64,000 bases of DNA from a bacterium (GTDB taxonomy: Bacteria > Patescibacteriota > Patescibacteriia > JBAXGH01): the NCBI GenBank assembly GCA_037139515.1, contig JBAXGH010000004.1, positions 7,514 to 71,513 of the forward strand. The letters run 5' to 3'. Shown here one piece after another: positions 1 to 64,000 of the stretch (positions within the stretch are counted from its first letter, which is position 1; each line of letters starts with the position of its first letter). The translations under genes were made by a program, and so were the position numbers. The notes below the pieces were generated by a model that worked only from the letters and a program-made list of their open reading frames with translations, did not search any database and was not told where the DNA came from.

Positions 1-1
1 T

Positions 2-1072
2 ACCGCTGTCGGTATCATGGCCGCGCAATCGATCGGTGAGCCTGGTACGCAGCTCACGATGAGAACCTTCCACTCCGGTGGTGTGGCTCAGAAAGATATT
101 ACCCAGGGTTTGCCGCGTGTCGAAGAATTGTTCGAAGCTCGTACGCCAAAACGTCGTGCAATCATGTCCGACGTCTCGGGTCAGGTAGTTGGCATTGAAA
201 TGCTTGAAAACCGCTCGATTGAAGATGAAAAAGGTAAGGTTTTGTTCGCTGGCGCGCCTGGTCAGAAGGCGATCAAAATCGCGTACAAGGGCGTTGAAGA
301 AGAATTCTACGCACTTGAAGAAGGTGATGATGTTCGCGTAAAAGACGGCGCCTCGGTTTCGAAGGGATCGGTAATTGCAGTTATGGCTGGGAACGAGGTG
401 CTCGCGGAGCACGGCGGTACGGCGAAAGTCGGACCGGAAGGCGTTGGCATTATCTTTGAAGGCGAAGGCACGAAAGAATACGCAATTCCGCCGGGCTACG
501 GAATCCTCGTCAAGAAAGATGACATGATTATGGCGGGCGATGCTTTGACTGATGGCCATTTGGACTTGCAGCAACTCTTCCGTCACAAAGGCAAAGACGC
601 GGTTATGCGCTACCTCTCGAAGGAAATACAGCACGTCTACGCTTCGGAAGGTGCACGCTTGAACAACAAACATATCGAAATCATGATTCGTCAGATGTTC
701 TCTCGTATGTACGTACGAGAGGCTGGCGACACGGATTTGTTGCCTGGCGAGTTGGTTGAAAAGCATCGCTTCGAACGTTCGAACGACAAGGTTGGCAAGA
801 AAGGCGAGATTGGTAAGGGCGACGAATTGTTGCTCGGTATCACCAAGGTTTCGCTTTCGACTGAGTCTTGGCTCTCGGCGGCTTCGTTCCAAGAAACCAT
901 GAAGGTTTTGGTGAACGCCGCGGTTACGGGCAAGATGGATACGCTCGAAGGTTTGAAGGAAAACGTGATTATCGGTCGCTTGATTCCGGTCGGCACCGGC
1001 TTCGATCGCAACTATCACGGACTCGGGTTCACGGAACGGGTTGAAGAGCCACCGACAGAACCGGTTGTGTAG
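2..1072 (+). CDS. rpoC: DNA-directed RNA polymerase beta' subunit, C-terminal part. The 5' end lies outside the window.
   Basis: The translation contains the conserved AAQSIGEPGTQLTMRTFHSGG block and the C-terminal region of beta'. The ORF runs in from the window edge and stops at 1072 (TAG). Confidence 0.9.
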   Translation, partial: TAVGIMAAQSIGEPGTQLTMRTFHSGGVAQKDITQGLPRVEELFEARTPKRRAIMSDVSGQVVGIEMLENRSIEDEKGKVLFAGAPGQKAIKIAYKGVEEEFYALEEGDDVRVKDGASVSKGSVIAVMAGNEVLAEHGGTAKVGPEGVGIIFEGEGTKEYAIPPGYGILVKKDDMIMAGDALTDGHLDLQQLFRHKGKDAVMRYLSKEIQHVYASEGARLNNKHIEIMIRQMFSRMYVREAGDTDLLPGELVEKHRFERSNDKVGKKGEIGKGDELLLGITKVSLSTESWLSAASFQETMKVLVNAAVTGKMDTLEGLKENVIIGRLIPVGTGFDRNYHGLGFTERVEEPPTEPVV

Positions 1073-1101
1073 ACATCAAAACAAGAACTCCCATCAGAGT
1101 C

Positions 1102-1128
1102 GTCATTCCTGCGAAGGCGGGAATCCAT
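1102..1128. repeat. Small palindromic repeat GTCATTCCTGCGAAGGCGGGAATCCAT (ATTCCC-N8-GGGAAT type), copy 1
   Basis: A perfect 8-bp stem ATTCC(T/C)GC/GCGGGAAT around a 4-nt loop. A second copy lies at 1180-1206. Confidence 0.6.
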
Positions 1129-1179
1129 CTGAGGGAGTTTTTGTTTTGCCCTATGTTGTCATCCCGTACTCTTCCGCTC

Positions 1180-1206
1180 GTCATTCCCGCGTAGGCGGGA
1201 ATCCAT
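1180..1206. repeat. Small palindromic repeat GTCATTCCCGCGTAGGCGGGAATCCAT, copy 2
   Basis: Near-identical to 1102-1128. A partial GTCATCCCG copy sits at 1158-1166. Confidence 0.6.
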
Positions 1207-1230
1207 TTTATGTCGCGAGCGCGGTTTGGC

Positions 1231-1281
1231 GACTCTCCCGGCGGACACGGGGACCATGTTAAGTGTCCGGCGGGAGAGTCG
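1231..1281. repeat. Long hairpin with ~18-bp stem arms and a 14-nt loop. Possibly the rpoC terminator or a REP-like element.
   Basis: gactctcccggcggacac and gtgtccggcgggagagtcg are reverse complements with one mismatch. There is no clear T-tract. Confidence 0.45.
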
Positions 1282-1322
1282 ACCAAAATCGCTCGCCTCG
1301 AGCCTTCTTTTCAGCCCCCTGT

Positions 1323-1347
1323 GTCATCCCGAAGCCGAGGGATCTTG
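1323..1347. repeat. Small hairpin repeat GTCATCCCGAAGCCGAGGGATCTTG. Further copies lie at 16742-16766 and 32308-32334.
   Basis: The same 25-mer recurs inverted at 16742-16766. A variant with a compensatory stem change is at 32308-32334. Confidence 0.6.
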
Positions 1348-1429
1348 AAACGTTTGGATGGCAAATGCGATGAAAGATTGTCGAGTCGGTATGTTTATGA
1401 TTATATAGATTCGAGAGGAGGCAAAACCA

Positions 1430-1867
1430 TTGAAAACGACGATTTGCGGAAGTTTCAAATTCCTGAAAGAAATTGATGAAGCGATACGTGAATGTCAGGG
1501 TTATGGAATCGAAGTTCTTTCGCCGCGTGGAACGAAAATCATCGGCGAGAATGAAGAATTCTTACTGCTCGAGGGTGATCGAAATACCGCGATAAAGCGG
1601 GTGGAGGATCGCCATCTTCGCTGCATCAAAGAATCAGATTTTGTTCTTTTAATCTGCCCAAACGGTTATTTCGGAGTATCTTGCGCCTTTGAAATCGGCG
1701 CCGCGCTTGCATCCCGGGTTCCGGTCTTTGTCATGAACGCGCCGAGTCGTTTGCTTGACGGCGATGGCCCGATTTCTTTCTGCGATAATGTCGAAGTGGT
1801 TTCCGGTATTCCGATGATTCTTGAGCGGCTCAGTGAAATCACAGAAGCCTCAACGGTGGTGCTATGA
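1430..1867 (+). CDS. Hypothetical protein, possibly a nucleoside 2-deoxyribosyltransferase-like Rossmann fold
   Basis: A 145-aa ORF. The N-terminal ICGS and the EIGAALA..PVF segment resemble the YLAGP/E.G.A motifs of nucleoside 2-deoxyribosyltransferase-like proteins. The similarity is weak and judged by eye. Confidence 0.45.
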   Translation: MKTTICGSFKFLKEIDEAIRECQGYGIEVLSPRGTKIIGENEEFLLLEGDRNTAIKRVEDRHLRCIKESDFVLLICPNGYFGVSCAFEIGAALASRVPVFVMNAPSRLLDGDGPISFCDNVEVVSGIPMILERLSEITEASTVVL

Positions 1868-1909
1868 CAGCCTCATTCAGGGCTGTTTTTTTCGAGCCGA
1901 TTCTCGAAT

Positions 1910-2176
1910 CTAAGTATTGTATATTTCATGGTCGCCGACAGCCAATAAATATGCTTCTCTCGGTTTTGATTTTGAATAGGTAAACACGATTCTAGTTTTG
2001 TAATTTACCGAAAAATTATATCGGCCTTGAAGACGACCTGATAATTTATGCACTTTTAACATCTTATTATTTTCAGCGTTCTTGAAGAGTTCAATTTTTT
2101 CAATGACTTCGGTCTGGAGATTAGGCGGTAGAGATTTAAAAAGACGTACGAAAGTCGGTAAATACAAAGCCTCCAT
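1910..2176 (-). CDS. RelE/ParE-family type II toxin
   Basis: 88 aa with KVHKLSGRLQGRYNFSVNYKTRIVF..AYLLAVGDHEIY, typical of RelE/YoeB-like mRNA interferases. It lies directly downstream of the RHH antitoxin gene. Confidence 0.8.
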   Translation of the reverse strand: MEALYLPTFVRLFKSLPPNLQTEVIEKIELFKNAENNKMLKVHKLSGRLQGRYNFSVNYKTRIVFTYSKSKPREAYLLAVGDHEIYNT

Positions 2177-2184
2177 ACTTCTTT

Positions 2185-2406
2185 TTAAGGCATGGATTTA
2201 GCAAGCTTTTTCAAATCACCACGCAACATTTTTCCGTCTTTGATCTCTTGTTCGGCACGCATGACGTCGGCCACGGCCTGATCTTCGGCGAATCTAACAA
2301 GTGCCTGGCGTACGACTTCGGCTTTATTCGGTGCGACACCGCGGCGAATCATCTCGTCGATAAAGATTTCGAGCGTGTGGGGAATCGGGACTGAAATTGT
2401 GGACAT
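2185..2406 (-). CDS. Ribbon-helix-helix (CopG/ParD-like) antitoxin
   Basis: MSTISVPIPHTLEIFIDEMIRRG..SEVVRQAL is an RHH fold. The start is chosen at the internal Met (2406), because the longer ORF would cover the operator and promoter. Confidence 0.7.
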   Translation of the reverse strand: MSTISVPIPHTLEIFIDEMIRRGVAPNKAEVVRQALVRFAEDQAVADVMRAEQEIKDGKMLRGDLKKLAKSMP

Positions 2407-2420
2407 AGTATTATATTTAA

Positions 2421-2437
2421 GTATGATAATATCATAC
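2421..2437. promoter_or_regulatory. Perfect 17-bp palindrome GTATGATAATATCATAC immediately upstream of the RHH antitoxin. Putative operator.
   Basis: The inverted repeat lies 15 bp upstream of the antitoxin start codon. RHH antitoxins usually autoregulate through such sites. Confidence 0.5.
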
Positions 2438-2468
2438 ATCTGAAGCGAGTTTTCGGCAAATACAGTGA

Positions 2469-2497
2469 TTGACATCGCTCCAAAGATAAGCTATATA
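2469..2497 (+). promoter_or_regulatory. Near-consensus sigma70-like promoter (TTGACA-17-TATATA)
   Basis: -35 TTGACA at 2469-2474, a 17-nt spacer, -10 TATATA at 2492-2497. It drives transcription toward the truncated ARH-like ORF and the repeat-rich region. Confidence 0.45.
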
Positions 2498-2536
2498 TCT
2501 CGGGTCGCAAGAGAGCGACCGGAGGAAGTCGTGCTG

Positions 2537-2782
2537 ATGAGTTTCCCGAATCCTGACATGCTTGTTTACGTTGCAATGGGCGATGCTTGTGCTCTCGGAA
2601 CTGAGTATCTTAAGTTTCCGCGTGACAGTCAGATCGAGCTTGATATCTTGCGCTTCGACCGGTACTGCTCGCATCCCTTTCACAAGAACGCGCCGGGCGG
2701 AAAAAAGGGGACTGTCCCTTTTCCCCTTAAAGGTACAGGACATACAACATTTTCGGCTGAGTGTGGCTATGAAAAGGTCTGA
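2537..2782 (+). pseudogene. Truncated ADP-ribosylglycohydrolase (ARH/DraG-like) N-terminal fragment
   Basis: GGAGGA ribosome-binding site 9 nt upstream of the ATG. VYVAMGDACALGTEYLKF matches the ARH N-terminal GDALG..EF motif. The ORF ends after 81 aa inside a palindromic repeat element, whereas full-length enzymes are ~300 aa. Confidence 0.35.
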
Positions 2783-2822
2783 CCCCTTTAGCCTTAAAAG
2801 GGACAGTCCCCTTTCATGTGGA
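2705..2822. mobile_element. MITE-like insertion bounded by 18-bp inverted repeats that carry the GGGACWGTCCC palindrome
   Basis: aaggggactgtccctttt at 2704-2721 and its reverse complement at 2796-2813 flank ~70 bp. The element truncates the ARH-like ORF. Confidence 0.4.
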
Positions 2823-2868
2823 CAAAAAAATTCCCCGGGCGCACGTGGCGACTGGGGGGTTGAGCGTT

Positions 2869-3300
2869 TCATCTTAAGGAACGAATATGATGCTCGGCCG
2901 CAGCTTGAGACTCGCCGGTCTTGCTCAAGTCCTCAAGCACGCTGCTCACCGCTTCGGCGAGCGTCCGCTTTTCTGGCGGGATGCTTGTGAGACTCGGCAG
3001 ATCCGATGCGAGTACGCGCGATCGTTCCAAAAACTCGATCATCGCAGCATCGTGTCCGGGTCCAATCCCGGAGATATGGTTGGTTGCGTTCCAGATCATG
3101 AGCTTGATCAAAGGTCGCTGCTTCAAGTCGAGCTTCTCGCTTCCTTGGAAAGCTTCTAGCGCGATTCGGAAAAAGTCTTGCAGATTACGATGAACCGCTT
3201 CCGGAAATGGTTCTGTTGGCAGTACCCCCTTTAGTAGTAGGCTGAGTCTTTCGAAGCTGAGAGTGACAGTATAGGCCCAATACTTTTCATCGTAGTTCAT
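2869..3300 (-). CDS. Hypothetical protein
   Basis: The start is set at MNYDEKYW, which is preceded by GGAGGAATAACA-ATG. No recognisable motif. Confidence 0.55.
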   Translation of the reverse strand: MNYDEKYWAYTVTLSFERLSLLLKGVLPTEPFPEAVHRNLQDFFRIALEAFQGSEKLDLKQRPLIKLMIWNATNHISGIGPGHDAAMIEFLERSRVLASDLPSLTSIPPEKRTLAEAVSSVLEDLSKTGESQAAAEHHIRSLR

Positions 3301-3393
3301 TGTTATTCCTCCTTGGAATAGCATTACACCTTTTCGGTGTTCGGTCAATACAAGAGGCGTGGTTTAAGAGAGGTCCTACTTTTACCCGTGAAA

Positions 3394-3834
3394 TTACATT
3401 TTGTAATGATAAAATCCCGTGATTTTTCGATTTTGTGCGCCGAAATTTATGTCGTGGCGAATTGGAAACCCGAATCGCGAAGAATTACTAATGGCTCGCG
3501 TTCCGCCGATAAAAAATCCGATATGAAGATGCGGTGTGACGTCATGAATGTTGCTCGGTCCCCAAACTATCACGTCACCCGGCACTGGTTTTTTAACGCG
3601 TCGAAAATTATTCGCGAGCATGTCGCGCTCTGTGCCCTCGACCGTCGTATGCAAATCCGAAATCATTTTGAAATGAAACAAAATAGAGGAAACAAAAAAC
3701 GCGCAGGATAGGCGACCGTTTTTTACGAGATCTTTTTTATGCCCATCGACTAAAGCGAAATTGTGTCGCCAAAGTTTGGCGCCGACGCTCGCCTGAACCA
3801 TCGAGATTATATTTTCACGCGTAAGAAATTTCAT
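3394..3834 (-). CDS. Hypothetical protein, possibly a papain-like Cys/His hydrolase fold
   Basis: A 146-aa ORF. The spacing of SCAFFVSSIL (Cys) and HIGFFIG (His) is reminiscent of NlpC/BtrH-type peptidases. This is weak. Confidence 0.45.
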   Translation of the reverse strand: MKFLTRENIISMVQASVGAKLWRHNFALVDGHKKDLVKNGRLSCAFFVSSILFHFKMISDLHTTVEGTERDMLANNFRRVKKPVPGDVIVWGPSNIHDVTPHLHIGFFIGGTRAISNSSRFGFPIRHDINFGAQNRKITGFYHYKM

Positions 3835-3877
3835 AGGTGTTGCACCGGTGTATCACCTGTGTTAAGCTTCAAAAACT

Positions 3878-4099
3878 ATGCCAACCACAAAGACAAGATT
3901 AGCGCTTTCGCTTGATTATGACTTGGAAAAAGCTCTCGAGCAAGTAGCTCGAAAGGCTAATGTTCCGGTTGCAACAAAAGCTCTCGAACTACTTCGGGAA
4001 GCTTTGGAGATTCAGGAAGATGTTTTGCTTGCACAGCTTGCGGAAGAACGCATGGCAGGAAAAATCAAATGGCTGAAACATGATTCGATATGGAAATAA
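3878..4099 (+). CDS. RelB/DinJ-type RHH antitoxin
   Basis: KTRLALSLDYDLEKALEQVARKANVPVATKALELLREALE. It overlaps the downstream RelE gene by 10 nt. A GGTGTATCACC palindrome lies at 3847-3857, just upstream. Confidence 0.75.
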   Translation: MPTTKTRLALSLDYDLEKALEQVARKANVPVATKALELLREALEIQEDVLLAQLAEERMAGKIKWLKHDSIWK

Positions 4100-4380
4100 G
4101 GTACCAACTGCGGTATCACGAAGCTGTGCTAGAAGCCGACATTCTGCGAATAGATAAAACAAACCGAATCAGAATAAAAATTGCCATCGAAAGCCGTCTG
4201 CAGACATTTCCGGAAAGATACGGAAAACCGCTCCGAAGTCCGCTTCAGGGTTATTGGAAACTAAGGGTTGGAGACTATCGCGTAGTCTTTATGATGGTTG
4301 GAGATGAAGTCAAAATAATCGCGATTCAGCATCGAAGTTTTGTTTATAAAAGTGAATCGGATTTAAAATCGCGAACATGA
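4090..4380 (+). CDS. RelE/ParE-family toxin
   Basis: GKPLRSPLQGYWKLRVGDYRVVF..EVKIIAIQHR is a RelE/StbE-like motif. Confidence 0.8.
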   Translation: MEIRYQLRYHEAVLEADILRIDKTNRIRIKIAIESRLQTFPERYGKPLRSPLQGYWKLRVGDYRVVFMMVGDEVKIIAIQHRSFVYKSESDLKSRT

Positions 4381-4841
4381 ACATCCTAGGCATCGATCCT
4401 GGCTTTGGTCGTCTCGGTTACGGCGCCGTGCGCGTCATTCGCGATACGCCGGAACTTATTTTGTGCGGCTGTTTGGAGACGCCGAAAGAAATGGCACATG
4501 GTGATCGCTTAGTCGCGGTGAGGCGCGAGGTTTTACGATTGCTTGATGAAATCCGTCCGGCTGCGGTCGGTGTTGAAACTTTGTTTTTCTCAAAAAATAT
4601 CAAAACGGCGATTAAAGTTGCCGAAGCGCGCGGCGTGATTTTGGAAACTTTGGCTGAACGGGGCGTGCGGATCATCGAATGTTCGCCGCAGGAAGTTAAA
4701 CTCGCCGTTACCGGTTACGGCAATGCCGAGAAGCAGCAAGTTCAGGAAATGGTGCGAATTTTTTTGAAATTAAAATCCGTGCCGAAGCCGGATGATGCCG
4801 CCGACGCACTCGCGCTCGCAATTGCGGCAAGTCGGATGTGA
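4377..4841 (+). CDS. ruvC: Crossover junction endodeoxyribonuclease RuvC
   Basis: An ILGIDPG start, an RNase H-like catalytic layout, and PDDAADALALAI at the C-terminus. Confidence 0.85.
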   Translation: MNILGIDPGFGRLGYGAVRVIRDTPELILCGCLETPKEMAHGDRLVAVRREVLRLLDEIRPAAVGVETLFFSKNIKTAIKVAEARGVILETLAERGVRIIECSPQEVKLAVTGYGNAEKQQVQEMVRIFLKLKSVPKPDDAADALALAIAASRM

Positions 4842-4874
4842 AGAATGTGACGAAATGAGGTATTCTTAAGGCGT

Positions 4875-7286
4875 ATGGCGGAAACAAAACCAAGTGATGT
4901 CAAAATAGTCGAGAATCTGGAAGGCGAGATGATTGATATTTTCGAGGCACCCAGAAAAGAATTTTCGGATGCGGCAGAAGAACTGTTTGGGCTCGAAAAA
5001 TTTACTGATGAGTTAAAAGTGGCGGAGATTTCAGTCCGCAGCAAAATCCGCGATGATGTTGGGGAAAAAGGATATGCGGAAGAACTGTCTGCTGGAACTC
5101 TAGCTAAACTGTTAGCTTTTGGAGCAAAATTATTGTCCGCTAAAGACGGTTTGAAGACCGCAAATTTGGTTCGGGTGCCGGAAGAGGGGATGAAGATCGT
5201 TGGAGTAGAGGAAGATGGCAAAAAATTTGAGCGCCTACTTACAGTTGATGAACAGGATTTTATTTTTGATTTGGAACTGAGTGCCGAGCAAGAATTGATG
5301 GCGGAAAATGTTCGCAGATTCAAAGTTTTTTTGGATGAGACATCTAAACTTTTGGAGGGCAGAGAGATGGAGGATCGCGAAAAGGAACTCCGCTTTATTG
5401 TTCGGCAACACTATAAATTGCTCGGTTTTTCCGCACAGGATGTAGATGTGCTTTTGGCCTCCGCTGGTTCGGGAATTCCCGAATTACACCCTGGTTCCAA
5501 GCCTGATGTTGATCGATTAGAAATCATGAAGCGGGTTTGGAATGAATATCTGACTCGGGCCGATAAGGGAAAGACGGCGGCTTTTGCCGGGGCGATGATG
5601 TGCATGGGCGCTTTTGAAGGTATCGCACCGAAAATCAGCCAGCAGCTTTTTGACTCGCCGGATATGCAATCGGCGGCGCTTTTCGGAGCGGCTTTTATGC
5701 TCATGCATCAGGTTACGGGGCGTTCAAAGGCGTTCATCGAGGAAAAGTATGGAATATTTATGCATGGGATTCTTGAACGATCAGGCGGTCTTTACGATCG
5801 AATTGGTCGGGCAGTCGTGAATATTCCGGGAGAGCAATTCTCTGAATCTGGCATAATGGAAAGAGGGCGTGTTTTTAGTCACGGCGAAGCGGCAATCGAT
5901 TCGACTCTGCGAGACGTTGTTCAGTCGCAGATTCCACAAATCGTAAGCCTCGGAACTACGATCGCGCTCCTGATTCAAACCGATTGGAGGTATGGTGCAG
6001 CTTCTTTGGTTTCTCTGCCGATTTCGATGTATGTTGAAAAGAGAATGCAGCGCAGAGTTGATGATGATTTGGATAGAGTTCGTGAACTGGCAAGGGCTAG
6101 TGAAGAAAGAGGCGAGAGGCTGAAAAAGGCGCATATCGAGGTGGCGCTTTCGGGAATGAGAAACATCATGTCCGATGCATATAAAGAGCTGCGTCAGACC
6201 GGGAATCGAAGGTCCGAGGCAATGACGTCTGATAGGAATAAAGACCGGATCTTGATGACGGATCTGATTGATCCTTTTTTTAAGATGTGGACGGTGGTGC
6301 TCGGAGTGGCTCTGCGGGCCGCCGGAAGCGGGGATGCCGGCAAAATTATTATGGCTCTGCAGTCGACCGAAGTTTTTAAAGGTTCAATCATGAATCTGAG
6401 CCGACAATATTCAAGATTATTTAGGTCATGTCGAGACGTGGTGGCTTTTGAGCGCGATCTTTTGATAACCGATGTGGAAGAAGCGGCGGATAAGAATCGT
6501 TTACCGGTTCAAGAAGTTCAGGAATATGCGTTTGAGTTGAAGGGCGTTGATTTTACTCAAGGCGATGCTCGGATTATAAAAAACGCCAGTTTTCAGGTAC
6601 CCGGTGGGGCGGTGGTTCGGCTTTCGGGTGAAAGCGGCCATGGAAAAACTACCTTAACTAAATTAATCACGGGATATTTTTCGCCATCAGTCGGGAGCGT
6701 GCTGCTTGACGGTCGCCCGATTGGAAATTTTAAGAAATCCGGGCCGGAATCGATTTATACGCGCTTTGCGTATCTAAATCAGATACCTTATGTGGAAGAG
6801 ACAGGGACTTTGCGAACGAATTTGATGTTTGGGAATGTTTCTAATAGTGATGATGTTTCGGAGGAAGATGAGGCTTTGATGCGCGATGTGATTGCCAGGT
6901 TGGGGCTGACTTCAAACCGTTTTTTGAAGAATGGCGTGGTTAATTTAGATGAAAGTGTGCGTGGAGTTTCTGGCGGTGAGCGCCGGCGTATCGGAATTGC
7001 GCGATTGCTTATGCGTTTGCGTAAAATGAAAGACGGCGGACTTGTGGTTTTGGATGAGCCGGCTGACGGTTTATCGGAAGATATGGAGCTTGAACTCGCA
7101 CAATTTATTCGTGAGGAAAAATTACGAAACCCAAAACTGACTTTGATTGTGGTGAGCCATCGCAGTAACTTTGTGCGTGGAATCGAGGGGGCTGAAACCG
7201 AGAATCCGCTCAATGTTCAAGAGGTGAATGTGCACATGGGAACGATAGTCGACGAGCTGCCTAAAAATCAGAAACCGGTTTTGTGA
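4875..7286 (+). CDS. Atypical ABC-type ATPase with a large N-terminal domain (~540 aa) and predicted TM segments
   Basis: The C-terminal domain has Walker A GESGHGKTT, the signature VSGGERRRIGIARLL and Walker B LVVLDEPADGLSED. The N-terminal region matches nothing I recognise. Confidence 0.7.
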   Translation: MAETKPSDVKIVENLEGEMIDIFEAPRKEFSDAAEELFGLEKFTDELKVAEISVRSKIRDDVGEKGYAEELSAGTLAKLLAFGAKLLSAKDGLKTANLVRVPEEGMKIVGVEEDGKKFERLLTVDEQDFIFDLELSAEQELMAENVRRFKVFLDETSKLLEGREMEDREKELRFIVRQHYKLLGFSAQDVDVLLASAGSGIPELHPGSKPDVDRLEIMKRVWNEYLTRADKGKTAAFAGAMMCMGAFEGIAPKISQQLFDSPDMQSAALFGAAFMLMHQVTGRSKAFIEEKYGIFMHGILERSGGLYDRIGRAVVNIPGEQFSESGIMERGRVFSHGEAAIDSTLRDVVQSQIPQIVSLGTTIALLIQTDWRYGAASLVSLPISMYVEKRMQRRVDDDLDRVRELARASEERGERLKKAHIEVALSGMRNIMSDAYKELRQTGNRRSEAMTSDRNKDRILMTDLIDPFFKMWTVVLGVALRAAGSGDAGKIIMALQSTEVFKGSIMNLSRQYSRLFRSCRDVVAFERDLLITDVEEAADKNRLPVQEVQEYAFELKGVDFTQGDARIIKNASFQVPGGAVVRLSGESGHGKTTLTKLITGYFSPSVGSVLLDGRPIGNFKKSGPESIYTRFAYLNQIPYVEETGTLRTNLMFGNVSNSDDVSEEDEALMRDVIARLGLTSNRFLKNGVVNLDESVRGVSGGERRRIGIARLLMRLRKMKDGGLVVLDEPADGLSEDMELELAQFIREEKLRNPKLTLIVVSHRSNFVRGIEGAETENPLNVQEVNVHMGTIVDELPKNQKPVL

Positions 7287-7322
7287 TTTGCTGATTTTGT
7301 CATGAATTTGACTAGTTGAGGC

Positions 7323-7351
7323 TTGACATTTTCGTAAAAAAATGGTAGATA
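7323..7351 (+). promoter_or_regulatory. Putative promoter TTGACA-17-TAGATA
   Basis: -35 at 7323-7328, -10 at 7346-7351. It lies upstream of the small ORF at 7377. Confidence 0.35.
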
Positions 7352-7376
7352 CTCCGTACTGACACTCGAGACTCGA

Positions 7377-7640
7377 GTGCAAAGGGAGGAAGCGATGAAG
7401 CAATTGGTGCAGGACCCGGTGCGGATTGCCCGCGAAACCGGCGGGTGTACGTTTGAGCCGGGGTTGGGGTGGTGGGCTTTCTCAAAGAGTCCGTTGCCCG
7501 GAGCGAAGTTGTTGCATAACAACAATCGGGCACGTTTCTTTATGCCCACCTTGACCCGCAATGGGCGCAAGATCAGCCACAAGCCGCCGCAGGATTGGAC
7601 CGGTGTTTCAGGTTTGCGCGAGGCGCGCTTTGCGGTGTGA
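7377..7640 (+). CDS. Small hypothetical protein. A second small overlapping ORF at 7595/7718-7828 is possible.
   Basis: AGGGAGGA ribosome-binding site 6 nt upstream of the ATG, and a promoter upstream. The region is higher-GC. Weak. Confidence 0.35.
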   Translation: MQREEAMKQLVQDPVRIARETGGCTFEPGLGWWAFSKSPLPGAKLLHNNNRARFFMPTLTRNGRKISHKPPQDWTGVSGLREARFAV

Positions 7641-7838
7641 CCAGTGCTAAGGGTCTCTGGATTCTCGCAACAGGGGCGGTACAGGTTGAAGACATCCTGA
7701 TTTATGAAGTTGAGGGGATGCCGGACAAGCTCGAGGATCACTTGTCCTCACTCGCTCTGCGGGTGAAAGAAACCTGCGATCAAGAATGCGTGGCGTTCGA
7801 GATCGGAAACGAATTGCGCTTTGTGTGATTTTTGGTGA

Positions 7839-7869
7839 GCGCCGAGACGAAGTTGTCTCGGCGTTTTAT
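7839..7869. terminator. Bidirectional intrinsic terminator
   Basis: gcgccgagacgaagttgtctcggcg hairpin followed by TTTTAT. It sits between convergent genes. Confidence 0.6.
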
Positions 7870-8615
7870 ATTTGAGTAGAGCTGACGCTCCAAAGAAATT
7901 CAAAAATCTGCTTAAGGCTGAAGGCTAAATCGGGTGAGTGAATAATAAAAGCCATGCCTTCGTTTTGCGAGGAGATTAGGCCGATATTATTTTCGTAAAT
8001 ATAAATCGAAGTTTTAAGATCGACGTAGGCGGGTAAATAACGGATTTGGCGAAGATATTCAGCCTCTTTAGTGAAGAGCGGGTCGTTCACGTTTTTATTC
8101 TGCACGCGAAGTGAGCGCGAACGTAGGCCTTTTTTAACTCGGTTTTCGATCCATTTTTTAATATAGGCGCGGTCTAAGGTTTGGGCGGTGAGTGACTGAG
8201 GAGAAAAATAGACGTATTCATTTTTTGCGACATTCAAAATATCGGCCAGCACTTCGCGGGCGGCGTGCGGGCCTTGAAAGGTTTGAGTGAATGGCGTTTT
8301 GGATTTTCCGGCGTAGAGCGAGAGAAAATCAGGGAGCAAATCTTTCAACTGATCACCCAAATTATCAAAGCGCTTTTTGAGTTCCTTCGGGTGCAGGGCG
8401 ACATAAGCGATGCGCTTGCCGTGTTTGATTGTCTGCACGTAGCCCCGAGATTCCAAAATTCGTAAGTTGTCATAGATAGCCGTTCGGCGCATTTTCATGG
8501 CGTCGGCGAGTTCGGCGGCTGTAGCTTCGCCTTTCGACAAAGTGGCGAGATAAAGCTCGGCCCTTTGTTCATCAAGACCGGTTTTGGTAAGCCAGGAAAG
8601 TAGGTTTGAGTTCAT
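7866..8615 (-). CDS. TrmB-family transcriptional regulator
   Basis: An N-terminal winged helix LDEQRAELYLATLSKGEATAAELADAMKMRRTAIYDNLRILESRGYV, plus the long C-terminal sugar-binding-like domain typical of TrmB. Confidence 0.7.
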   Translation of the reverse strand: MNSNLLSWLTKTGLDEQRAELYLATLSKGEATAAELADAMKMRRTAIYDNLRILESRGYVQTIKHGKRIAYVALHPKELKKRFDNLGDQLKDLLPDFLSLYAGKSKTPFTQTFQGPHAAREVLADILNVAKNEYVYFSPQSLTAQTLDRAYIKKWIENRVKKGLRSRSLRVQNKNVNDPLFTKEAEYLRQIRYLPAYVDLKTSIYIYENNIGLISSQNEGMAFIIHSPDLAFSLKQIFEFLWSVSSTQI

Positions 8616-8795
8616 ATGATGAGATATCTTTCATAAATAATTGACGAAGAAAGTATACATTAGTTGGCTAAAATAAGCAAATATGTGTGAATTTACTGTA
8701 TAGTCTTCTAAAATATTTGGCGTATTTGTATGGGTGGATTATGGTGTCTGTACCGCTGTGGTAGCGGCGCACACTGACAATCAAACGAGGAAAAC

Positions 8796-9074
8796 ATGAA
8801 GAACGCAATGCGCGATGGAAAACCGAGACGGCATCATGTCGGGTGTAAATGCGCTGGCTGTCGGCGTCCATGTCGGTGTTCGCGCTGTCTTAAGAAGATG
8901 CGGGTGCAGCAACTTACGAGGCTGGAAGAATTCGTGGCGCAGAACTTGAAGCACTTGATCGGTAACATTTGCTATTACGATTGTCCTCGGTGCGACATGC
9001 CACTTGTGCGGATCGACTATCTCTCCTCGGGCTTCCCTGGGTCGATGCGGATGAGCTGTAGCTGTGGTGAATAG
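8796..9074 (+). CDS. Small Cys-rich (zinc-ribbon-like) protein, paralog 1
   Basis: HHVGCKCAGCRRPCRCSRC... and CPRC, CSCGE. Paralogous to the protein encoded at 10520-10792. First gene of the higher-GC island. Confidence 0.55.
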   Translation: MKNAMRDGKPRRHHVGCKCAGCRRPCRCSRCLKKMRVQQLTRLEEFVAQNLKHLIGNICYYDCPRCDMPLVRIDYLSSGFPGSMRMSCSCGE

Positions 9075-9162
9075 TGGTACTCGTCTACACGCGCAGGTTG
9101 TCGTTTGACCTGCGCCTTCTTATGGGGCTCTGAAATCCATTCAGAGTCACTAGGGAGAAAAC

Positions 9163-9837
9163 ATGAAAGCTGTTCCGTTTGTGCCGAAGGACCATGTGCC
9201 GCCAATTTTGGGCCGGCTCAAGTGTGATGAACTCACAATGCAGCTTGTACCTGAAGTGCGGAGTGTAGCCTGTCTCGTGATGGACTGCTCGACTTCAATG
9301 CGCGATTTTGGCAAAGCGCCGCGTCGCGTCATGAACGAGTACGTGAGGACTCTCCGTGAGTCAGTGTCAGCCAAAACTACGAGCGTTTGCGTGTTGCGCT
9401 TTGCTGCGGAGCTCGAAGTAGTGGCGCAAAACCAAATCGCAGTGGCCGCGGGTGACGTTCCTCGTTTCGAGCTCACCCGAGGCACGCGCTTGTTTGGAGC
9501 GCTGCTCACAGTGCTCGAAAAAGTGGTCGGAGCGGTTGAAGCCGAAAGGGCTCGCGGTCGCCCGGTGAACGCCACGGTCACGCTCTTTACCGACGGCTAC
9601 GATTGGCTTTCGACGCAAGAAGAAAGGCAAGCGTTGCCGGATATGGTCATGCAGGCCAAGATGAATGACGTAAAGGTTCTCCTTGTGGGAATCGGCGTCG
9701 AGCTATATGGCTTTGCCGACGAAATCTGGGTGGCGCCGTCGGATGTGATTTTCATCAAGCCGACCTGCGATGAGTTGATTCAGTCAGGGCGGGCGATCTC
9801 TGAAATCACCAGAGAGCGCTCCGAAAGTGCTCGATGA
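9163..9837 (+). CDS. von Willebrand factor A (VWA) domain protein
   Basis: A MIDAS motif DCSTSM (DxSxS) and a downstream TDG. Good ribosome-binding site. Preceded by the conserved two-hairpin leader. Confidence 0.65.
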   Translation: MKAVPFVPKDHVPPILGRLKCDELTMQLVPEVRSVACLVMDCSTSMRDFGKAPRRVMNEYVRTLRESVSAKTTSVCVLRFAAELEVVAQNQIAVAAGDVPRFELTRGTRLFGALLTVLEKVVGAVEAERARGRPVNATVTLFTDGYDWLSTQEERQALPDMVMQAKMNDVKVLLVGIGVELYGFADEIWVAPSDVIFIKPTCDELIQSGRAISEITRERSESAR

Positions 9838-9960
9838 GTGTCTGGTTGAAAGGCCAGATAGCTGCGCTGGTCTAATAAATCAGCGCCTTCTTATGGAGCC
9901 CCGGAATGGTCCGAGGTTCCTCAGGAAGAAACCGCATGCTTCAAGAAAGGAAGGGACAAC

Positions 9961-10425
9961 ATGAGCCATGATTGTGATGGGGGCTTCTCAGAGGAATTTG
10001 AAAAGCGCGTCGAAGCGCGTCGGCAAGAGGCTCTGAAAAAGCAGATTCTGGAGAAGGCGATTACGATCGTCATCGGGCGTGGATCTTTCGCGCGTTTGTG
10101 GCGTGAAGAGCGCATTCCCGAGCAAGCACGTTGTGAATTCCAGCCGTTCACCATCACGGTGGACGCGAATGTCCGGGTGACATTTGCGGGGCGTCTGGTT
10201 TTCGACAGCGGCCGGTTTGGGATCGGCGATGAACTTGAAGGGCTTGTCTGCGACCCACAGGTCTTTATCCCGGGAGAGTGGGAGAAGATCTTTGATGGAC
10301 TCTTTGAGCAGGCAAAACCCGTTGCTCAAAGTGTTCAGAATGCGCATCGTGAAGTGCTCCGGCAAAAGGAGAAGGGAGAGCGTGATGAGCGTGAAAGAGA
10401 GGAAGCAAAAAAGTGGGGATTGTGA
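9961..10425 (+). CDS. Hypothetical protein (no recognisable motif; carries the leader-2 motif upstream)
   Basis: A 154-aa ORF. GGAAGGG ribosome-binding site. Preceded by copy 2 of the leader motif. Confidence 0.5.
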   Translation: MSHDCDGGFSEEFEKRVEARRQEALKKQILEKAITIVIGRGSFARLWREERIPEQARCEFQPFTITVDANVRVTFAGRLVFDSGRFGIGDELEGLVCDPQVFIPGEWEKIFDGLFEQAKPVAQSVQNAHREVLRQKEKGERDEREREEAKKWGL

Positions 10426-10519
10426 AAGCTGGCGGATGGGTGGCTAGCCCGGCGAAGTGAAATGCTTCGCCCTTTTATGGAGCTTCGGAATGATCCGGGG
10501 CTACTGGAGGGAGGAAAAG

Positions 10520-10792
10520 ATGGAAAAACATCATAAGGGGTGCATCTGCGTTGTCTGTAAGACGCCTTGCCACTGCCCGGACTGCATTCGTGAGCGGGAG
10601 GAGGCCGAGGCTCTGGCGGCGCGGATCGAGGCGGAGGCTAACCGGGTTGTGCGAGTGGAAGAGACGAGGTGTGAAAGGCACGGTTGCACGGTACGCGTTC
10701 TTCACCGCGCATCCGGCAAAACTGAAACCGACATTTGTCGAGTTTGCATGCGGGGTGGGGACCCTGGTCCCTGGCATGGGTCCGCATACTGA
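10520..10792 (+). CDS. Small Cys-rich protein, paralog 2
   Basis: MEKHHKGCICVVCKTPCHCPDC mirrors the 8796 protein. GGAGGGAGG ribosome-binding site. Preceded by copy 3 of the leader motif. Confidence 0.5.
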   Translation: MEKHHKGCICVVCKTPCHCPDCIREREEAEALAARIEAEANRVVRVEETRCERHGCTVRVLHRASGKTETDICRVCMRGGDPGPWHGSAY

Positions 10793-10827
10793 AGAAGCCC
10801 TTATTTTAGGGCCACGAAAGGAGAAGC

Positions 10828-11007
10828 GATGCACGGACTTGGAACCATCATCGGCATGAATGAAGCGGCTTATGCGCGATTCATGCAGGCAAAGAAGGCG
10901 GGCTTGATGCGAGAGCTCGAAGGTGACGATCGAAGCGAGCTCCGTGCGGTACCGGAAAACGAAAAAACGCAACCTCGCGATCATCCAAAGGGAAAGAAGA
11001 GGGACTA
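10828..11007 (+). CDS. Small hypothetical protein (59 aa)
   Basis: AAAGGAGAAGCG-ATG ribosome-binding site. Below the ORF-track size cutoff. Weak. Confidence 0.3.
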
Positions 11008-11099
11008 GTCGGTTTTTTACCCTTGCATTGATTGAAGTTTTCGTTTAACTTCGTCTGCAGGGAAGTGTCAAAACAGCGCTTTGCGCGAAAAGGAGCACA

Positions 11100-11525
11100 G
11101 TGATGATGAGTCTAGTGATTGCAGGGTTGTTTGCGGCCGTTCTTGGCCAAGTACCGAACACGGAAGCACTGAAGGGCGCGAAGGAGTGGCGAAAGGCAAG
11201 CCAAGCCGTCATGCTGAACCTGCCGGCGGATCCAAAGGCGAGTCAGGCAGAAATCAGGACGCGCTTGCGGCTCGTAATCCGGAAAGGCGATCTGGTCATC
11301 CAGGCGGAGAAAACTTTCATCGAGCAGAATCTGAAAGCGATTCTCGTGAAGTCGCTCAAGATGCCGGAAGACAAGCGGCATCCGGAGCTCGAAAACCTGG
11401 AAAAGATGAACGACCTCCAGTCGAGAACCTGCGCATTGTACCTTGTGAAGTTCGGGGGTCAGAGCGAAGAGGTTCCGGAGTGTGCGAAGCTACCTCCTCG
11501 ATTTCAGACCTGGCAACAGAAGTGA
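11100..11525 (+). CDS. Secreted hypothetical protein
   Basis: AAGGAG ribosome-binding site and a signal-peptide-like N-terminus MMSLVIAGLFAAVLGQV. Last gene of the higher-GC island. Confidence 0.55.
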   Translation: MMMSLVIAGLFAAVLGQVPNTEALKGAKEWRKASQAVMLNLPADPKASQAEIRTRLRLVIRKGDLVIQAEKTFIEQNLKAILVKSLKMPEDKRHPELENLEKMNDLQSRTCALYLVKFGGQSEEVPECAKLPPRFQTWQQK

Positions 11526-11531
11526 TGCCCA

Positions 11532-11562
11532 CGCCTTGAGGTGACTCAAGGCGTTTTTTTGT
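11532..11562 (+). terminator. Intrinsic terminator
   Basis: cgccttgaggtgactcaaggcg hairpin followed by TTTTTTTGTT. Confidence 0.65.
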
Positions 11563-11576
11563 TAACTTTATTCGTC

Positions 11577-11613
11577 AAAAACCAAAAGCCGGCATAGAGC
11601 GCCGGCTTTTGGT
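11577..11613. terminator. Bidirectional terminator hairpin (14-bp stem)
   Basis: aaccaaaagccggc...gccggcttttggtt, with T-rich sequence on both strands. Confidence 0.5.
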
Positions 11614-11742
11614 TTATTCTTCTTCGTCCTCGTCATCTTCCTCTTCCGCCTCCGCTTCGATCTCTTCAAGGTTTTCTTCTTCGTCGAGTCCTGGCTCTTC
11701 AGGCTTCTTTGCTGCTGGATCTATGAACTTATCGTCTGCCAT
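11614..11742 (-). CDS. Tiny acidic protein (42 aa), MADDKFIDPAAKKPEEPGLDEEE...
   Basis: Open frame with strongly biased D/E composition. The ERIC-like element begins 8 bp upstream of the start. Weak. Confidence 0.3.
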   Translation of the reverse strand: MADDKFIDPAAKKPEEPGLDEEENLEEIEAEAEEEDDEDEEE

Positions 11743-11749
11743 AAATTTT

Positions 11750-11910
11750 AAGTCTGTTACCATATAAGCTCCAACCCAAAATGATAGCTTTCGGCAAACT
11801 CTAGGCGAAAAATTTTTAGCTTAGCAGGGGCTAAACGAAAAATTTTGTCGCCGTCGATTTTGCTCGAAATCTATCATTTTGTCTAAGAAGCTTATATGGC
11901 AACAGACTTA
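11750..11910. repeat. Rod-like palindromic element, copy 1 (ERIC/MITE-like or structured RNA)
   Basis: Terminal inverted repeats taagtctgttaccatataagct / aagcttatatggcaacagactta, with nested complementary halves. A second copy at 45781-45980 shows compensatory changes. Confidence 0.6.
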
Positions 11911-11989
11911 TAGTTAATTTTGTAACTCGGCATATAATACAAAACCAAGCGAAATTTTTCAAAGCCCATTTTCCACAGCCTGTTCACAT

Positions 11990-12170
11990 ATGGCCAGCGC
12001 AAAATAAAATCGCAGGCCTTCCACGCCCCTGAACGCGATTCGCACCATTCTTCCCTTGAAAAAATTCTCAATGTATCTCGATACACCTCAAATTTTTTCA
12101 AGCTCCAGAATGGTGCGACTCATCATTCATCGGCGCGGAATACCTACGATTTTATTTTGCGCTGGCCATT
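11990..12170. repeat. ~180-bp imperfect palindrome centred at ~12078
   Basis: The arms atggccagcgcaaaataaaatcg... and ...cgattttattttgcgctggccat are complementary, as are inner segments. Centre is gtatctcgatac. It is immediately upstream of the membrane-protein gene at 12191. Confidence 0.5.
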
Positions 12171-12190
12171 GGTGCTATAATGTACTCAAT

Positions 12191-12607
12191 ATGATTAGGG
12201 GGAAAAAACTGCTGAAGAAGCGCAAGCTATCTTTGATTGAAAAACTTTACGTGCAACATGCTCATCCGATAAATCTCATCATGACGCTTGTCGGCATTAT
12301 GTGGGGCGTCTACTTTTTGTGGCTGCAAAACATTTTACTCGCGGCGATTTTCGCTTTCGGGTTCATGATTATTGGACATGCTTCTGTTTGGGGTGAAAAC
12401 GAAGATGGTTTAGCGGAAACCTGGCTTGGTAAAATCATGATTTTGCACTCGCACCCAATCAATACTCTTTTTCATCTCGTCGGAACGTTTATTGTCGCCG
12501 TGGGATTGTATTCTAACGTCATCGAGATGATTATGTGGGGCGTAACGATACTGTTATTCGGCCATTTGTGGGGCTGGAGCCGCGTGCATTTACTCGGAGA
12601 AGAATAA
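12191..12607 (+). CDS. Small polytopic membrane protein
   Basis: Start chosen at MIRGKK, downstream of TATAAT. Repeated HPIN..L(V/F)G motifs and hydrophobic segments. Confidence 0.5.
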   Translation: MIRGKKLLKKRKLSLIEKLYVQHAHPINLIMTLVGIMWGVYFLWLQNILLAAIFAFGFMIIGHASVWGENEDGLAETWLGKIMILHSHPINTLFHLVGTFIVAVGLYSNVIEMIMWGVTILLFGHLWGWSRVHLLGEE

Positions 12608-12612
12608 AAAAT

Positions 12613-15255
12613 ATGCCGCAGAGCGCATGGCACTCGATGTCGGTGCGAGCGGTTTTTGAGGCGCAAAAAACGAGTGCGTCCGGGCTCGCACAAAAAGAGG
12701 CGGAAAGCCGGCTTTTTAAGTTTGGTCCGAACTCATTGCCTGCGGATCATCACGAAACGTGGTTGCGGATATTTTTGCGACAGTTTGCAAGCCCGCTCAT
12801 ATTTATTTTGATTTTGTCAGCCTTCGCGGTTTTGTGGCTTGGCGATACGACCGACGCTTATATAATTTTCGGGGTTTTGTTTTTCAATGCCTGCATCGGC
12901 GCAATTCAGGAAGGAAAAGCAGCACGCTCACTTGAAGCTTTGAAACGTTTGGTCGTGGTTGAAGCGACGGTTTTGCGCGATGGCAAGGAAGTTCGTCTGA
13001 AAGATGAGCAAGTTGTGCCCGGCGACGTGCTGGTTTTGCGTGAGGGCGAAAGAATTTCGGCTGATGCGCGTCTGATTTTCGCGCGCGAGTTTCAGGTTGA
13101 TGAGGCGATGATGACCGGAGAATCATTGCCGGCGAGAAAGTCCGCGGAGGCCTCTATTTCGGAGAATGCTGCCGTTGCCGACCGTCGCGATATGGTTTTT
13201 CGTGGTACTTACGTGGTTTCCGGTTCGGCTAAGGCTGTTGTTGTTGAAACCGGTCTGAATACGGTAATCGGAACGCTCGCGAAGTCACTTACGGTTCCTG
13301 ATACGGAAATGCCTCTTAAGGCAACGCTCGCAAAATTAACTGCTGTAATTGGTGCCGTTGTAGCGATCTGCATGGCGCTTCTGTTTGCTCTGGGACTTGC
13401 GCGCGGGCTTCCTCTGCGAGAGGTTTTCACCATCGCCGTTTCACTCGCAGTTTCGATTATTCCGGAGGGTCTGCCGATTGTGCTCACTATAATTCTTGCT
13501 TCCGGAGTTTGGCGCATGGCTCGCAAGCACGTTCTGGTGCGTAAATTACAGGCCGTGGAGGCGCTCGGACGGGCGACGGTGCTTGCGGTTGATAAAACCG
13601 GCACGATTACGCGTAATGAGCTGATGGTTGAGCGCGTAATTGCATCTGGCACGCGATATGACGTTCAAGGCTCTGGATATCATGCCAAGGGCGAGGTCTT
13701 GTTTGAGGGAAAAGCTCTTTCGAAGTCACAGCGCTCGGAAATAGAGATGATTGGAATCGCAGCATCGGCCTGTGCCGGCGCGGAACTTATTCATGATATT
13801 AAAACTGATACCTGGAAAGTGGTTGGTGATCCGACGGAGGCGGCGCTCGGAGTTTTTGCGCGCAAGCTTGGGATAGAAAAAAAGAAACTTCGGGTTTTAG
13901 ACGTGCTGCCATTTTCATATAACGAAAAAATGCAGGCGGTCGAAATCATGATTGGTTCGGAAAGAAAGCTTCTTGTTATCGGGGCGCCCGAAACTATTTT
14001 GAAGCGCACCGGTTTAAGCGCAAATGATCGAAAAGATTTTGAACGCGATTTTCTTTCGATGTCTGATGAGGGCCTGCGCGTTGTGGCGGTCGCAGTTGCG
14101 GAGCGGCCGGAAAAATTGCACTTTAACGAAATAAAAAAACTTACATTTTTGGGTTTTATCGGCATGAACGATAGTATTCGGCGCGAGGCGAGTGAGGCGG
14201 TCGCGCGCTGTTCAAAAGCCGGGGTTAAAATCGTGATGATAACCGGGGATCATCTTCGAACCGCCGAAGCGATTGCGCGTAAAGTGGGTATATTGCGCGT
14301 TCACGACGCCGTGATGACGGGTTATGAACTTGATACGATGACCGAAAAAGAATTCGCGCGCCTGCTTCCGCGCGTTACGGTTTTTGCGCGCATGACTCCG
14401 GAGCATAAACTTCGAATCATAAAAAAATATCGCGAATTAGGTGAGATTGTGGCTATGACGGGCGATGGCGTGAACGATGTGCCGTCGCTCGTTGCGGCGG
14501 ACCTGGGAGTCGCGATGGGCGGAATCGGAACCGACGTAACAACTTCGGCGGCCGAGGTTGTGCTTACGAATGATAACTTCGCTAACTTGATTGTCGGAAT
14601 TGAAGAGGGGCGTCACATGTATTCGGCCTTCAAAAAAGTCACGCTATATTTATTCTCAACTAATTTAGGCGAGGCACTTACAATTATCGGAGCTTTGTTT
14701 ATCGGCATGCCTTTACCTTTACTTGCGGCTCAAATCATCTGGTTAAATCTTGTAACGGATACTTTTTTGGATGTTTCACTCGCTATGGAACCTAAAGAAG
14801 AAGGGCTTTTGAATCGAGCACCGCGACTTGCGGGTGATGATTTTTTGAACAAGTCTGCGTTGCGTAGAATGTTTCTCATGGCCTTTGTGATGGCTTCCGG
14901 AACTTTGCTTGTGTTTAATTCTTATTCTTCCAGAAACCCCGAACTTGCTCTCACAATGTCACTCGTGACACTCGCAATTTTCCAGTGGTTCAATGTTTGG
15001 AACTGTCGATCGGAAACCAAGTCTGTTTTTGAGATTTCGCCGGTTTCTAATCGGCCGCTCTTAGCTGCGTTTTTGGTCGTGATTGGTTTGCAGCTCGCAG
15101 CGGTATATTTTTCGCCGCTTCAAAAAATTCTGCACACAGCACCGCTTACCGCAAGCGATTGGCTGCTCGCTATTTTTGTCGCACTTTCAATTATTGTAGT
15201 TGAAGAGGTTCGAAAGGGGATAGCGCGGCGAAAAAGAAAATCAGCTCTCGTTTGA
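12613..15255 (+). CDS. P-type cation-transporting ATPase (type II, Ca2+/Mg2+-like)
   Basis: A DKTGTIT phosphorylation motif, the MTGDGVNDVPSL hinge, TGES and GPNSLP. Confidence 0.85.
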   Translation: MPQSAWHSMSVRAVFEAQKTSASGLAQKEAESRLFKFGPNSLPADHHETWLRIFLRQFASPLIFILILSAFAVLWLGDTTDAYIIFGVLFFNACIGAIQEGKAARSLEALKRLVVVEATVLRDGKEVRLKDEQVVPGDVLVLREGERISADARLIFAREFQVDEAMMTGESLPARKSAEASISENAAVADRRDMVFRGTYVVSGSAKAVVVETGLNTVIGTLAKSLTVPDTEMPLKATLAKLTAVIGAVVAICMALLFALGLARGLPLREVFTIAVSLAVSIIPEGLPIVLTIILASGVWRMARKHVLVRKLQAVEALGRATVLAVDKTGTITRNELMVERVIASGTRYDVQGSGYHAKGEVLFEGKALSKSQRSEIEMIGIAASACAGAELIHDIKTDTWKVVGDPTEAALGVFARKLGIEKKKLRVLDVLPFSYNEKMQAVEIMIGSERKLLVIGAPETILKRTGLSANDRKDFERDFLSMSDEGLRVVAVAVAERPEKLHFNEIKKLTFLGFIGMNDSIRREASEAVARCSKAGVKIVMITGDHLRTAEAIARKVGILRVHDAVMTGYELDTMTEKEFARLLPRVTVFARMTPEHKLRIIKKYRELGEIVAMTGDGVNDVPSLVAADLGVAMGGIGTDVTTSAAEVVLTNDNFANLIVGIEEGRHMYSAFKKVTLYLFSTNLGEALTIIGALFIGMPLPLLAAQIIWLNLVTDTFLDVSLAMEPKEEGLLNRAPRLAGDDFLNKSALRRMFLMAFVMASGTLLVFNSYSSRNPELALTMSLVTLAIFQWFNVWNCRSETKSVFEISPVSNRPLLAAFLVVIGLQLAAVYFSPLQKILHTAPLTASDWLLAIFVALSIIVVEEVRKGIARRKRKSALV

Positions 15256-15260
15256 GGGCT

Positions 15261-15285
15261 GATTTTCTTAGCGGGTAAAGGGATT
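15261..15285. repeat. Direct repeat copy of the tRNA-Gly 3' end plus flank (gattttcttagcgggtaaaggga)
   Basis: Identical 23-mer at 15460-15482, which is the real tRNA 3' end. The copies are separated by a 174-bp GC-rich segment. Confidence 0.55.
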
Positions 15286-15436
15286 TCCGCCTAGCCGCGC
15301 GGAGCCCTTGGCGCGGCGTCGTTGTCCTGGGCAGCGGCAAAGCAAAGCCATTTGCTTTGCCGGCGCTCCGCGTCGGCCGCGTCACGCGGCCTAGCGTCGA
15401 CTTCTGCCCGTTCGACTCCTATTTCCGCAAATAAGA

Positions 15437-15460
15437 AAATCAACCTTCAAAAGAAGGTTG
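15437..15460 (-). terminator. Intrinsic terminator downstream of tRNA-Gly
   Basis: tcaaccttcaaaagaaggttga hairpin, followed on the minus strand by TTTTCTTATTT. Confidence 0.5.
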
Positions 15461-15468
15461 ATTTTCTT

Positions 15469-15540
15469 AGCGGGTAAAGGGAGTCGAACCCTTGTGTAGG
15501 GTTTGGAAAACCCCCATAATAACCGTTATATGATACCCGC
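15469..15540 (-). tRNA. tRNA-Gly (anticodon UCC)
   Basis: Manual fold: acceptor stem GCGGGTA/TACCCGC, anticodon loop TTTCCAA, T-loop TTCGACT, discriminator U. CCA is not encoded. Confidence 0.8.
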
Positions 15541-15593
15541 ATGGGTATTTTTCTGTTTCGAAATTATACTCAAAGGTGGTTTTTTCGTCTAGT

Positions 15594-15977
15594 CTATGTT
15601 CGTCCGCAACTTTGGCATCTGGTTCCGTATGGTGAGGTGAAGCCGGTCATCGAGCCGTCATTGGCTTTTTGGCAGGTCAGGCAGTAGCTCTGTGCGATTT
15701 TATTGAAAATACAGATATAGCGCGGTTGACCGCTATCAAGCCTCGGCCCGTTTACAATGTGATGGTTCTTTAATAGGGTCAGTTCCTGAACGACTGAATT
15801 TCGGGTTAGGTGGAAACCTTTTCTAAATAGAAGAACTCGAATTTCTTCGATGCCGAAAGCGCGACTCTTAATTGCGAGGATTGAAATCAGCTCGCTTCTA
15901 AGCGGGCTCAGCGCATAGCCGGCATTCTGAAGTTTTCGCAAGATCAAGTTTGCAATCATACTAATCGTATTATACAA
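15594..15977 (-). CDS. Fur-family transcriptional regulator
   Basis: A winged-helix N-terminus (SPLRSELISIL...NSVVQELTLLKNHHIV) and a C-terminal HH/Cys cluster (CLTC...CQSC). Confidence 0.65.
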   Translation of the reverse strand: MYNTISMIANLILRKLQNAGYALSPLRSELISILAIKSRAFGIEEIRVLLFRKGFHLTRNSVVQELTLLKNHHIVNGPRLDSGQPRYICIFNKIAQSYCLTCQKANDGSMTGFTSPYGTRCQSCGRT

Positions 15978-16002
15978 AAATCACAGTTTCCTGTGACTCT
16001 TG

Positions 16003-16079
16003 TGGTCGGGCTGCCGAGACTTGAACTCGGAACCTTCTGCTCCCAAAGCAGACGCGATAGCCAATTACGCTACAGCCCG
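16003..16079 (-). tRNA. tRNA-Pro (anticodon UGG), CCA encoded
   Basis: Manual fold: C1-G72 acceptor stem, anticodon loop TTTGGGA, T-loop TTCAAGT, discriminator A, then CCA. Confidence 0.8.
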
Positions 16080-16305
16080 ATGATATGAGTGTTGCAGTTT
16101 TGTGGTCGGCGCGAATACGAGCCGCGAAGCGGCAGAATCCGGAACGATGACGACGAAAATAGCAATTTTCGATCGTTAGCGGAACGGATTCGAATCGCGA
16201 AGCGATTAAGTATTCGCGTTGCGGTTTCAAAAGTATTACCGAATGAAGCTGGGATGTATCGAGCAGGGCTCGATACACTCCTACCTTTTAAAAACCGCAT
16301 TCCTG

Positions 16306-16377
16306 TGCCGAAGGGCAGAGTCGAACTGCCTACGCCTGCCTCTTCAGGGCAGCGCTCTACCGGTGAGCTACTTCGGC
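16306..16377 (-). tRNA. tRNA-Phe (anticodon GAA)
   Basis: Manual fold: acceptor stem GCCGAAG/CTTCGGC, anticodon loop CTGAAGA, T-loop GTTCGACT, discriminator A. Confidence 0.8.
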
Positions 16378-16452
16378 AAGGGAATACGGTTTTTGATTGT
16401 GCCGTGACTGTCCCAAGGTCAGCCGATAACAGGTATGTTATCACCTAACCCT

Positions 16453-16528
16453 GGTGGGCGTGCCAAGAATCGAACTTGGGACCTCGTCATTATCAGTGAC
16501 GCGCTCTAACCATCTGAGCTACACGCCC
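16453..16528 (-). tRNA. tRNA-Ile (anticodon GAU), CCA encoded
   Basis: Manual fold: acceptor stem GGGCGTG/CACGCCC, anticodon loop CTGATAA, T-loop TTCGATT. It is not adjacent to the 16S gene. Confidence 0.8.
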
Positions 16529-16874
16529 GTGTTGTGAGTGATGTGGCCTGGGAGTTTTTACGCTAAATTCACGCAGTGAATTTTTATTGAACGATTGTGA
16601 TAGCCGAAAGCTTGCTTTCGAGCTATTCACAAGCGGTCAATAATTTCGCCGCAGGCGATTAGGCGTAAAAAAGTTTTGGCCGATTTCCGAACCGCGCGGC
16701 GGGTATCGATTGCAAGGCAATCGATACCTCTAGACTCCCGTCAAGATCCCTCGGCTTCGGGATGACAGCAAGGAGGGGATGGTGAATGGAAGGACTCTGC
16801 TTTTAGCCCGACTATCCTATCAAAACCTCGTCAGACAGGCAAGATGCGTGACGGGTCTGCTATAATAGTGGTCT

Positions 16875-18650
16875 ATGGAGGCAAAAAAGGAGGTTAAAAA
16901 TGGTGAAATATTCAAGTTCTTTTTTAAGCATGCCTGGCGATACAAACTTGCCTGTATCTGCTCGTTTTTAGTAGTTACCTTGGCCGTCTCAGGTGATTTA
17001 ATGTCACCTTGGTTCCAGAAAAATTTATTTGATCTGCTCACGAAAAATTCGCCCTCAAAAGAACTGCTGGGCGCTCTCGCGGTTGCTCTCGCCTGGGTAT
17101 TTGCCGCACGCATGATCGGTTGGGTAGGTTGGCGCTCATGGGGCTTTCTTCAGGTTTGGTTTCAGCCGAAAGTCATGGCTGATCTTCAGCAAACCGGTTT
17201 CGAAAACATGATCGGTCATTCGCACGACTTTTTTTCGAATGCTTTTTCCGGTTCTTTGGTTCGCAGAATTTCAAGAGTCGGGCGTGCTTTTGAAGGTGTG
17301 ATGGACGAGCTTTTTGCGAATCTATGGCCGACGGCTCTTGTAATCGTTGCCGCTCTTTTTGGCCTATATTCTCGCTTTCCAAGCCTCGCTTACATCTTCG
17401 CGGCTTTTATTGTGGTATTTATTGTTTTGAACTATCTCGCAACGATGTGGAAGATGAAGCTCGATGTGTTGCGCTCAGAAATGGATTCGAAGGTGACCGG
17501 TACGATTTCCGATGCAATCTCAAATAGTAGTGCGGTAAAGCAATATAGCGGCGAACTTTTTGAGGCCAGATTGATTCGTAATGTTTTAAATGCTTGGTCT
17601 GACCTGTATACGCGTGGCTGGCGAAGAGGTGAGTATGTGACTGCGGTTCAGGCTTTCGCTATGACAGTCATCAATATCGGAATCATGTGGTACAGCGTAA
17701 ATTTGTGGGTATCTGGAAGACTTTCAATTGGTGATTTGGTGCTGATTCAATCTTATCTTGGTATGGTCATGGATAAACTTTGGAATATCAGTCGATCATT
17801 CCGAAAAGTTTATGAGAGCCTTGCCGACGCTCGCGAAATGGTTGAAATCATAAATACCGAATACGAAGTTAAAGATGCTCAGGATGTAAAAAAACTTGCT
17901 GTAAAAGCCGGCGCCATTGAATTCCAAAATGTCGGCTTCGGTTTTAAAGAAGGTCGCAAAATACTGAAAGATTTTTCGCTTGCGATTAAGCCCGGAGAAA
18001 AAGTCGCGCTCGTCGGTCCATCGGGTGCCGGAAAATCGACGGTCACAAAGTTGTTGTTCCGCTTGTACGATATTCAAAAAGGCCAAATCATGATCGATGG
18101 TCAGGATATCGCGCAGGTGACGCAAAAAAGTTTGCGTGAAAATATCGCGCTCGTGCCGCAGGAGCCGGCGCTTTTCCATCGCACTCTTCGCGATAATATT
18201 CGCTATGGTCGCCGCAATGCGACGGATAAAGAAATCATCGAGGCAGCCAAAAAAGCGCATTGTCACGAGTTTATTTCAAAGCTTAAAGATGGCTATGATA
18301 CTTTCGTCGGCGAACGCGGCATAAAATTATCGGGCGGCGAAAGACAGCGCGTCGCAATCGCGCGAGCTATCTTAAAAGATGCGCCGATTTTGGTGCTCGA
18401 CGAAGCAACTTCAAGTCTAGATTCCGAATCCGAGCGTTTGATTCAGGACGCGCTACACGAATTAATGAAAGGCAAGACTTCAATCGTAATCGCGCACAGG
18501 CTTTCGACGGTTATGGAAATGGATCGGATTATCGTAGTTGAAAACGGTGAAGTGAAAGCGACCGGTACACACGATGAATTGCTCGGTGAAAAAGGCATGT
18601 ATCGAAAGCTCTGGAATATTCAGGTTGGCGGGTATGCCGGGAACGGTTGA
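16875..18650 (+). CDS. ABC exporter, fused permease and ATPase (MsbA/MdlB-like)
   Basis: An N-terminal six-TM region, Walker A GPSGAGKST, the signature LSGGERQRVAIARAIL and Walker B ILVLDEATSSLD. Confidence 0.85.
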   Translation: MEAKKEVKNGEIFKFFFKHAWRYKLACICSFLVVTLAVSGDLMSPWFQKNLFDLLTKNSPSKELLGALAVALAWVFAARMIGWVGWRSWGFLQVWFQPKVMADLQQTGFENMIGHSHDFFSNAFSGSLVRRISRVGRAFEGVMDELFANLWPTALVIVAALFGLYSRFPSLAYIFAAFIVVFIVLNYLATMWKMKLDVLRSEMDSKVTGTISDAISNSSAVKQYSGELFEARLIRNVLNAWSDLYTRGWRRGEYVTAVQAFAMTVINIGIMWYSVNLWVSGRLSIGDLVLIQSYLGMVMDKLWNISRSFRKVYESLADAREMVEIINTEYEVKDAQDVKKLAVKAGAIEFQNVGFGFKEGRKILKDFSLAIKPGEKVALVGPSGAGKSTVTKLLFRLYDIQKGQIMIDGQDIAQVTQKSLRENIALVPQEPALFHRTLRDNIRYGRRNATDKEIIEAAKKAHCHEFISKLKDGYDTFVGERGIKLSGGERQRVAIARAILKDAPILVLDEATSSLDSESERLIQDALHELMKGKTSIVIAHRLSTVMEMDRIIVVENGEVKATGTHDELLGEKGMYRKLWNIQVGGYAGNG

Positions 18651-18707
18651 CGTGGCCACTAATTTTGTGGTATATCGGGACGCGTCAATTGTGACGCGTT
18701 CCTTTTT

Positions 18708-19979
18708 TTGGAGGCAAGGATGCCCACTCATGAATACAATGGTGAAATGAGTGAAGCGCCTTTCGGGGGGCTTCCGATCGAGCCGTCAGGGGCTCGGTGT
18801 ATTGGCATGACGATCGAAGAGATTGCGCTCGAAGTCTTGATGGATGAGCCGGAGCTTCAGGAGAAAGCTCGCGCCTTCTTCAGGGCCAAGCAGGAGTCGC
18901 TCAGTTTGATCATGACGAGCAAGGCTGTTCAAAGGCTTTCCGGTTTGCGGATCTATGGTATTAAGTACGATCCGCGGCTCAACCTGAATGTCTCGATTCA
19001 CGACGACATGAGGCGGATCAAGGAAACGCCGTGTGCGCAGAGCCGGCTTTTCTTCATCCGTTTCATCGCCGGGCACTTTGTTGCGCTCGGCATCAGGATT
19101 GGACTGCTCGAGAACGTGCTTATGACCGGACTCATCGGCGTCATTCTGCACGATATCGGCCAGCCGGCTTTTTGTCCTGATGGTGACGCCCTGCTTGTTG
19201 AGCTCGGGCACGACCATCATGACAAACGGAGTGCTCGTCTCATCGCGGAGGACTCGGAAGTCATGCTCGCGATTCGGCGGGCCGATGTGGAAGTTGAAGA
19301 CGTCATTCAGATGATTCGCGGCAAGGGAGAGCTTTCGGTCCTGCGCGGCATCTCTATCCTTATCGGGTCAGTGGTTCTGGATGGTGAAATCACGGGGTAC
19401 GGACCCGGCATGGAGTTCTCGCGCAAGGTTAGGAAAACCATTCACGGCTTCGAGAAGAAGCATCTGAAGGTTTCGGACCAGGTGCATCTGAGCCAGCTTC
19501 TCAGTCATCGCACAGAGCTCTTGCGGAAAGTCTACTGCCACCCGTATAACCTGGTGGCCTCGTCGGCTTTCCGGTATGTCGTGAAGCATCTTGTTTCCGA
19601 ACATAAGTTTCCGATTAGGCTGATCGAATACGGCTCTGATGCGGAGGCGGAGGCCGGAATCGCGGGGACGATGAAGAGTATCCAGGGCGTGGTGCAGGAT
19701 TGGATTGTTTCTGCGCACAAATTGGGTCTCGGGAATCTTTACGAGATCCAGCGTTGGAAGATGCAGAAGTTCTTTACCCATGATAAGCATCGTGCATTCC
19801 TTGTGCACGCGGACCAGGGAGTCGCGGCGCGCACTTTTTCACTCTCGCCGGTCGACTTCACCGGTCGCGTGATCGACGTGGAGCTTCCGGATGGTCGCAG
19901 AAAAGCTCTGCGTGCCGATTCTGACTCGCTCCCGGAAGATGATCGCTTCTATCACACGCTCACCTGGAAAATGAGCTAA
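18708..19979 (+). CDS. HD-domain phosphohydrolase family protein
   Basis: GVILHDIGQ (an H..HD motif). Higher-GC gene with a GGAGGCAAGG ribosome-binding site. Confidence 0.6.
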   Translation: MEARMPTHEYNGEMSEAPFGGLPIEPSGARCIGMTIEEIALEVLMDEPELQEKARAFFRAKQESLSLIMTSKAVQRLSGLRIYGIKYDPRLNLNVSIHDDMRRIKETPCAQSRLFFIRFIAGHFVALGIRIGLLENVLMTGLIGVILHDIGQPAFCPDGDALLVELGHDHHDKRSARLIAEDSEVMLAIRRADVEVEDVIQMIRGKGELSVLRGISILIGSVVLDGEITGYGPGMEFSRKVRKTIHGFEKKHLKVSDQVHLSQLLSHRTELLRKVYCHPYNLVASSAFRYVVKHLVSEHKFPIRLIEYGSDAEAEAGIAGTMKSIQGVVQDWIVSAHKLGLGNLYEIQRWKMQKFFTHDKHRAFLVHADQGVAARTFSLSPVDFTGRVIDVELPDGRRKALRADSDSLPEDDRFYHTLTWKMS

Positions 19980-20079
19980 CAGCGCCCCTCCCGCCAAGCT
20001 TCGGCCGCGGGAGGTTTTTATTTGGGTCGAGTCTTGACTTTTGGTTTTTTTGATGTAATATCTCGTTTGGAGGTGAACC

Positions 20080-20616
20080 ATGGTTCACGAATCACTTGAT
20101 GGAGATGTCGAAGTTGATGTGGGTGATGGATTTGAATGTGCCTATGCAAAGGTGCTCGACCTGCTGCCGGAGGTGCGGCAAATGCCGGCCAAGGATTTCT
20201 TGCCGCGCACAGTGATGACTGACGACCTCGTGACGACGGTTCAGGATTATCTGAACAAGCTCGAGGGCGTCAATGAGAGGATGAAGCGAGAGCGGGCAGC
20301 AGAAGCGCGCACTGCGGCGCTCAAGGATATGGGCGTCAAGCATCTCTCGGAGACGATTGATTTGCTTGATCCTCGGGTACAGCAGGTGGCCGAGTTTCCG
20401 TCGCCACTCACGCCGACCTACTGTCGAGATCGCTGCGTCTTCCTTCTCCGCGACCCCGCGAGGCTTGAAGAACCACTCATCGTCGTGGGTGATGGTTTCT
20501 TGGACAAGGGTGTGGTTTGTGATGTGAAGAACCTCATCGAACGGGAAGCGCACGTCGCGGTCACCTTCGCGGATGATGTTCGTTCCGAGATTCGTCGGCG
20601 TCTGCAGATGAAGTAA
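20080..20616 (+). CDS. Hypothetical protein (178 aa; no recognisable motif)
   Basis: GGAGGTGA ribosome-binding site. Higher-GC. No recognisable motif. Confidence 0.5.
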   Translation: MVHESLDGDVEVDVGDGFECAYAKVLDLLPEVRQMPAKDFLPRTVMTDDLVTTVQDYLNKLEGVNERMKRERAAEARTAALKDMGVKHLSETIDLLDPRVQQVAEFPSPLTPTYCRDRCVFLLRDPARLEEPLIVVGDGFLDKGVVCDVKNLIEREAHVAVTFADDVRSEIRRRLQMK

Positions 20617-20717
20617 CTTCTTTTCGGCTCAGACCACGCGGCCCTGCGATTCACTCGCGCGGCCGCTTTTTAATATCCGGCGTCACGCGGTATAATAATG
20701 TTGAAGGATTCCGCTTT

Positions 20718-23700
20718 ATGGGTTCGGAGCTTGGTGTTGAAAATATTCTTGAACGCGAGCCGGATCATCGCGACACGCCAATAACAGAACCGCTTGAAAA
20801 ATTGCGGCGTGTTTTGGATACGGTCACGAAGGCGGAAAATATTCATAAAAAAGCACTCGAGGCTAATCAAAAAAAGGAAAAAGAGGCTGATGCGAGGTTG
20901 CATTCGCTGCGTGAAAAATCGACTGTTGAGCAGTTGGAGCATTTTGTCGGATTTGAAAAAGATCCGGAGTTTTTGGCTAAAATAGATGAGATAACTCAGA
21001 AGCTGGCTAAGGCCGCCGGGTTCACCAGAAAAGTGAAAACGATTTCTGTTTCCGGTGATACCATTAACGCTTTTGTTTATGTAGATAAATCGCCGGGTTC
21101 GAACGAGGACGCGCCCGGTGTTTATACCGGCTCACAAAATGAAGGGCATATTGTCTTTTTATATACCGGACTTGTAACCAAGCTTGCTGAACATTTAGCA
21201 AAGCAGGGAAAGAAACTCAACGAGGGTCATATAGCGGGTGTTTTAGCTCACGAGATGCGCCATCTGATTCAACAAAAAGAAAAAAGAAGCGAAAAAGTGA
21301 CCAGAAAACAGGAAGAATATGATGCTGATTTGGGTGGCGTCGAGTTGATGGGGCGTGCCGGGTATAGTCCGCGAGACGTGGTCGAGACGATGGACTTCTT
21401 AAAAGAGCTTTCCAAACGAATGCCGTATTCCAAGTCGCATCCGGCGGCCGCTAGTCGTATTGTCGAAATTTCAGGCCGGATTTCTAATCCTGATTTGCCG
21501 GTGCCCGGCATTGAAATTCCGAGTGTTGAACTTACGGCGCTTCCAAAAACCCAAACTTACGAAGGTAGATTCGATGAAAGTTTTGAAGCTTCGAAACCTG
21601 GGGGCGAGGTTACTGATTTTGTGCGCAATCTTTTGAGCAATTCCGAATCGATGTTTGATTTGCACGTTAAAAGATCTATCGCTTCAAGTGCGATAGATCT
21701 TGCATTTGCGAAAGAATTTGTGAACAGGCCTGAGATTCCGGGATTTTTCATGCAATATCTGCTTTTGGAAGGTCGGGCGGCGGAACAAGAAATTCAGAAT
21801 GAAGAAACTGTCATAAAAAATATCGAAGATGACGTTCTGGGTCTTGAAGCTAAGAAAATGTCAGGCGGTATCAGTAATGAAGAAGAATATAAACTCAATG
21901 AGTGGAAAGAAAGTATTCGCTTTCATCAAAAAAGTCTCGCTAGGGCTAAGCTTGGTGGCGATTCGCGTCTGCAGCTTACATATAATCTGACGCACGAATC
22001 GCGGCTCAAAGCTTGGGGTGGGGAACTTCCGCGGCTTGATTCCGAGGCTTCGCTTAGAATGCAGAGTAACACTGAGGAAAAGATTAACCGTGAAAAGTTT
22101 TTAGTTGAGAATGGATCATTAGCCGGTGGTCGCGAAGAAGCTCATTTGGAAGTTAAAGCTAATCAAAACGTAAATTGGGATGAGGCGGCTTCTGAGTGGT
22201 TAGCTGGAAAAGGTTTTTCAGGTGTTCATAAAGACACTCTTGAACTTGGTTATAAGCGAATTCAGGCTTCTTTTAAGAATGCTCAATCTAATAAAGATGA
22301 GTTGGTTAAGGGATTTGCTTTCGAGCTTGATAGGATGAATAGGCTGGAAGGCCTCGCGAAAGAGCAGGAATCGCGGCGACTGAGCGCTGTAGTTGCGGAT
22401 GATTTTAGGAATAAGTTTCAGGAAATACTTGATGCTGATCTGCCAAAAGATATTCCGGATAGCGAGCGTGCTCAAATATATGAACTATTTGCCGGAGCCT
22501 TTGATCCGATTCAATTAAGCGAGCCCGGCGCGAAAGCGGTTTTGGAATTTTTGAAAAAAGAGATCTTCGATAATAATTCGATAGATGTGGGCGGAAAGGC
22601 TGGAACGTTGACTAGCCAAAAGCCTGCAAGATTCAATTTGTATTATGTCGTTCGCGCGGTGGTCGAATCCGGGGTCAGTTTGGACGCCGAGTACTTAAAT
22701 AAAACAATCAGTGAACTTAAAATAAAATGCCCGGCTGAGATTTCCGCTTTCGAGCGCTTAGAGAAACTTAACCGTGAAACGCGGCTTTTGAGTGAGGAGG
22801 GCACAGCCGCGGGATATTATCTGGATACTGGTAGTAAACTACCTTCGGCCGAGCGTGATATTCTGAGAAAAAAAATAGTTTCTAACCTTTCTCGTTCGCA
22901 TCGGGATGTTTTTGGTTTTTTAATCCTTGCCTATGGTCTGTATCTCCCGAAAGATGGATTTCTGGATAAGGAATCATCGGCGCTTTTCTTGATTAAACTG
23001 ATTAAGGATGGCTACGACGATCATGTCATGACCGGTGTTCTTGGAAAACTCCAGGAGAAATCGCCGAGTGACAGAGAGACCAGACTTCGTATCGGCTCTT
23101 TGTATGATAGGCTGAAAAATCCAAGACGAAATACATATGATGCGTCGGGCAGCGAACTGGATTCGCTGTTGGAATTTATTAAAGCGGAAGGGATTCCGCT
23201 TCCAGAGGCGCTCGCCGAAGTCTATCGTCATAACCTTGAAGGCTCAGACGTATTTTTGGAGTATAAAAAACTTTGGCAGAACGGCGACCTGAAGGGTGCG
23301 GATTTAAGAAAATACTATGAGCTTATTCGCGGCATCGAAAGACGAACCAACGATTTCGGTTACGAACCGCATGCACACGGCATTCTGGCGTTCATTTCGG
23401 CGGAGCATTTTGAGAAAACTGATCCGGTCTTTGCTGCGAAAATCGTGGATGATCAGATGGGCGAATATAAATATAGTGAAAAAATTTATGAAGAGAAGCT
23501 TTCTTTTGAGCAAATAATTGCAGATTTCCCGAAAGGAAAACTTCGTAACGGTTTGCTTCATGATTGCTGGAAACGCAATGGTGCGAGTATTTCTGACTTT
23601 GAAAAGTTGAGCCCATTTTTCACTGAGGAACCGGAATCTTATGGGATGAAGGGTGAAAATAATCTCGGAGCTGGTTTTGTGATTATCTTCGGTAATAATA

Positions 23701-25970
23701 TCGAAGAGGGAAGCTTTGGCGGTAGCACGGAGGCTCAGAATAGTTATCGTGCGCGTGAGCAGAGCGGCGAAATGGTTGATTATAACTCCGGGCATTGGTA
23801 CGCAGATATAGATCGTCTGGGTTGCCTAGAATCCATCTACGCAAAACAACCAGAATATTTGCTGGATACCAAAAAGACATATTTAGAAAACAAAAAGAGA
23901 ATTCTTGAACTCTGCCCGAAATCACAATTTCGAGATTATCTTTTGATGAAAGCACTTGGTCTTGAGGTTCAGGGGAAACGTGGACTCTCGCGTGAATTTT
24001 CGATTTCACCGCTTGCTGATCGGCTGAATAATCCTGCTTTAATTGGCGCCACTGAAAATTCGGTTAATTTTATTGATACCTGGAAGTTTCCGGAAATGAC
24101 CCCGGCAATTTCAAAATATACTAAGTTTACGGAAAAAGCACGTGAAATTTTCAGCGAGCTTCGTTCCGATGATGCAAAAGATTTGCTTACAAGAATGGTT
24201 CTTGATAACGCGCCGAAAGATCTGCCGGAGCTTGAACTTCTTCGAATTACCGAATTTTATCCGGAGCCCTGCGTAGCGCGCGATGATTATCTGAAGAAGT
24301 TCATGCTTCGGAATTCTCTGAGCATTGAAAAGATTCAGGAGTTGCGCAAACTTTTCACGACCGAAGCGTTGCGTGGCGGGGAAGTTCCGCAAATGAAGAT
24401 GCTCGGACTGGAAGTCGCAAGAACCGAAGGGCGGCGACTCAAGAATAAAAAACGCAGTGATTATGTGAACTGGATTTTGGGCGTCGATAAGTATCCGCCG
24501 ACCGAAATGATGAATGCTGGCGGTGCTTTTGGTTTTTCTTTTGAAAGTATTCGCAACGGATTTGCGGGCTTAACCGAAACCGAACGCGAGCGTTCTTTTG
24601 ATGAGCTCCTTTTGCATGATGAGGGAATGCTGGATCCGAAGACTCCGGAGGATCACGAGGCGATGGATAATTTTTTGCGAAAAGTTTATCGCGAAAAATT
24701 TTCGGCTAAGAAAAATACAGAAGCGGAGGCGGAAAATGATATTTTTGAAAAAGTCTTCATGACGGTTTTTCAGAATTTCATTCCGGAGCGTCGAGCGAAA
24801 CTATTTTCCGCACTTTATTCGGCGATGAAAGATAAAAAAGGCGAGAGAATGGAATTCGAAGAGCTTGCCGGCACGTTTCTGGAACAAATTGGCGCCGTTG
24901 GAATCAAACTTGGCCAGATTCTTTCATCGAATGATAATTTACCTTTCAGCCGTGAGAATAAACCGATGCCGAAAAAGCTAAAAGATCGTCTGAAGCGGTT
25001 AAAAGATGGTGTTAGGCCGTTCTCAGTGATCGGTTCCGCTCAGCGCCTGGTTGATTTTGGTCTTGATAAGCAAGTCAAAACAATCGACGGACTCCTTGCC
25101 GCCGCTTCAATCAAGCAGGCGCATTCGGTAACGCTTGCGAACGGCGAGCGCGCGGTTTTGAAGGTGCGTCGCCCGGTTATCGATGATGTTCGCAATGATT
25201 TTGAGGTTCTGGGCGCGGTCTTTAAGGTTTTGAACGAAAATGGTTATCAGGTGCCAAAGTATCTATTGTCTGAGCTCGAAACCATCATTGCCGACGAAGC
25301 TGATTTCACCAAAGAGGCTTCAAACCAGCAGTTGCTTAGCGAAAATATGCCCGAGAGAGTTGGCGGCATGAAGGCGAAGACTCCGGAGATTAGCGCTACC
25401 GCGAGAGGCGTTATGCTTGAAAGGTTTGCTTCCAGCACACCGTATGAAAAATTCAAAAACAAGAATCCGGAAGAAGCTGGCAGAATTTCCGGCGATCTTG
25501 GGCTCGAGATATTGCGCGGGCTCACGAAGACCGGCGTTCTGCACGCCGATTTGCATGACGGAAATATTTTTGTCGATGGTGCCGGAAAAGAAATGACTCT
25601 GATTGACGCCGGTGCCGTTGCCGACATCAGAAAAGTTCAAAAATCAGTGCTCAGGATTTATAAAGGTCTCTCGATGAAAAATAGTCGCATGGTCGCGAAG
25701 TCGATTATCGCGCTTTCGGAGAAGTCCGACCTGGATGCAGAAGCCCTTGCCGGTTCACTCGAAGCAATCGTGAATAGCGGTGAAGGCGTTGATAAAAAGG
25801 CCACCAAACTTTCGTTTGAAATTCTTAATTCGGTTAATCCCGGACCGGAATTGCGATACTTTTTGAAAGCGCTCGCGACCGGCGGACATCATATCGATAA
25901 GATAGATGCGACGAAACCGAAAAATGCGTGGGAACTCGCAAAAGCCGGTGTTAGAATCATGGCTTCTTAA
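20718..25970 (+). CDS. Giant protein (1750 aa) with an N-terminal HExxH zincin-like motif, a long helical middle and a C-terminal UbiB/ABC1-family atypical kinase domain
   Basis: LAHEMRHL at ~aa 180. The C-terminus has AAASIKQAHSVTLANGERAVLKVRRP, VLHADLHDGNIFV and LIDAGAV, which matches the ABC1/UbiB kinase signature. Confidence 0.8.
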   Translation: MGSELGVENILEREPDHRDTPITEPLEKLRRVLDTVTKAENIHKKALEANQKKEKEADARLHSLREKSTVEQLEHFVGFEKDPEFLAKIDEITQKLAKAAGFTRKVKTISVSGDTINAFVYVDKSPGSNEDAPGVYTGSQNEGHIVFLYTGLVTKLAEHLAKQGKKLNEGHIAGVLAHEMRHLIQQKEKRSEKVTRKQEEYDADLGGVELMGRAGYSPRDVVETMDFLKELSKRMPYSKSHPAAASRIVEISGRISNPDLPVPGIEIPSVELTALPKTQTYEGRFDESFEASKPGGEVTDFVRNLLSNSESMFDLHVKRSIASSAIDLAFAKEFVNRPEIPGFFMQYLLLEGRAAEQEIQNEETVIKNIEDDVLGLEAKKMSGGISNEEEYKLNEWKESIRFHQKSLARAKLGGDSRLQLTYNLTHESRLKAWGGELPRLDSEASLRMQSNTEEKINREKFLVENGSLAGGREEAHLEVKANQNVNWDEAASEWLAGKGFSGVHKDTLELGYKRIQASFKNAQSNKDELVKGFAFELDRMNRLEGLAKEQESRRLSAVVADDFRNKFQEILDADLPKDIPDSERAQIYELFAGAFDPIQLSEPGAKAVLEFLKKEIFDNNSIDVGGKAGTLTSQKPARFNLYYVVRAVVESGVSLDAEYLNKTISELKIKCPAEISAFERLEKLNRETRLLSEEGTAAGYYLDTGSKLPSAERDILRKKIVSNLSRSHRDVFGFLILAYGLYLPKDGFLDKESSALFLIKLIKDGYDDHVMTGVLGKLQEKSPSDRETRLRIGSLYDRLKNPRRNTYDASGSELDSLLEFIKAEGIPLPEALAEVYRHNLEGSDVFLEYKKLWQNGDLKGADLRKYYELIRGIERRTNDFGYEPHAHGILAFISAEHFEKTDPVFAAKIVDDQMGEYKYSEKIYEEKLSFEQIIADFPKGKLRNGLLHDCWKRNGASISDFEKLSPFFTEEPESYGMKGENNLGAGFVIIFGNNIEEGSFGGSTEAQNSYRAREQSGEMVDYNSGHWYADIDRLGCLESIYAKQPEYLLDTKKTYLENKKRILELCPKSQFRDYLLMKALGLEVQGKRGLSREFSISPLADRLNNPALIGATENSVNFIDTWKFPEMTPAISKYTKFTEKAREIFSELRSDDAKDLLTRMVLDNAPKDLPELELLRITEFYPEPCVARDDYLKKFMLRNSLSIEKIQELRKLFTTEALRGGEVPQMKMLGLEVARTEGRRLKNKKRSDYVNWILGVDKYPPTEMMNAGGAFGFSFESIRNGFAGLTETERERSFDELLLHDEGMLDPKTPEDHEAMDNFLRKVYREKFSAKKNTEAEAENDIFEKVFMTVFQNFIPERRAKLFSALYSAMKDKKGERMEFEELAGTFLEQIGAVGIKLGQILSSNDNLPFSRENKPMPKKLKDRLKRLKDGVRPFSVIGSAQRLVDFGLDKQVKTIDGLLAAASIKQAHSVTLANGERAVLKVRRPVIDDVRNDFEVLGAVFKVLNENGYQVPKYLLSELETIIADEADFTKEASNQQLLSENMPERVGGMKAKTPEISATARGVMLERFASSTPYEKFKNKNPEEAGRISGDLGLEILRGLTKTGVLHADLHDGNIFVDGAGKEMTLIDAGAVADIRKVQKSVLRIYKGLSMKNSRMVAKSIIALSEKSDLDAEALAGSLEAIVNSGEGVDKKATKLSFEILNSVNPGPELRYFLKALATGGHHIDKIDATKPKNAWELAKAGVRIMAS

Positions 25971-25982
25971 CTTTAGAAAAAT

Positions 25983-26801
25983 ATGGAACCAAATGAGCAT
26001 ACGGGATTTAGTGATGTAAAGGATTCTCAGCGTGAGCCGACGGTTGCAAGGGCTCCAGATATTGATAAGCCTCATGCGGAGGAACCCGCTGAGCTGAAAC
26101 ATCGGCTCGCGTCGATGAAACGCGAGGATTTTGCTGAATATTTGATACATCATGGAAAAGAATTTGGTGAGATGGTTCAGATTCCGAGGTTTGGATCAGA
26201 CGTAAATCAGGTCTATGGAGTGATTACGAGAAGACCGGAGTTTCGCGGTCTTTCGGAAAAAGAAATCGATAAAGCGGTCAAGCCTTTGGAAGATGAAGTA
26301 TCGGGACCGTCACAGGTCTTTGGAATGCCACAGGTGATTCGTTCAATTAGAATTCAGGAAGAAACAAAAAATAGAGAAAATGTCGTTTATGAGTTTTCCG
26401 GCGCGTTCTTGAGTTGGAAATTTCGTAATGGCTCGACGGAAGACGTAGCTCATAAAAAAGCCTGGATTACGCTTCCAGATCCGCTTCATGAAATTACACC
26501 GCAACTAATAGGTAATGTGATTGAAGCTATCGTAGCTTCAGGTTTTTCAGGAAACCTGAAAATATTAAATCGCACCAAAGCAATAGTCAGACGCTACGAG
26601 AATATCACTATTCATGCGGATAACGATGAAGAACTCGATAAAGCGCAAAAAGCTGCGGTTCATGCCTTGCTCTTGGATGGCGTTATGCCGCAGGGTGTAG
26701 CGCGAGGACAGGATTCGGTCGAAATGTCTGATAATCAACTCTTGGCGGGAAAAATCTGCAAGGCGCTGACGCCAAATGGCAAAATAACCTGGTGGTTTTA
26801 G
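25983..26801 (+). CDS. Unknown-domain protein, paralog A (one copy of a ~250-aa domain)
   Basis: Shares ELK(H/R)RLASMKREDF...VITRRPEFRG...HKKAWITL.DP..EITP...TIHADNDDE.DKAQKA...PQGVARG with the two domains of the next gene. Confidence 0.6.
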   Translation: MEPNEHTGFSDVKDSQREPTVARAPDIDKPHAEEPAELKHRLASMKREDFAEYLIHHGKEFGEMVQIPRFGSDVNQVYGVITRRPEFRGLSEKEIDKAVKPLEDEVSGPSQVFGMPQVIRSIRIQEETKNRENVVYEFSGAFLSWKFRNGSTEDVAHKKAWITLPDPLHEITPQLIGNVIEAIVASGFSGNLKILNRTKAIVRRYENITIHADNDEELDKAQKAAVHALLLDGVMPQGVARGQDSVEMSDNQLLAGKICKALTPNGKITWWF

Positions 26802-26890
26802 GCGGACATCACATTGATAAAATTGATGTGAGCGATCCGAAGAGCGCTCAGGAACTCGCAAAAGCCGGTGTCAGAATCATGGCTTCTTAA
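26802..26890 (+). repeat. Duplicated 3'-end fragment of the giant gene (would encode GGHHIDKIDVSDPKSAQELAKAGVRIMAS*)
   Basis: Near-identical to 25881-25970 (GGHHIDKIDATKPKNAWELAKAGVRIMAS*). It is followed by the same spacer-and-start arrangement (ATGGAACCAA...). Confidence 0.6.
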
Positions 26891-26902
26891 TCTTAGAATA
26901 CT

Positions 26903-36150: not shown

Positions 36151-36954
36151 TTAGAGCTTAGCGATATCTTTTTGGGACTTACGCCACTCTGCTATCTTTG
36201 CATGATCGCCGGACATCAAAACTTCCGGGACTTTCCATTTTTTATAAACCGCCGGTCGCGTGTACTGCGCGGATTCAAGCACGCCCGGAGTGTTATGAGA
36301 TTCTTCGGTGAGTGATTCGGCGGCGCCCAAGACTCCAGGGATTTGGCGGGCGACGGCATCAATTACAACGAGTGCCGGTAATTCGCCACCGGTTAAAACA
36401 TACGGTCCGATACAAATTTCTTCGTCGATAAGATTTTCCGCGACGCGTTCGTCGATGCCTTCATAGCGACCGCAGAGCATCGTGATGCGTTTATATTTCG
36501 AAAGTCGCATGGCGTCTTGTGCGGTGAATGGTTTGCCTTTCGCTGAAAATAAAATCACGCGTTCAGTTTTTTTGCCGCGCTTGGCTTTGATTGCTTTGAG
36601 TGCGAGATCGAAAGGCTCGACGCGCATGACCATGCCCGGCCCGCCGCCGAAGGGTTTATCATCAACCGACTGATAATTGTTGCCCGACCAGTCACGCAAA
36701 TTATGGGCCGTGACTTTAATCAAGCCAGTGCCGGTTGCCCGACCGATGATGGAAACGCTTGTATACGGAGTAATTACTTCGGGTAAAATGGTTAGGACGT
36801 CGAAAGTTAATTTAGGCCGTAGGCCACAGGCCGTAGGGCGTAGGGCAACGTTTCGAAAAGTAGTACTATGGCCTACGGCCTGCAGCCTACGGCCTAGTAT
36901 TGATTTTTTGTTTTCTTGCTTTCTTGATTTTTTTGTCATAGTAAACTTGTTCAC
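36151..36954 (-). CDS. trmD: tRNA (guanine37-N1)-methyltransferase TrmD with a repeat-encoded N-terminal extension
   Basis: The core from LTFDVLTILPEVITPY to the C-terminus matches TrmD. The first ~47 codons overlap the GGCCGTAGG palindromic repeat, and no canonical start lies right at the core. Confidence 0.8.
   Translation of the reverse strand: MNKFTMTKKSRKQENKKSILGRRLQAVGHSTTFRNVALRPTACGLRPKLTFDVLTILPEVITPYTSVSIIGRATGTGLIKVTAHNLRDWSGNNYQSVDDKPFGGGPGMVMRVEPFDLALKAIKAKRGKKTERVILFSAKGKPFTAQDAMRLSKYKRITMLCGRYEGIDERVAENLIDEEICIGPYVLTGGELPALVVIDAVARQIPGVLGAAESLTEESHNTPGVLESAQYTRPAVYKKWKVPEVLMSGDHAKIAEWRKSQKDIAKL
36813..36897. repeat. ~85-bp palindrome built from GGCCGTAGG-family repeats, inside the trmD 5' region
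   Basis: ggccgtaggccacaggccgtagggcgtaggg (36815-36845) and the inverted partner ggcctacggcctgcagcctacggcc (36870-36894). Confidence 0.65.
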
Positions 36955-37046
36955 ATATATATTGTCATGCTTTTCGCCGGAATGCTACTATTCAGACGTA
37001 CACTCGGCCAAATCTAATTAATCACGGCCGAGAAAGATCACCGAAT

Positions 37047-37403
37047 ATGGAGAAAGATCAGAAGTTTGTCGAAGAGTTGGTTCGATCGCTTGTTAATCAC
37101 CCGGATGATGTGAAGACTGATCGCATCGTCGATGAACGCGGCGTGCTCATCACGCTTCACGTGAATCCGGAAGATATGGGTTACGTGATTGGGCGTCAGG
37201 GTCAAACGGCGCGCTCGATTCGCACGCTCTTGAAAATCGTCGGTGCTAAAGAAAATGCTCGCGTCAATTTGAAGATTCATGAACCGGAAGGTTCGACTCA
37301 TGTCCGTAAGCCTCGTCCGGAAGATGCCGGCTCCACGGGTCCGATGAACTCTGGCGCGGGGGATGATATTGATACTTCGGCGGTCGACAACTTGGTTATC
37401 TAA
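37047..37403 (+). CDS. KH-domain RNA-binding protein (UPF0109/YlqC-like)
   Basis: VEELVRSLVNHPDDVK...MGYVIGRQGQTARSIRTLL has the GXXG KH motif. This family normally sits with rpsP and trmD, but here it is on the opposite strand. Confidence 0.7.
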   Translation: MEKDQKFVEELVRSLVNHPDDVKTDRIVDERGVLITLHVNPEDMGYVIGRQGQTARSIRTLLKIVGAKENARVNLKIHEPEGSTHVRKPRPEDAGSTGPMNSGAGDDIDTSAVDNLVI

Positions 37404-37404
37404 A

Positions 37405-37445
37405 AATAAAAACAGCGGCTCACTCGAGCCGTTGTTTTTATTTAC
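37405..37445. terminator. Bidirectional terminator
   Basis: aaaaacagcggctcactcgagccgttgttttt. Confidence 0.55.
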
Positions 37446-38031
37446 CCGAATTTTTGATGAGGCTCGGGAGGCCGATAAAGGGGACGACGAAATCAAAATC
37501 GAATTGCGGGAGAAGGCCGTAGCATTGCGGGTCGGGCGTGAAATGAAATTCTTTGCCCGGGAAAATTTTGGTTTCGAAGATTTGCATTAGATCGGTTTTG
37601 ACTTTCGCGATATCTTCACCTGTCACAGCGGCGGAATATTCTTTGATGGCGTTTTGCCAGGAGACTTCGTCTTTCGCGAGAGTTTCGACGGATAATTTCA
37701 GGTGATCCGGCGGTTCCAAGCGCACGAAACTCAAATAAGTTGGTTCGCCGAGGACGTTCGTGGCTGTCGCGAATTTAAAAATATAAATCTTCCACTGCAT
37801 GCCGTTAAGTGCGACCGGTTCTTTGACCGCAACCCAATCGGCATCGCGAAGTTGATTGTGTTCATCAAGAAGCGCACCGCTCAAAACAAATTCGGTTTTG
37901 ATGGCTTCGGAAACTTTTTTATATTGCTCGGAGGCGAAAACTTGCTCGAGCTGTTTTTGGATGTCCATATTATTTTGCCAAATGCCGGTAAATATCATGA
38001 GCACCGATAGAGTAGAAGACAATGTCCGCAT
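37438..38031 (-). CDS. Secreted hypothetical protein. The start is uncertain and overlaps the upstream toxin gene.
   Basis: Signal-peptide-like N-terminus. It overlaps the RelE gene by ~60 nt if the first ATG is used. Confidence 0.45.
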   Translation of the reverse strand: MRTLSSTLSVLMIFTGIWQNNMDIQKQLEQVFASEQYKKVSEAIKTEFVLSGALLDEHNQLRDADWVAVKEPVALNGMQWKIYIFKFATATNVLGEPTYLSFVRLEPPDHLKLSVETLAKDEVSWQNAIKEYSAAVTGEDIAKVKTDLMQIFETKIFPGKEFHFTPDPQCYGLLPQFDFDFVVPFIGLPSLIKNSGK

Positions 38032-38248
38032 TGTCCATGCGCTTGAAAATTATGCGAATGTTCATCGTGACAGAAATTGACCAGGACTCTTTGAGCTCGC
38101 CGCTGAGTTGATGCAACCTGAGCGATGGATGAAGCGGGTTATTGCGAAACATGGATTCGGTCTTTGCGGCGCGTTTTTGAATCATCGAATCAAGCTTTTG
38201 AAATTCCTGCACGAATTTCGGATGATAAAGAATGGTTTTGACAACCAT
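37970..38248 (-). CDS. RelE/YafQ-family toxin
   Basis: LHPSLRLHQLSGELKESWSISVTMNIRIIF...IVFYSIGAHDIY. Confidence 0.7.
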   Translation of the reverse strand: MVVKTILYHPKFVQEFQKLDSMIQKRAAKTESMFRNNPLHPSLRLHQLSGELKESWSISVTMNIRIIFKRMDNADIVFYSIGAHDIYRHLAK

Positions 38249-38250
38249 AA

Positions 38251-38484
38251 TTATTTCATCAAATCGGCCAGGGATTTAGCTTTGATGAGCTTGCCTGATT
38301 TATGAAAACGGTCGACTTCCTGTGAGCGCTTAATCAATTCGTGTTCGCTGATTAAATCAGTGTCATCCTGATTGATTAAAAATCGAAGATAATCACTCGT
38401 GGTTTCGAAACCGCGCGATTTGGCGAGCTCGTGTGTTTTGGCGGATTCTTCTTTCGTGAGATTGAATGAAATAGATGTTCTCAT
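38251..38484 (-). CDS. RelB/DinJ-like antitoxin
   Basis: MRTSISFNLTKEESAKTHELAKSRGFETTSDYLRFLI. A ttgcatta-N6-taatgcaa palindrome lies upstream at 38489-38510. Confidence 0.65.
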   Translation of the reverse strand: MRTSISFNLTKEESAKTHELAKSRGFETTSDYLRFLINQDDTDLISEHELIKRSQEVDRFHKSGKLIKAKSLADLMK

Positions 38485-38554
38485 ATGCTTGCATTATAAA
38501 TGTAATGCAAGATTTCGGTCAAGCAAAAACCGCCTTGCGGCGGGTTTTGATTGT

Positions 38555-39058
38555 TTACGCTTTTGGAGCTTCGGCGGCCGGAGCTTCCGGAGCCGGAGTT
38601 GGGGCCGGAGCGGCGGCGGCTGCTTCTGCAGCGGCTTTGGCATCGGCCTTAGCCTGAGCTTCCGCTTCCTTTGCAGCTTTGGCCTCAGCGTCGGCTTTTT
38701 CCTTGGCGGCGGCAGCGGCTTTCACCTTAGCTTCAGCTTCGGCGACGGCTTTGCCCTTGGTTTCCGCAATCTTTGCGGTACGTTCCTTGGACATGCGAAT
38801 CGTCTTGGCTTTTTCGCCCTTGATGACTTTCATGTCAATCAAGAGGTTGCGCACGGTGTCGGTCGGCTGAGCACCTTTTTCGATCCAGTATTTGATGCGG
38901 TCGATGTTGAACTTGACGTTGCCGTCTTTGGCGCGAGGATCCATGGTACCGAGGTTCTCCATGTAATCACCCCACGGGTCAGCGGTCTTTTCAAGAACCA
39001 CGAGACGGAACTGAGGCATTTTCTTTTTGCCGAAGCGGGCGAGTTTGATAGCGAGCAT
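38555..39058 (-). CDS. rpsP: 30S ribosomal protein S16 with a C-terminal Ala/Lys/Glu-rich extension
   Basis: The MLAIKLARFGKKKMPQFRLVV start is diagnostic for S16. The tail is encoded by GC-rich low-complexity repeats. Confidence 0.85.
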   Translation of the reverse strand: MLAIKLARFGKKKMPQFRLVVLEKTADPWGDYMENLGTMDPRAKDGNVKFNIDRIKYWIEKGAQPTDTVRNLLIDMKVIKGEKAKTIRMSKERTAKIAETKGKAVAEAEAKVKAAAAAKEKADAEAKAAKEAEAQAKADAKAAAEAAAAAPAPTPAPEAPAAEAPKA

Positions 39059-39187
39059 GGCCGTGTAGCGTGTAACGTGTAGCGTGTATCGTCAACAGTG
39101 AGGACGATACAAGATACAGGATACACGATGTGGTTCTTGCGTTTTAGGCAGAGCTGCCATGACGCTTATAAGTTGGCGTTGATGCGA

Positions 39188-39216
39188 GAATACTAGGGAA
39201 TAGAGCGGAAATAGTC
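39188..39216 (-). promoter_or_regulatory. rpsP promoter TTGACT-17-TAGTAT (minus strand), followed by a ~120-nt leader with GTGTARC heptamer repeats
   Basis: Reverse complement of 39211-39216 gives TTGACT. Reverse complement of 39188-39193 gives TAGTAT. The leader at 39059-39130 holds four GTGTA(A/G/T)C repeats and a GATACA repeat hairpin. Confidence 0.4.
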
Positions 39217-39230
39217 AAGCTTGCCACGTT

Positions 39231-40721
39231 TTAGCGTTCAACACAGTTCACAGAGGCCGTAGTATCAGAAAGAATCGCAAGTGCCCGATAATCAGAGAAA
39301 ACCAGGTTTCGCCAATCAGCAGTCAGTCGTTTTTCGAGCAAGCATTTTTCGATTCCCAGGATATTTAGCGCTTGTCCGCCGTTCGCCTGGCTTATGATGA
39401 GTCCGTGAATTGCCGGAACCGCGTCGGATGAGAGGCGACCGAGGTATTGCGTATCCAAACGTGAAGTTTCTCCATTCAAGTATCGTGAAATATTTTCGTT
39501 TGCCACGATATTTTCGACGTTCACGAAAAGCAGGGTTGAATAGGCGAGGAAGACTGCGAGAAAAGTTTTCTTTAATGTCCCGCGATACTCTTTTTTCAAG
39601 ATAGCGGCAATCGCGATCGTGAGAAGCACGGCCGCGATTGTGAGGATTACGAAAATTGCCCAAATTCTTGAGACTGTATAACCGTATTCATTCATGTAGA
39701 GCATCACGCGGCGCAGAGCCGAGGCGATGATAACTCCGGTTTCGGCAATCAATGCAAGTGTCAGATATCTAATTTTCGCAACGCGCAAATTTGTTGTTCG
39801 ATATAAATACCAAACGATTCCGAAGACGAGTCCGGAAGCAAGCAAGAGCTGGGAGAACCCCTGACGCGCGGCTTGGGCATAGGTCTGGGTTCCGGTGATG
39901 AAGCCATCGACATCGCCGAAGACATATTTGATCTGGAAATAGGCGAAGACCAGGAAAAGCGCGTTAAGCACGCCAAGAAAAACTCCGGTCACGGTCGTGT
40001 CCAGCTCTTTTAAATGTTCCGTCCACTTGGCGCGGCGCTCTTCAAACGAACGGGTGAGCATGGTCCAGCCGAGTCCGGTTACGAAGAAAGTGATGATTAA
40101 ATCGCGCGGAATTTCGTAGAACCAAAAGCGCTGGCTAAAATTGGTGCTGAAGATGTTTTCGAGGGTGGTTCGAAAGGCGGTATCGGCGGTTGCGAAAAGA
40201 AATAGGAACACAAAGAAAAACGGAACCGCGATAATCAAGCCGCGCAGGATTTTGCTGGTGTCCGCACTGCCGCGGATTTGAGTTTCTTTGAGCGCTCCCG
40301 TGGCTCCGGAACCGGAACGCAACAAGTCATCGACGATTTCAAGATGCCAAACATGCGGAACTTCGACGAAGGGAATCGAAGGCGCCGTGAGCCAATAAAG
40401 AAAAAATATCAGGCCGAGAAAAGCCAAACACAGGCCGAGGGCACGAGGTACATCGCCGGCATAAAGCATCGAAGCCGCGGAACCGAGAATGATTGGAATC
40501 AAAAAGATATTACTCCATTTGTTGCCGCGGTTTCCGGTAAAAGCACCGATGACGAGAGCTCCGGCAACGGCCGAGGCCATAAAAATCACGAGCGAAATGC
40601 CGTATCCGCGGGCACCCAGAAAGAAATGATAGATGAGGGAAATTATGATACCGATACCGAGACAGATAAGCGCGAGGTGCTTATGGTGATGCGGATGTGG
40701 GTTCGGGAGAGCGTTTTCCAT
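39231..40721 (-). CDS. Polytopic membrane protein (≥10 TM), unknown function
   Basis: A His-rich N-terminus, then hydrophobic segments throughout. Confidence 0.7.
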   Translation of the reverse strand: MENALPNPHPHHHKHLALICLGIGIIISLIYHFFLGARGYGISLVIFMASAVAGALVIGAFTGNRGNKWSNIFLIPIILGSAASMLYAGDVPRALGLCLAFLGLIFFLYWLTAPSIPFVEVPHVWHLEIVDDLLRSGSGATGALKETQIRGSADTSKILRGLIIAVPFFFVFLFLFATADTAFRTTLENIFSTNFSQRFWFYEIPRDLIITFFVTGLGWTMLTRSFEERRAKWTEHLKELDTTVTGVFLGVLNALFLVFAYFQIKYVFGDVDGFITGTQTYAQAARQGFSQLLLASGLVFGIVWYLYRTTNLRVAKIRYLTLALIAETGVIIASALRRVMLYMNEYGYTVSRIWAIFVILTIAAVLLTIAIAAILKKEYRGTLKKTFLAVFLAYSTLLFVNVENIVANENISRYLNGETSRLDTQYLGRLSSDAVPAIHGLIISQANGGQALNILGIEKCLLEKRLTADWRNLVFSDYRALAILSDTTASVNCVER

Positions 40722-40786
40722 ATAGATATGTTTTTACTAATTCTGCAGTGAAAAACCGCAAATGTCAATCGCCGCCGTGAAAAATT

Positions 40787-40825
40787 CGCTTAAAATGCTC
40801 GGGACTGTCCCCAGCATTTTAAGCG
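40787..40825. terminator. 39-bp palindrome CGCTTAAAATGCTCGGGACTGTCCCCAGCATTTTAAGCG (GGGACWGTCCC family). Probable terminator.
   Basis: Near-perfect inverted repeat. A second copy at 63093-63131 has compensatory swaps. It lies after the gene at 40888-41154 on the minus strand. Confidence 0.55.
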
Positions 40826-40887
40826 AAAAAAATCGGGGCGTGGCTCGCGGCATTTTCATGGCCGCGAGTTCGTTTCCCGTTTCGAAC

Positions 40888-41154
40888 CTATTGCCACATC
40901 CAGGCGAGGCTCGCGATTGCAATTGAAGCTGCGCAGCAGGCCGTCATGCCGATAAGCGTGCTTCGCTGTTTGTTCTTGTAGGCCATCTCGGCGAGCGTCG
41001 CTTGGATGAAGGCGAACATCAGATAGCTTGGCGCCGATACACCGACGGCGCTCCTGTCTTCAACAATCTTCCAGAGCTGGATCAAGAGCGCCACGATATT
41101 GATGGCGTTCGCAGCCCAGAGGCGCGCCTCGAGTGAAAAGAATCGACGGATCAT
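40888..41154 (-). CDS. Small membrane protein (88 aa)
   Basis: AAAGGAG ribosome-binding site. Two hydrophobic helices. Confidence 0.45.
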   Translation of the reverse strand: MIRRFFSLEARLWAANAINIVALLIQLWKIVEDRSAVGVSAPSYLMFAFIQATLAEMAYKNKQRSTLIGMTACCAASIAIASLAWMWQ

Positions 41155-41174
41155 GGAACGCTCCTTTCGCTGGT

Positions 41175-41939
41175 TTAGCTTGCACTCAGCTGTGCACTCT
41201 TACGGAACTTCAAAGTTGCGATGGCCTCCTTGAGTGACGTAATCACGCTCGATGGTTCGTGGCGACTTTTCGCGTAGCTGATTTGATGCCCATTCGCGAG
41301 AACCCGGGTCTCGAAGTATCGAGTGTATTCGCGGGTATCGACTGCGAGTTCGAGATGCAACTCGATCCCAAGATCTTTCATCTCCTTGCGCAGGATCAGA
41401 AGATCCGAGTCAGCCATGTCGGTGAGCTTTTTTCCGAACATGCGTTTGAATAGTGCGATTCCGGCTTCGGGACCTTGATCAAGGTCGTAGGCTCCGAAGA
41501 TTGCCTCCAGGACATCGGCCAGGATTTTCGGATTCCGTTCGATTGCGAGTGCCGAGCATCGCACGAATTTTGCGATTCCGAGCTCTGTGCAGATTTCGGA
41601 GAACATCTTGTTGGTGAGCAGTGTCTCCTTATTTTGCATGAGCTCAACGAGCGCCACTGATTCGCTGCGCAGCGCCATGAGGCGGAGCAGATAATACCTC
41701 ATGACAGCGTCGCCAAGGTGCTCAAGCGTGACGTAGTCCGGCGTCATATCCGGAAAGTTATCCTCGTCCGGCTTGTAGCTTGAGTGCGTGATTGCCTGGA
41801 GCAGGAGCTTCTTGTTCTTGAAGTTGATTTTCAGAATCTTTTCGATTGCCCGCAAATCGTCCAGCGTATTTTCACTGAGCTCGTCCACGATGGTCCTCTG
41901 ATGATTGGCTTCTGAATTGAAGCTCACATGATATAGCAA
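41175..41939 (-). CDS. rnc: Ribonuclease III
   Basis: The QAITHSSY signature, LEHLGDAVMRYYL, and a C-terminal dsRBD. Confidence 0.85.
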   Translation of the reverse strand: MLYHVSFNSEANHQRTIVDELSENTLDDLRAIEKILKINFKNKKLLLQAITHSSYKPDEDNFPDMTPDYVTLEHLGDAVMRYYLLRLMALRSESVALVELMQNKETLLTNKMFSEICTELGIAKFVRCSALAIERNPKILADVLEAIFGAYDLDQGPEAGIALFKRMFGKKLTDMADSDLLILRKEMKDLGIELHLELAVDTREYTRYFETRVLANGHQISYAKSRHEPSSVITSLKEAIATLKFRKSAQLSAS

Positions 41940-42040
41940 GAAAAACTTGTCGTGTCAATCATCGGGCGCGCGAAACTTTTGGATAAAAAACGGCCACAGT
42001 CGGAGTTGACTGTGGCCTGGTTGGGGGTTTTGGGGGGGGG

Positions 42041-42565
42041 TTAGCGTCCGGAGGAGATGATTGCGTTCTCTTCGGGCGTCATTTCGCCGAAGAGTCGCGG
42101 GCAGTCCTTCCAGCCTTCGTGACCATGGAGACCGCCGAGCGCGTCTCCGACGCGGATGCAGTTGTCCTGGGCGCGGCGCCCGGTCGCGTGCAAGAGCGCC
42201 TGCGAGCGCAGGCTCTGCTTTGTGCGCTCGGGGTCGGCCTTCTCGCGCGCCAGACCAGTCTCGCATTCCTCGAGGATCTTCGTGGCCGCGTACCAGACCC
42301 GCGTCAGGGCGTCCAGCTTCCGGTGCAGTTTGAGAAGCCTTTCGCGGCTGCAGGGGCCGTCTTCCTTGGCTCCGACGAGCGGGCACGCCGTCGCCAGAAA
42401 CACCTGGCGCTTTGTGCTCTCGTCATCCCGTTCGAGAGCGTCGATGCTCTCGACAATCTTCTCGTACTTGGCCACGCATTGCAATGCGAGAGCCGACGGC
42501 TCTGCGGCTGGGTTGGACTCTGGTGCTGCGGCGAGGAAACTGACGACAAAAACGAATTGAAGCAT
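42041..42565 (-). CDS. Secreted hypothetical protein, higher-GC
   Basis: AGGGAGGA ribosome-binding site and a signal peptide MLQFVFVVSFLAAAP. The overlapping ORF at 41955-42386 is R/P-rich and judged spurious. Confidence 0.55.
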   Translation of the reverse strand: MLQFVFVVSFLAAAPESNPAAEPSALALQCVAKYEKIVESIDALERDDESTKRQVFLATACPLVGAKEDGPCSRERLLKLHRKLDALTRVWYAATKILEECETGLAREKADPERTKQSLRSQALLHATGRRAQDNCIRVGDALGGLHGHEGWKDCPRLFGEMTPEENAIISSGR

Positions 42566-42632
42566 GTACGTCCTCCCTGTGTTGGTTGAACTTCAGTAAC
42601 TTGGCAGAGTATAGCTCATTTTAAGCCTTTTG

Positions 42633-43763
42633 TCAAGGCTTGAGCTTATTATCGGCGCCGATGGCTTCGGAGATATTTTTAAACCCGTCACGCTTCAAAA
42701 GCTCAATCAATCCGGCATTGATCTCGCCGACTAACTGTGGTCCTTCAAAAATCATACCCGTAATGAGTTGGAGCAGGGAAGCGCCGGCGCGAATTTTTAG
42801 GTAAGCATCTTCGGCGCTAAAAATGCCGCCGCAACCGACAAGCGTAAATCGCGAACCGTATTTTTTATATAAGTGTGAGAGTTGAGCGTTGGCTTTTTCT
42901 TCGACGAGTTTTCCGGAAAGTCCACCGTGAGTCGGGCGCAGCGCCTCGGGAACGGCTTCGTAGGTTTTGGTGAGATTGCTCGAAATCAAGCCTTGAATTC
43001 GGTGGCGCGCGGCGACATCGATCAGCGAATCAAGCTGTTCAAACGTCAGATCCGGTGAAAGTTTTATAAAGATAGGCCGTGGGCCGTAGGCCGTAGGGCG
43101 TAGGGAAACATTTTCGAGCGCAGTGAGCAGCTTTTCTAAGCGCGGGGCATCATTAAAAGGTTGGCCGCCGAATGCATTCGGGCAGCTGATATTGATTGTT
43201 ATGTAATCAGCGGTATCTTTTACGGCTTCCAGGGCGGCGCCATAGTCCGCAATCGCGGCTTCGTCTTCGGCGGTTTCGGCGCAATTAGTTTTAGCGATAC
43301 TTACTCCGACCGGAAAACGATGAGACACGGCGTGTAAACGAACCGCGACATTCGCCGCGCCTTCGTTCTTTAAACCATACCAAACCACAAGTGATTGCTG
43401 ATCTTTGAGGCGCCAGAGCCGCGGTTTTGGATTTCCCGCGCAGGTTTTTCCTGTGACTGATCCGGCTTCCATAAAGCCGAATCCAACGTCAGGCAAAATA
43501 TTTAAAAGATGAGCGTCTTTATCAAAACCGGCGGCGAGTCCAACCGGATTTTTAAATTCAAGTCCGCGAATATTTTGGACGAGCGACGGGTCTTCGATAT
43601 GAAAAGCTAAGCGAGTGAAAAATCGAGTCACCGAAAAGCGCCCGAGAAACTCGCCGAGGTGAGTCATCGAATCATGAACATCTTCCGGGTCGCGGCGAAA
43701 GAAAAGCGGTTTGGCTAGATTTTTGTAAATGAATCGTGATGTGGCGTGAAAAACTTTTTTCAT
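42633..43763 (-). CDS. pyrD: Dihydroorotate dehydrogenase (quinone type) carrying an in-frame repeat insertion
   Basis: A DHOD family-2 layout (NPVGLAAGFDKDAHLLNILPDVGFGFMEAGSVTGKTCAGNPKPRLWRL; GGIFSAEDAYLKIRAGASL). The segment SLRPTAYGPRPI is encoded by the GGCCGTAGG repeat at 43075-43105. Confidence 0.85.
   Translation of the reverse strand: MKKVFHATSRFIYKNLAKPLFFRRDPEDVHDSMTHLGEFLGRFSVTRFFTRLAFHIEDPSLVQNIRGLEFKNPVGLAAGFDKDAHLLNILPDVGFGFMEAGSVTGKTCAGNPKPRLWRLKDQQSLVVWYGLKNEGAANVAVRLHAVSHRFPVGVSIAKTNCAETAEDEAAIADYGAALEAVKDTADYITINISCPNAFGGQPFNDAPRLEKLLTALENVSLRPTAYGPRPIFIKLSPDLTFEQLDSLIDVAARHRIQGLISSNLTKTYEAVPEALRPTHGGLSGKLVEEKANAQLSHLYKKYGSRFTLVGCGGIFSAEDAYLKIRAGASLLQLITGMIFEGPQLVGEINAGLIELLKRDGFKNISEAIGADNKLKP
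43075..43105. repeat. GGCCGTGGGCCGTAGGCCGTAGGGCGTAGGG repeat, in frame within pyrD
   Basis: The same 31-mer family occurs at 36815-36845 and 62008-62037. Confidence 0.65.
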
Positions 43764-43870
43764 ACCGCTCTATTTTGCGCTTTTGGTTCGTGAGGTCAAG
43801 GTATCTTGACTTTTTGCCACATTCTGGCCACATTGCGGTATCGAAGTTCCTTTCCCGCCAAGGAGGCGTC

Positions 43871-45037
43871 ATGCAGAAGACTCAAGCTGAGATCGAAGTT
43901 GAGCGTCGTTCCCGCCAGGTTTACGATTACAAGACGGACGAAGAGAGGATGAACGTCGTAAGGTCGGATGAGCCGACCGCGGTCCGTGTGGCGGCCGTTT
44001 CCGGCCTTGAAGACCAGAAACTGTTGCCGGAAATTCTTTTCGGTGACAGGGAAGTACCGGTTCGGATTGCGGCCGTTGATCGAGTACGTGGCGGGGGTGT
44101 GTTGCGATGCGTGGTCAGAGAGGATACGGATTGGCGCGTCAGACTTCGAGCGCTACAACGACTTCCGGAATCCGACATCGCGGAAGCCATTGAGCGCGAC
44201 CCGAGCGTTGAAGTGAAGCGTTCTGGTATTGCAGAGCTTCCGTCTGGTCACGTTCTGCGTCTCAAGTTTGCGCTCGAAACCGAAGACACGGTGCTTGCAC
44301 GAAACTCGCTTGCGAATGTCTTCGGATATGAGACGACGGCGCTCTCGGATGAGCAGCTGCGCCTGGTTGTGGCGCGAAGTGTTTCAAAGGTGACGGCTCT
44401 CGTCGCACTTCGCCTGATTCGTGAGACGCAGCAGGTTCACGAGCTTTACAGTTCTCTCCAGGCTGAGTTGCCGGTATGGAAGTCTCTTTCCGAGCTGCTC
44501 GAAGTTCTAAAGTGTGCCGAGTTCGCGAGGCAGTTCACGATTGAGTTCCCGGGAATCACGAAGACGACCGCTGAGGATTTGGAAAACAAAGTTCGGACGC
44601 TCGATGCGCGGATTGGAGTTTTGTCTGCGACGGAAATCGCAGATGCGCGCTCGAGTCTCGCAAGAATCGTGATTGACCTTCGCGAGGTGATGCGGGCCGC
44701 TGATTGGTGGGCGAGTGGGAAAAAGCTCGGAATTCCGGATTCACTCGCGAACATTTTCAAAGAAAAAGCCGAAGTCATGACGCGCATCGCACTTCTCGTC
44801 ATGGTGGCAGAATTCGGGCGGCTGGGTTCGCTTGCAAAGAAGGAAAAGCTCGTGGCGATGTGCGAGTTCATCGCGAAGAGTCTGGGCCGGACCGGAAAAG
44901 AGAAGGTGGTTGAGGATCGGAAGAAGTCGCACAAGAAGATGAAATCAAGCATCGAGCTTGTGCGGGATGAACTCGAGGCTCAAAGAGAGCGCTTCGACCA
45001 AATTGTGGGCGAGGTGAAGCTGCGGCTCAGGCTGTAG
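43871..45037 (+). CDS. HEAT/PBS-lyase-like repeat protein, higher-GC
   Basis: Start at MQKTQAEIE with an AAGGAGG ribosome-binding site. Repeated VRxAAV..L.d..LLP units at the N-terminus. Confidence 0.55.
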   Translation: MQKTQAEIEVERRSRQVYDYKTDEERMNVVRSDEPTAVRVAAVSGLEDQKLLPEILFGDREVPVRIAAVDRVRGGGVLRCVVREDTDWRVRLRALQRLPESDIAEAIERDPSVEVKRSGIAELPSGHVLRLKFALETEDTVLARNSLANVFGYETTALSDEQLRLVVARSVSKVTALVALRLIRETQQVHELYSSLQAELPVWKSLSELLEVLKCAEFARQFTIEFPGITKTTAEDLENKVRTLDARIGVLSATEIADARSSLARIVIDLREVMRAADWWASGKKLGIPDSLANIFKEKAEVMTRIALLVMVAEFGRLGSLAKKEKLVAMCEFIAKSLGRTGKEKVVEDRKKSHKKMKSSIELVRDELEAQRERFDQIVGEVKLRLRL

Positions 45038-45149
45038 CGCGGTGTGCGATGCTGAGTTCGGCGGGTCCTCCGGGGCCCGCATTTTTAATCCTATAAACCC
45101 CCAGCGTAGCTGGGGTGTACGTTTGAAGGCGACGCCGTATGTTTTCATC

Positions 45150-45385
45150 CCTCCGTCGTCCTCGAAAAATCAGCAGATTTTATCGAGGATCTAAGACAAC
45201 TGCATGGATCCCCGATAATTCGTGCTCGAATTTCGGGGAAGACGTACTTTAGGGCCAGCAAGGCACACAGAGGATCTTTCTGTTTCAAGAAACTGCCGTC
45301 TGGACTTTGCAGAACGCCCTGCCGGCGATTAAGCCGGCGAACACAAAGCCACCGGACTTCAGTCCGGTGGTCGTTTACTTTTGCA
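45150..45385 (+). ncRNA. Candidate structured small RNA, copy A (shares a 5' module with the 57977-58157 copy)
   Basis: Conserved TCGAAAAATCAGCAGATTTTATCGAG(G/A)ATC...GGATCC(C/T)CGATA...GGAAGACGT with covarying stems. It ends in the ccaccggacttcagtccggtgg hairpin plus a T-rich tail. Confidence 0.35.
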
Positions 45386-45424
45386 CAAAAAATCGGAACT
45401 CGACGCACGCAGGTCGGGTTCCGT

Positions 45425-45751
45425 TCAGGTCGGGGTGAAAAGACGAATGGCTTCGATGGCCTCGCATTCACGGCAGTAGCCGTGGCGAAGTTCTTCGGGG
45501 TTGTTTTCTTCCATGCGGGTACGGCGCCAGCGTCTCGCGGTCAATCGGAACATCATCGTGTTCATAGCGGCGTCGTCGTGGCCGTGAAACTCACTTGTTG
45601 CGCAGTCGGCGCCATCATGATTCGCGCAAAGCAGGTTCTCGTGGATAATCTTGAGTGCCGCAGACTCGTTTTCAGCTTCCACGACTGCGGTTTCACGCGG
45701 AGGTTCTTTTGAAGCGCCACGAGTTTCAAAAAAGTGCACAGCGATGAGCAT
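45425..45751 (-). CDS. Small Cys/His-rich hypothetical protein, higher-GC
   Basis: Start set at MLIAVHFF. The longer ORF would run into the palindromic element. HGYCRECEAI and CANHDGADC clusters. Confidence 0.4.
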   Translation of the reverse strand: MLIAVHFFETRGASKEPPRETAVVEAENESAALKIIHENLLCANHDGADCATSEFHGHDDAAMNTMMFRLTARRWRRTRMEENNPEELRHGYCRECEAIEAIRLFTPT

Positions 45752-45780
45752 GGTCTGCTCCTTTTTTGGTTGCGGGTTAG

Positions 45781-45980
45781 TAAGCCTGTTGCCATTTAAG
45801 CTCCAGCTCAAAATGGTAGCTTTCGGCAAACTCTAGGTAAAATATTTTTACCCTTCTACTTATGTTAAATAAGTCGGGTACCCTGTGGCTTAGCTATGGC
45901 TAAACAAAAAATATTTTACCGTCGACTTTGCTCGAAATCTACCTATTTTTATCAGGAAGCTTAAATGGCAACAGGCTTAC
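45781..45980. repeat. Rod-like palindromic element, copy 2
   Basis: Perfect 22-bp terminal inverted repeats, taagcctgttgccatttaagct and its reverse complement. Internal complementary halves. Homologous to 11750-11910. Confidence 0.6.
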
Positions 45981-46037
45981 TGGTTTGCTTATCACAAAAA
46001 CAAAAGCCCGGCAAGACCCGGGCTTTCGTTTGATGCC

Positions 46038-47204
46038 TTACTCCATTCGTGAAACCCACTTTCGAAGTACAGCGCCTTCTGCGGGACGTCTTTTTTCAAA
46101 AGCTTCACGATCGCTCGCTAAATATTTAGCGGTCAGTTCAGCCCAATATTCCGTCACTTTGATGTAAAGTTCTTTTTTTGGATCGTTGTTTTTGATTCGG
46201 TCAACGTAACCGGAGTGAAAGGCGCTTGAATCGGGGTAGCGAGTTTCGAAAAGTCCGCCAATATCTTCAAGAAACTCCAGCCTTTCTTGATTCGAAAGAA
46301 TTTCGGAGTTCATCCAGTCATTCGTGTGAGCCGACTCATGCAGGATTACTTCTATTAGTGAGGCTTTTCGAGCTCCGGCGGCGAATTTTTCAACCACATC
46401 TGGTTCTTCTTTAAATTCTGAAAACTCCCTGCGCGCTTCATCCATGCTTTTGACTTGCAAAAAAACACGAATGGGAACTCGGTGTTCGCTAATGCTTGTT
46501 GTTTGTACTTCGCCCCCAACAGTGCCGCCGGTGCCGTATTCCGCCGGCATCGATTTGACTTCGCGGTCGTAGATAATTTCTGTGGTTGAGTTTTTAAGCC
46601 AAAGACTTGTTGTGCGATATTCGAGCTGACTCCGAATTTCTTTTTCGCTAATACCTGGTTCATCGGGGAGGCCACGAATCGGGATATCGCGTTTTCGCAT
46701 CGATGATTTTTGTTCTTCGGTTGCAGCTTTCCATTCTTCGGAAATTGCCGCAAGGCTTTGACCGAGAGTATCGGTGTTAGCTTTTTCGCTGTTAATGTAA
46801 AGGTCTTTCTTGCCAGATTTTTCTCCAGCTTCAATATCTTCCACGAACCATTTCGCCTCATTGAATCCTCGAACGCGTAGGAGCGGACTGATGTTCTCTC
46901 CGTATTTTTCCTTGAGAGCAGCAACGCGCTCGTTTATTCGTTCTCGTTTGAAAATGTCACGAACAAAATCACATTCTTTTTTAATGCCTTCTTCGCGTTC
47001 ATCCAGTTCTTTTTTTGAAAGTTTTGTTTCGACGAAGGAATACCGGCTGGGTTCATGAGCGAGAGCTTTGCCGCCTACTAGGCTGACCGCAAGAGAGGAA
47101 GAGAGTGTAAAAACACGAAGCCATTTTAGGCGTTTGGATTTCTCGAATCTGTCCTGTGCTATAAGAGCTTCACTTCGTTCTTGGTTTTTAGGTTTTCCAA
47201 ACAT
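46038..47204 (-). CDS. Secreted/anchored zinc metalloprotease-like protein (HExxH)
   Basis: An N-terminal hydrophobic anchor and ILHESAHTNDW near the C-terminus. Confidence 0.6.
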   Translation of the reverse strand: MFGKPKNQERSEALIAQDRFEKSKRLKWLRVFTLSSSLAVSLVGGKALAHEPSRYSFVETKLSKKELDEREEGIKKECDFVRDIFKRERINERVAALKEKYGENISPLLRVRGFNEAKWFVEDIEAGEKSGKKDLYINSEKANTDTLGQSLAAISEEWKAATEEQKSSMRKRDIPIRGLPDEPGISEKEIRSQLEYRTTSLWLKNSTTEIIYDREVKSMPAEYGTGGTVGGEVQTTSISEHRVPIRVFLQVKSMDEARREFSEFKEEPDVVEKFAAGARKASLIEVILHESAHTNDWMNSEILSNQERLEFLEDIGGLFETRYPDSSAFHSGYVDRIKNNDPKKELYIKVTEYWAELTAKYLASDREAFEKRRPAEGAVLRKWVSRME

Positions 47205-47214
47205 AATCGTCTGG

Positions 47215-47523
47215 CTATCTTGTGATTTCTTTTTCTTTCGTGAGAAGCACCTGCCAGGCAGCAGTATTTCCGGATTTCAAAATCTCGATTTTTTTCTTGG
47301 TGAGAAGCGTAAACTTTTGACGCTCGTCAATCGAAAGCGATTCGAGAAATATAAACAACTCGCGTAACTCAAAAGGCGTGATGCGCGCGGTTGCTTCAAG
47401 AAGCAAAGAGACTTCTTCTGTGTTAAAAGAAAGTTCTTTGAGCTTATTTAGTATGTCTTTTTCTGAGTAAAAAGGTGCTGTCATAGGCGTTCTATTGCCG
47501 TGCGTAGCTACCGATTTCTTCAA
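47215..47523 (-). CDS. Small hypothetical protein
   Basis: An ORF downstream of smc on the same strand. Start uncertain. Confidence 0.4.
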   Translation of the reverse strand: MKKSVATHGNRTPMTAPFYSEKDILNKLKELSFNTEEVSLLLEATARITPFELRELFIFLESLSIDERQKFTLLTKKKIEILKSGNTAAWQVLLTKEKEITR

Positions 47524-49729
47524 GCTTGACCGAAAGTAATTTAGAGATTCCGTCGGTTCCCATGGTCACGCCGTACAAAATGTCCGCGGTTTCCATCGTC
47601 GTGCGGTTGTGGGTGATGATGACAAACTGTGTGCGCTCCGAAAGTTCTTTCAAAATTTCGGCGTAGCGACGCGAGTTGGCTTCGTCGAGCGCGGCGTCGA
47701 CTTCGTCCAGAATCACAAACGGCGACGGGTTCATGCTTATGATTGCGGCGATCAAAGCGAGCGAAGTCATGGCGCGTTCGCCGCCCGAAAGCAGGTTGAT
47801 CGATTTAAGTTTTTTGCCTGGAGGTGTGGCTTGAATATCGACGCCAACCAGTCCTTTAGTCTTCTCAACCTCAGCCTTTTCTTCGTCGGTCATGAGCGCG
47901 AGTTCTTCTTCCGTCACTTCCTGGCGCACTTCAAGAATTCGCGCGATACCGCCGCCAAAAATCTTTTTGAAATATCTTTCGAACTCGCGATTCAGAATTT
48001 TGAGCGCCGCTTCCGAGCGCGACTGAATTTCTTCGCCCAACTCTTTCATGATTTTTTTGGTATCGATAATCGCCGCGTCCAAATCGGTGATTTGAGTTGT
48101 GAGGTGGTCGTGGCGCGCTTTAACTTCTTCAAATTCCTGAGGCACGCCCGGGTCAATTCCGCCGATAAATTCCAGCTTGCGCTTAATCGAGAACATTTCT
48201 TCACGCAGTTGTTCGTGATTCAGAGAGTTGGAGCTTTCTTGATTTCTTGATTTATTGTTTTCTTGATTTTTTATTCCAGCAACCTGCTCTTCCCCGAGCG
48301 CTCCATGCATTTCTTCGTTCAAAGTTTCGCGACGGGTTTCGACGCGGGCGATTTCCACCCGGACTTCGTTTAGCGAGCGCTCCAGATCAAACAAAGCACG
48401 CTGATGAACCTGAGCTGAGCGCTGCAATTCAAAAAGCGCGCCCTTCTTTTTTTGCTCGTTCTTGGAATAATCGGCGAGTAACATTTCGGACTCGCGAATC
48501 TTCGGATTGAAGGCTTCAATCAGTTTTGTGAGCTCCGCAAGTTCGGCGAGGAGCACCGGATCTTCCTTTGGTTTCTCATCATCCGGCGGGCGCTGCAAGC
48601 CGGTTAAAAGTTTGTGGGCGCGCTCGTGAAGAAGGGAAAGTGAGTCGTGGCAGGTTGCGAGTACATCTTTTCCGCCTTTCAAACAGGTGCCGAGTTCGCG
48701 AACGATAGCATCGATTTCGGCGATGATTTTTGAAAGCGGCAATGGTACGAATGGTTTTTCGAGGCGAATCTTTTGAACCGCGATTTTTCGTTCAAGTTCA
48801 AAGCGCGCGTGTTCGAGTTTGGTTTTTTCGCGCACCAATTCCTGATACGAAGCCTGCATCTTGGAAAGATCGCCGGTTTCTTCTTCGTATTTTTCCATGC
48901 CGGCGAAAGTCGCATTAGCTTCATCGACTTTTTTCTTTTTTTCATCAAGCGCGGCTTCGGCGGTCGCGAGTTTCAATCTTAAAGCGCCTTCGTGGCTCAC
49001 GAGTTCGTGCCAAAGACCGCCGTAATATTGGCCTTGAACCAAACCCAAGTCGCGTTCCAGATCCTCGCGCTGTTTCAGGCGGTTCATTTGGCGCTCCAAA
49101 GCTTTGAGGTGGGGGACGATTTCGGCGAGAATAGTTTGCGCCTGTTTCAAGTTGTCTTCGGAGCGGTCGAGTTTGAGTTCGGCTTGGTGACGTTTGAGCT
49201 GTAATGATTTAACGCCGGCGGCATCATCAAAAAATTCTTTGCGTTCATGAGGTGCGGCAACCAAAACGTGGTCAATCATGCCTTGGGCGATGACGCCGTA
49301 AGAACGCTGGCCGAAATTGGCTTCGGCAAGAAGCAGCTGAATATCCGACAGGCGAACATTGTTGCCGTTCAACAAATATTCGGAATCACCGTCACGATAG
49401 AGCCGTCGCGAAATCACGATTTGCGCGTAATCGATCTTGGCGCGCTTATCTTCGTTATTGATAGTGATGGTGGCTTCGGCGAAACCAGAGCGCCCACGAC
49501 CTTCGGAGCCGGAGAAAATCACGTCTTCGGAATTTTTGCCGCGCAATAGCTTAAGCGATTGTTCGCCCAAGACCCAGCGTACCGAGTCCGCGATATTAGA
49601 TTTGCCGCTGCCATTCGGTCCGACGACGGCGGTGATGTGATGAGGCTTGCCCTTGCCATTATCAAAATTCAAAATGGTTTTTTGGGCGAAAGTTTTAAAG
49701 CCGACAAGTTCGAGGCTTTCTAAATGCAT
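47492..49729 (-). CDS. smc: Chromosome segregation SMC-like ATPase, short form (745 aa)
   Basis: N-terminal Walker A GPNGSGKSN, a coiled-coil middle, and a C-terminal LSGGERAMTSLALIAAI...FVILDEVDAALD. Confidence 0.8.
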   Translation of the reverse strand: MHLESLELVGFKTFAQKTILNFDNGKGKPHHITAVVGPNGSGKSNIADSVRWVLGEQSLKLLRGKNSEDVIFSGSEGRGRSGFAEATITINNEDKRAKIDYAQIVISRRLYRDGDSEYLLNGNNVRLSDIQLLLAEANFGQRSYGVIAQGMIDHVLVAAPHERKEFFDDAAGVKSLQLKRHQAELKLDRSEDNLKQAQTILAEIVPHLKALERQMNRLKQREDLERDLGLVQGQYYGGLWHELVSHEGALRLKLATAEAALDEKKKKVDEANATFAGMEKYEEETGDLSKMQASYQELVREKTKLEHARFELERKIAVQKIRLEKPFVPLPLSKIIAEIDAIVRELGTCLKGGKDVLATCHDSLSLLHERAHKLLTGLQRPPDDEKPKEDPVLLAELAELTKLIEAFNPKIRESEMLLADYSKNEQKKKGALFELQRSAQVHQRALFDLERSLNEVRVEIARVETRRETLNEEMHGALGEEQVAGIKNQENNKSRNQESSNSLNHEQLREEMFSIKRKLEFIGGIDPGVPQEFEEVKARHDHLTTQITDLDAAIIDTKKIMKELGEEIQSRSEAALKILNREFERYFKKIFGGGIARILEVRQEVTEEELALMTDEEKAEVEKTKGLVGVDIQATPPGKKLKSINLLSGGERAMTSLALIAAIISMNPSPFVILDEVDAALDEANSRRYAEILKELSERTQFVIITHNRTTMETADILYGVTMGTDGISKLLSVKLEEIGSYARQ

Positions 49730-49820
49730 AAAAATGATGTTTGAGTCTGTAGCTTATCGCGAAAAGCTCAAAAAAACAAAACCGCCATGGTTTTGGCGGG
49801 TTTGTTTTTGTAATTTGAGT

Positions 49821-51689
49821 CTATTTGGTCCACGGCATGGTTCGCTTGCTGAAGTAATCCTTAGCCTGATCAAGCAGAATATCTCCGGCCTTAGTCAAGC
49901 CCACTTTATCACCGACTTTAAGACGAATTTCTTCAACCATATTACTTGTGCTGAATCGCGGATCGGCATCCTGAAGCTTGTAGTAGGCATCAACCGCGAA
50001 CTTATGAATATCATTTGCGGTATTCTTGACGCCATACTGCGCCGGATTCTTTTTCACGATAGCTTCGACGGTATCGACGATACCACTTCCAGGTTTAACG
50101 GACTCATAAACCGGTAAGCCGGTTGGGACGGGAGGAGCGACCGGAGCTTTTTCAAACCAACCTTCCATGATACCGACGCTTGCGAGTGCGGCGATGGCAC
50201 CGATCGCCTTCGCAGCCGTATCTTTCCAACGCTTCACCTTAACCTGTTCGGCCCAAAGTGCGCTTGAAGCTCCGTGCATTTCGCGAACCTTGAGTTCGGC
50301 GGCATGCATGGTCTCGCGAGCTTTTTCCGGCATCGTTTCCAGGGCTTCTTGCGTTTCCATGTCGACGGCCTCGGCACGCTTCATTCGCTCTGCATAAAGG
50401 ACTTTATAGCCTTCATGGCCTTTCACGGATTTGCTTCCGTGTGTGGCGCTGGTTTCGACGTTCTGCATGAGCTTGTCAATTTGCTCAGTTGTCATTTCAG
50501 AAACTTCTTTTGCGTTTAGCTTTTCGGAAGTCTGGCTGATGAATAGCCGTTCAGCGCCTCCGTAGACTCCGAGTCCGGTACCAAATCCGCTAAAAGCTGT
50601 TTTTGCGGTGGCAAAGGCTACGGCACCGGCAACTCCCAAGGCTCCGCCGACTGATCCGACTGCAAAGCCGCCACCAACCAAAGCTCCGCCAATCAAGACA
50701 CGTTTCGTGAGGCTAAGCTTCTTGTACGAATCGATGGCTTTTTTGTACCAAGGCATGACCTTGGCTTTCTCGGTTTCCATTTCGGCAGCAAGCTGCATGC
50801 GCTCTTCGACCATGAGCATCTGGCTCGCGCCAATCATCTCCGCTTCGGCTTCGCGATATTCTTTCTCAGCGTTATCGTATTCCTCTTTCATGACCCAATA
50901 TTCGGTTTTGCCGTTTGTCGTGAAGCGATTGACGGCGCCAAAACCTTGATACTTGCGAATCTTATTTGACCAAATAACAAACTCGTTGCGCTTTTCAGCG
51001 GCAATCGCCTTGAGTTCTTCAAAGCTCGGACTTTCATCCTCAGGAGTTTTAGGTACTTCCGGGGTTTTTGGAGTCTCTGGGCGAGGTGGGGCTGGTGGCA
51101 CTTCCGGTCTAGGTGGTACTTCCGGTTTCACCGGCGGAACTACCGGCGGAAGTTCATCATCCCAAAAAGCATCAACGCCTTTCGGGTTAGGTTTATCGCC
51201 AGGTCTAAGCGCTCGTGTGCGAGATGGTTTTTTTGGAGGAGTTGGCGGCGTTTCTTCGTCCCAAATAGCGTCTACGACCGGTTTTTTAACATCCGGTTTT
51301 TTGCGATTATTGATTTGCTCCCGAAGAGTTTCGATGCGGCGTGCCAGATCAAGTAAGCGGCGCTGTCTTTCGTTGTTCTTCTCGCGCATGTCGGCATTTT
51401 CAGGTTTGCCGGAATGCTGTGCGAGTTCATGATAAGCCCGTTCAGCCTTGAGCTGCTCGTTATGCATGTGCGTGAGCATTTCCGTGGCCTGCGCATCGGT
51501 CAGTGTTTCCGGTTTGACGACGCGACTTTCATCGATGTTATTCTTGGTTCTTTCTTCCGGCGTGAAGGTGCTGAAAAGCAGGCCGCGCATGCGGTCTTGA
51601 TTTTCTTTTTTCTGTTTTTCCTGCGCTGCCTTTTCTGCTTGTTCTGCGGCGGCCCCCGTATTCGATCCTCGTTCTGGAGAAGCTGGCAT
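49821..51689 (-). CDS. Pro-rich, glycine-zipper membrane-anchored hypothetical protein (622 aa)
   Basis: PEVPPRPEVPPAPPRPETPKTPEVPKTPE repeats and the TM segment LIGGALVGGGFAVGSVGGALGVAGAVAFA. Confidence 0.6.
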   Translation of the reverse strand: MPASPERGSNTGAAAEQAEKAAQEKQKKENQDRMRGLLFSTFTPEERTKNNIDESRVVKPETLTDAQATEMLTHMHNEQLKAERAYHELAQHSGKPENADMREKNNERQRRLLDLARRIETLREQINNRKKPDVKKPVVDAIWDEETPPTPPKKPSRTRALRPGDKPNPKGVDAFWDDELPPVVPPVKPEVPPRPEVPPAPPRPETPKTPEVPKTPEDESPSFEELKAIAAEKRNEFVIWSNKIRKYQGFGAVNRFTTNGKTEYWVMKEEYDNAEKEYREAEAEMIGASQMLMVEERMQLAAEMETEKAKVMPWYKKAIDSYKKLSLTKRVLIGGALVGGGFAVGSVGGALGVAGAVAFATAKTAFSGFGTGLGVYGGAERLFISQTSEKLNAKEVSEMTTEQIDKLMQNVETSATHGSKSVKGHEGYKVLYAERMKRAEAVDMETQEALETMPEKARETMHAAELKVREMHGASSALWAEQVKVKRWKDTAAKAIGAIAALASVGIMEGWFEKAPVAPPVPTGLPVYESVKPGSGIVDTVEAIVKKNPAQYGVKNTANDIHKFAVDAYYKLQDADPRFSTSNMVEEIRLKVGDKVGLTKAGDILLDQAKDYFSKRTMPWTK

Positions 51690-51715
51690 ATTTTTATAAA
51701 ATCAAGCGAGAGAGA

Positions 51716-52018
51716 TTAATCTTTTGGCAAGCTAGCAATTAACTCATCTTTGATTTTCATGGCTTCTTCCTCTGCAATCTCGTTGAAGTTTGGAACTAGG
51801 CCTGCGAGATAGTCCATCAGCTTGTCTGGCGTATCGGAAAGCTTTTCAACTTCGGCTTGCTGCTCTTCGGTTAAATTGTCGGTGAGTCGCATGGCGAGAT
51901 TGACCTGAACGAGTTCGGAAAGGCGAGTCAGGAATTTGATTTTCTTCTGTTCCGGCCAGGCGTCAAGCTTTAAAGCTGTGAGCAGGCTTTGGGAATTCAT
52001 CGAGTCAGCAAAAGACAT
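51716..52018 (-). CDS. Small hypothetical protein (100 aa; no recognisable motif)
   Basis: A 100-aa ORF with no recognisable motif. Confidence 0.4.
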   Translation of the reverse strand: MSFADSMNSQSLLTALKLDAWPEQKKIKFLTRLSELVQVNLAMRLTDNLTEEQQAEVEKLSDTPDKLMDYLAGLVPNFNEIAEEEAMKIKDELIASLPKD

Positions 52019-52079
52019 AATTGTGCAATTAAAAATAATTGTGATTATTATAGCACCTTTTACTCGTGAAAATATAAAA

Positions 52080-52112
52080 CCGCCCCGGACGATGAACGTC
52101 GGGGCGGGGGTT
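52080..52112. terminator. GC-rich hairpin terminator
   Basis: ccgccccggacgatgaacgtcggggcggggg. Confidence 0.45.
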
Positions 52113-52127
52113 GGTCAGGCGGGCAGG

Positions 52128-52553
52128 TCAATCGATGCTTGCGGAAAGAGCGATGAGAGCGCGCCTGTCATGCAGCGCGTAGATTTCGGTTAGGCTCGCC
52201 GGCTCCAGGTCGTCGGTCTTCACTTCGACGATAAGCACGGCCTGATTTTCACGCCTCCTGTAGGTGCGGAAAATCGGGAGCCTGAAGGTCTTCACGCCAC
52301 CCGGAACCGCGAAACTCATCGAAAGAACGGTGATTTCGGAGTCGAGTTTGCTTGGCTCCGATTGGAACTCGATGCTGACGTCAAGAGCATAGGCTCCCTG
52401 GTCAATGACGACGCCTTTCAGGTTTTCTTTTGCGACCGTGATGGCGCCAGGTTCGGGCGCCTTCTTTGGTTCCGGCGACGCCTTCTCGAAGCTCTTCATG
52501 GCGCGTCGTGCGCGAAGCTCATCAATTGAAACAATCTCTGCTAGTTCATTCAT
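52128..52553 (-). CDS. Hypothetical protein, higher-GC
   Basis: A 141-aa ORF with no recognisable motif. Confidence 0.45.
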   Translation of the reverse strand: MNELAEIVSIDELRARRAMKSFEKASPEPKKAPEPGAITVAKENLKGVVIDQGAYALDVSIEFQSEPSKLDSEITVLSMSFAVPGGVKTFRLPIFRTYRRRENQAVLIVEVKTDDLEPASLTEIYALHDRRALIALSASID

Positions 52554-52688
52554 GGCTAATCTCCTTTATGGCTAAGCTATCAGAAAAATCTGGCTTTGTC
52601 AAGGGCTCGGTGATAAGCCCAAAATGCCTGTGATATAATAAGAGCATATCTAGAAGGGACAAATATTTTTTAATTTATTGAAGAAGGT

Positions 52689-53696
52689 ATGGCTATAAAA
52701 AAGACAAAAAAACTTTCGGCTTCACCGGAGAATTTGCCGGTCGTAGATGAAGCTGTTTCAGTCAAAGCAAAAAAATCACCAAAGAAAATGGTGATGGAGA
52801 AGGTGGCTCCGATGCAGAAAGAGAGAAGTTTAAAAGAGCTGGAAAGCGAAATCGACAGTCTTTTGAATCTACCGGTTCTTGCCGCGGAAGTTGAAGAGTC
52901 GCCGGTTGTGGCTCCGAAAGTTATTGAAGTACCAAAGCCAGAACCCGTTCAGCCAATTATCGCGCCAAGAGCGATGTTGCGCCCGATCGTGCGCCCGCCG
53001 ATTAAGCCAAGCGCTCAATATCAGGTCAAGCACGTTGGAACACAGTCAGCTACGCATACAAAAACCAAAACAGCCGTAGCGGTTTCGCTTATCGCCGCCG
53101 GAGCCTTGGCGCTTGCAGCCGGAGCAGCCTTGCTTTCGTTGCGCAGTAATACGCAACAAACGCCCCTCAAGGGACCGTACGCGACTATTGCGACGAGGTT
53201 TGCGACTATGACGCTTCGTGCCCGTTCGATTATCAAATTTGTGTTTGTGTCGAATAATCAAATTACGCCTGGAGTCGTGACCGATATCGTAGGCGACGGT
53301 AGTGAACACGCCATTGCTTCGTTTAAAGTAAATACGCTTGGTTCCGATTGGACTTTCGAAAAAATGCGCGTGAATATCGTGGGATACGAAATGCTGAAGG
53401 GGATTATGGTGCGAGATGAAATTGGAAGAATGGTTTCTGGATCTTATGTGGCTGTTTCTGGGATGCCGGGGACTTATGACTTGTCTTTTTCTGAAGATGT
53501 CGCCTTGGACTCTTCCAAGGTTTACACGGTTTACGCATCTTTCGGTCTTCAAAGTGGCAAGTGGCCTGCCAAGCTTACGGTCATGAAAGAAAATTTCGTG
53601 GCACGCACGGCTACCGGCGAAGTCTCTTCGGCGCTCGCAGCTCCGATTTCCGGACCTGATTTCCGTGTTGTCGCGGCTCCGAAAAAGAAAAAATAA
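52689..53696 (+). CDS. Membrane-anchored/secreted hypothetical protein
   Basis: A Lys-rich N-terminus and the TM segment VAVSLIAAGALALAAGAALL. No recognisable motif. Confidence 0.55.
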   Translation: MAIKKTKKLSASPENLPVVDEAVSVKAKKSPKKMVMEKVAPMQKERSLKELESEIDSLLNLPVLAAEVEESPVVAPKVIEVPKPEPVQPIIAPRAMLRPIVRPPIKPSAQYQVKHVGTQSATHTKTKTAVAVSLIAAGALALAAGAALLSLRSNTQQTPLKGPYATIATRFATMTLRARSIIKFVFVSNNQITPGVVTDIVGDGSEHAIASFKVNTLGSDWTFEKMRVNIVGYEMLKGIMVRDEIGRMVSGSYVAVSGMPGTYDLSFSEDVALDSSKVYTVYASFGLQSGKWPAKLTVMKENFVARTATGEVSSALAAPISGPDFRVVAAPKKKK

Positions 53697-55007
53697 ATGA
53701 GTGAGTTATTTCTCGGCGTTTTCGCATTGTTGCCTTTGATTATTGATGCATCTGCGATAAGACCATTCGAAACGCCAAAAATTCAATTATTCGAAATCGC
53801 CGTCGTATTTTTTGCGGCGGCGGTTTTGATTTCTAGGTTCCACAGTCGTTTGCGCTCAGGCAAGTGTCCCTCGGGGACAGTCCCCGGGGGACACCTGCCT
53901 GGAGTAGACGTGTCCACTTTGGATTTATGCGTGCTTGGAAGTTTTGCAATCTTAGCGCTTGCTTCAGCCTTTTCGATTTCACCGGGTTTGTCGTTCTTTG
54001 GTTCGGAGGAGCGGGTTTTAGGATTAGTTTTTTATCTTGCCGTTACAGCGATGTATTTCTGTATTCGAATCGATGCCAACTCTGAAGGTTTGCGGAAATA
54101 TTTTTTCGCGAGCCTCGCGGTTTCCGTAATCGTCGCGGTCTACGGTATCGCGCAGTGGTTCGGATTTGATGTCGCGGGTTTGCAGAATTCTTTTCCGGTC
54201 TACGGAACCTATGGCGCCGAGCGCGCTTTTGGAACCATCGGGCATCCGAATCTTTTTGCTGCCTATCTCGCGATGATTCTGCCCTTCGCCCTGCTTTTAC
54301 CGCGATTTTGGATGCGAACTCTTTTTGTGTTCATACTCTCGTTTGCGATTTTAGCCTCGTATTCACGCGCCGCTTGGATTGCTGCCGGCCTTGGCATGAT
54401 GGCTTCGGTTTCGTGTCTTTATCCGGTTTTGGCGCGAAAATGGTTACCACGATTTGCGGGAATTGCCGCGGTCTTAATAACCGTGATTTTTCTAAACGGG
54501 CCAAGCCTTCTCAACTCTTCGAATTCATTTTTGTTTCGTCTCGGAACTTTGACTGATTTTCAAAACGGCTCGGCGCGAGCGCGTTTGGAGGAGTGGAAGT
54601 TTGGCGCGACAAAATTACTCGAGCGTCCGATTTTGGGCTATGGCCCGGAAACCTATGCGCTTATTTCCTATACGCGAGTAAAAAATCCGCATGAAGCGGC
54701 CCGCGGCGCCCCGGGTCCGGATCCGTCGATTGCCGACAGGCTTCATAATTTGGAGCTGGATACTCTGTGGAACTCCGGGATTCTTGGACTCGTGGCGCTA
54801 CTCATGACGCTCTGGTTTGCGTTTCGTGAGTTGCGAGTCTGGCTAAAATCCGGAAAAAATCGCGTTGAAGCCGCGGCCGTCATGGGTTCGCTCGTCGCAT
54901 ATCTTGTTGCAAATCAAGCGGGTTTTGATTTTTCAGTGACAGCGATTTTGTTTTCGCTTTTGCTCGCGAGAATCGCTTTTGCGGAAGAAGAAAAACCGGA
55001 GTTTTGA
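53697..55007 (+). CDS. O-antigen ligase (Wzy_C/WaaL-like) family membrane protein with an in-frame palindrome insert
   Basis: Multi-TM, with YSRAAWIAAGLGMMASV (Wzy_C-like). The segment GKCPSGTVPGGHLPG is encoded by the 32-bp palindrome at 53863-53894. Confidence 0.6.
   Translation: MSELFLGVFALLPLIIDASAIRPFETPKIQLFEIAVVFFAAAVLISRFHSRLRSGKCPSGTVPGGHLPGVDVSTLDLCVLGSFAILALASAFSISPGLSFFGSEERVLGLVFYLAVTAMYFCIRIDANSEGLRKYFFASLAVSVIVAVYGIAQWFGFDVAGLQNSFPVYGTYGAERAFGTIGHPNLFAAYLAMILPFALLLPRFWMRTLFVFILSFAILASYSRAAWIAAGLGMMASVSCLYPVLARKWLPRFAGIAAVLITVIFLNGPSLLNSSNSFLFRLGTLTDFQNGSARARLEEWKFGATKLLERPILGYGPETYALISYTRVKNPHEAARGAPGPDPSIADRLHNLELDTLWNSGILGLVALLMTLWFAFRELRVWLKSGKNRVEAAAVMGSLVAYLVANQAGFDFSVTAILFSLLLARIAFAEEEKPEF
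53863..53894. repeat. 32-bp near-perfect palindrome GTGTCCCTCGGGGACAGTCCCCGGGGGACAC (GGGACWGTCCC family) inside a coding sequence
   Basis: One mismatch between the arms. The reading frame is maintained. Confidence 0.6.
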
Positions 55008-55021
55008 TATAATGCTGCTAT

Positions 55022-58000
55022 ATGAAATTTGACTTTGAATCCGTCGCCAAAAATGCATCCGAGTATCCAGGAGAAGCTAGTAGCAACAAGCGTCCGCGCC
55101 GTAAGGTGGCCGAAATGTCGACGCCCGAAAAGGCGCAGCTACTTTGGGATTCCTATCAAGACTTAAAAACTGTTTGGCGCGCGTTTTTGATACAGAAAAA
55201 AGAAAGCACTGGTGATCAGAATACGGTGTTGAAGCATTTAGCTCATCTAACCGATGCGAATGACGACTTAGCGAAAGAGTTTAAAGCCTCTTCCTTGGCG
55301 CAAAAACTATTGAAGCAAGTGAAGGATCTGTATTCCGAGCCGGAAGTTCAGGTGACTTTTAAATCGAATCAAGAAAATTATCGAAAACAATGGGATGGCG
55401 TAAATGGAAAATGGAAAGAATTCTCGGCTCTTCGAGAGGAGATTAAAGAACTGGAGGCGGAATATGACGATTTGGAGCGCGAACGCTTCGACGAGCGCGG
55501 CAAGCCGGAAGTGCAAAAGCGCCGAACTTTAAAGTACGACATTGCGAATTCTAAAAAATCGCTCGAAGCGGCTCGTGAAGCTGAAAAGACTTTACTCTCC
55601 GAGAATCGTGAACTAAGTCTTCGCGTGCTTTCTGAAACGCTCGACGAAAGACGCAGTGAACTTCGCCAAGGCGACGGGTTTATGTGGTTTCCGAGTCGGC
55701 GTTTAATTTTGGAAAAGCTGGAAGATAAAATCGCCGAAGCTAGAACCTTGCGCGTAATAACCCTTGAAGGAGAATCAGGCACCGGTAAGACGAGTTTTGC
55801 CGATGCTGCCGCGGTAAAGCTTACCCGCGAACATTTGGTTGCGAGCCCAGTTGCGCGCGCCGACATGAAAGTTGACCGGGCGCTTTTCGCGGATGAAAAG
55901 ATTGCTCCCGAAGGCAGCCGAACTGCATACCAGGAAGTACTTCGGGCGATTACCGGAAAAGTTGGTCCCGAAAAACCGATCCAGCATTCCGGTCGAGTGG
56001 CCTTTTTGGATGAGTTAAACCGTCTGACGAATGACCAAGCTAGTGCGTTTTTGACGGCACTCGACAGCATGAAAGTTGGCGGCGAAACCCGCTATGCTTT
56101 AAATGATGCCGATCCGAAGGATAAGGTTCAGGGAAGAGCTTTGGTGCTCGCAGCCCAGAATCCGGCCGGTGAGACTTTTCCGGATCGTACGGTTTTTAGC
56201 CCTGAAGTTGAGCGCAAACAACAAAAAGTTCAGGTTTCGTATTTTAATCAAACGCCAGAAGATCCGGAATTATACGAAGCACTGCTTGTTTCGATGATGG
56301 ATGCCGACGGCCGTATTCTGGCCGCGAAAAGTGACCTAGCTCCAGCTTTTACGGATCCGGAAATTTCTCCGGATGGTAAAACGAAACAGTCTAAACTAAA
56401 AATTGAAGACGCGTCCGGCGGCGCACTTTGGCGATTCTCAAACTTTTTGCATGAAATTTACGAAAACTTTTATCGTCGTCCAAACTTGCTAACTAAGTCT
56501 AATCCTGATGCCTGGCTCAAGCGTCATGTTTTAACGCCGGGCGACGCGATTGAATGGCTAACTAAATATACAGAAATACTGGAAGAGCGTGAGAATCTTC
56601 AAAATTATCTATCAAATCGCCTGCGGGAATGGATCGAAGAAAAAATGCGTGGTAATGCTGATGTCGAAGAAAAGCGTCTTTATCTTGAACTTGCGCAGAA
56701 GTTTGTGTTTTTGACTCCAAGTGGAGATACGGTGACTGATTCAAATTCTGCAACGCAAAGCATCATGACAAAACGCGAAATCGCCGAAATGTCGCCACGT
56801 ATTCCGCGAGCAATCGAGGGTTTGGTGGAAGCTCCCAAGAATGATGAACAAGAAAATCGAATCATGAATCTTGAGATGATTGATGGCACGAAACTAAATC
56901 GAGTTAGTTTTCGCTTTTCGGCGACAAAGGTTTTGCAGAATGGGTTCGAAGGCCCAGGAGGAAAAGAACTTCGTTTTATCGGACACATTGTGACTTGTGG
57001 GGATAAGCCTGAGCTAAAAGGTATGGTTCTACTTGAGGAAATTGGTAGACCGGAGCGGAAAATTGTAGCGACCTCGAAGCAGGCGAATAAGATGTTTGAA
57101 TTATTTTCGAACAAGAAAGTTGAGCGCAAAGAAGCTACAGATGAAATCGAAGCACGGAAAATATTCGGCAAAGATTTTTTGGGTCGCCAGGAAGTCAAAG
57201 CACTTTTTGATGTCGATGTGCCGGAAACCAAGATTCCGTATTCTGCCGTCGAGCTGAAAGAAGCTCAAAAAGAAGGCATGATGCTTGTATATCGAATTGA
57301 TAAAGATGCGAAAGGTAAAAAGTTAGACATGACTGCGATTGATGCCATGGCGCTCGCGAGGTGTGGAACAAAGGGTCAGAAAGCTTTTATTCCGCCGAAT
57401 GATGGTAGTCGAAATGAACTATTTTTCACCGATTCACCGCGAGCCGGTTGGAAACTAGTTTCAAAGGAATTGCTTGGCATGAAAGATGGAAAGCCAATCG
57501 GAAAAGTTGAAGATCAGTCAATGAATAAAGACTATCTTGCGGAAACCAAAGTGCTTATCAAATATGCCGTCAAACACAAATTACTTAACGCTCAAGAATT
57601 AACAGAGTGTTCGGATGCCGAATTAGACAAAGTGGCTCGTACTATATTTTCTGGAAAAACCATGCAAGAATTGGTCGACTCTCAAAATGATGTTGAATGG
57701 AAATTCGCGGCGGAGTTCTTATCAAGCTTGAAGGTGAATGAGAAACTTCGTCGCACACCGGCTGAAGTGCTTTATGATATGGTACTGCATCTTCACGCTA
57801 ACGGCGACCGTTTGCTTTCCGGGGTCTATGATAGAGCTAATCGCCGTAATTCTTCGGGTAGCTTGGCGTATCTTGGTGATTTCGATGCCTCGGGTCTGGG
57901 CGTGTCTTGGCATAGGCCCGATGGTGCCCGTCCGAATATTGGTGTTTGCGTCTCCCGAAATGTTTCTCATTTCAACAAACGAGACCGTTCTAAGACCACG

Positions 58001-58171
58001 TCTTTCTCGAAAAATCAGCAGATTTTATCGAGAATCAATGGATCCTCGATACCCCGGATTCGCTGTCCGGGGTTCGAGGAAGACGTCATTGGGTACGTCT
58101 ATTTCCGAGTATTAAAACGGTCTCACGAACAGGCCTTTACGGCCTGTTTGTTTTTGGTTCCGGGTTTTTAA
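55022..58171 (+). CDS. MoxR-like AAA+ ATPase, large form. Its 3' end is probably corrupted by an insertion, so the true stop is uncertain (before ~57980).
   Basis: Walker A ITLEGESGTGKTS and Walker B/sensor VAFLDELNRLTNDQASAFLTALD. The last ~65 codons overlap ncRNA-like copy B and read through by chance. Confidence 0.7.
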   Translation: MKFDFESVAKNASEYPGEASSNKRPRRKVAEMSTPEKAQLLWDSYQDLKTVWRAFLIQKKESTGDQNTVLKHLAHLTDANDDLAKEFKASSLAQKLLKQVKDLYSEPEVQVTFKSNQENYRKQWDGVNGKWKEFSALREEIKELEAEYDDLERERFDERGKPEVQKRRTLKYDIANSKKSLEAAREAEKTLLSENRELSLRVLSETLDERRSELRQGDGFMWFPSRRLILEKLEDKIAEARTLRVITLEGESGTGKTSFADAAAVKLTREHLVASPVARADMKVDRALFADEKIAPEGSRTAYQEVLRAITGKVGPEKPIQHSGRVAFLDELNRLTNDQASAFLTALDSMKVGGETRYALNDADPKDKVQGRALVLAAQNPAGETFPDRTVFSPEVERKQQKVQVSYFNQTPEDPELYEALLVSMMDADGRILAAKSDLAPAFTDPEISPDGKTKQSKLKIEDASGGALWRFSNFLHEIYENFYRRPNLLTKSNPDAWLKRHVLTPGDAIEWLTKYTEILEERENLQNYLSNRLREWIEEKMRGNADVEEKRLYLELAQKFVFLTPSGDTVTDSNSATQSIMTKREIAEMSPRIPRAIEGLVEAPKNDEQENRIMNLEMIDGTKLNRVSFRFSATKVLQNGFEGPGGKELRFIGHIVTCGDKPELKGMVLLEEIGRPERKIVATSKQANKMFELFSNKKVERKEATDEIEARKIFGKDFLGRQEVKALFDVDVPETKIPYSAVELKEAQKEGMMLVYRIDKDAKGKKLDMTAIDAMALARCGTKGQKAFIPPNDGSRNELFFTDSPRAGWKLVSKELLGMKDGKPIGKVEDQSMNKDYLAETKVLIKYAVKHKLLNAQELTECSDAELDKVARTIFSGKTMQELVDSQNDVEWKFAAEFLSSLKVNEKLRRTPAEVLYDMVLHLHANGDRLLSGVYDRANRRNSSGSLAYLGDFDASGLGVSWHRPDGARPNIGVCVSRNVSHFNKRDRSKTTSFSKNQQILSRINGSSIPRIRCPGFEEDVIGYVYFRVLKRSHEQAFTACLFLVPGF
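57977..58157 (+). ncRNA. Candidate structured small RNA, copy B
   Basis: The same conserved 5' module as 45162-45245. Outer inverted repeat cgagaccgtt/aacggtctc. It ends in the acaggcctttacggcctgt hairpin plus TTTGTTTTTGG. Confidence 0.35.
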
Positions 58172-58189
58172 TCCAACCGCCAAGCATTT

Positions 58190-58489
58190 TTCCTATCTCA
58201 ACCAACAGCTATTCGTGAATTTCTTGCGAGGCATCTTCAAATGGAGCTTCATCCGAAGAAAATCACGATTGAAAAATATAACCACGGCGTGGATTTTCTT
58301 GGATACGTTTGTTTTCCGCATCATCGAATTTTAAGAACAAAAACGAAAAAGCGACTGTTCGCAAAAATCTGTTATAAAAATTGGAGCTCGTATTTGGGAG
58401 TTTTGAGATGCTGCAGTTCACGCGGGATACAAACGTCGATATTGGTCAAAATGGGTCTTGAAACTGTTCGTGCGTGTGATATAATTTGA
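58190..58489 (+). pseudogene. Reverse transcriptase C-terminal remnant (RT domain 6/7, FLGY motif)
   Basis: AIREFLARHLQMELHPKKITIEKYNHGVDFLGYVCFPHH matches the end of group II-intron or retron RT palm/thumb. The N-terminal RT domains are absent. Confidence 0.5.
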
Positions 58490-58496
58490 TTGAAAT

Positions 58497-58733
58497 ATGA
58501 ACCTTCGTAAAACACTTTTTTGGGACACTGATGTTAAGACAATCAGTTTAAATCGGAACGCTCGATATATTATCGAGCGGGTTTTGGAATTCGGTAATGA
58601 TCGAGAGGTACGTTGGCTTACGAAAGAGTATGGGCGTCGTAAAATCAGAAATGCGGTTCTGGCCAGTCGCTCGCTTGATCGTAAAAGTCGTGCTTTATGG
58701 CTACTTCTCACGGAAAAGAAAACTGGCAAGTAA
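58497..58733 (+). CDS. Small protein upstream of AbiEii. Putative cognate antitoxin.
   Basis: 78 aa, overlapping the nucleotidyltransferase gene by 37 nt. Assigned by position only. Confidence 0.35.
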   Translation: MNLRKTLFWDTDVKTISLNRNARYIIERVLEFGNDREVRWLTKEYGRRKIRNAVLASRSLDRKSRALWLLLTEKKTGK

Positions 58734-59374
58734 AAGTTATGCCGGTCGCGACCAGGCGCGCCCTGGATTTTTTTGCTTCCAAAAAATGGATGCGTGCCTC
58801 TGGGTGGTATTTGGCGGGTGGTACGGCCTTGGCTTTAGCCTGCGGCCATAGGCGCTCGGTGGATTTGGATTTTTTTCAAGCAAAGCCTTTCTCGACTGAT
58901 AGTTTGTTGCGTCACCTGAATACTGACAAGCTTTGGAAGACAGAAAAAATAGAAGAAAACACGGTACATGGATCTTTTGGTGGTGCCAAAATAAGTTTCA
59001 TGACCAACTCATCGTTTCGCCCGGCTTTTTCTTTTGGAGAATATGGCATGGTGCGTATATTAGATGAACGAGATGTCGCCGCGACCAAATTAATTTCCGT
59101 GAGTCAGCGTGGAAAAAAGCGGGATTTCGTTGATCTATTTTGGTATGCTAAAAATCGGGAACCACTTCGGACACTTTTTAATCGTTTTGCAATGCAGTAT
59201 CCCGATGTCGGACGTAATTTTCACCACATAATAAAAAGTTTGGTATATTTTGAGGATGCGGAACGCGATCCGATGCCGCTTGTAAATTTTGCGGTGACCT
59301 GGAAAGAAATAAAAACCTCATTTGTAAAAGATGCTTCCGAACTGTCGCGTGATTTACTTGGTGTTGAGTTATAA
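58697..59374 (+). CDS. AbiEii/DUF1814-family nucleotidyltransferase (type IV TA toxin-like)
   Basis: LAGGTALALACGHRRSVDLDFF is an NTase-fold GS..D.D motif typical of AbiEii. Confidence 0.6.
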   Translation: MATSHGKENWQVKVMPVATRRALDFFASKKWMRASGWYLAGGTALALACGHRRSVDLDFFQAKPFSTDSLLRHLNTDKLWKTEKIEENTVHGSFGGAKISFMTNSSFRPAFSFGEYGMVRILDERDVAATKLISVSQRGKKRDFVDLFWYAKNREPLRTLFNRFAMQYPDVGRNFHHIIKSLVYFEDAERDPMPLVNFAVTWKEIKTSFVKDASELSRDLLGVEL

Positions 59375-59377
59375 AAT

Positions 59378-61897
59378 ATGTCGAATGAACCAGGAACTCG
59401 CGGTGATGTGACGGAGCAGGATCGTGAAAATCAAGCGGCGCCAAAAGAGCGACCGGCTTTTGATATACGAAATCGTATTCGCAGCGAAGCCGACATAGAA
59501 GCGCAAAAACTCTGGCAGAATTCAGGCGATTCGATTCTGCGGGCGGCGCGCCGCATGTTTGATGATATTTCCGCGCATGGCGCCGAGGCAAAACCGGTTT
59601 CCCTGGGCTTGCCGGAAACAGATCAATTACTAGCGGATTTAGCGCTAGCCGCCAAAGATTCAAAAGCCGCGGTTTCTTCGAATTGGCAGTCAGAAATCGA
59701 AAAACTACGTAATTTTCAAACCAGTCAGGGAAAAATTAACGTGTTTGATGTGCTTACACATCCCGACATGCCGGCTGCTACACGCTTGGATTTTTGGAAC
59801 AAAGAAGTTGCGGGCTTGTTGAAATTTACTTACGAAAATGATTTGGCACAGATTCGCGAAACGGAAACGCGCTTGCCGCATGAACCAGAAACGGAATCGG
59901 ATTCGAATTCGGATTCGAGCGACGAAGAAGTCGCGCCGCCGGATAGCGAGACTATGGATACGAGCATGGACAAGATGGAGAAGAATAAAGAAAAAGAATC
60001 TCACGGATATTTTTCAATTCATCCGTATTTCGGCGGATATTTTCGCGAAGAAGTTTTTGAAGAGCATCGGGGCGGAACGCGGTGGGCCAAGCGCCCACGT
60101 ATTTTGAAGCCAGCGCAAGAGATTTTAGGATTACTCGACGAAAGAATTTGCCGTGGCACGATTTTAGGCGGGCGAATTACTAAGTTACCGCTTCCGGCTG
60201 GTTTTGTGCCCTTACCATCGTCGCTTCGCGGTACTCCCGGAGTTAAAGTTAGCGTCGATGAACACGGCTTGTATTCACTTGATGCCTCAGCTGTCACTGG
60301 TAATATCAGATTTAGTGTGACGATTGGAAAACCGGAAAACGGCGCGATACAAAATCAGGTTGAGCCAGCCGAACTCGCGGTTAGAAATGCGGTTGTGAGC
60401 TTGGAAACACGGACGATGCTTGAGGGCTTGACCGGTACGGAAATTGAAAAAGCCCGCGCCATACAAACTTTCGTGCGTCAGACCTTGGAATATTCCAACG
60501 ATGGCGATTTGAATTTGGTGTACGAAAATCATTCTGAAGGTTATTTTCGCGCTATCGAAATCAATAAAAAAGCTGATTGCGATGTCTCGAATGCTTATTT
60601 TATCAATTTGCTTTCAGCGCTTGGTATCAAGGCGCGACTCGCGGTTGGGCATTATGTGAAACAGAAAGATCATTCCGGGGCTGCGGTTATGAATTCGGGT
60701 TCGCGCCATGCTTGGTCGGAAGTTTGGGATGATACCGTACGTGTTTGGGTTCGGCTTGATGCGACGCCGCCTGGCGATCCAACGCTTGATGATGAGCCGA
60801 CCGATGAGGAGCCTGAAGATAGTTCTGGTGAAGGTGATTTTGGCGAACAAGAATCTTTTCGGCTTTCCGACGAAGAGTTGGAAGAGCTGCGGGAGAAGCT
60901 AAAAAAAGAATTACCGAAGCCGGAAACTTCGGAGGAAAAAGAAAACCGTGAATTTGCGCGCGAGGCAGGCTGCTCGGAAGAAGAAGCGCGGATTATTAAA
61001 AATAAAATCGAAGCGGCGCGACGAATTCGTGATCGCAAAGGTCGTGTGATTCGCGATGCTTTGAGTTCGGAATTTCGGCAAATCGTGGAAACTAATATCA
61101 AAGAAGCGCCGGGTTGGCGCGGGCCGGTCAAGAAAAGCGAGGGCGAAGAATTGGATGACGTGGTCATGGCTATCAAAGATTTGCGCACCGGGCATGCTGA
61201 TCCATTGGGTTATGTACAGGAATTCGTAGATCGGAAAATCGTTCAAGAATACGGCGGGTTTAATGCTTATTTTGTTTTTGATCGCTCCGGCTCGATGAAT
61301 GATTTAGATTCAGCTTCCGGACAGACAAAGAAAACAGAACAGCAACTGGCTGGTTTTTTGGTACTCGATGGTATTAAATCTTTTAGTTATCAAACTGAAG
61401 TCGCGAGACGTCAAAATCAACTCACTTCGCCACTCCGAGTTAATTCCTGGGTTGGTGCTTTTCAAAATGGTGCGGCGACGGAATTAAAACCGCTTGGCGG
61501 TGATTGGGGTCCACGCGAACAGACTGCTGTTTGGAAGGGATTGGAATCGAACGTTGGCGGGGGAACCCCGGCTCATTTGGGCCTGCGGCGCGTTCGTGAG
61601 CAAATCGAGCAAGAACTTGAAATTGAGAAGCAAAGTGGGCAAAAGGGAAAACCGCTTGTGCGCATGGTTATGGTTTTTATGGATGGCGACGTTGACGATA
61701 GGCCTGGATATCTTGCCGAACAGGCTAAACTTGAAGCGCTCGGCGTTTCGGTTTCAAGCTGGGGCATGACCGCGAGCGCAAATGCTGTGGCGGCATTCCC
61801 TGAGGGTCATTGTCTACCTTCGGTTAAGGATATTATTGAACCGGTTACGGAACATATTGTTTTGAAGGCGAAGAAGTTGCGGGCGAAAAGATCGTGA
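59378..61897 (+). CDS. Transglutaminase-like plus VWA-domain protein, the expected partner of the MoxR ATPase
   Basis: The TGase core is ADCDVSNAYFINLLSALGIKARLAVGHYV...RHAWSEVWDDTVRVWVRLDATP (C-H-D). The VWA MIDAS motif is YFVFDRSGSMND. An acidic low-complexity linker. Confidence 0.75.
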   Translation: MSNEPGTRGDVTEQDRENQAAPKERPAFDIRNRIRSEADIEAQKLWQNSGDSILRAARRMFDDISAHGAEAKPVSLGLPETDQLLADLALAAKDSKAAVSSNWQSEIEKLRNFQTSQGKINVFDVLTHPDMPAATRLDFWNKEVAGLLKFTYENDLAQIRETETRLPHEPETESDSNSDSSDEEVAPPDSETMDTSMDKMEKNKEKESHGYFSIHPYFGGYFREEVFEEHRGGTRWAKRPRILKPAQEILGLLDERICRGTILGGRITKLPLPAGFVPLPSSLRGTPGVKVSVDEHGLYSLDASAVTGNIRFSVTIGKPENGAIQNQVEPAELAVRNAVVSLETRTMLEGLTGTEIEKARAIQTFVRQTLEYSNDGDLNLVYENHSEGYFRAIEINKKADCDVSNAYFINLLSALGIKARLAVGHYVKQKDHSGAAVMNSGSRHAWSEVWDDTVRVWVRLDATPPGDPTLDDEPTDEEPEDSSGEGDFGEQESFRLSDEELEELREKLKKELPKPETSEEKENREFAREAGCSEEEARIIKNKIEAARRIRDRKGRVIRDALSSEFRQIVETNIKEAPGWRGPVKKSEGEELDDVVMAIKDLRTGHADPLGYVQEFVDRKIVQEYGGFNAYFVFDRSGSMNDLDSASGQTKKTEQQLAGFLVLDGIKSFSYQTEVARRQNQLTSPLRVNSWVGAFQNGAATELKPLGGDWGPREQTAVWKGLESNVGGGTPAHLGLRRVREQIEQELEIEKQSGQKGKPLVRMVMVFMDGDVDDRPGYLAEQAKLEALGVSVSSWGMTASANAVAAFPEGHCLPSVKDIIEPVTEHIVLKAKKLRAKRS

Positions 61898-61918
61898 GAG
61901 CTGATATAATACTTATAT

Positions 61919-63073
61919 ATGAACCTCGATTCAACGACGCTCCGATATATTGCCGTGGCTTTGACCGCTCTCGCCGGAGGACTCTATTGGTTTTGGAATC
62001 GCGGTGAGGCCGTAGGCCATCGGCCGCAGGGCGTAGGAGTGCTCAAAAATCTTACCGAACTTGCAAAAACCGGGGCGCTTGATGCCGTCATCGGTCGCGA
62101 TGATGAGATCGATCGCATTATCCAAATCATCCAGCGACGCACCAAAAATAATCCTTTATTGCTTGGCGACCCGGGAGTAGGGAAGACGGCTATCGTTGAA
62201 GGTCTCGCAGTTCGAATCATTAAAAACAATGTTCCGAAGGCTTTACAGGGAAAACAGATATTTGAACTTTCGGTCGCCGAACTGATTGCCGGCACCAAAT
62301 ATCGCGGAGAATTTGAGGAGCGCTTACGTGGCGTTATGAAGGAATTAGAGAAGGCTCCGCGTCAGACGATTTTGTTTGTTGATGAGATTCATCTACTCGA
62401 GCAAACCAAGGGCGCCGAGGGCGCAGTTTCGGCTTCCGATGTTTTGAAGCCAGCGCTTGCTCGTGGTGATGTTTCGATTATCGGTGCCACGACACTCAAA
62501 GAATACGAAGAATATATTCGCCCGAACACGGCGCTCGATCGTAGGTTTCAACCGGTTTTGGTTGCTGAACCGACTCCGGAAGCGGCGCTTGCTGTGCTTC
62601 GTGGTATCGCAAACTTATACGAGAAGCATCACGACGTGATTATCGACGACGACGCGCTTGAAGCCGCGGTCACGCTTTCGATTGAAAAATTAAAGGGTCG
62701 TCGTTTGCCGGACAAAGCGATTGATATCATCGACGAAGCTTCGGCCAAGGTCGCGATTGAAATGCAGGGCGCGCACGCAACGGCCATCGGTGTTATGCAT
62801 GCTGCCGCTGAGAAGTCTCGCGAGAGAGCCGCCAAAGAACGCCAGGATATCGGATTCGAAACCAAGCATTTAGAGGAGTTGTCGAAGAAGTATCCCGGCG
62901 ATCCGGCTCTCATGAGCGCGGAGAAAACCCTGCAGAGACATGAAGCAGAGCTCGCGGTCGTGGCTTCGGCGCGGGTTTCGGACGATGGTCGGGCGCGGGT
63001 TTTGCGCAAAGACGTGGAAGAAGTCATCGCCGCCTGGGCGGATCTTGGAAAAGCCGAGGAAAAATCAAAATAA
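61919..63073 (+). CDS. Clp/Hsp100 D1-type AAA+ ATPase (single domain, membrane-anchored) with an in-frame repeat
   Basis: LDAVIGRDDEIDRIIQIIQRRTKNNPLLLGDPGVGKTAIVEGLAVRI...GTKYRGEFEERL matches ClpA/B D1. N-terminal TM segment. EAVGHRPQGVGV is encoded by the 62008-62037 repeat. Confidence 0.7.
   Translation: MNLDSTTLRYIAVALTALAGGLYWFWNRGEAVGHRPQGVGVLKNLTELAKTGALDAVIGRDDEIDRIIQIIQRRTKNNPLLLGDPGVGKTAIVEGLAVRIIKNNVPKALQGKQIFELSVAELIAGTKYRGEFEERLRGVMKELEKAPRQTILFVDEIHLLEQTKGAEGAVSASDVLKPALARGDVSIIGATTLKEYEEYIRPNTALDRRFQPVLVAEPTPEAALAVLRGIANLYEKHHDVIIDDDALEAAVTLSIEKLKGRRLPDKAIDIIDEASAKVAIEMQGAHATAIGVMHAAAEKSRERAAKERQDIGFETKHLEELSKKYPGDPALMSAEKTLQRHEAELAVVASARVSDDGRARVLRKDVEEVIAAWADLGKAEEKSK
62008..62037. 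repeat. GGCCGTAGGCCATCGGCCGCAGGGCGTAGG repeat, in frame within the Clp-like gene
   Basis: Third member of the 31-bp GGCCGTAGG family. Confidence 0.6.
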
Positions 63074-63092
63074 AGTATTTTTTCGCTTTTTT

Positions 63093-63131
63093 CGCTTAAA
63101 ATGCTGGGGACAGTCCCGGGCATTTTAAGCG
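63093..63131 (+). terminator. 39-bp palindrome CGCTTAAAATGCTGGGGACAGTCCCGGGCATTTTAAGCG plus T-tract. Terminator of the Clp-like gene.
   Basis: Second copy of the 40787-40825 palindrome, followed by GTTTTTTATTG. Confidence 0.6.
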
Positions 63132-63221
63132 GTTTTTTATTGTTTCTCCCTGTTGACAAGGGTGAGCCGTTGTGATAGCAATTAGCGCAGTAACCCGTGG
63201 AGGGAATCCAAGGAGGAAGGC

Positions 63222-64000
63222 ATGCTGAAGAATGTAAAAGTGTCGGACCGTTATATTTACGGAACGGCCAAGAACAAGCCTCCGCACATTGAAGACCTTC
63301 TCAGGGTCTTTCGCGGAGCTGCCACCCAGGGGCTGTGCTTCGGAACCAAGGAGGATGTCGATAAGACTCTTCTTCTGGTGAGTACGCTCTACTCGTATCA
63401 CGAAGCGAATGAAGGAGTCTTCCGGTTTTTGCTCGAGGAAGGAGTTCTGCTTCGTGACGCGGATCCGAGTGGAGACGCGAAGCTCGACCGGTTCTACTTC
63501 GACGGCAAGCGTGCGAAACACGTCGCACACTGCATCGAAAGATCGCGTCCGACGGAGAAGACGAATGTCTTGCTTCGGAAAGATGCGCTTGAAAGGCTCA
63601 AGAAGTACGCCCCCTCGCCGCCGCCCGTTCCGATGAATCCAGGTCGCGCGGTTCCCGAGATTCAAAAACCCGAAATCGGAGCTGTCGCGGCTTCGAAGGA
63701 GCAGTACATGTCCGAGAAGACGGAGCAGGTTGCGGATGAGCAGGTGATTGTTGTGAAGCCGCAGAGCGAATTTCATCGCCTTTGCTTGCTTCCGGGAGTC
63801 GAGCGAGTGGTCTGGGCGGACATCGCCCGTGGCGCGCCGATCCAGAAGGAAACCGTTGTTGATGAGCAGAAGCGCACCTACGAGGAGCTGATTGGCGCCG
63901 GGGTGCTTCGGCTCGAAGACGGCGTGTTTTCTCTCGCAAGGCCGATCGAGACCTTCATCATCCTGAACCTCGAAGAGCGTCGCGTGCTTCGGGTGAACCG
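63222..64000 (+). CDS. Hypothetical protein, higher-GC. Its 3' end lies outside the window.
   Basis: AAGGAGGAAGGC-ATG ribosome-binding site. Open to the window end. Antisense ORFs here are R/P-rich and judged spurious. Confidence 0.55.
   Translation, partial: MLKNVKVSDRYIYGTAKNKPPHIEDLLRVFRGAATQGLCFGTKEDVDKTLLLVSTLYSYHEANEGVFRFLLEEGVLLRDADPSGDAKLDRFYFDGKRAKHVAHCIERSRPTEKTNVLLRKDALERLKKYAPSPPPVPMNPGRAVPEIQKPEIGAVAASKEQYMSEKTEQVADEQVIVVKPQSEFHRLCLLPGVERVVWADIARGAPIQKETVVDEQKRTYEELIGAGVLRLEDGVFSLARPIETFIILNLEERRVLRVN

Follow-up and report, generated by a model that had tools for sequence, protein, structure and literature searches.

The UbiB/ABC1 proteins are an ancient, disease-linked family whose biochemical function has yet to be clarified; for M48 proteases, recent work has shown that they are latent enzymes, unlocked at membranes. 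In the DNA analysed here, a stretch of 64,000 nucleotides (the window), one gene encodes a member of each, separated by a long region of no recognisable family. What is this protein, and do its two modules act together?

An M48 and a UbiB-type module in one 1750-residue protein

The gene (20718..25970; + strand, as for all features described below) is an intact open reading frame of 1750 codons plus stop with an ATG start, and directly upstream of it lie a -10 element resembling TATAAT and, as ribosome-binding site, GAAGGA. Its product, consisting of an M48 protease, a helical middle and a UbiB-type ATPase, is 100% identical to the database protein P0001, named 'MAG: AarF/UbiB family protein [bacterium]' at NCBI, and the identical protein is also found on a separately named contig of an ENA metagenome assembly. 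A sequence-only reading of the locus had described a giant protein with an HExxH zincin-like motif and a C-terminal UbiB/ABC1 domain, and this description was borne out, with both domains passing their Pfam cut-offs: Peptidase_M48 (PF01435) with 42.9 bits (cut-off 20.3), and ABC1 (PF03109) with 88.5 bits (cut-off 22.9) over aa 1460-1661. Neither an AAA+ domain nor an RTX or other repeat domain was detected in the protein with Pfam. A check for a signal peptide and transmembrane (TM) helices, which the same reading had proposed, found neither; the N-terminus was hydrophilic and the maximum KD19 was 1.32.

An exhaustive search of 1.84 billion (1.84e9) representative proteins with the middle region identified 33 relatives, mostly of 1750-1955 aa, the longest members reaching 3436 aa. 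All 23 of the 23 aligned members carried M48 and ABC1 and no other domains, with the catalytic modules separated by about 1200-1500 residues of a family-specific helical scaffold. Two longer members, P0017 and P0028, had the same domain order and similar spacing, and in a third, P0020, ABC1 alone was detected at the threshold used. Word-indexed searching yielded only 3 proteins for the full-length sequence and, for the middle-region profile, the query alone, and a metagenome scan with a 10-member alignment found only 3 full-length loci, all from one lineage. No rRNA was detected in the homologous loci in an Rfam scan, and a cluster look-up of other family members gave metagenome singletons only. 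Because both Pfam matches pass curated thresholds and the architecture recurs in every aligned member, from independent metagenomes, we judge the combination of M48 and UbiB to lie far beyond chance. The sequence-only reading had not known this architecture; it is indeed unusual and rare (33 relatives among 1.84e9 representatives), a new, uncharacterised combination of known parts, and in the literature we found neither a report of an M48-UbiB fusion nor a description of the family.

The catalytic modules and the region between them

The M48 domain (aa ~75-262, 20940..21503) was of the BepA/3c37 type, by its Pfam match and by profile matches to solved M48 structures. The family profile of the domain (A6) matched the M48 peptidase 3c37 with an E value of 5e-17 and BepA (6ait) with 1.6e-12 over nearly the whole domain, 165 of the 187 profile positions being covered in the match to solved M48 chains; the zincin fold is thus predicted from sequence profiles. 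Together with the Pfam match, these results point to a real zincin (M48) domain and not to an incidental HExxH, and the string LAHEMRHL, quoted at about aa 180, is present at aa 176-183. In the alignment we could place the NAF motif of the M48 edge strand (aa 117-119); HEMRH (21249..21263), providing zinc ligands and catalytic base (H178, E179, H182); EYDAD (21315..21329), which aligns to ExxAD in 3c37 and BepA, with E200 as third zinc ligand and D204 as partner of the plug arginine; and HPAAASR (21438..21458), an HPx4R autoinhibitory-plug motif (H241, P242, R247) that aligns to 'THPLPESR' of BepA. HExxH, ExxAD and HPx4R, including E200, A203, D204 and the three plug residues, were invariant across the 23 aligned members at 17-31% identity, and the motifs were present in 25 of 25 family members scanned.

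The definition of the HPx4R motif, its plug function and the M48 H246 switch come from previous work on BepA, in which H246, in the 'THPLPESR' stretch, is the fourth zinc ligand, and in which the role of D205 is the basis for our assignment of D204 (PMC13655028). Activation of BepA is licensed by the membrane, into which the alpha6 lid inserts, thereby releasing the plug (PMC13655028). In the giant protein, the spacer between HExxH and the ExxAD glutamate is only 18 residues, compared to 60 in BepA, and the alpha6 lid is therefore almost absent. Motifs and profile matches show the N-terminal module to be a genuine M48 zinc metalloprotease, catalytically complete as judged from its residues and predicted to be self-inhibited by the HPx4R plug. 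Although it shares the NAF edge strand, HExxH, the ExxAD glutamate and the HPx4R plug, all of them invariant in the family, with the soluble BepA/3c37-type enzymes, we rejected a BepA-type identity: the protein lacks a signal peptide and a Pfam TPR domain, its lid region is reduced from ~60 to 18 residues, the BepA model NF052400 scored 16.3 bits against a cut-off of 570, and the M48 domain sits at the N-terminus of a 1750-residue, cytoplasmic-looking protein.

The middle region (aa 263-1149, 21504..24164) is family-specific and had no match in Pfam, NCBIfam or PDB, including a sequence-profile search of PDB. It could be aligned over its full length only with the ~8 closest relatives, and its conservation was lower than that of the modules yet continuous. 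An AF2 model of aa 262-1345 (3 sequences) was all-helical with a pLDDT of 45 and a pTM of 0.27, and the region is thus predicted, with low confidence, to be an all-alpha scaffold. The sequence-only reading had spoken of about 1100 helical and low-complexity residues; the helicity stands in this low-confidence model only, and the low complexity does not stand, as no low-entropy 20-residue window covered any residue of the region and it aligns with homologues. The family thereby adds proteins of ~1800 residues with a region of ~900 residues (aa 263-1149) of no recognised fold.

Within the middle, conservation reaches most widely in a helical module directly preceding the UbiB domain (aa 1150-1346, 24165..24755), the only middle part to be recognised in each of the ~33 relatives (profile positions ~935-1100). 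When it was modelled together with the UbiB domain, the pTM was 0.82, consistent with the two forming one compact unit. A weak internal repeat was seen between this module and aa ~927-1020 (hhalign probability 68%).

The UbiB/ABC1 atypical kinase-like ATPase domain spans aa 1347-1750 (24756..25967). Its best NCBIfam model was UbiB TIGR01982, aligning to aa 1347-1688, and the UbiB fold was recognised including its N-terminal helical extension. The assignment of the last ~330 residues to ABC1/UbiB was therefore right in identity and too short in length, since the homology spans about 400 residues from ~1347. KLGQ (24906..24917), the UbiB-specific KxGQ motif, aligns to KLGQ of COQ8A, and both K1397 and Q1400 were invariant in the 23 members. 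The KxGQ motif is invariant in UbiB, and its glutamine holds a water that is a possible nucleophile for ATP hydrolysis (10.1101/149823). AAASIKQAH (25098..25124) forms the A-rich loop that takes the place of the Gly-rich loop and is aligned with COQ8A AAASIGQVH and Rv3197 ASASIGQVH; within it (AAAS being 1461-1464), A1463 and K1466 were invariant and S1464 was conserved in at least 90% of the 23 members. The ATP-binding lysine K1482 (25161..25163), in VLKVRRP, was invariant and aligns to the lysine of COQ8A VAMKIQYP, and the alpha-C glutamate E1527 (25296..25298), likewise invariant, matches the glutamate of ELDY/ECDY in the alignment with Rv3197 and COQ8A. The catalytic loop HADLHDGN (25542..25565; D1611, N1616) aligns to Rv3197 HGDAHPGN, with D1611, H1613 and N1616 conserved in at least 90% of the 23 members, and IDAG (25602..25613), in which the metal-binding D1630, equivalent to that of DFG, was conserved to the same degree, aligns to IDFG/LDFG. 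The strings AAASIKQAHSV, AVLKVRRP, HADLHDGNIFV and LIDAGAV quoted in the sequence-only reading are all present and line up, in COQ8A and Rv3197, with the A-rich loop, the lysine of catalysis, the catalytic loop and the DFG equivalent, and the Lys/Asp arrangement of a kinase-like domain is in place. Together, these features show a UbiB-type protein-kinase-like domain with KxGQ and A-rich loop, catalytically complete by its residues and predicted to be an ATPase.

Compared to COQ8A/ADCK3, E. coli UbiB, Rv3197 (MABP-1) and MSMEG_1954, the giant protein fails the UbiB equivalog cut-offs and has no TM anchor, and its UbiB domain follows the conserved helical module of ~200 residues and shares its chain with a protease. 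Its loops HADLHDGN and DAG also differ from the usual HxDxHPGN and DFG of the Rv3197 and COQ8A alignments and, presumably, of E. coli UbiB. In COQ8 and UbiB, KxGQ and the A-rich loop accompany an ATPase activity stimulated by lipids and phenols, not the phosphorylation of proteins. ATPase activity of the UbiB family is stimulated by cardiolipin membranes and phenols, the active site being closed to protein substrates (10.1101/149823), and the UbiB proteins Cqd1 and Cqd2 control CoQ distribution (10.1101/2020.12.09.418202). True protein-kinase activity is reported for some ABC1K proteins (PMC8956952), and kinase instead of ATPase chemistry is therefore possible for the giant protein.

Possible coupling of the protease to the ATPase

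A conserved natural fusion in which both active sites are under purifying selection offers a testable hypothesis of joint action within a single polypeptide. The reading that we tentatively prefer, with somewhat less than even confidence, takes the protein for a bifunctional enzyme that stands alone and is either soluble or peripheral to the membrane, its UbiB-type ATPase responding to lipid and licensing or positioning a latent M48 protease. It would be stand-alone in having no conserved neighbours in six other loci, and soluble in having no TM helix or signal peptide; with no TM segment, its association with a membrane is putative. In this scheme, the UbiB module would bind a membrane or an isoprenoid/quinone-type lipid and hydrolyse ATP, and this event, transmitted through the scaffold or acting by positioning, would unplug the latent M48 site or deliver the protease to its substrate. 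Proteolysis would then be licensed only at a particular lipid surface, and the protein may act as an ATP/lipid-gated quality-control or regulatory protease, whose free-standing parallel would be the M48 protease and ABC1K proteins found together on plastoglobule and cyanoglobule surfaces. The coupling is something we infer from the fusion alone.

In the clade of the giant protein, M48 retains its plug with the lid that normally releases it nearly deleted, which argues that another part of the protein must activate M48, and both modules are strictly co-inherited in every full-length member tested, which suggests functional dependence. These two features count against the rather unlikely alternative that the scaffold does nothing but tether, placing an independent protease and an independent lipid-handling ATPase at one membrane domain or lipid body with no allostery between them. 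Such an arrangement would fit two modules that each have a complete set of predicted catalytic residues and are held apart by a constant long spacer, as well as a middle region that diverges fast, as a spacer might. It would also fit plastoglobules and cyanoglobules, where the corresponding activities reside on separate proteins that share merely a surface. There, an M48 protease, PGM48 (sll1280), and ABC1Ks co-reside and are co-expressed (PMC12223511, 10.1101/2021.02.05.430006). This parallel, in which both enzyme families meet at one lipid surface, is one of co-localisation and co-expression, not of a demonstrated protease-ATPase mechanism, and the likeness is one of enzyme family; moreover, the proteins are separate and from photosynthetic organisms, while those of the giant protein are fused in a 'Rosetta-stone' form. 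We know of no lipid droplet in Patescibacteria.

Returning to an ATPase-licensed protease, its logic would resemble that of FtsH, an ATP-dependent protease that joins a zincin to an AAA+ ATPase. Both combine an HExxH metalloprotease (M41 in FtsH) and a nucleotide-hydrolysing module in one polypeptide; however, the ATPase of the giant protein is of the protein-kinase-like fold, domain order and spacing differ, and no unfoldase activity is implied. A more general proposition, for which we see a small chance, is that UbiB ATPases are regulatory partners of M48 proteases, the fusion serving as a Rosetta stone for an ATP/lipid-gated protease driven by a kinase-like engine and not by AAA+. If this were true, ABC1K and PGM48 would work together in the same way on plastoglobules, as possibly would UbiB-family proteins and OMA1 in mitochondria, and the giant protein could govern scavenged isoprenoid lipids in a quinone-using, biosynthetically poor CPR cell.

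Host, gene neighbourhood and remaining alternatives

The best named matches of RpoC were to Candidatus Uhrbacteria, Patescibacteria and Magasanikbacteria, with up to 62% identity; the window is therefore assigned to Patescibacteria (Uhrbacteria-like), in support of the CPR origin that had been guessed. A quinone-dependent dihydroorotate dehydrogenase (DHODH) is encoded in the same window, and the organism therefore probably uses a membrane quinone. Patescibacteria are generally not known to make quinones, and the lipid ligand of the giant protein is therefore uncertain.

The sequence-only reading had placed the gene in an operon-like surface/effector module. When the window was compared with six other loci (L001, L002, L004, L005, L006 and L022) by tblastn and all-against-all blastp, none of the neighbours (the genes for 423, 178, 272, 518 and 981 aa and an ABC exporter) recurred beside the giant gene. 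The MsbA/HlyB-like exporter gene, 2 kb upstream, ends in a strong terminator (18677-18702), and with no signal peptide or TM segment in the giant protein either, the proposed module was not supported. The gene at 18708-19979, taken for an HD phosphohydrolase, contains an 'LHDIG' string only; it had no Pfam match even at E<=10 and none in NCBIfam or PDB, and we rejected the assignment. Other parts of the description were accurate: the 981-aa protein, described as coiled-coil, has a 150-residue E/K/R/A-rich helical stretch, and the neighbouring paralogous genes are treated below.

These results bear on whether the protein might instead be a host-directed effector, exported from an episymbiotic CPR cell by a non-Sec route and acting with its modules on host proteins or membrane lipids, for example in lipid or quinone scavenging. 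The genome is Patescibacteria-like, and host dependence is typical of these bacteria; one relative comes from a MAG carrying the label Bdellovibrionales, and predatory bacteria belong to that order. The giant gene also lies among lineage-specific genes without functional annotation, including that for the 981-aa charged-helix protein, and near the exporter, and the missing Sec signal is compatible with export of the type I, III, IV or VI kind. However, the protein lacks a signal peptide, TM segments and RTX-type repeats, two genes and the terminator separate the exporter from the giant gene, the exporter is absent from the six other loci, and neither a conserved neighbour nor a secretion-system gene was seen adjoining any family member. 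KxGQ and the A-rich loop, furthermore, typify housekeeping lipid-linked ATPases. We consider an effector unlikely; none of the signal peptide, TM segment or RTX repeat of a secreted effector or type I secretion substrate was seen, nor a conserved linkage to the exporter, and no tested feature points to a secreted, host-directed role.

That the protein is a canonical UbiB, an accessory factor of ubiquinone biosynthesis with extra domains, is what automatic annotation proposes ('AarF/UbiB family protein', 'ubiquinone biosynthesis protein'), and TIGR01982 as top NCBIfam model and the quinone-dependent DHODH in the window agree with it. Nevertheless, we regard it as highly improbable: TIGR01982 and PRK04750 fall short of their equivalog cut-offs, with 125.8 bits where 487.55 are required and 67.1 where 667 are, the C-terminal TM region of the E. 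coli UbiB type is missing, no ubi genes were found among the profiled ORFs of the window or in the other loci of the giant gene, and the domain sits in a 1750-residue protein with a protease. The analysis thus corrects a misleading annotation as 'ubiquinone biosynthesis protein' for organisms in which no ubiquinone synthesis is expected. Finally, although the sequence is MAG-derived and an in-frame TAG occurs in the distant relative L006, an artefact in which an ORF is mis-called or chimeric, with two unrelated genes fused by an assembly or frameshift error, is effectively refuted because the full-length architecture recurs across the 23 aligned proteins, whose samples and sequencing projects are independent, and the identical protein on NCBI and ENA contigs and the continuous conservation over the whole length also speak against it.

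Two further candidates were considered and rejected. A role in defence was not supported by the PADLOC models, which matched neither the giant protein nor six of its neighbours, and an NCBIfam match to Lit was sub-threshold (E 0.055) and confined to a short stretch around HExxH (aa 174-211), the Lit/U49 resemblance otherwise consisting of a precomputed Pfam U49 match in the homologue P0002. As for a viral origin, a scan of viral contigs gave one match only, to M48 alone.

Downstream of the giant gene, two genes of 272 aa and 518 aa (25983..28459) follow, the first after a 12-nt gap from the giant stop codon, and both are probably co-transcribed with it. Neither had a Pfam or PADLOC match. They contain copies of the same module, of which the 518-aa protein has two, 54% and 29% identical, in agreement with the paralogy noted earlier. 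A relic at 26801..26912 comprises the 3' end of the giant gene, the spacer that follows it and the beginning of the next gene, with 82% nucleotide identity to 25881-25992. The relic encodes GGHHIDKIDVSDPKSAQELAKAGVRIMAS*, compared to GGHHIDKIDATKPKNAWELAKAGVRIMAS* at the C-terminus of the giant protein, and by this sequence match it is assigned to a tandem duplication with a period of ~910-920 nt.

The M48 and UbiB modules of the giant protein

The giant gene (window 20718-25970, + strand) is one uninterrupted ORF of 1750 codons, with a TATAAT-like -10 element and a GAAGGA ribosome-binding site immediately 5' of it. Its product had been read from sequence as a fusion of an HExxH zincin-like motif with a C-terminal ABC1/UbiB kinase domain, and all the strings cited for that reading were found in the protein. 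Pfam placed Peptidase_M48 toward the N-terminus (42.9 bits; cut-off 20.3) and ABC1 at aa 1460-1661 (88.5 bits; cut-off 22.9), while the NCBIfam UbiB model covered aa 1347-1688; both domains belong to known families.

The M48 module (aa ~75-262) was recognised by Pfam and by comparing a family profile with solved structures. Across nearly the entire domain, this profile (14 family members) matched the M48 peptidase 3c37 (E 5e-17) and BepA (E 1.6e-12), which, together with the Pfam score, identifies the HExxH as part of a true M48 domain. Among 23 family members of only 17-31% mutual identity, all the hallmarks were invariant: the NAF edge strand (aa 117-119), HEMRH (aa 178-182), EYDAD (aa 200-204), which holds the third zinc ligand, and the HPx4R motif HPAAASR (aa 241-247).

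In a PDB sequence search, the UbiB module (aa ~1347-1750) matched Rv3197/MABP-1, COQ8A/B, and MSMEG_1954. In these alignments, KLGQ (aa 1397-1400) corresponded to the KxGQ motif specific to UbiB proteins, AAASIKQAH to the A-rich loop, and K1482, E1527, D1611/N1616 (HADLHDGN), and D1630 (IDAG) to the catalytic set, so the kinase-like region has the catalytic Lys/Asp arrangement when aligned to Rv3197 and COQ8A. Within the family, K1397, Q1400, A1463, K1466, K1482, and E1527 were invariant, and D1611, N1616, and D1630 were at least 90% conserved. In the family alignment, both catalytic modules are complete by motif and under purifying selection.

The middle (aa 263-1346), which separates the two modules, gave no match in Pfam, NCBIfam, PADLOC, or the PDB sequence search. 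It had been called low-complexity, a description that did not hold, as zero residues fell inside a low-entropy window. An AF2 model from 3 sequences was all-helical and unreliable (pLDDT 45), and no fold was inferred from it. Conservation was lowest at aa 400-1000 and increased from aa ~1150; aa ~1190-1345, the sole part recognisable in all relatives, was modelled jointly with the UbiB domain (pTM 0.82). A weak internal repeat related aa ~927-1020 to aa ~1171-1250 (hhalign probability 68%), both copies containing an 'FPxxxxRDxLL'-like motif. Within the repeat region (aa ~927-1250, window 23496-24470), the motif 'h-x-x-h-x-(F/C)P-x3-4-R-D/N-x-L-L' occurred at aa ~937, ~1063, and ~1179. The sequence suggests a scaffold assembled from repeated helical modules.

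A possible gated protease and the alternatives

M48 proteases are latent until a plug is displaced, in BepA by a membrane. The BepA HPx4R histidine H246 is the fourth zinc ligand and holds the enzyme latent, the R252-D205 arginine-aspartate pair fixes the plug in position, and unlocking occurs by insertion of the alpha6-lid into the outer membrane (PMC13655028). Counted along the profile alignment, H241, R247, and D204 of the giant protein fall exactly on H246, R252, and D205. The lid of BepA sits between HExxH and ExxAD, a spacer of 60 residues in BepA but 18 in the giant protein (16-44 across its family); the plug is thus retained, and the usual release device largely lost.

In COQ8/UbiB proteins, KxGQ and A-rich-loop-type features accompany an ATPase activity that cardiolipin membranes and phenolic lipids stimulate, as well as an active site that excludes protein substrates (10.1101/149823). 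The ATPases of the UbiB family are activated by lipids and linked to isoprenoid-lipid handling (10.1101/149823; 10.1101/2020.12.09.418202). M48 and ABC1K proteins are co-expressed and share plastoglobule/cyanoglobule surfaces (PMC12223511; 10.1101/2021.02.05.430006). As the most likely of the readings considered, we tentatively infer that the giant protein is an ATP/lipid-gated protease, in which the UbiB unit would sense or act on a membrane lipid and hydrolyse ATP, and this event would unplug or position the M48 site. The window encodes a class 2, quinone-dependent dihydroorotate dehydrogenase (42633-43763, - strand) above equivalog cut-offs (NF003652, 344 bits vs 267; TIGR01036, 290 vs 200), which makes it probable that a membrane quinone is in use in this organism; such a quinone is a candidate ligand. 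A Patescibacteria-like organism would not be expected to synthesise one.

The two modules always occur on a single chain, in the same order and at roughly equal separation. That the protein simply holds them together without gating is less likely than the gated reading. The exported, host-directed effector envisaged by the sequence-only reading is slightly more doubtful still, given that neither a signal peptide nor a TM-grade segment was found (maximum KD19 1.32); the protein looks soluble. There is little to recommend a canonical UbiB, whose equivalog cut-off was missed (125.8 vs 487.55) and whose C-terminal TM anchor is absent, or an artefactual giant ORF.

Family, distribution and gene neighbourhood

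An exhaustive HMMER search of 1.84 billion representative proteins with a middle-region profile (E<=1e-3) recovered only 33 proteins, nearly all of 1750-1955 aa, with a few of 2377-3436 aa and four short ones that are probably fragments. Peptidase_M48 and ABC1, without other Pfam domains, were present in 23/23 aligned members. Two of the three longer members tested kept the domain order, with 1300-1500 residues between domains; the longer member P0020 had ABC1 alone at the threshold used. All sources were metagenomes and MAGs, all names were automatic, and a viral scan returned no member. The literature yielded no paper on the M48-UbiB combination, on the ~900-residue stretch between the modules without an assigned fold (aa 263-1149), or on a lid-less plug-bearing M48. 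The giant protein is a clean, rare, conserved fusion, and offers a way to test whether two poorly understood families of enzymes are linked.

A pattern-limited scan of GTDB species representatives gave three carriers, labelled Bdellovibrionales (locus L004), 'uncultured bacterium' (L005), and Planctomycetales (L006, a short contig). The L006 homologue (97-7685, + strand) is the most distant relative (>2529 aa), with ~400 additional N-terminal residues, a C-terminal extension running past the contig end, and a single in-frame TAG (codon 1219) that may be a sequencing error or mark a pseudogene or split gene. In L005, an 'AlinenLipids' MAG, a second giant ORF (15401-20920, + strand; 1839 aa), with faint HATPase_c similarity only and unrelated to any window gene, lies directly 3' of the homologue. 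At another locus, L001, a LOOT RNA (6062-6194, - strand; Rfam RF03000, 56.6 bits, gathering score 46.4) is positioned 4 kb upstream of the homologue P0002.

Among named matches, the RpoC fragment at the window start came closest to Candidatus Uhrbacteria, Patescibacteria, and Magasanikbacteria (<=62% identity), supporting the earlier guess of a CPR host. The proposed operon-like module was upheld as a same-strand run (18708-31648), which starts after a strong terminator closing the upstream MsbA/HlyB-like ABC exporter gene, but not as a conserved unit: in six other loci, whose contexts were mutually unrelated, the giant gene had no homologue of a window neighbour beside it. The giant gene requires no conserved partner gene. 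A supposed HD phosphohydrolase in the run (18708-19979, + strand; 423 aa) matched nothing in Pfam, NCBIfam, or the PDB; its 'LHDIG...GHDHHD' stretch is HD-like by eye. The downstream genes described as paralogous proved to be local tandem duplicates: the 272-aa and 518-aa genes (25983-28459) hold three copies of a 272-aa module, generated by a duplication that repeats every ~910-920 nt. The duplicated unit took in the last ~30 codons and stop of the giant gene, leaving a non-coding relic (26801-26890) between the two genes (26801-26912 vs 25881-25992, 82% nt identity). The 981-aa protein (28703-31648, + strand), without a family match, has a ~150-residue E/K/R/A-rich stretch with KEKELAEQ-like repeats (aa 156-309). 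The stretch probably forms an extended charged helix or a coiled coil, and it explains why this region is so strongly purine-skewed.

Other features of the window

The 16S rRNA gene (33424-34920, - strand) is complete (1497 nt), with no 23S gene directly downstream, the next feature being a 299-aa ORF (32370-33269, - strand). Compared by eye with the primer sequences, its 515F and 806R regions carry bases that look non-standard (GTGCCAGCAGCAGCGG; ATTAGATACCTGCGTAGTCC), and common amplicon primers may therefore miss the organism. A 16-nt palindromic hairpin, CCGCCCTTTCGGGCGG, flanks the 299-aa ORF at 32350-32365 and 33292-33307, one copy after this ORF and the other after the 16S gene, with a T-run behind each on the minus strand. 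A possible conflict/defence run (55022-63073) includes an AAA_5 (dynein/McrB-like) ATPase of 1049 aa, an AbiEii nucleotidyltransferase toxin, a transglutaminase-core protein of 839 aa, and a Clp/AAA_lid_9 ATPase. Finally, four tRNA genes (Gly-TCC, Pro-TGG, Phe-GAA, and Ile-GAT; 15469-16528, - strand) are clustered between P-type cation ATPase and ABC exporter genes.

Follow-up and report, generated by a model that had tools for sequence, protein, structure and literature searches.

How does one short repeat come to lie within three conserved genes of the same bacterium while leaving each of them open? The question is posed by a 64-kb stretch of DNA (64,000 nucleotides [nt], hereafter the window), whose proteins have their closest relatives among Patescibacteria, mainly Ca. 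Uhrbacteria. An earlier note, made from the sequence alone, had reported a 31-bp element inserted in trmD, in pyrD, and in a Clp-like gene and had compared it to the Rickettsia palindromic elements (RPEs). The analyses described here address the build of the element, its effects on the three host proteins, its occurrence in other genomes, and the explanations that might account for it.

A repeat of four heptamers within conserved genes

The repeated 30-mer consists of four tandem GGCCGTA heptamers, the last of which reads GGGCGTA, preceded by TA. Matches to GGCCGTAGGCCNNNGGCCGTAGGGCGTAGG occur in the window at positions 36815-36844, 43075-43104, and 62008-62037, all on the + strand and with 0 to 1 mismatches. 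By-chance expectation is 0, and no match arose in 100 dinucleotide-preserving shuffles, such that the three sites originally named stand as claimed. Searches with the 9-mer GGCCGTAGG, with 1 mismatch permitted, recover 19 occurrences in the window versus the 6.7 expected, and nearly all of these fall within the repeat sites. A fourth arm is inverted and pairs with the copy at 36815 (Table 1), and a profile search yields no additional copy, giving four arms in the 64-kb window. Unit 2, counted from the outer end of an arm, is variable, and one of the two arms has GGGCGTA as its innermost unit. Beyond the heptamers, the repetition continues for approximately 12 to 16 nt in the copies of trmD and pyrD (GGGAAACATTTTCGAGC / GGGCAACGTTTCGA).

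All four arms reside within long open reading frames (ORFs), and each is read through with no stop. The frame is thus kept at every site, and the peptides originally assigned to the copies, LRPTA(C/Y)G(L/P)RP, LGRRLQAVGHS, and EAVGHRPQGVG, are correct. The in-frame copies, their absence from TrmD and PyrD orthologs, and the copies in other genes of related contigs (all described below) support the view that the GGCCGTA repeat is a dispersed family tolerated in frame inside conserved genes.

Table 1. Positions of the repeat arms, their host genes, and other features of the window
Feature	Position	Strand	Description
trmD, host gene	36151-36939	-	262-aa form; ATG at 36939; start agrees with the NCBI protein
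Palindrome in trmD	36813-36896	.	84 nt: arm A, 17-nt loop, arm B; encodes TrmD residues 15-42 (LGRRLQAVGHSTTFRNVALRPTACGLRP)
Arm A	36813-36846	+	TA + GGCCGTA GGCCACA GGCCGTA GGGCGTA + GGGC, tail AACGTTTCGA; nhmmer E=1.5e-10
Arm B, inverted	36864-36896	-	TA + GGCCGTA GGCTGCA GGCCGTA GGCCATA + GTA; E=4.3e-9
Array at trmD 3' end	36135-36161	-	CTAAGCT CTAACCC CTAATCC CTAATCT; different family, (CTAANNN)4
Hairpin 5' of rpsP	39062-39129	.	(CGTGTAG)4, loop, inverted heptamers; different family; ends 4 nt before the rpsP start codon
RNase III gene	41175-41939
pyrD, host gene	42633-43763	-	Class 2 quinone-dependent dihydroorotate dehydrogenase
Solo arm and tail in pyrD	43073-43119	+	TA GGCCGTG GGCCGTA GGCCGTA GGGCGTA GGGAAACATTTTCGAGC
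AAA+/Clp-D1-like host gene	61919-63073	+	N-terminal TM helix + AAA + AAA_lid_9
Solo arm in Clp-like gene	62006-62038	+	GA GGCCGTA GGCCATC GGCCGCA GGGCGTA GGA

Effects on the host proteins

The three host genes differ in how much the repeat adds to the protein. The palindrome reported for the N-terminal extension of TrmD is present, but it measures 84 nt from TA to TA and not 85 bp. In-silico removal of these 84 nt (28 codons) leaves the frame intact and produces a TrmD of 234 aa that starts MTKKSRKQENKKSIQLTFDV, near the length of its orthologs, which are mostly 211 to 233 aa and none of which has the ~45-residue N-terminal segment. As judged from these sequence comparisons, the palindrome appears to be an insertion relative to the orthologs, in agreement with the original claim. 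From the palindrome up to the conserved FDVLT motif, trmD has no in-frame start codon, indicating that the palindrome must be translated. Alignments to the best solved TrmD structures start at query residue ~49 to 52, such that the repeat lies upstream, in the N-terminal tail.

The solo arm in pyrD is read on the - strand as ...LENVSLRPTAYGPRP..., in which residues 220 to 230 form the repeat-encoded core. The core, SLRPTAYGPRP, stands where 16 of 16 orthologs have xTxKP. The claim that pyrD acquired a peptide therefore holds insofar as the segment is absent from the 16 orthologs, but the protein is longer by a net 6 residues, not 12, with the ancestral xTxKP replaced. In a confident AlphaFold model of PyrD (pLDDT, 88.9), the segment is a loop between the helix at 206-217 and the strand at 231-235. 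Being an alpha-to-beta loop, it is predicted by TIM-barrel topology to lie on the side of the barrel opposite the catalytic face. In human DHODH, the loop at this position is of comparable length. The structural mapping suggested at the outset thus places the PyrD copy in an alpha-to-beta loop and the TrmD copy upstream of the part that solved structures align to. Orthologs with the same peptide, which the earlier note had named as evidence against its reading, were encountered neither among the TrmD orthologs nor among the 16 PyrD orthologs.

In the Clp-like gene, the arm is read forward and encodes EAVGHRPQGVG at residues 30 to 40 of a membrane-anchored protein, where it fills the linker that connects the TM helix to the AAA domain. 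This linker is of variable length, and that of the closest ortholog (75% identical) is equally long; hence, no net insertion is demonstrable, and the claim that this gene gains a peptide is not borne out. A GGCGTC-periodic tract occurs at the corresponding place in the Clp ortholog of locus L077. Its linker (GGGGCGTCTGGCGTCGGCGTCGGG) was considered as a decayed orthologous copy and rejected on account of the low positional identity outside GGCGT(A/C)GG.

Reading through the repeat

The composition of the heptamer differs between strands in its potential to encode stops. Its complement, (TACGGCC)n, contains no stop in any of the three frames and encodes YGLRPTA. On the forward strand, TAG appears in each frame every three units, unless the unit that is read GG-CCG-TAG is a variant. 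Copies that are read forward vary exactly at the would-be TAG (ATC and GCA in the Clp-like gene, GCTGCA in arm B of trmD, and ACA in locus L054); in the Clp-like arm, the GCA variant in unit 3 eliminates a TAG that the consensus would put in frame. Read-through is possible, therefore, because the complement strand is open in every frame and because the forward copies contain variant units. In-frame tolerance has a simple sequence reason in the absence of stops from every frame of one heptamer strand. Among the four coding copies that are read in reverse, differences number 6, 8, and 3 of 60 at codon positions 1, 2, and 3, respectively. There is no excess of changes at third positions, indicating that conservation is at the level of the DNA and not of the peptide.

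Structure of the hairpin

In its complete form, the element comprises two inverted arms around a loop of 5 to 23 nt, with a stem of ~25 to 28 bp and two conserved imperfections. All six full hairpins have a G.G/C.C mismatch (GGGCG facing GGCCG) and an internal loop at unit 2, and these shared imperfections indicate that the two arms are systematically unlike each other. The trmD palindrome, folded as RNA, has a predicted energy of -55 kcal/mol in the sense and -60.6 kcal/mol in the antisense orientation (z about -9). Single arms fold no better than shuffles (z of -0.3 to -1.25) and are not palindromic alone. Hairpins are flanked by TA on both sides, which, as a potential target-site duplication, is inseparable from the palindrome's own TA ends.

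A function on the transcribed strand was considered from G.U pairing and rejected, as hairpin energies lack a consistent strand preference. Searches against Rfam returned no family at the element. One might speculate that a full hairpin, once transcribed, is long enough to be a substrate for RNase III, by analogy to the 28-bp stem of the Coxiella intervening sequence (IVS); a gene for RNase III is situated in the window (Table 1).

Other heptamer families in the lineage

The window contains 5 period-7 arrays, as opposed to 0 in shuffles, and 0 arrays at periods of 9 to 12. Two sites involve families with other units (Table 1). At the 5' site of rpsP, where the window has its (CGTGTAG)4 hairpin, a 4+4 hairpin built from another unit is found in the relative L080. 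At the 3' end of trmD, unit 1 of the (CTAANNN)4 array provides the trmD stop codon, and the array has stops in 3 of 3 frames; L080 has CTAAAGC CTAACGC CTAGCGC CTAATGC at the 3' end of its own trmD. Additional families, TTAGAGN and TAGCTNN, occur in related contigs. The presence of hairpins with different units at the same gene boundaries keeps alive a functional or hot-spot reading of the class as a whole. A three-frame stop block was tried as the general role of such arrays: it is true of those at the trmD 3' ends, but many GGCCGTA arms leave one frame open through their variant unit, and it fails also for several of the arrays that bracket PF05635 genes (described below).

Distribution beyond the window

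A strict 23-mer scan of 185,579 genomes, one per species, uncovered one real relative, the Patescibacteria MAG JBAZKG01 (locus L002). The remaining hits are chance matches in the coding sequence of high-GC taxa and were set aside as uninformative on distribution. A looser scan of metagenomes returned 62 loci. In that scan, plain (GGCCGTA)n arrays are common across many taxa and very variable in length, and the four-unit variant of the window type occurs in seven Patescibacteria-like contigs of ~50% G+C, all from one sample (Ga0194060). Full hairpins in the Ga0194060 contigs are intergenic and close against gene ends (L026, L029, L046, and L074), and solo arms are present as well. The same contigs also have copies within ORFs, namely, in an Elp3-like radical-SAM/GNAT gene, in the N terminus of rsmH, and in a GT1 glycosyltransferase gene. 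The glycosyltransferase copy and the pyrD copy are 94% identical over 47 nt, including the non-periodic tail; for the pyrD arm and its tail, this 47-nt match is to L052.

The nearest relatives of the window are distant (~85% across the 16S region), and a profile search of 16.5 kb of their sequence detected no arm copies. No orthologs were found to be shared between the pieces of the Ga0194060 contigs and the window. Viral contigs contributed one hit, to a plain tandem array.

Heptamer arrays around PF05635 genes

The arms in L002 are the same as those in the window but occur, inverted, around a 119-aa gene that matches PF05635 (23S rRNA-intervening sequence protein; E=7e-39), with the arms of this cassette being heptamer arrays of 28 to 31 nt. 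PF05635 homologs are likewise bracketed by GGCCRTA arrays in three unrelated, higher-GC metagenomic lineages (L021, L040, and L068). In an annotated and independent collection of plasmids, 12 PF05635 genes were inspected, and at least 8 of the 12 are flanked by inverted short-period arrays. These are from Cyanobacteria, Alphaproteobacteria, Bacteroidota, and Gemmatimonadota, and the bracketed genes include those of Nostoc, Calothrix, Azospirillum, and Riemerella. Among the others, 1 of 12 has direct arrays and 3 of 12 have arrays that are weak or one-sided. The plasmid arrays have a period of 7, occasionally 8, and units that are specific to lineages (TAGGGAG, TAGGGTG, GAGGACR, AAGGTTY, and others). 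Across 25 kb of a Nostoc plasmid, there are only four period-7 arrays, all of TAGGGAG, two of which bracket the PF05635 gene and two of which are solo. Brackets of heptamer arrays around PF05635 genes thus extend over at least four phyla. No PF05635 gene is present in the 64-kb window, and the 17-nt loop of the trmD hairpin contains no ORF.

It is conceivable, although we regard it as rather unlikely, that inverted heptamer arrays are the termini of widespread and unrecognized PF05635 mini-cassettes. The IVS would then be a special case of such cassettes, and the cyanobacterial STRRs (short tandemly repeated repetitive sequences), the four-heptamer elements of Geobacter, and the GGCCGTA family of the candidate phyla radiation (CPR) would be derivatives devoid of an ORF. 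The PF05635 protein, a four-helix bundle and a relative of the DGR protein Avd, would have the arms as its target, whether for mobility, for maintenance, or for RNA processing. If true, this would explain why the units are lineage specific while the architecture is kept from CPR to Cyanobacteria, Bacteroidota, Alphaproteobacteria, and Gemmatimonadota. The bracketing gives a testable starting point for asking where rRNA intervening sequences come from, what the "23S rRNA IVS protein" does, and what STRRs are.

Comparison with known repeats

RPEs have lengths of ~100 to 150 bp. As cited in one study, they are dispersed palindromic repeats that lie in frame in conserved protein genes and add a peptide without loss of the ORF (PMC3733652). 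The repeat in trmD and pyrD resembles them as an in-frame palindromic repeat in a permissive segment. It differs in its dimensions (arms of 31 to 47 nt and a hairpin of 84 nt) and in being built of heptamers, whereas RPEs are specific to Rickettsia and are not tandem heptamers, which by description sets the two apart. The original likening to RPEs is therefore apt for a dispersed palindromic repeat that is in frame and preserves the ORF but does not extend to membership in the RPEs, given the differences in size and architecture. The tolerance of in-frame palindromic repeats, best known from RPEs, is extended here to the streamlined genomes of CPR/Patescibacteria, and annotators should expect repeat-derived peptides in conserved CPR enzymes. 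In the literature searched, no description was found of the GGCCGTA repeat, of in-frame repeats in CPR, or of a link between PF05635 and heptamers, an absence that is not proof of novelty; the suggestion that such elements had not been described holds to that extent for the lineage, but repeats within genes are known elsewhere (PMC3733652, PMC2700814).

REPs are short and GC-rich, contain GTAG, form inverted doublets that yield a long hairpin, are situated near or overlapping gene ends, where they may supply stops, and in several species include some that are wholly within ORFs (PMC3733652). Like REPs and REPINs, the window element forms an inverted doublet with a long hairpin. REPs have a conserved GTAG or CGTC tag, and the GTAG in each window heptamer and at the arm end is a weak likeness, since it is part of the periodic unit. 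Unlike the REP unit of 20 to 40 nt, which is an imperfect palindrome, a single window arm is not palindromic, and, also unlike REPs, all window copies are intragenic. REPs and REPINs are mobilized by a Y1 (RAYT) transposase, with the repeats flanking its gene. RAYT/Y1 and other transposases numbered 0 among the ~47 ORFs of the window (Pfam) and 0 in the loci (phmmer with approximate queries).

The number and length of the units recall Gmet_H4 of Geobacter metallireducens, which consists of four tandem heptanucleotides and has 49 copies, both within and between genes, its sites including a gene for an NADH dehydrogenase subunit and the linker of a Ddl-FtsQ fusion (PMC2700814). Its authors interpret it as a regulatory RNA element, and they describe neither inverted pairing nor a link to PF05635 (PMC2700814). 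Both families have exactly four tandem heptamers in multiple copies in and between genes, but the unit differs, being GGCCGTA here, GGGACCG in Geobacter, and TAGGGAG or TAGGGTG in Nostocales. The cyanobacterial STRRs are 7-bp tandem repeats that are intergenic and capable of forming hairpins (PMC2670836), and their arrays vary in length, whereas the CPR family is fixed at four units and is read through in genes. Arrays of this sort are the ones that bracket PF05635 genes on Nostoc and Calothrix plasmids.

The Coxiella IVS has an S23p ORF within a 28-bp inverted-repeat stem, which is interrupted by a mismatch and by a bulge and which RNase III cleaves (PMC4990558), and PF05635 ORFs are present in rRNA insertions of CPR (PMC11270868). 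The window element is similar to the IVS in its inverted termini of ~28 bp and its near-perfect stem, and the L002 cassette has the full layout of an ORF in a stem; the window copies differ in that they are in protein-coding genes, not in rRNA, and are without an ORF. The terminal inverted repeats also recall MITEs, for which L002 would be the longer relative with the same arms, yet PF05635 is not a known transposase. By architecture, the closest analogues are Gmet_H4, STRRs, REPs inside ORFs, and the stems of IVSs.

Origin of the in-gene copies

On balance, the 31-mer is probably one arm of a short, dispersed inverted-repeat element, with the in-gene copies derived from cassettes of this type. 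The copies in trmD, pyrD, and the Clp-like gene would be ORF-less derivatives, akin to MITEs, REPINs, or RPEs, of PF05635-type cassettes, and such derivatives would be copied to new sites and would survive in essential genes only if in frame, free of stops, and structurally permissive. Permissive segments would be those occupied here, i.e., an N-terminal tail, an alpha-to-beta loop, and an inter-domain linker. The solo arms in genes are probably remnants of an unstable palindrome that lost its other arm. In pyrD and the Clp-like gene, the net change in length is small or nil, which suggests a later deletion of an arm or a patch-like replacement. Against a mobile element, the 64-kb window and the vicinity of the related copies contain no transposase, RAYT, or PF05635 gene, with the exception of the PF05635 gene of L002, and the window has only four arms. 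That the Clp copy involves no change in length and that the pyrD copy is largely a replacement fit simple insertion poorly, and comparison with the distant nearest relatives gives no recent presence/absence polymorphism.

A different possibility, which we consider doubtful, is that heptamer arrays are regulatory or punctuation structures selected at gene boundaries (RNase III sites, 5' stem-loops that stabilize mRNA, terminators, three-frame stops, or protein-binding iterons), with the in-gene copies being by-products or regulators of the host mRNA. The positions of full hairpins, 4 to 11 nt from start or stop codons, point in this direction, as do the hairpins or arrays that a relative has at the rpsP 5' and trmD 3' sites (alike in their 4x7 architecture but built from another unit), the conservation of the stem imperfections, and the near identity of the element across contigs that otherwise have little DNA similarity. 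A stop triplet in each unit produces all-frame stops at the trmD 3' end, STRRs are suspected of having roles in transcript stability (PMC2670836), and the window has its own RNase III gene. In pyrD and the Clp-like gene, however, the solo arms are incapable of forming a hairpin and are translated, and thus are not punctuation, and they occupy the least conserved segments of their hosts. Moreover, hairpin stability does not consistently favor the sense strand, and not all lineages have a stop triplet in every unit. Regulation and mobility are also compatible, with REPs being both.

Derivation from a dispersed inverted-repeat element also has to be set against an independent origin of the heptamer tracts at each site, through local, microsatellite-like replication slippage or because selection favored similar peptides. 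The plain (GGCCGTA)n arrays, with their variable length, in many unrelated metagenomic contigs and the GGCGTC-periodic tract in the L077 Clp ortholog are what such a process might produce, but all members of the family have four units, with GGGCGTA last and unit 2 variable, and several share a non-periodic tail. The two orientations encode different peptides, and third codon positions show no excess of change, rendering separate origins very improbable. Least credible is an artefact of assembly or binning in which chimeric joins formed at the repeat. Repeats can cause misjoining, and several heptamer arrays among the metagenome hits are at contig ends, but the independent Logan assembly of run SRR7053541 matches at 100% along a 4325-bp stretch that includes the pyrD copy, ruling out an artefact of assembly, and the three host ORFs are each complete and can be aligned over their whole length to orthologs, on either side of the repeat.

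Heptamer arrays bracketing PF05635 genes

Inverted arrays of tandem heptamers typically lie on both sides of genes for PF05635 "four helix bundle" proteins, as seen in plasmid records (L082-L093), in a Patescibacteria MAG locus (L002) and in three metagenomic loci (L021, L040 and L068), and across these loci the heptamer unit is lineage specific. The genes are often wedged into operons, separating RNR alpha from beta genes, cas6 from cas4, or cas10 from cmr3. The Pseudanabaena plasmid L084 is an exception to the inverted arrangement: its arrays, (AAAAGCT)14 upstream of the PF05635 gene and (AAAAGCC)n downstream, are direct, not inverted. No published account of heptamer-bracketed PF05635 genes was found in the literature searched.

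Heptamer elements at gene starts and ends

Among the features listed in the table is a second heptamer-armed hairpin in the window, built from a unit other than GGCCGTA. Its end lies 4 nt upstream of the start codon of rpsP (S16; 39058, minus strand), and its position is matched in the relative L080 by a 4+4 hairpin of TAGCTKK units (320-385) upstream of the S16 gene. Three related hairpins on metagenomic contigs share the extended end CGCCCTA-AnCTCCAT-ATG (L026, ~4236-4250; L046, ~6501-6512; L074, ~5100-5119). In all three, the ATG of a gene falls 8 to 9 nt past the element, with no Shine-Dalgarno-like run between the two; start codons may therefore directly adjoin the end of the element or even be provided by it.

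The KhpA-trmD intergenic region is rearranged in the window lineage, and the palindrome is now located there. At the other end of trmD, the stop codon is supplied by the array of four tandem heptamers at 36135-36161, which carries one stop triplet per heptamer and thereby places stops in all three frames. A 62-amino-acid ORF between KhpA and trmD in the relative L078 (2768-2956) has no counterpart in the window.

Heptamer-associated and other features
Feature	Location	Strand	Description
Second heptamer-armed hairpin	window 39062-39129		(CGTGTAG)4, loop, inverted units
Tandem heptamers (x4)	window 36135-36161		CTAAGCT CTAACCC CTAATCC CTAATCT; overlaps trmD 3' end
Heptamers	L080 4709-4732		CTAAAGC CTAACGC CTAGCGC CTAATGC; 3' end of L080 trmD
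PF05635 gene between cas6 and cas4	L084 (Pseudanabaena plasmid) 490-1050		long direct heptamer arrays both sides
16S rRNA gene	window 33424-34920	-	complete
tRNA cluster	window 15469-16528	-	4 genes

Other features of the window

A 38-nt motif, TTTCAAGATCCCTCGGCCGTCGAGGATGACAAC, which contains the small hairpin CCTCGgccgTCGAGG, occurs at 32305-32342, ~1 kb downstream of the 16S rRNA 3' terminus, and is 97% identical to a copy in L027 (5091-5128), a contig otherwise unrelated to the window. No 23S rRNA gene adjoins the 16S rRNA gene within the window.

Several toxin-antitoxin-type genes, for a small genome, are present (1910-2176, 4090-4380, 37970-38248 and 58697-59374), the set comprising HigB/RelE-like, ParE-like and YafQ/HigB-like members and an AbiEii nucleotidyltransferase toxin. 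Most of the large genes in the series at 20718-31648 lack a Pfam match; one gene of the series encodes 1,750 amino acids that include M48 peptidase and ABC1 kinase domains. The adjacent ORFs at 25983-26801 and 26903-28459 are paralog-like, both containing the motif LK(H/R)RLASMKREDF.

Follow-up and report, generated by a model that had tools for sequence, protein, structure and literature searches.

In a diversity-generating retroelement (DGR), a complex of reverse transcriptase (RT) and Avd copies TR RNA with errors at adenines, and the resulting cDNA replaces the variable region (VR). A functional DGR has an RT with a catalytic core (YxDD) and a DGR-type domain-4 motif (LGxxxSQ), a TR/VR pair and Avd. 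An AAA ATPase in fusion with a CLec (C-type lectin) domain is, among CPR bacteria, the most common architecture of a DGR target, according to the summary in PMC10907252, which cites Paul et al. 2017. In the ternary conflict systems of the DGR-linked vWA-MoxR (VMAP) kind (Kaur et al. 2020, PMC7159879; Dore et al. 2024, PMC10907252), a single operon encodes a MoxR-like AAA+ ATPase and its vWA-type partner together with a binding domain that a DGR diversifies. We compared with these systems a locus within a 64,000-nt stretch of bacterial DNA (the window, whose coordinates are used throughout), and found that it is very probably a fossil DGR in a conserved module, later overlaid by a palindromic repeat and a toxin-antitoxin cassette. 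The module would originally have comprised an AAA_5 ATPase with a C-terminal variable region, a TR, a minus-strand Avd, a plus-strand RT and a transglutaminase/VWA protein.

The relatives of this locus carry the evidence for its native state. The order AAA_5 ATPase, TR, Avd (minus), RT (plus) and transglutaminase is found in the relatives with enough flanking sequence (n = 5: L001, L002, L015, L018 and the distant L014; ATPase identity 31-41%), and Avd and RT, on the minus and plus strands, fill the interval between the ATPase and transglutaminase genes in all five. Repeats were checked in L001, L002, L015 and L018, all of which have a TR and, at the 3′ end of the ATPase gene, the VR (4/4). 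Mismatches between VR and TR fall at TR adenines (8/9, 14/16 and 17/18), and the relatives' RTs carry 'GLPLGNLTSQ...YMRYNDD'. Because the same interval holds Avd and RT in every such relative, and a TR and an ATPase VR wherever repeats were checked, the retroelement appears to be an ancestral DGR targeting the ATPase C-terminus, not an intruder. The 'split' arrangement of the ATPase and transglutaminase genes is, as judged from this synteny, the native state of the family, with an RT that evidently serves the ATPase gene.

The ATPase ORF (55022-58171, plus strand) encodes 1049 aa, with an AAA_5 domain (Pfam, E = 1.4e-8) and both Walker motifs, A (GESGTGKT) and B (LDE), intact. Seven aligned homologues and the family profile match residues 1-980 (55022-57961) and give no support to the last 69 codons; in relatives, the native stop lies 2-4 codons past the motif aligned with 'GVCVSR' in the window (nt 57941-57958). 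The ATPase has lost this stop and now runs through 69 extra codons to a chance TAA (57962-58171), crossing the palindromic repeat and a terminator-like hairpin of 11 bp followed by a T run (58125-58151, plus strand). This hairpin precedes the new stop codon, and transcripts may therefore lack a stop. Its position matches that of a hairpin between the TR and the Avd 3′ end in three other DGR loci (L003, L004 and L005). The region crossed by the tail (57840-58190) folds strongly (MFE -138.7 kcal/mol, z = -7.2 versus shuffles). An assembly artefact is ruled out by an independent Logan assembly (L011), which is 100% identical over 56868-63116. The first-pass annotation had described an ORF running without a stop through a structured element, and then a single TAA and an in-frame RT fragment, all of which holds. 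Its proposal that the ATPase C-terminus was altered is also borne out: the alignment with orthologues, which it had called for, ends at aa 980, with the orthologues stopping just beyond.

The two flanking genes are candidates for a MoxR/VWA pair. No MoxR-specific model in Pfam or NCBIfam matched the ATPase, which is recognized by AAA_5 alone, and a PDB sequence search with the AAA region found no relative. Typical MoxR proteins are roughly 300 aa long; the homology-supported part of this ATPase, at 980 aa with long extra regions, is unlike them in size. The partner gene (59378-61897, plus strand) encodes a transglutaminase-core protein (Pfam Transglut_core, E = 1.1e-12) with a probable divergent C-terminal VWA domain: a 'FDRSGSM' motif is visible and PDB matches to the anthrax toxin receptor VWA have E = 0.02-0.7, while Pfam gives no VWA match at E <= 0.05. 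The protein is 41-56% identical to those encoded after the RT in L001, L002 and L015, which identifies its gene, at the level of sequence, as the conserved downstream partner of the ATPase module. The ATPase gene and the transglutaminase gene each appear intact and may remain functional.

The former VR is placed at 57835-57965 (plus strand), where the ATPase C-terminus aligns with the VRs of the relatives ('...SSGG.VP.G.F...GFRLSVR'). It contains 13.7% A, compared to 30.6% in the gene body, and is similarly A-poor to the relatives' VRs (6-12% A). Its template is missing from the window: blastn found no second copy of 57700-58200 within the 64 kb, and an ungapped, adenine-tolerant scan covering both strands gave no TR (best candidate, 45 non-A mismatches in 146 nt). 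We infer that the VR is frozen. Two AlphaFold2 models of the VR domain, which bear on whether it adopts a CLec fold, are of low confidence (pLDDT 36.7 and 46.8). No Pfam family was found for the C-terminal module across 34 members, and its comparison with the targets of L003-L005 gave a weak, VR-level match only (E = 9e-4). A single adenine at the VR/TR boundary position fits a TR-derived VR 3′ end in the window, which is too little for a claim.

A single TAA (58169-58171) separates the ATPase ORF from the in-frame open stretch 58172-58489 (plus strand), which we identify as the C-terminal remnant of a DGR RT. Homology extends over ~58196-58462, and the remnant, the last ~75-95 residues of an RT, matches an HMM of the syntenic RTs (E = 2.9e-15) at positions 236-309 of 325 only; catalytic domains 1-5, and with them the YxDD core and the LGxxxSQ motif, are absent. 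The RT is thus a dead remnant, as had been proposed, and the similarity survives the profile search on which that proposal hung. The C-termini of other CPR DGR RTs (L003, L004 and L005) match it at E = 1e-19 to 1e-26. There are 40 Patescibacteria RVT_1 relatives, and relatives of the fragment show DGR motifs and Avd neighbours. Single syntenic RTs were not linked to the stump by MAFFT and BLASTP; pairwise BLAST missed four of the five, and to those four the stump is linked by the profile only, which is driven largely by L014.

Directly adjoining the RT stump, on the opposite strand, is a C-terminal Avd remnant, 'LLVEIGKMLGGWIKNPEPKTNRP' (58140-58208, minus strand), with the orientation and position seen in the relatives. 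An Avd HMM run against all 2643 six-frame fragments from the window ranks it first (E = 0.0028, positions 107-121 of 124 in the model), and tblastn with the L004 Avd also locates it (58208-58140). The remnant spans ~15-23 C-terminal residues, ~15 of which carry the HMM match, and is not a complete Avd. As in L003-L005, the hairpin comes first and the Avd 3′ end follows. Beyond these stumps, the 64-kb window holds no similarity to an RT or Avd. Descent from a DGR is indicated by this combination of a VR-homologous target C-terminus with RT and Avd traces that are placed and oriented as in intact relatives. Within the window the DGR is, on sequence grounds, dead: there is no TR in 64 kb, Avd is reduced to ~20 residues, only the C-terminus of the RT is left and the ATPase stop is lost.

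The structured element in the ATPase tail, which the first-pass annotation had described as RNA-like, is a dispersed palindromic repeat and does not belong to a retroelement RNA. Its 91-nt copy (57998-58088; nhmmer E = 1e-18), which is predicted to fold, has a second copy at 45153-45247, in an unrelated intergenic region downstream of the ORF at 43736-45037, and a 27-nt hairpin is identical at 45161-45187. The element carries terminal inverted repeats (ACGTC.T.CTCGA...TCGAGGA.GACGT) and a pair of hairpins, each of ~12-13 bp, whose loops are complementary; it is a near-perfect palindrome and scores on either strand, its consensus folds as a palindrome, and compensatory changes between copies preserve the stems. 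Related metagenome contigs contain further copies (nhmmer: four in L009, ~5 in L006 and one in L007, with two in the window), at unrelated intergenic sites without any RT. Matches in L008 and L010 were rejected as chance matches inside coding sequence, and an exact hairpin search in the genome contigs database found no match. Rfam gave no match at E <= 1 over 54000-64000; its gathering-threshold scan of the whole window returned only 16S rRNA and tRNAs, and a lenient scan of 44900-46100 returned only chance matches. The element is REP/MITE-like: its multiple copies are scattered over intergenic sites, and it is palindromic and has terminal inverted repeats, as in REPIN-RAYT and Correia elements. 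It differs from these in that its flanks show no evident target-site duplication and the only neighbouring enzyme is a GIY-YIG nuclease, not a transposase; its mobility is putative. This nuclease, a 98-aa ORF with a half copy on one side and a full copy on the other, occurs in L009 only, and the window has no GIY-YIG gene. It is conceivable, though improbable, that the element belongs to an undescribed CPR repeat family that is mobilized by, or serves as a homing site for, small GIY-YIG nucleases, and that its arrival, through breaks made by the nuclease and their repair, lost the TR and switched off the DGR. Such a system would parallel REPIN-RAYT by analogy, with a different enzyme, and if true would be a case of one selfish element silencing another, with a 'frozen' sensor ATPase left behind.

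The interval from the RT stump to the transglutaminase gene encodes a 78-aa DUF6922 protein (58497-58733, plus strand; Pfam, E = 6e-20), the presumed antitoxin partner, and an AbiEii-family nucleotidyltransferase (58697-59374, plus strand; Pfam PF08843, E = 4.1e-16; PADLOC AbiEii, E = 6.2e-9). The latter contains the GG[TS]...D.D motif, is assigned to the toxin family by both Pfam and PADLOC, and has 3499 relatives, mostly from CPR. A near-consensus promoter (58458-58485, plus strand; TTGAAA, 16 nt, TG-TATAAT) lies just upstream of the DUF6922 gene, predicted from its 11/12 consensus matches. L020 and L021 show the same combination of DUF6922 with AbiEii, the cassette occupies housekeeping contexts elsewhere, and it is absent from all relatives of the DGR locus. 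The earlier view of the pair as an add-on is upheld, and the cassette is, from its sequence and distribution, the sole clear secondary insertion, with its own predicted promoter. Compared to AbiE type IV toxin-antitoxin systems (AbiEi with AbiEii), it shares the AbiEii/DUF1814 nucleotidyltransferase, an intact NTase motif and a small overlapping upstream gene; its upstream partner, however, is DUF6922 and not an AbiEi-type regulator, and no AbiEi antitoxin/regulator model in Pfam or PADLOC matches it. A toxin-antitoxin role is predicted.

The first-pass annotation had the RNA element, RT and toxin-antitoxin pair arrive as one foreign unit, a degenerate retroelement or defence islet that inserted into, and split, a contiguous MoxR/VWA-transglutaminase operon. 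The mobile-looking cassette missing from all relatives, the palindromic repeat as another secondary arrival, and the RT stump's greater closeness in pairwise BLAST to L003-L005 than to four syntenic RTs all fit this account; yet Avd and RT occupy the interval in every relative with enough flank, with a TR and an ATPase-gene VR in each of the four checked, the stump matches the syntenic-RT profile, and the three parts are distributed separately, the repeat and the cassette each occurring alone elsewhere. The inserted-islet account thus appears largely refuted by synteny, and we regard it as very improbable. A functional ncRNA working with the RT fragment (such as a retron-like msr/msd, a fragment of a group II intron, a riboswitch or an attenuator) would explain the strong folding and the compensatory changes between copies, and NCBIfam does return a group II RT match (E = 1.4e-3). 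That match scores 17.8, far under the cut-off of 300, the RT has no catalytic domains, and an element that lacks an Rfam match, reads as a palindrome on both strands and recurs many times without an RT makes such an ncRNA scarcely credible. A group II intron or retron was rejected on the same Rfam and NCBIfam results and on the DGR-like relatives of the fragment.

Decay could also be confined to the local cassette, with a TR and RT elsewhere in the genome continuing to diversify the VR in trans. Multiple DGR loci are frequent in CPR genomes (PMC10907252), and here the VR remains strongly depleted in A and the ATPase ORF is intact. Against this, the rest of the 64-kb window holds no TR, RT or Avd, and the VR's 3′ flank, where studied DGRs have target-recognition sequences, is rearranged and interrupted by the repeat; diversification in trans is accordingly quite unlikely.

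Under the preferred reading, a DGR that decayed in place, the intact version would have used cDNA to replace the VR at the ATPase 3′ end, diversifying a C-terminal binding surface. The TR is gone from the window, and an internal deletion has fused the last ~20 avd codons to the last ~95 RT codons, removing both N-terminal parts and, presumably, the start region that separated the two divergent genes. Without its native stop, the ATPase gene reads on to the chance TAA; recombination between VR and TR could explain the loss of both TR and stop codon. Later, the 91-nt repeat apparently landed in the remaining spacer, and the self-contained DUF6922/AbiEii cassette was added ahead of the transglutaminase gene, after the RT stump. 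With relatives as distant as these, neither the sequence of events nor the precise breakpoints can be reconstructed. The locus shows the death of a DGR with survival of its target operon, and offers a natural 'frozen VR' variant of an AAA-ATPase target. It is ordinary gene decay, and the current understanding of DGRs is unchanged. For annotation, the deposited 1049-aa 'AAA family ATPase' bears 69 spurious C-terminal residues and the 82-aa 'gene' after it is the RT stump.

The closest described systems are the AAA-ATPase-target DGRs of CPR/Patescibacteria (Paul et al. 2017, as summarized in PMC10907252; RT clade 2, PMC8144416). As far as those accounts describe them, the relatives match in component set and order and in their adenine-specific mismatches, and the window keeps Avd and RT stumps and an A-poor VR. 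It differs in being non-functional, with no TR, no RT catalytic core, an Avd of ~20 residues and a target ORF extended by 69 codons. We found no description of a conserved transglutaminase/VWA partner of DGR-target ATPases in the literature searched; its retention across deep divergence is a lead to the role of the diversified ATPase. The VMAP systems share with this module a thiol-peptidase/transglutaminase-like domain in the partner, in addition to the operon content. There, however, the vWA protein carries the variable domain (FGS/CLec), whereas in this module the variable domain belongs to the ATPase; no VMAP protein was found here, and the MoxR and vWA assignments come from weak matches (AAA_5 only; VWA at E = 0.02-0.7). 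The host here is a CPR bacterium, whereas the described VMAP hosts are a multicellular cyanobacterium or a proteobacterium.

The AAA_5 ATPase gene (domain E 1.4e-8) is an open reading frame of 1049 aa at 55022-58171, which runs, as the first-pass annotation had described, through a strongly folding element (57840-58190; MFE -138.7 kcal/mol, z = -7.2 versus shuffled controls). We aligned the protein to seven homologues with 37-45% identity, all of which terminate in '...GFRLSVRVEL', and found that this ending aligns to 'GVCVSR' in the window protein (aa 974-979, nt 57941-57958). The family profile, searched against 1.8 billion representative proteins, covers the window protein at residues 1-980 only. 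Consequently, the last 69 codons of the reading frame lack support, and they cross a repeat that recurs at a non-coding site elsewhere in the window. Homology stops at aa ~980 and the C-terminus has been altered, as had been suspected; the Walker A and Walker B motifs are retained. A C-terminal ATPase module of ~290 aa (profile positions 690-980), which matched no Pfam family, is also found on its own in many proteins of 320-400 aa (P0190-P0305), and seems to be an unnamed, widespread target scaffold of diversity-generating retroelements (DGRs).

The same annotation held that an RNA element, a reverse transcriptase (RT) remnant and an AbiE-like gene pair had inserted into, and split, a contiguous ATPase/VWA-transglutaminase pair. 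On its main point this is wrong, since relatives carry an RT gene and a gene for the accessory protein Avd in the same interval. Four relatives' contigs (L001, L002, L015 and L018) share a constant order of an AAA_5 gene, a gap of ~0.7-1.1 kb, an RVT_1 gene and a Transglut_core gene, and tblastn located in each a minus-strand Avd gene that diverges from the RT gene; the distant contig L014 (31% ATPase identity) also has an Avd gene and a transglutaminase gene by the same search. Each of the four contains a direct repeat of ~120-130 nt, one copy at the ATPase gene's extreme 3′ end and the other 380-600 nt downstream, and where the two differ, the downstream copy mostly has an adenine (8 of 9 mismatches in L001, 14 of 16 in L002 and 17 of 18 in L018). 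These repeats are textbook pairs of a variable region (VR) and its template copy (TR). The ATPase is the DGR's target and the RT is part of the operon; the retroelement is a DGR native to the operon, and nothing split a contiguous pair. In CPR bacteria, the most frequent DGR target architecture is reportedly an AAA ATPase joined to a CLec domain (PMC10907252, citing Paul et al. 2017).

The window holds the remains of this system. The VR-homologous stretch (57835-57965) is poor in adenine (13.7% A versus 30.6% in the gene body), and the relatives' VRs contain 6-12% A. A blastn comparison of 57700-58200 with the window gave no second copy, and an adenine-tolerant scan for a TR on both strands of the window returned noise only. 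The open stretch at 58172-58489, in frame after a single TAA (58169-58171), resembles the C-terminal part of an RT, as had been noticed, and the similarity persists under profile search: it matches positions 236-309 of 325 in an HMM of five syntenic RTs (E 2.9e-15) and no other six-frame fragment from the window does so. As the match is confined to these positions, the RT has lost its catalytic two-thirds. All 40 database relatives of the fragment are RVT_1 proteins from Patescibacteria; they carry the DGR-type 'LPIGNLTSQ' motif, and Avd genes adjoin them. In the window, the best Avd-HMM match (58208-58140, minus strand, E 0.0028) covers the last 15 positions of Avd, and the remnant peptide 'LLVEIGKMLGGWIK...' abuts the RT stump. 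A hairpin at 58125-58151 followed by the Avd 3′ end mirrors the order of TR, hairpin and Avd end in L003-L005, the CPR DGR loci with RTs closest to the stump. The VR and the Avd stump now lie only ~200 nt apart, and the repeat accounts for 91 of these; at least 400 nt of spacer, TR included, has been lost from the window. The earlier view of a degenerate retroelement stands, with the TR, the RT's catalytic part and most of Avd gone.

In the relatives, avd and the RT gene lie side by side and point away from each other; one internal deletion of ~1 kb, removing the 5′ halves of both, explains the junction of their stumps. Recombination between the direct repeats of VR and TR could have removed both the TR and the native stop codon; we infer this step with reserve, as the single boundary base is consistent with it and too little to establish it.

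What had been taken for an RNA element is a repeat unit of ~91 nt that carries inverted repeats at its termini (ACGTCATCCTCGA...TCGAGGATGACGT) and contains two 12-13-bp hairpins, each roughly the reverse complement of the other. Its stems are kept by compensatory changes (e.g. AAAATC/GATTTT versus AAAGTC/GACTTT), it has no Rfam match, and its RNAalifold structure is a single long palindrome. Two exact copies of a 27-nt hairpin, CTCGAAAAATCAGCAGATTTTATCGAG, lie at 58006-58032 and 45161-45187. Related metagenome contigs yielded additional copies in a metagenome scan and an nhmmer profile search, always at unrelated intergenic sites: L006 has about five, L009 four and L007 one. This dispersal, the palindromic form and the scoring on both strands led us to reject a retroelement RNA; we interpret the element as REP/MITE-like, a repeat that inserted into the decayed spacer. 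In L009 (852-1306), a 98-aa GIY-YIG nuclease gene (Pfam 1.9e-14) is flanked by a half copy and a full copy, and its ATG lies at the position of 'ATGGATCCTCGATAA' in short copies. The window contains no GIY-YIG gene. The repeats on these contigs and at window 45153-45247 might together constitute a REPIN-like system whose enzyme is of the GIY-YIG type. The intergenic region of this second window copy also contains a perfect 24-nt inverted repeat (45779-45802 and 45958-45981) around 155 nt of AT-rich sequence, possibly a MITE or an invertible DNA segment. At 1100-1350, a cluster of four short hairpins starting GTCATYCC (e.g. GTCATTCCCGCGTAGGCGGGAATC), one of them 93% identical to L006 7846-7890, is a second REP-like family common to the same metagenome lineage as L006.

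The relatives' RT stop and transglutaminase start lie 4-8 nt apart or overlap, so the ~880-nt cassette at this junction in the window is a true insertion, and the toxin-antitoxin pair is an add-on, as first proposed. It comprises a DUF6922 gene (58497-58733; Pfam 6e-20) and an AbiEii gene (58697-59374; Pfam 4e-16), downstream of a near-consensus promoter (58458-58485). With DUF6922 rather than AbiEi as partner, the pair departs from the canonical AbiE system. At E <= 1e-5 we counted 3499 relatives of the AbiEii protein, most of them in CPR lineages, and the overlapping pair also occurs between housekeeping genes on two other contigs (L020 and L021).

For the downstream gene (59378-61897), the transglutaminase assignment holds (Transglut_core, Pfam 1e-12) and the VWA assignment is weakly supported by a 'FDRSGSM' motif and anthrax toxin receptor VWA matches in the PDB (E 0.02-0.7), with no Pfam VWA match. 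The earlier description of features across 55022-61897 was accurate, and the stretch 56868-63116 is matched at 100% identity by an independent Logan assembly, which rules against an assembly artefact. Directly after the transglutaminase gene, a 384-aa protein (61919-63073) is made up of one ClpB/ClpA-type first nucleotide-binding domain and its lid (ClpB positions 161-406, E 3e-102, well short of the full-length cut-off); it is possibly the module's third member. Elsewhere, the window has a complete 16S rRNA gene (33424-34920, minus strand) and no 23S or 5S rRNA within its 64 kb.

The transglutaminase Cys/His/Asp motifs, read from the translation, are retained, and the module is probably still functional, its C-terminal domain now fixed and followed by a 69-residue tail. 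The hairpin at 58125-58151 is terminator-like (an 11-bp stem, then a T run) and lies 18 nt upstream of the extended ATPase frame's stop; from this position, terminated transcripts may be non-stop mRNAs.

In the CPR DGR clade nearest the stump, the RT gene has a simple-sequence tract between domain 3 (IIxSF) and domain 4 (GLPIGNLTSQ): G10 in L003 (~4925-4935) and L005 (~4945-4955), (GA)14 in L004 (~4905-4932) and (GA)6 in L019 (~2178-2190). The downstream part is in another frame in all four loci; the 40 database relatives of the window's fragment are each at most 182 aa long, and two begin 'ERERERE'. The tracts could reflect phase variation or slippage-dependent RT expression, and could also be homopolymer sequencing errors in some assemblies. 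Our literature search found no description of such interrupted RT genes in this clade; they and the GIY-YIG-linked palindromic repeats deserve attention in their own right. DGRs have been linked to MoxR-vWA systems (PMC7159879), and the locus represents a known kind of system in a decayed state.
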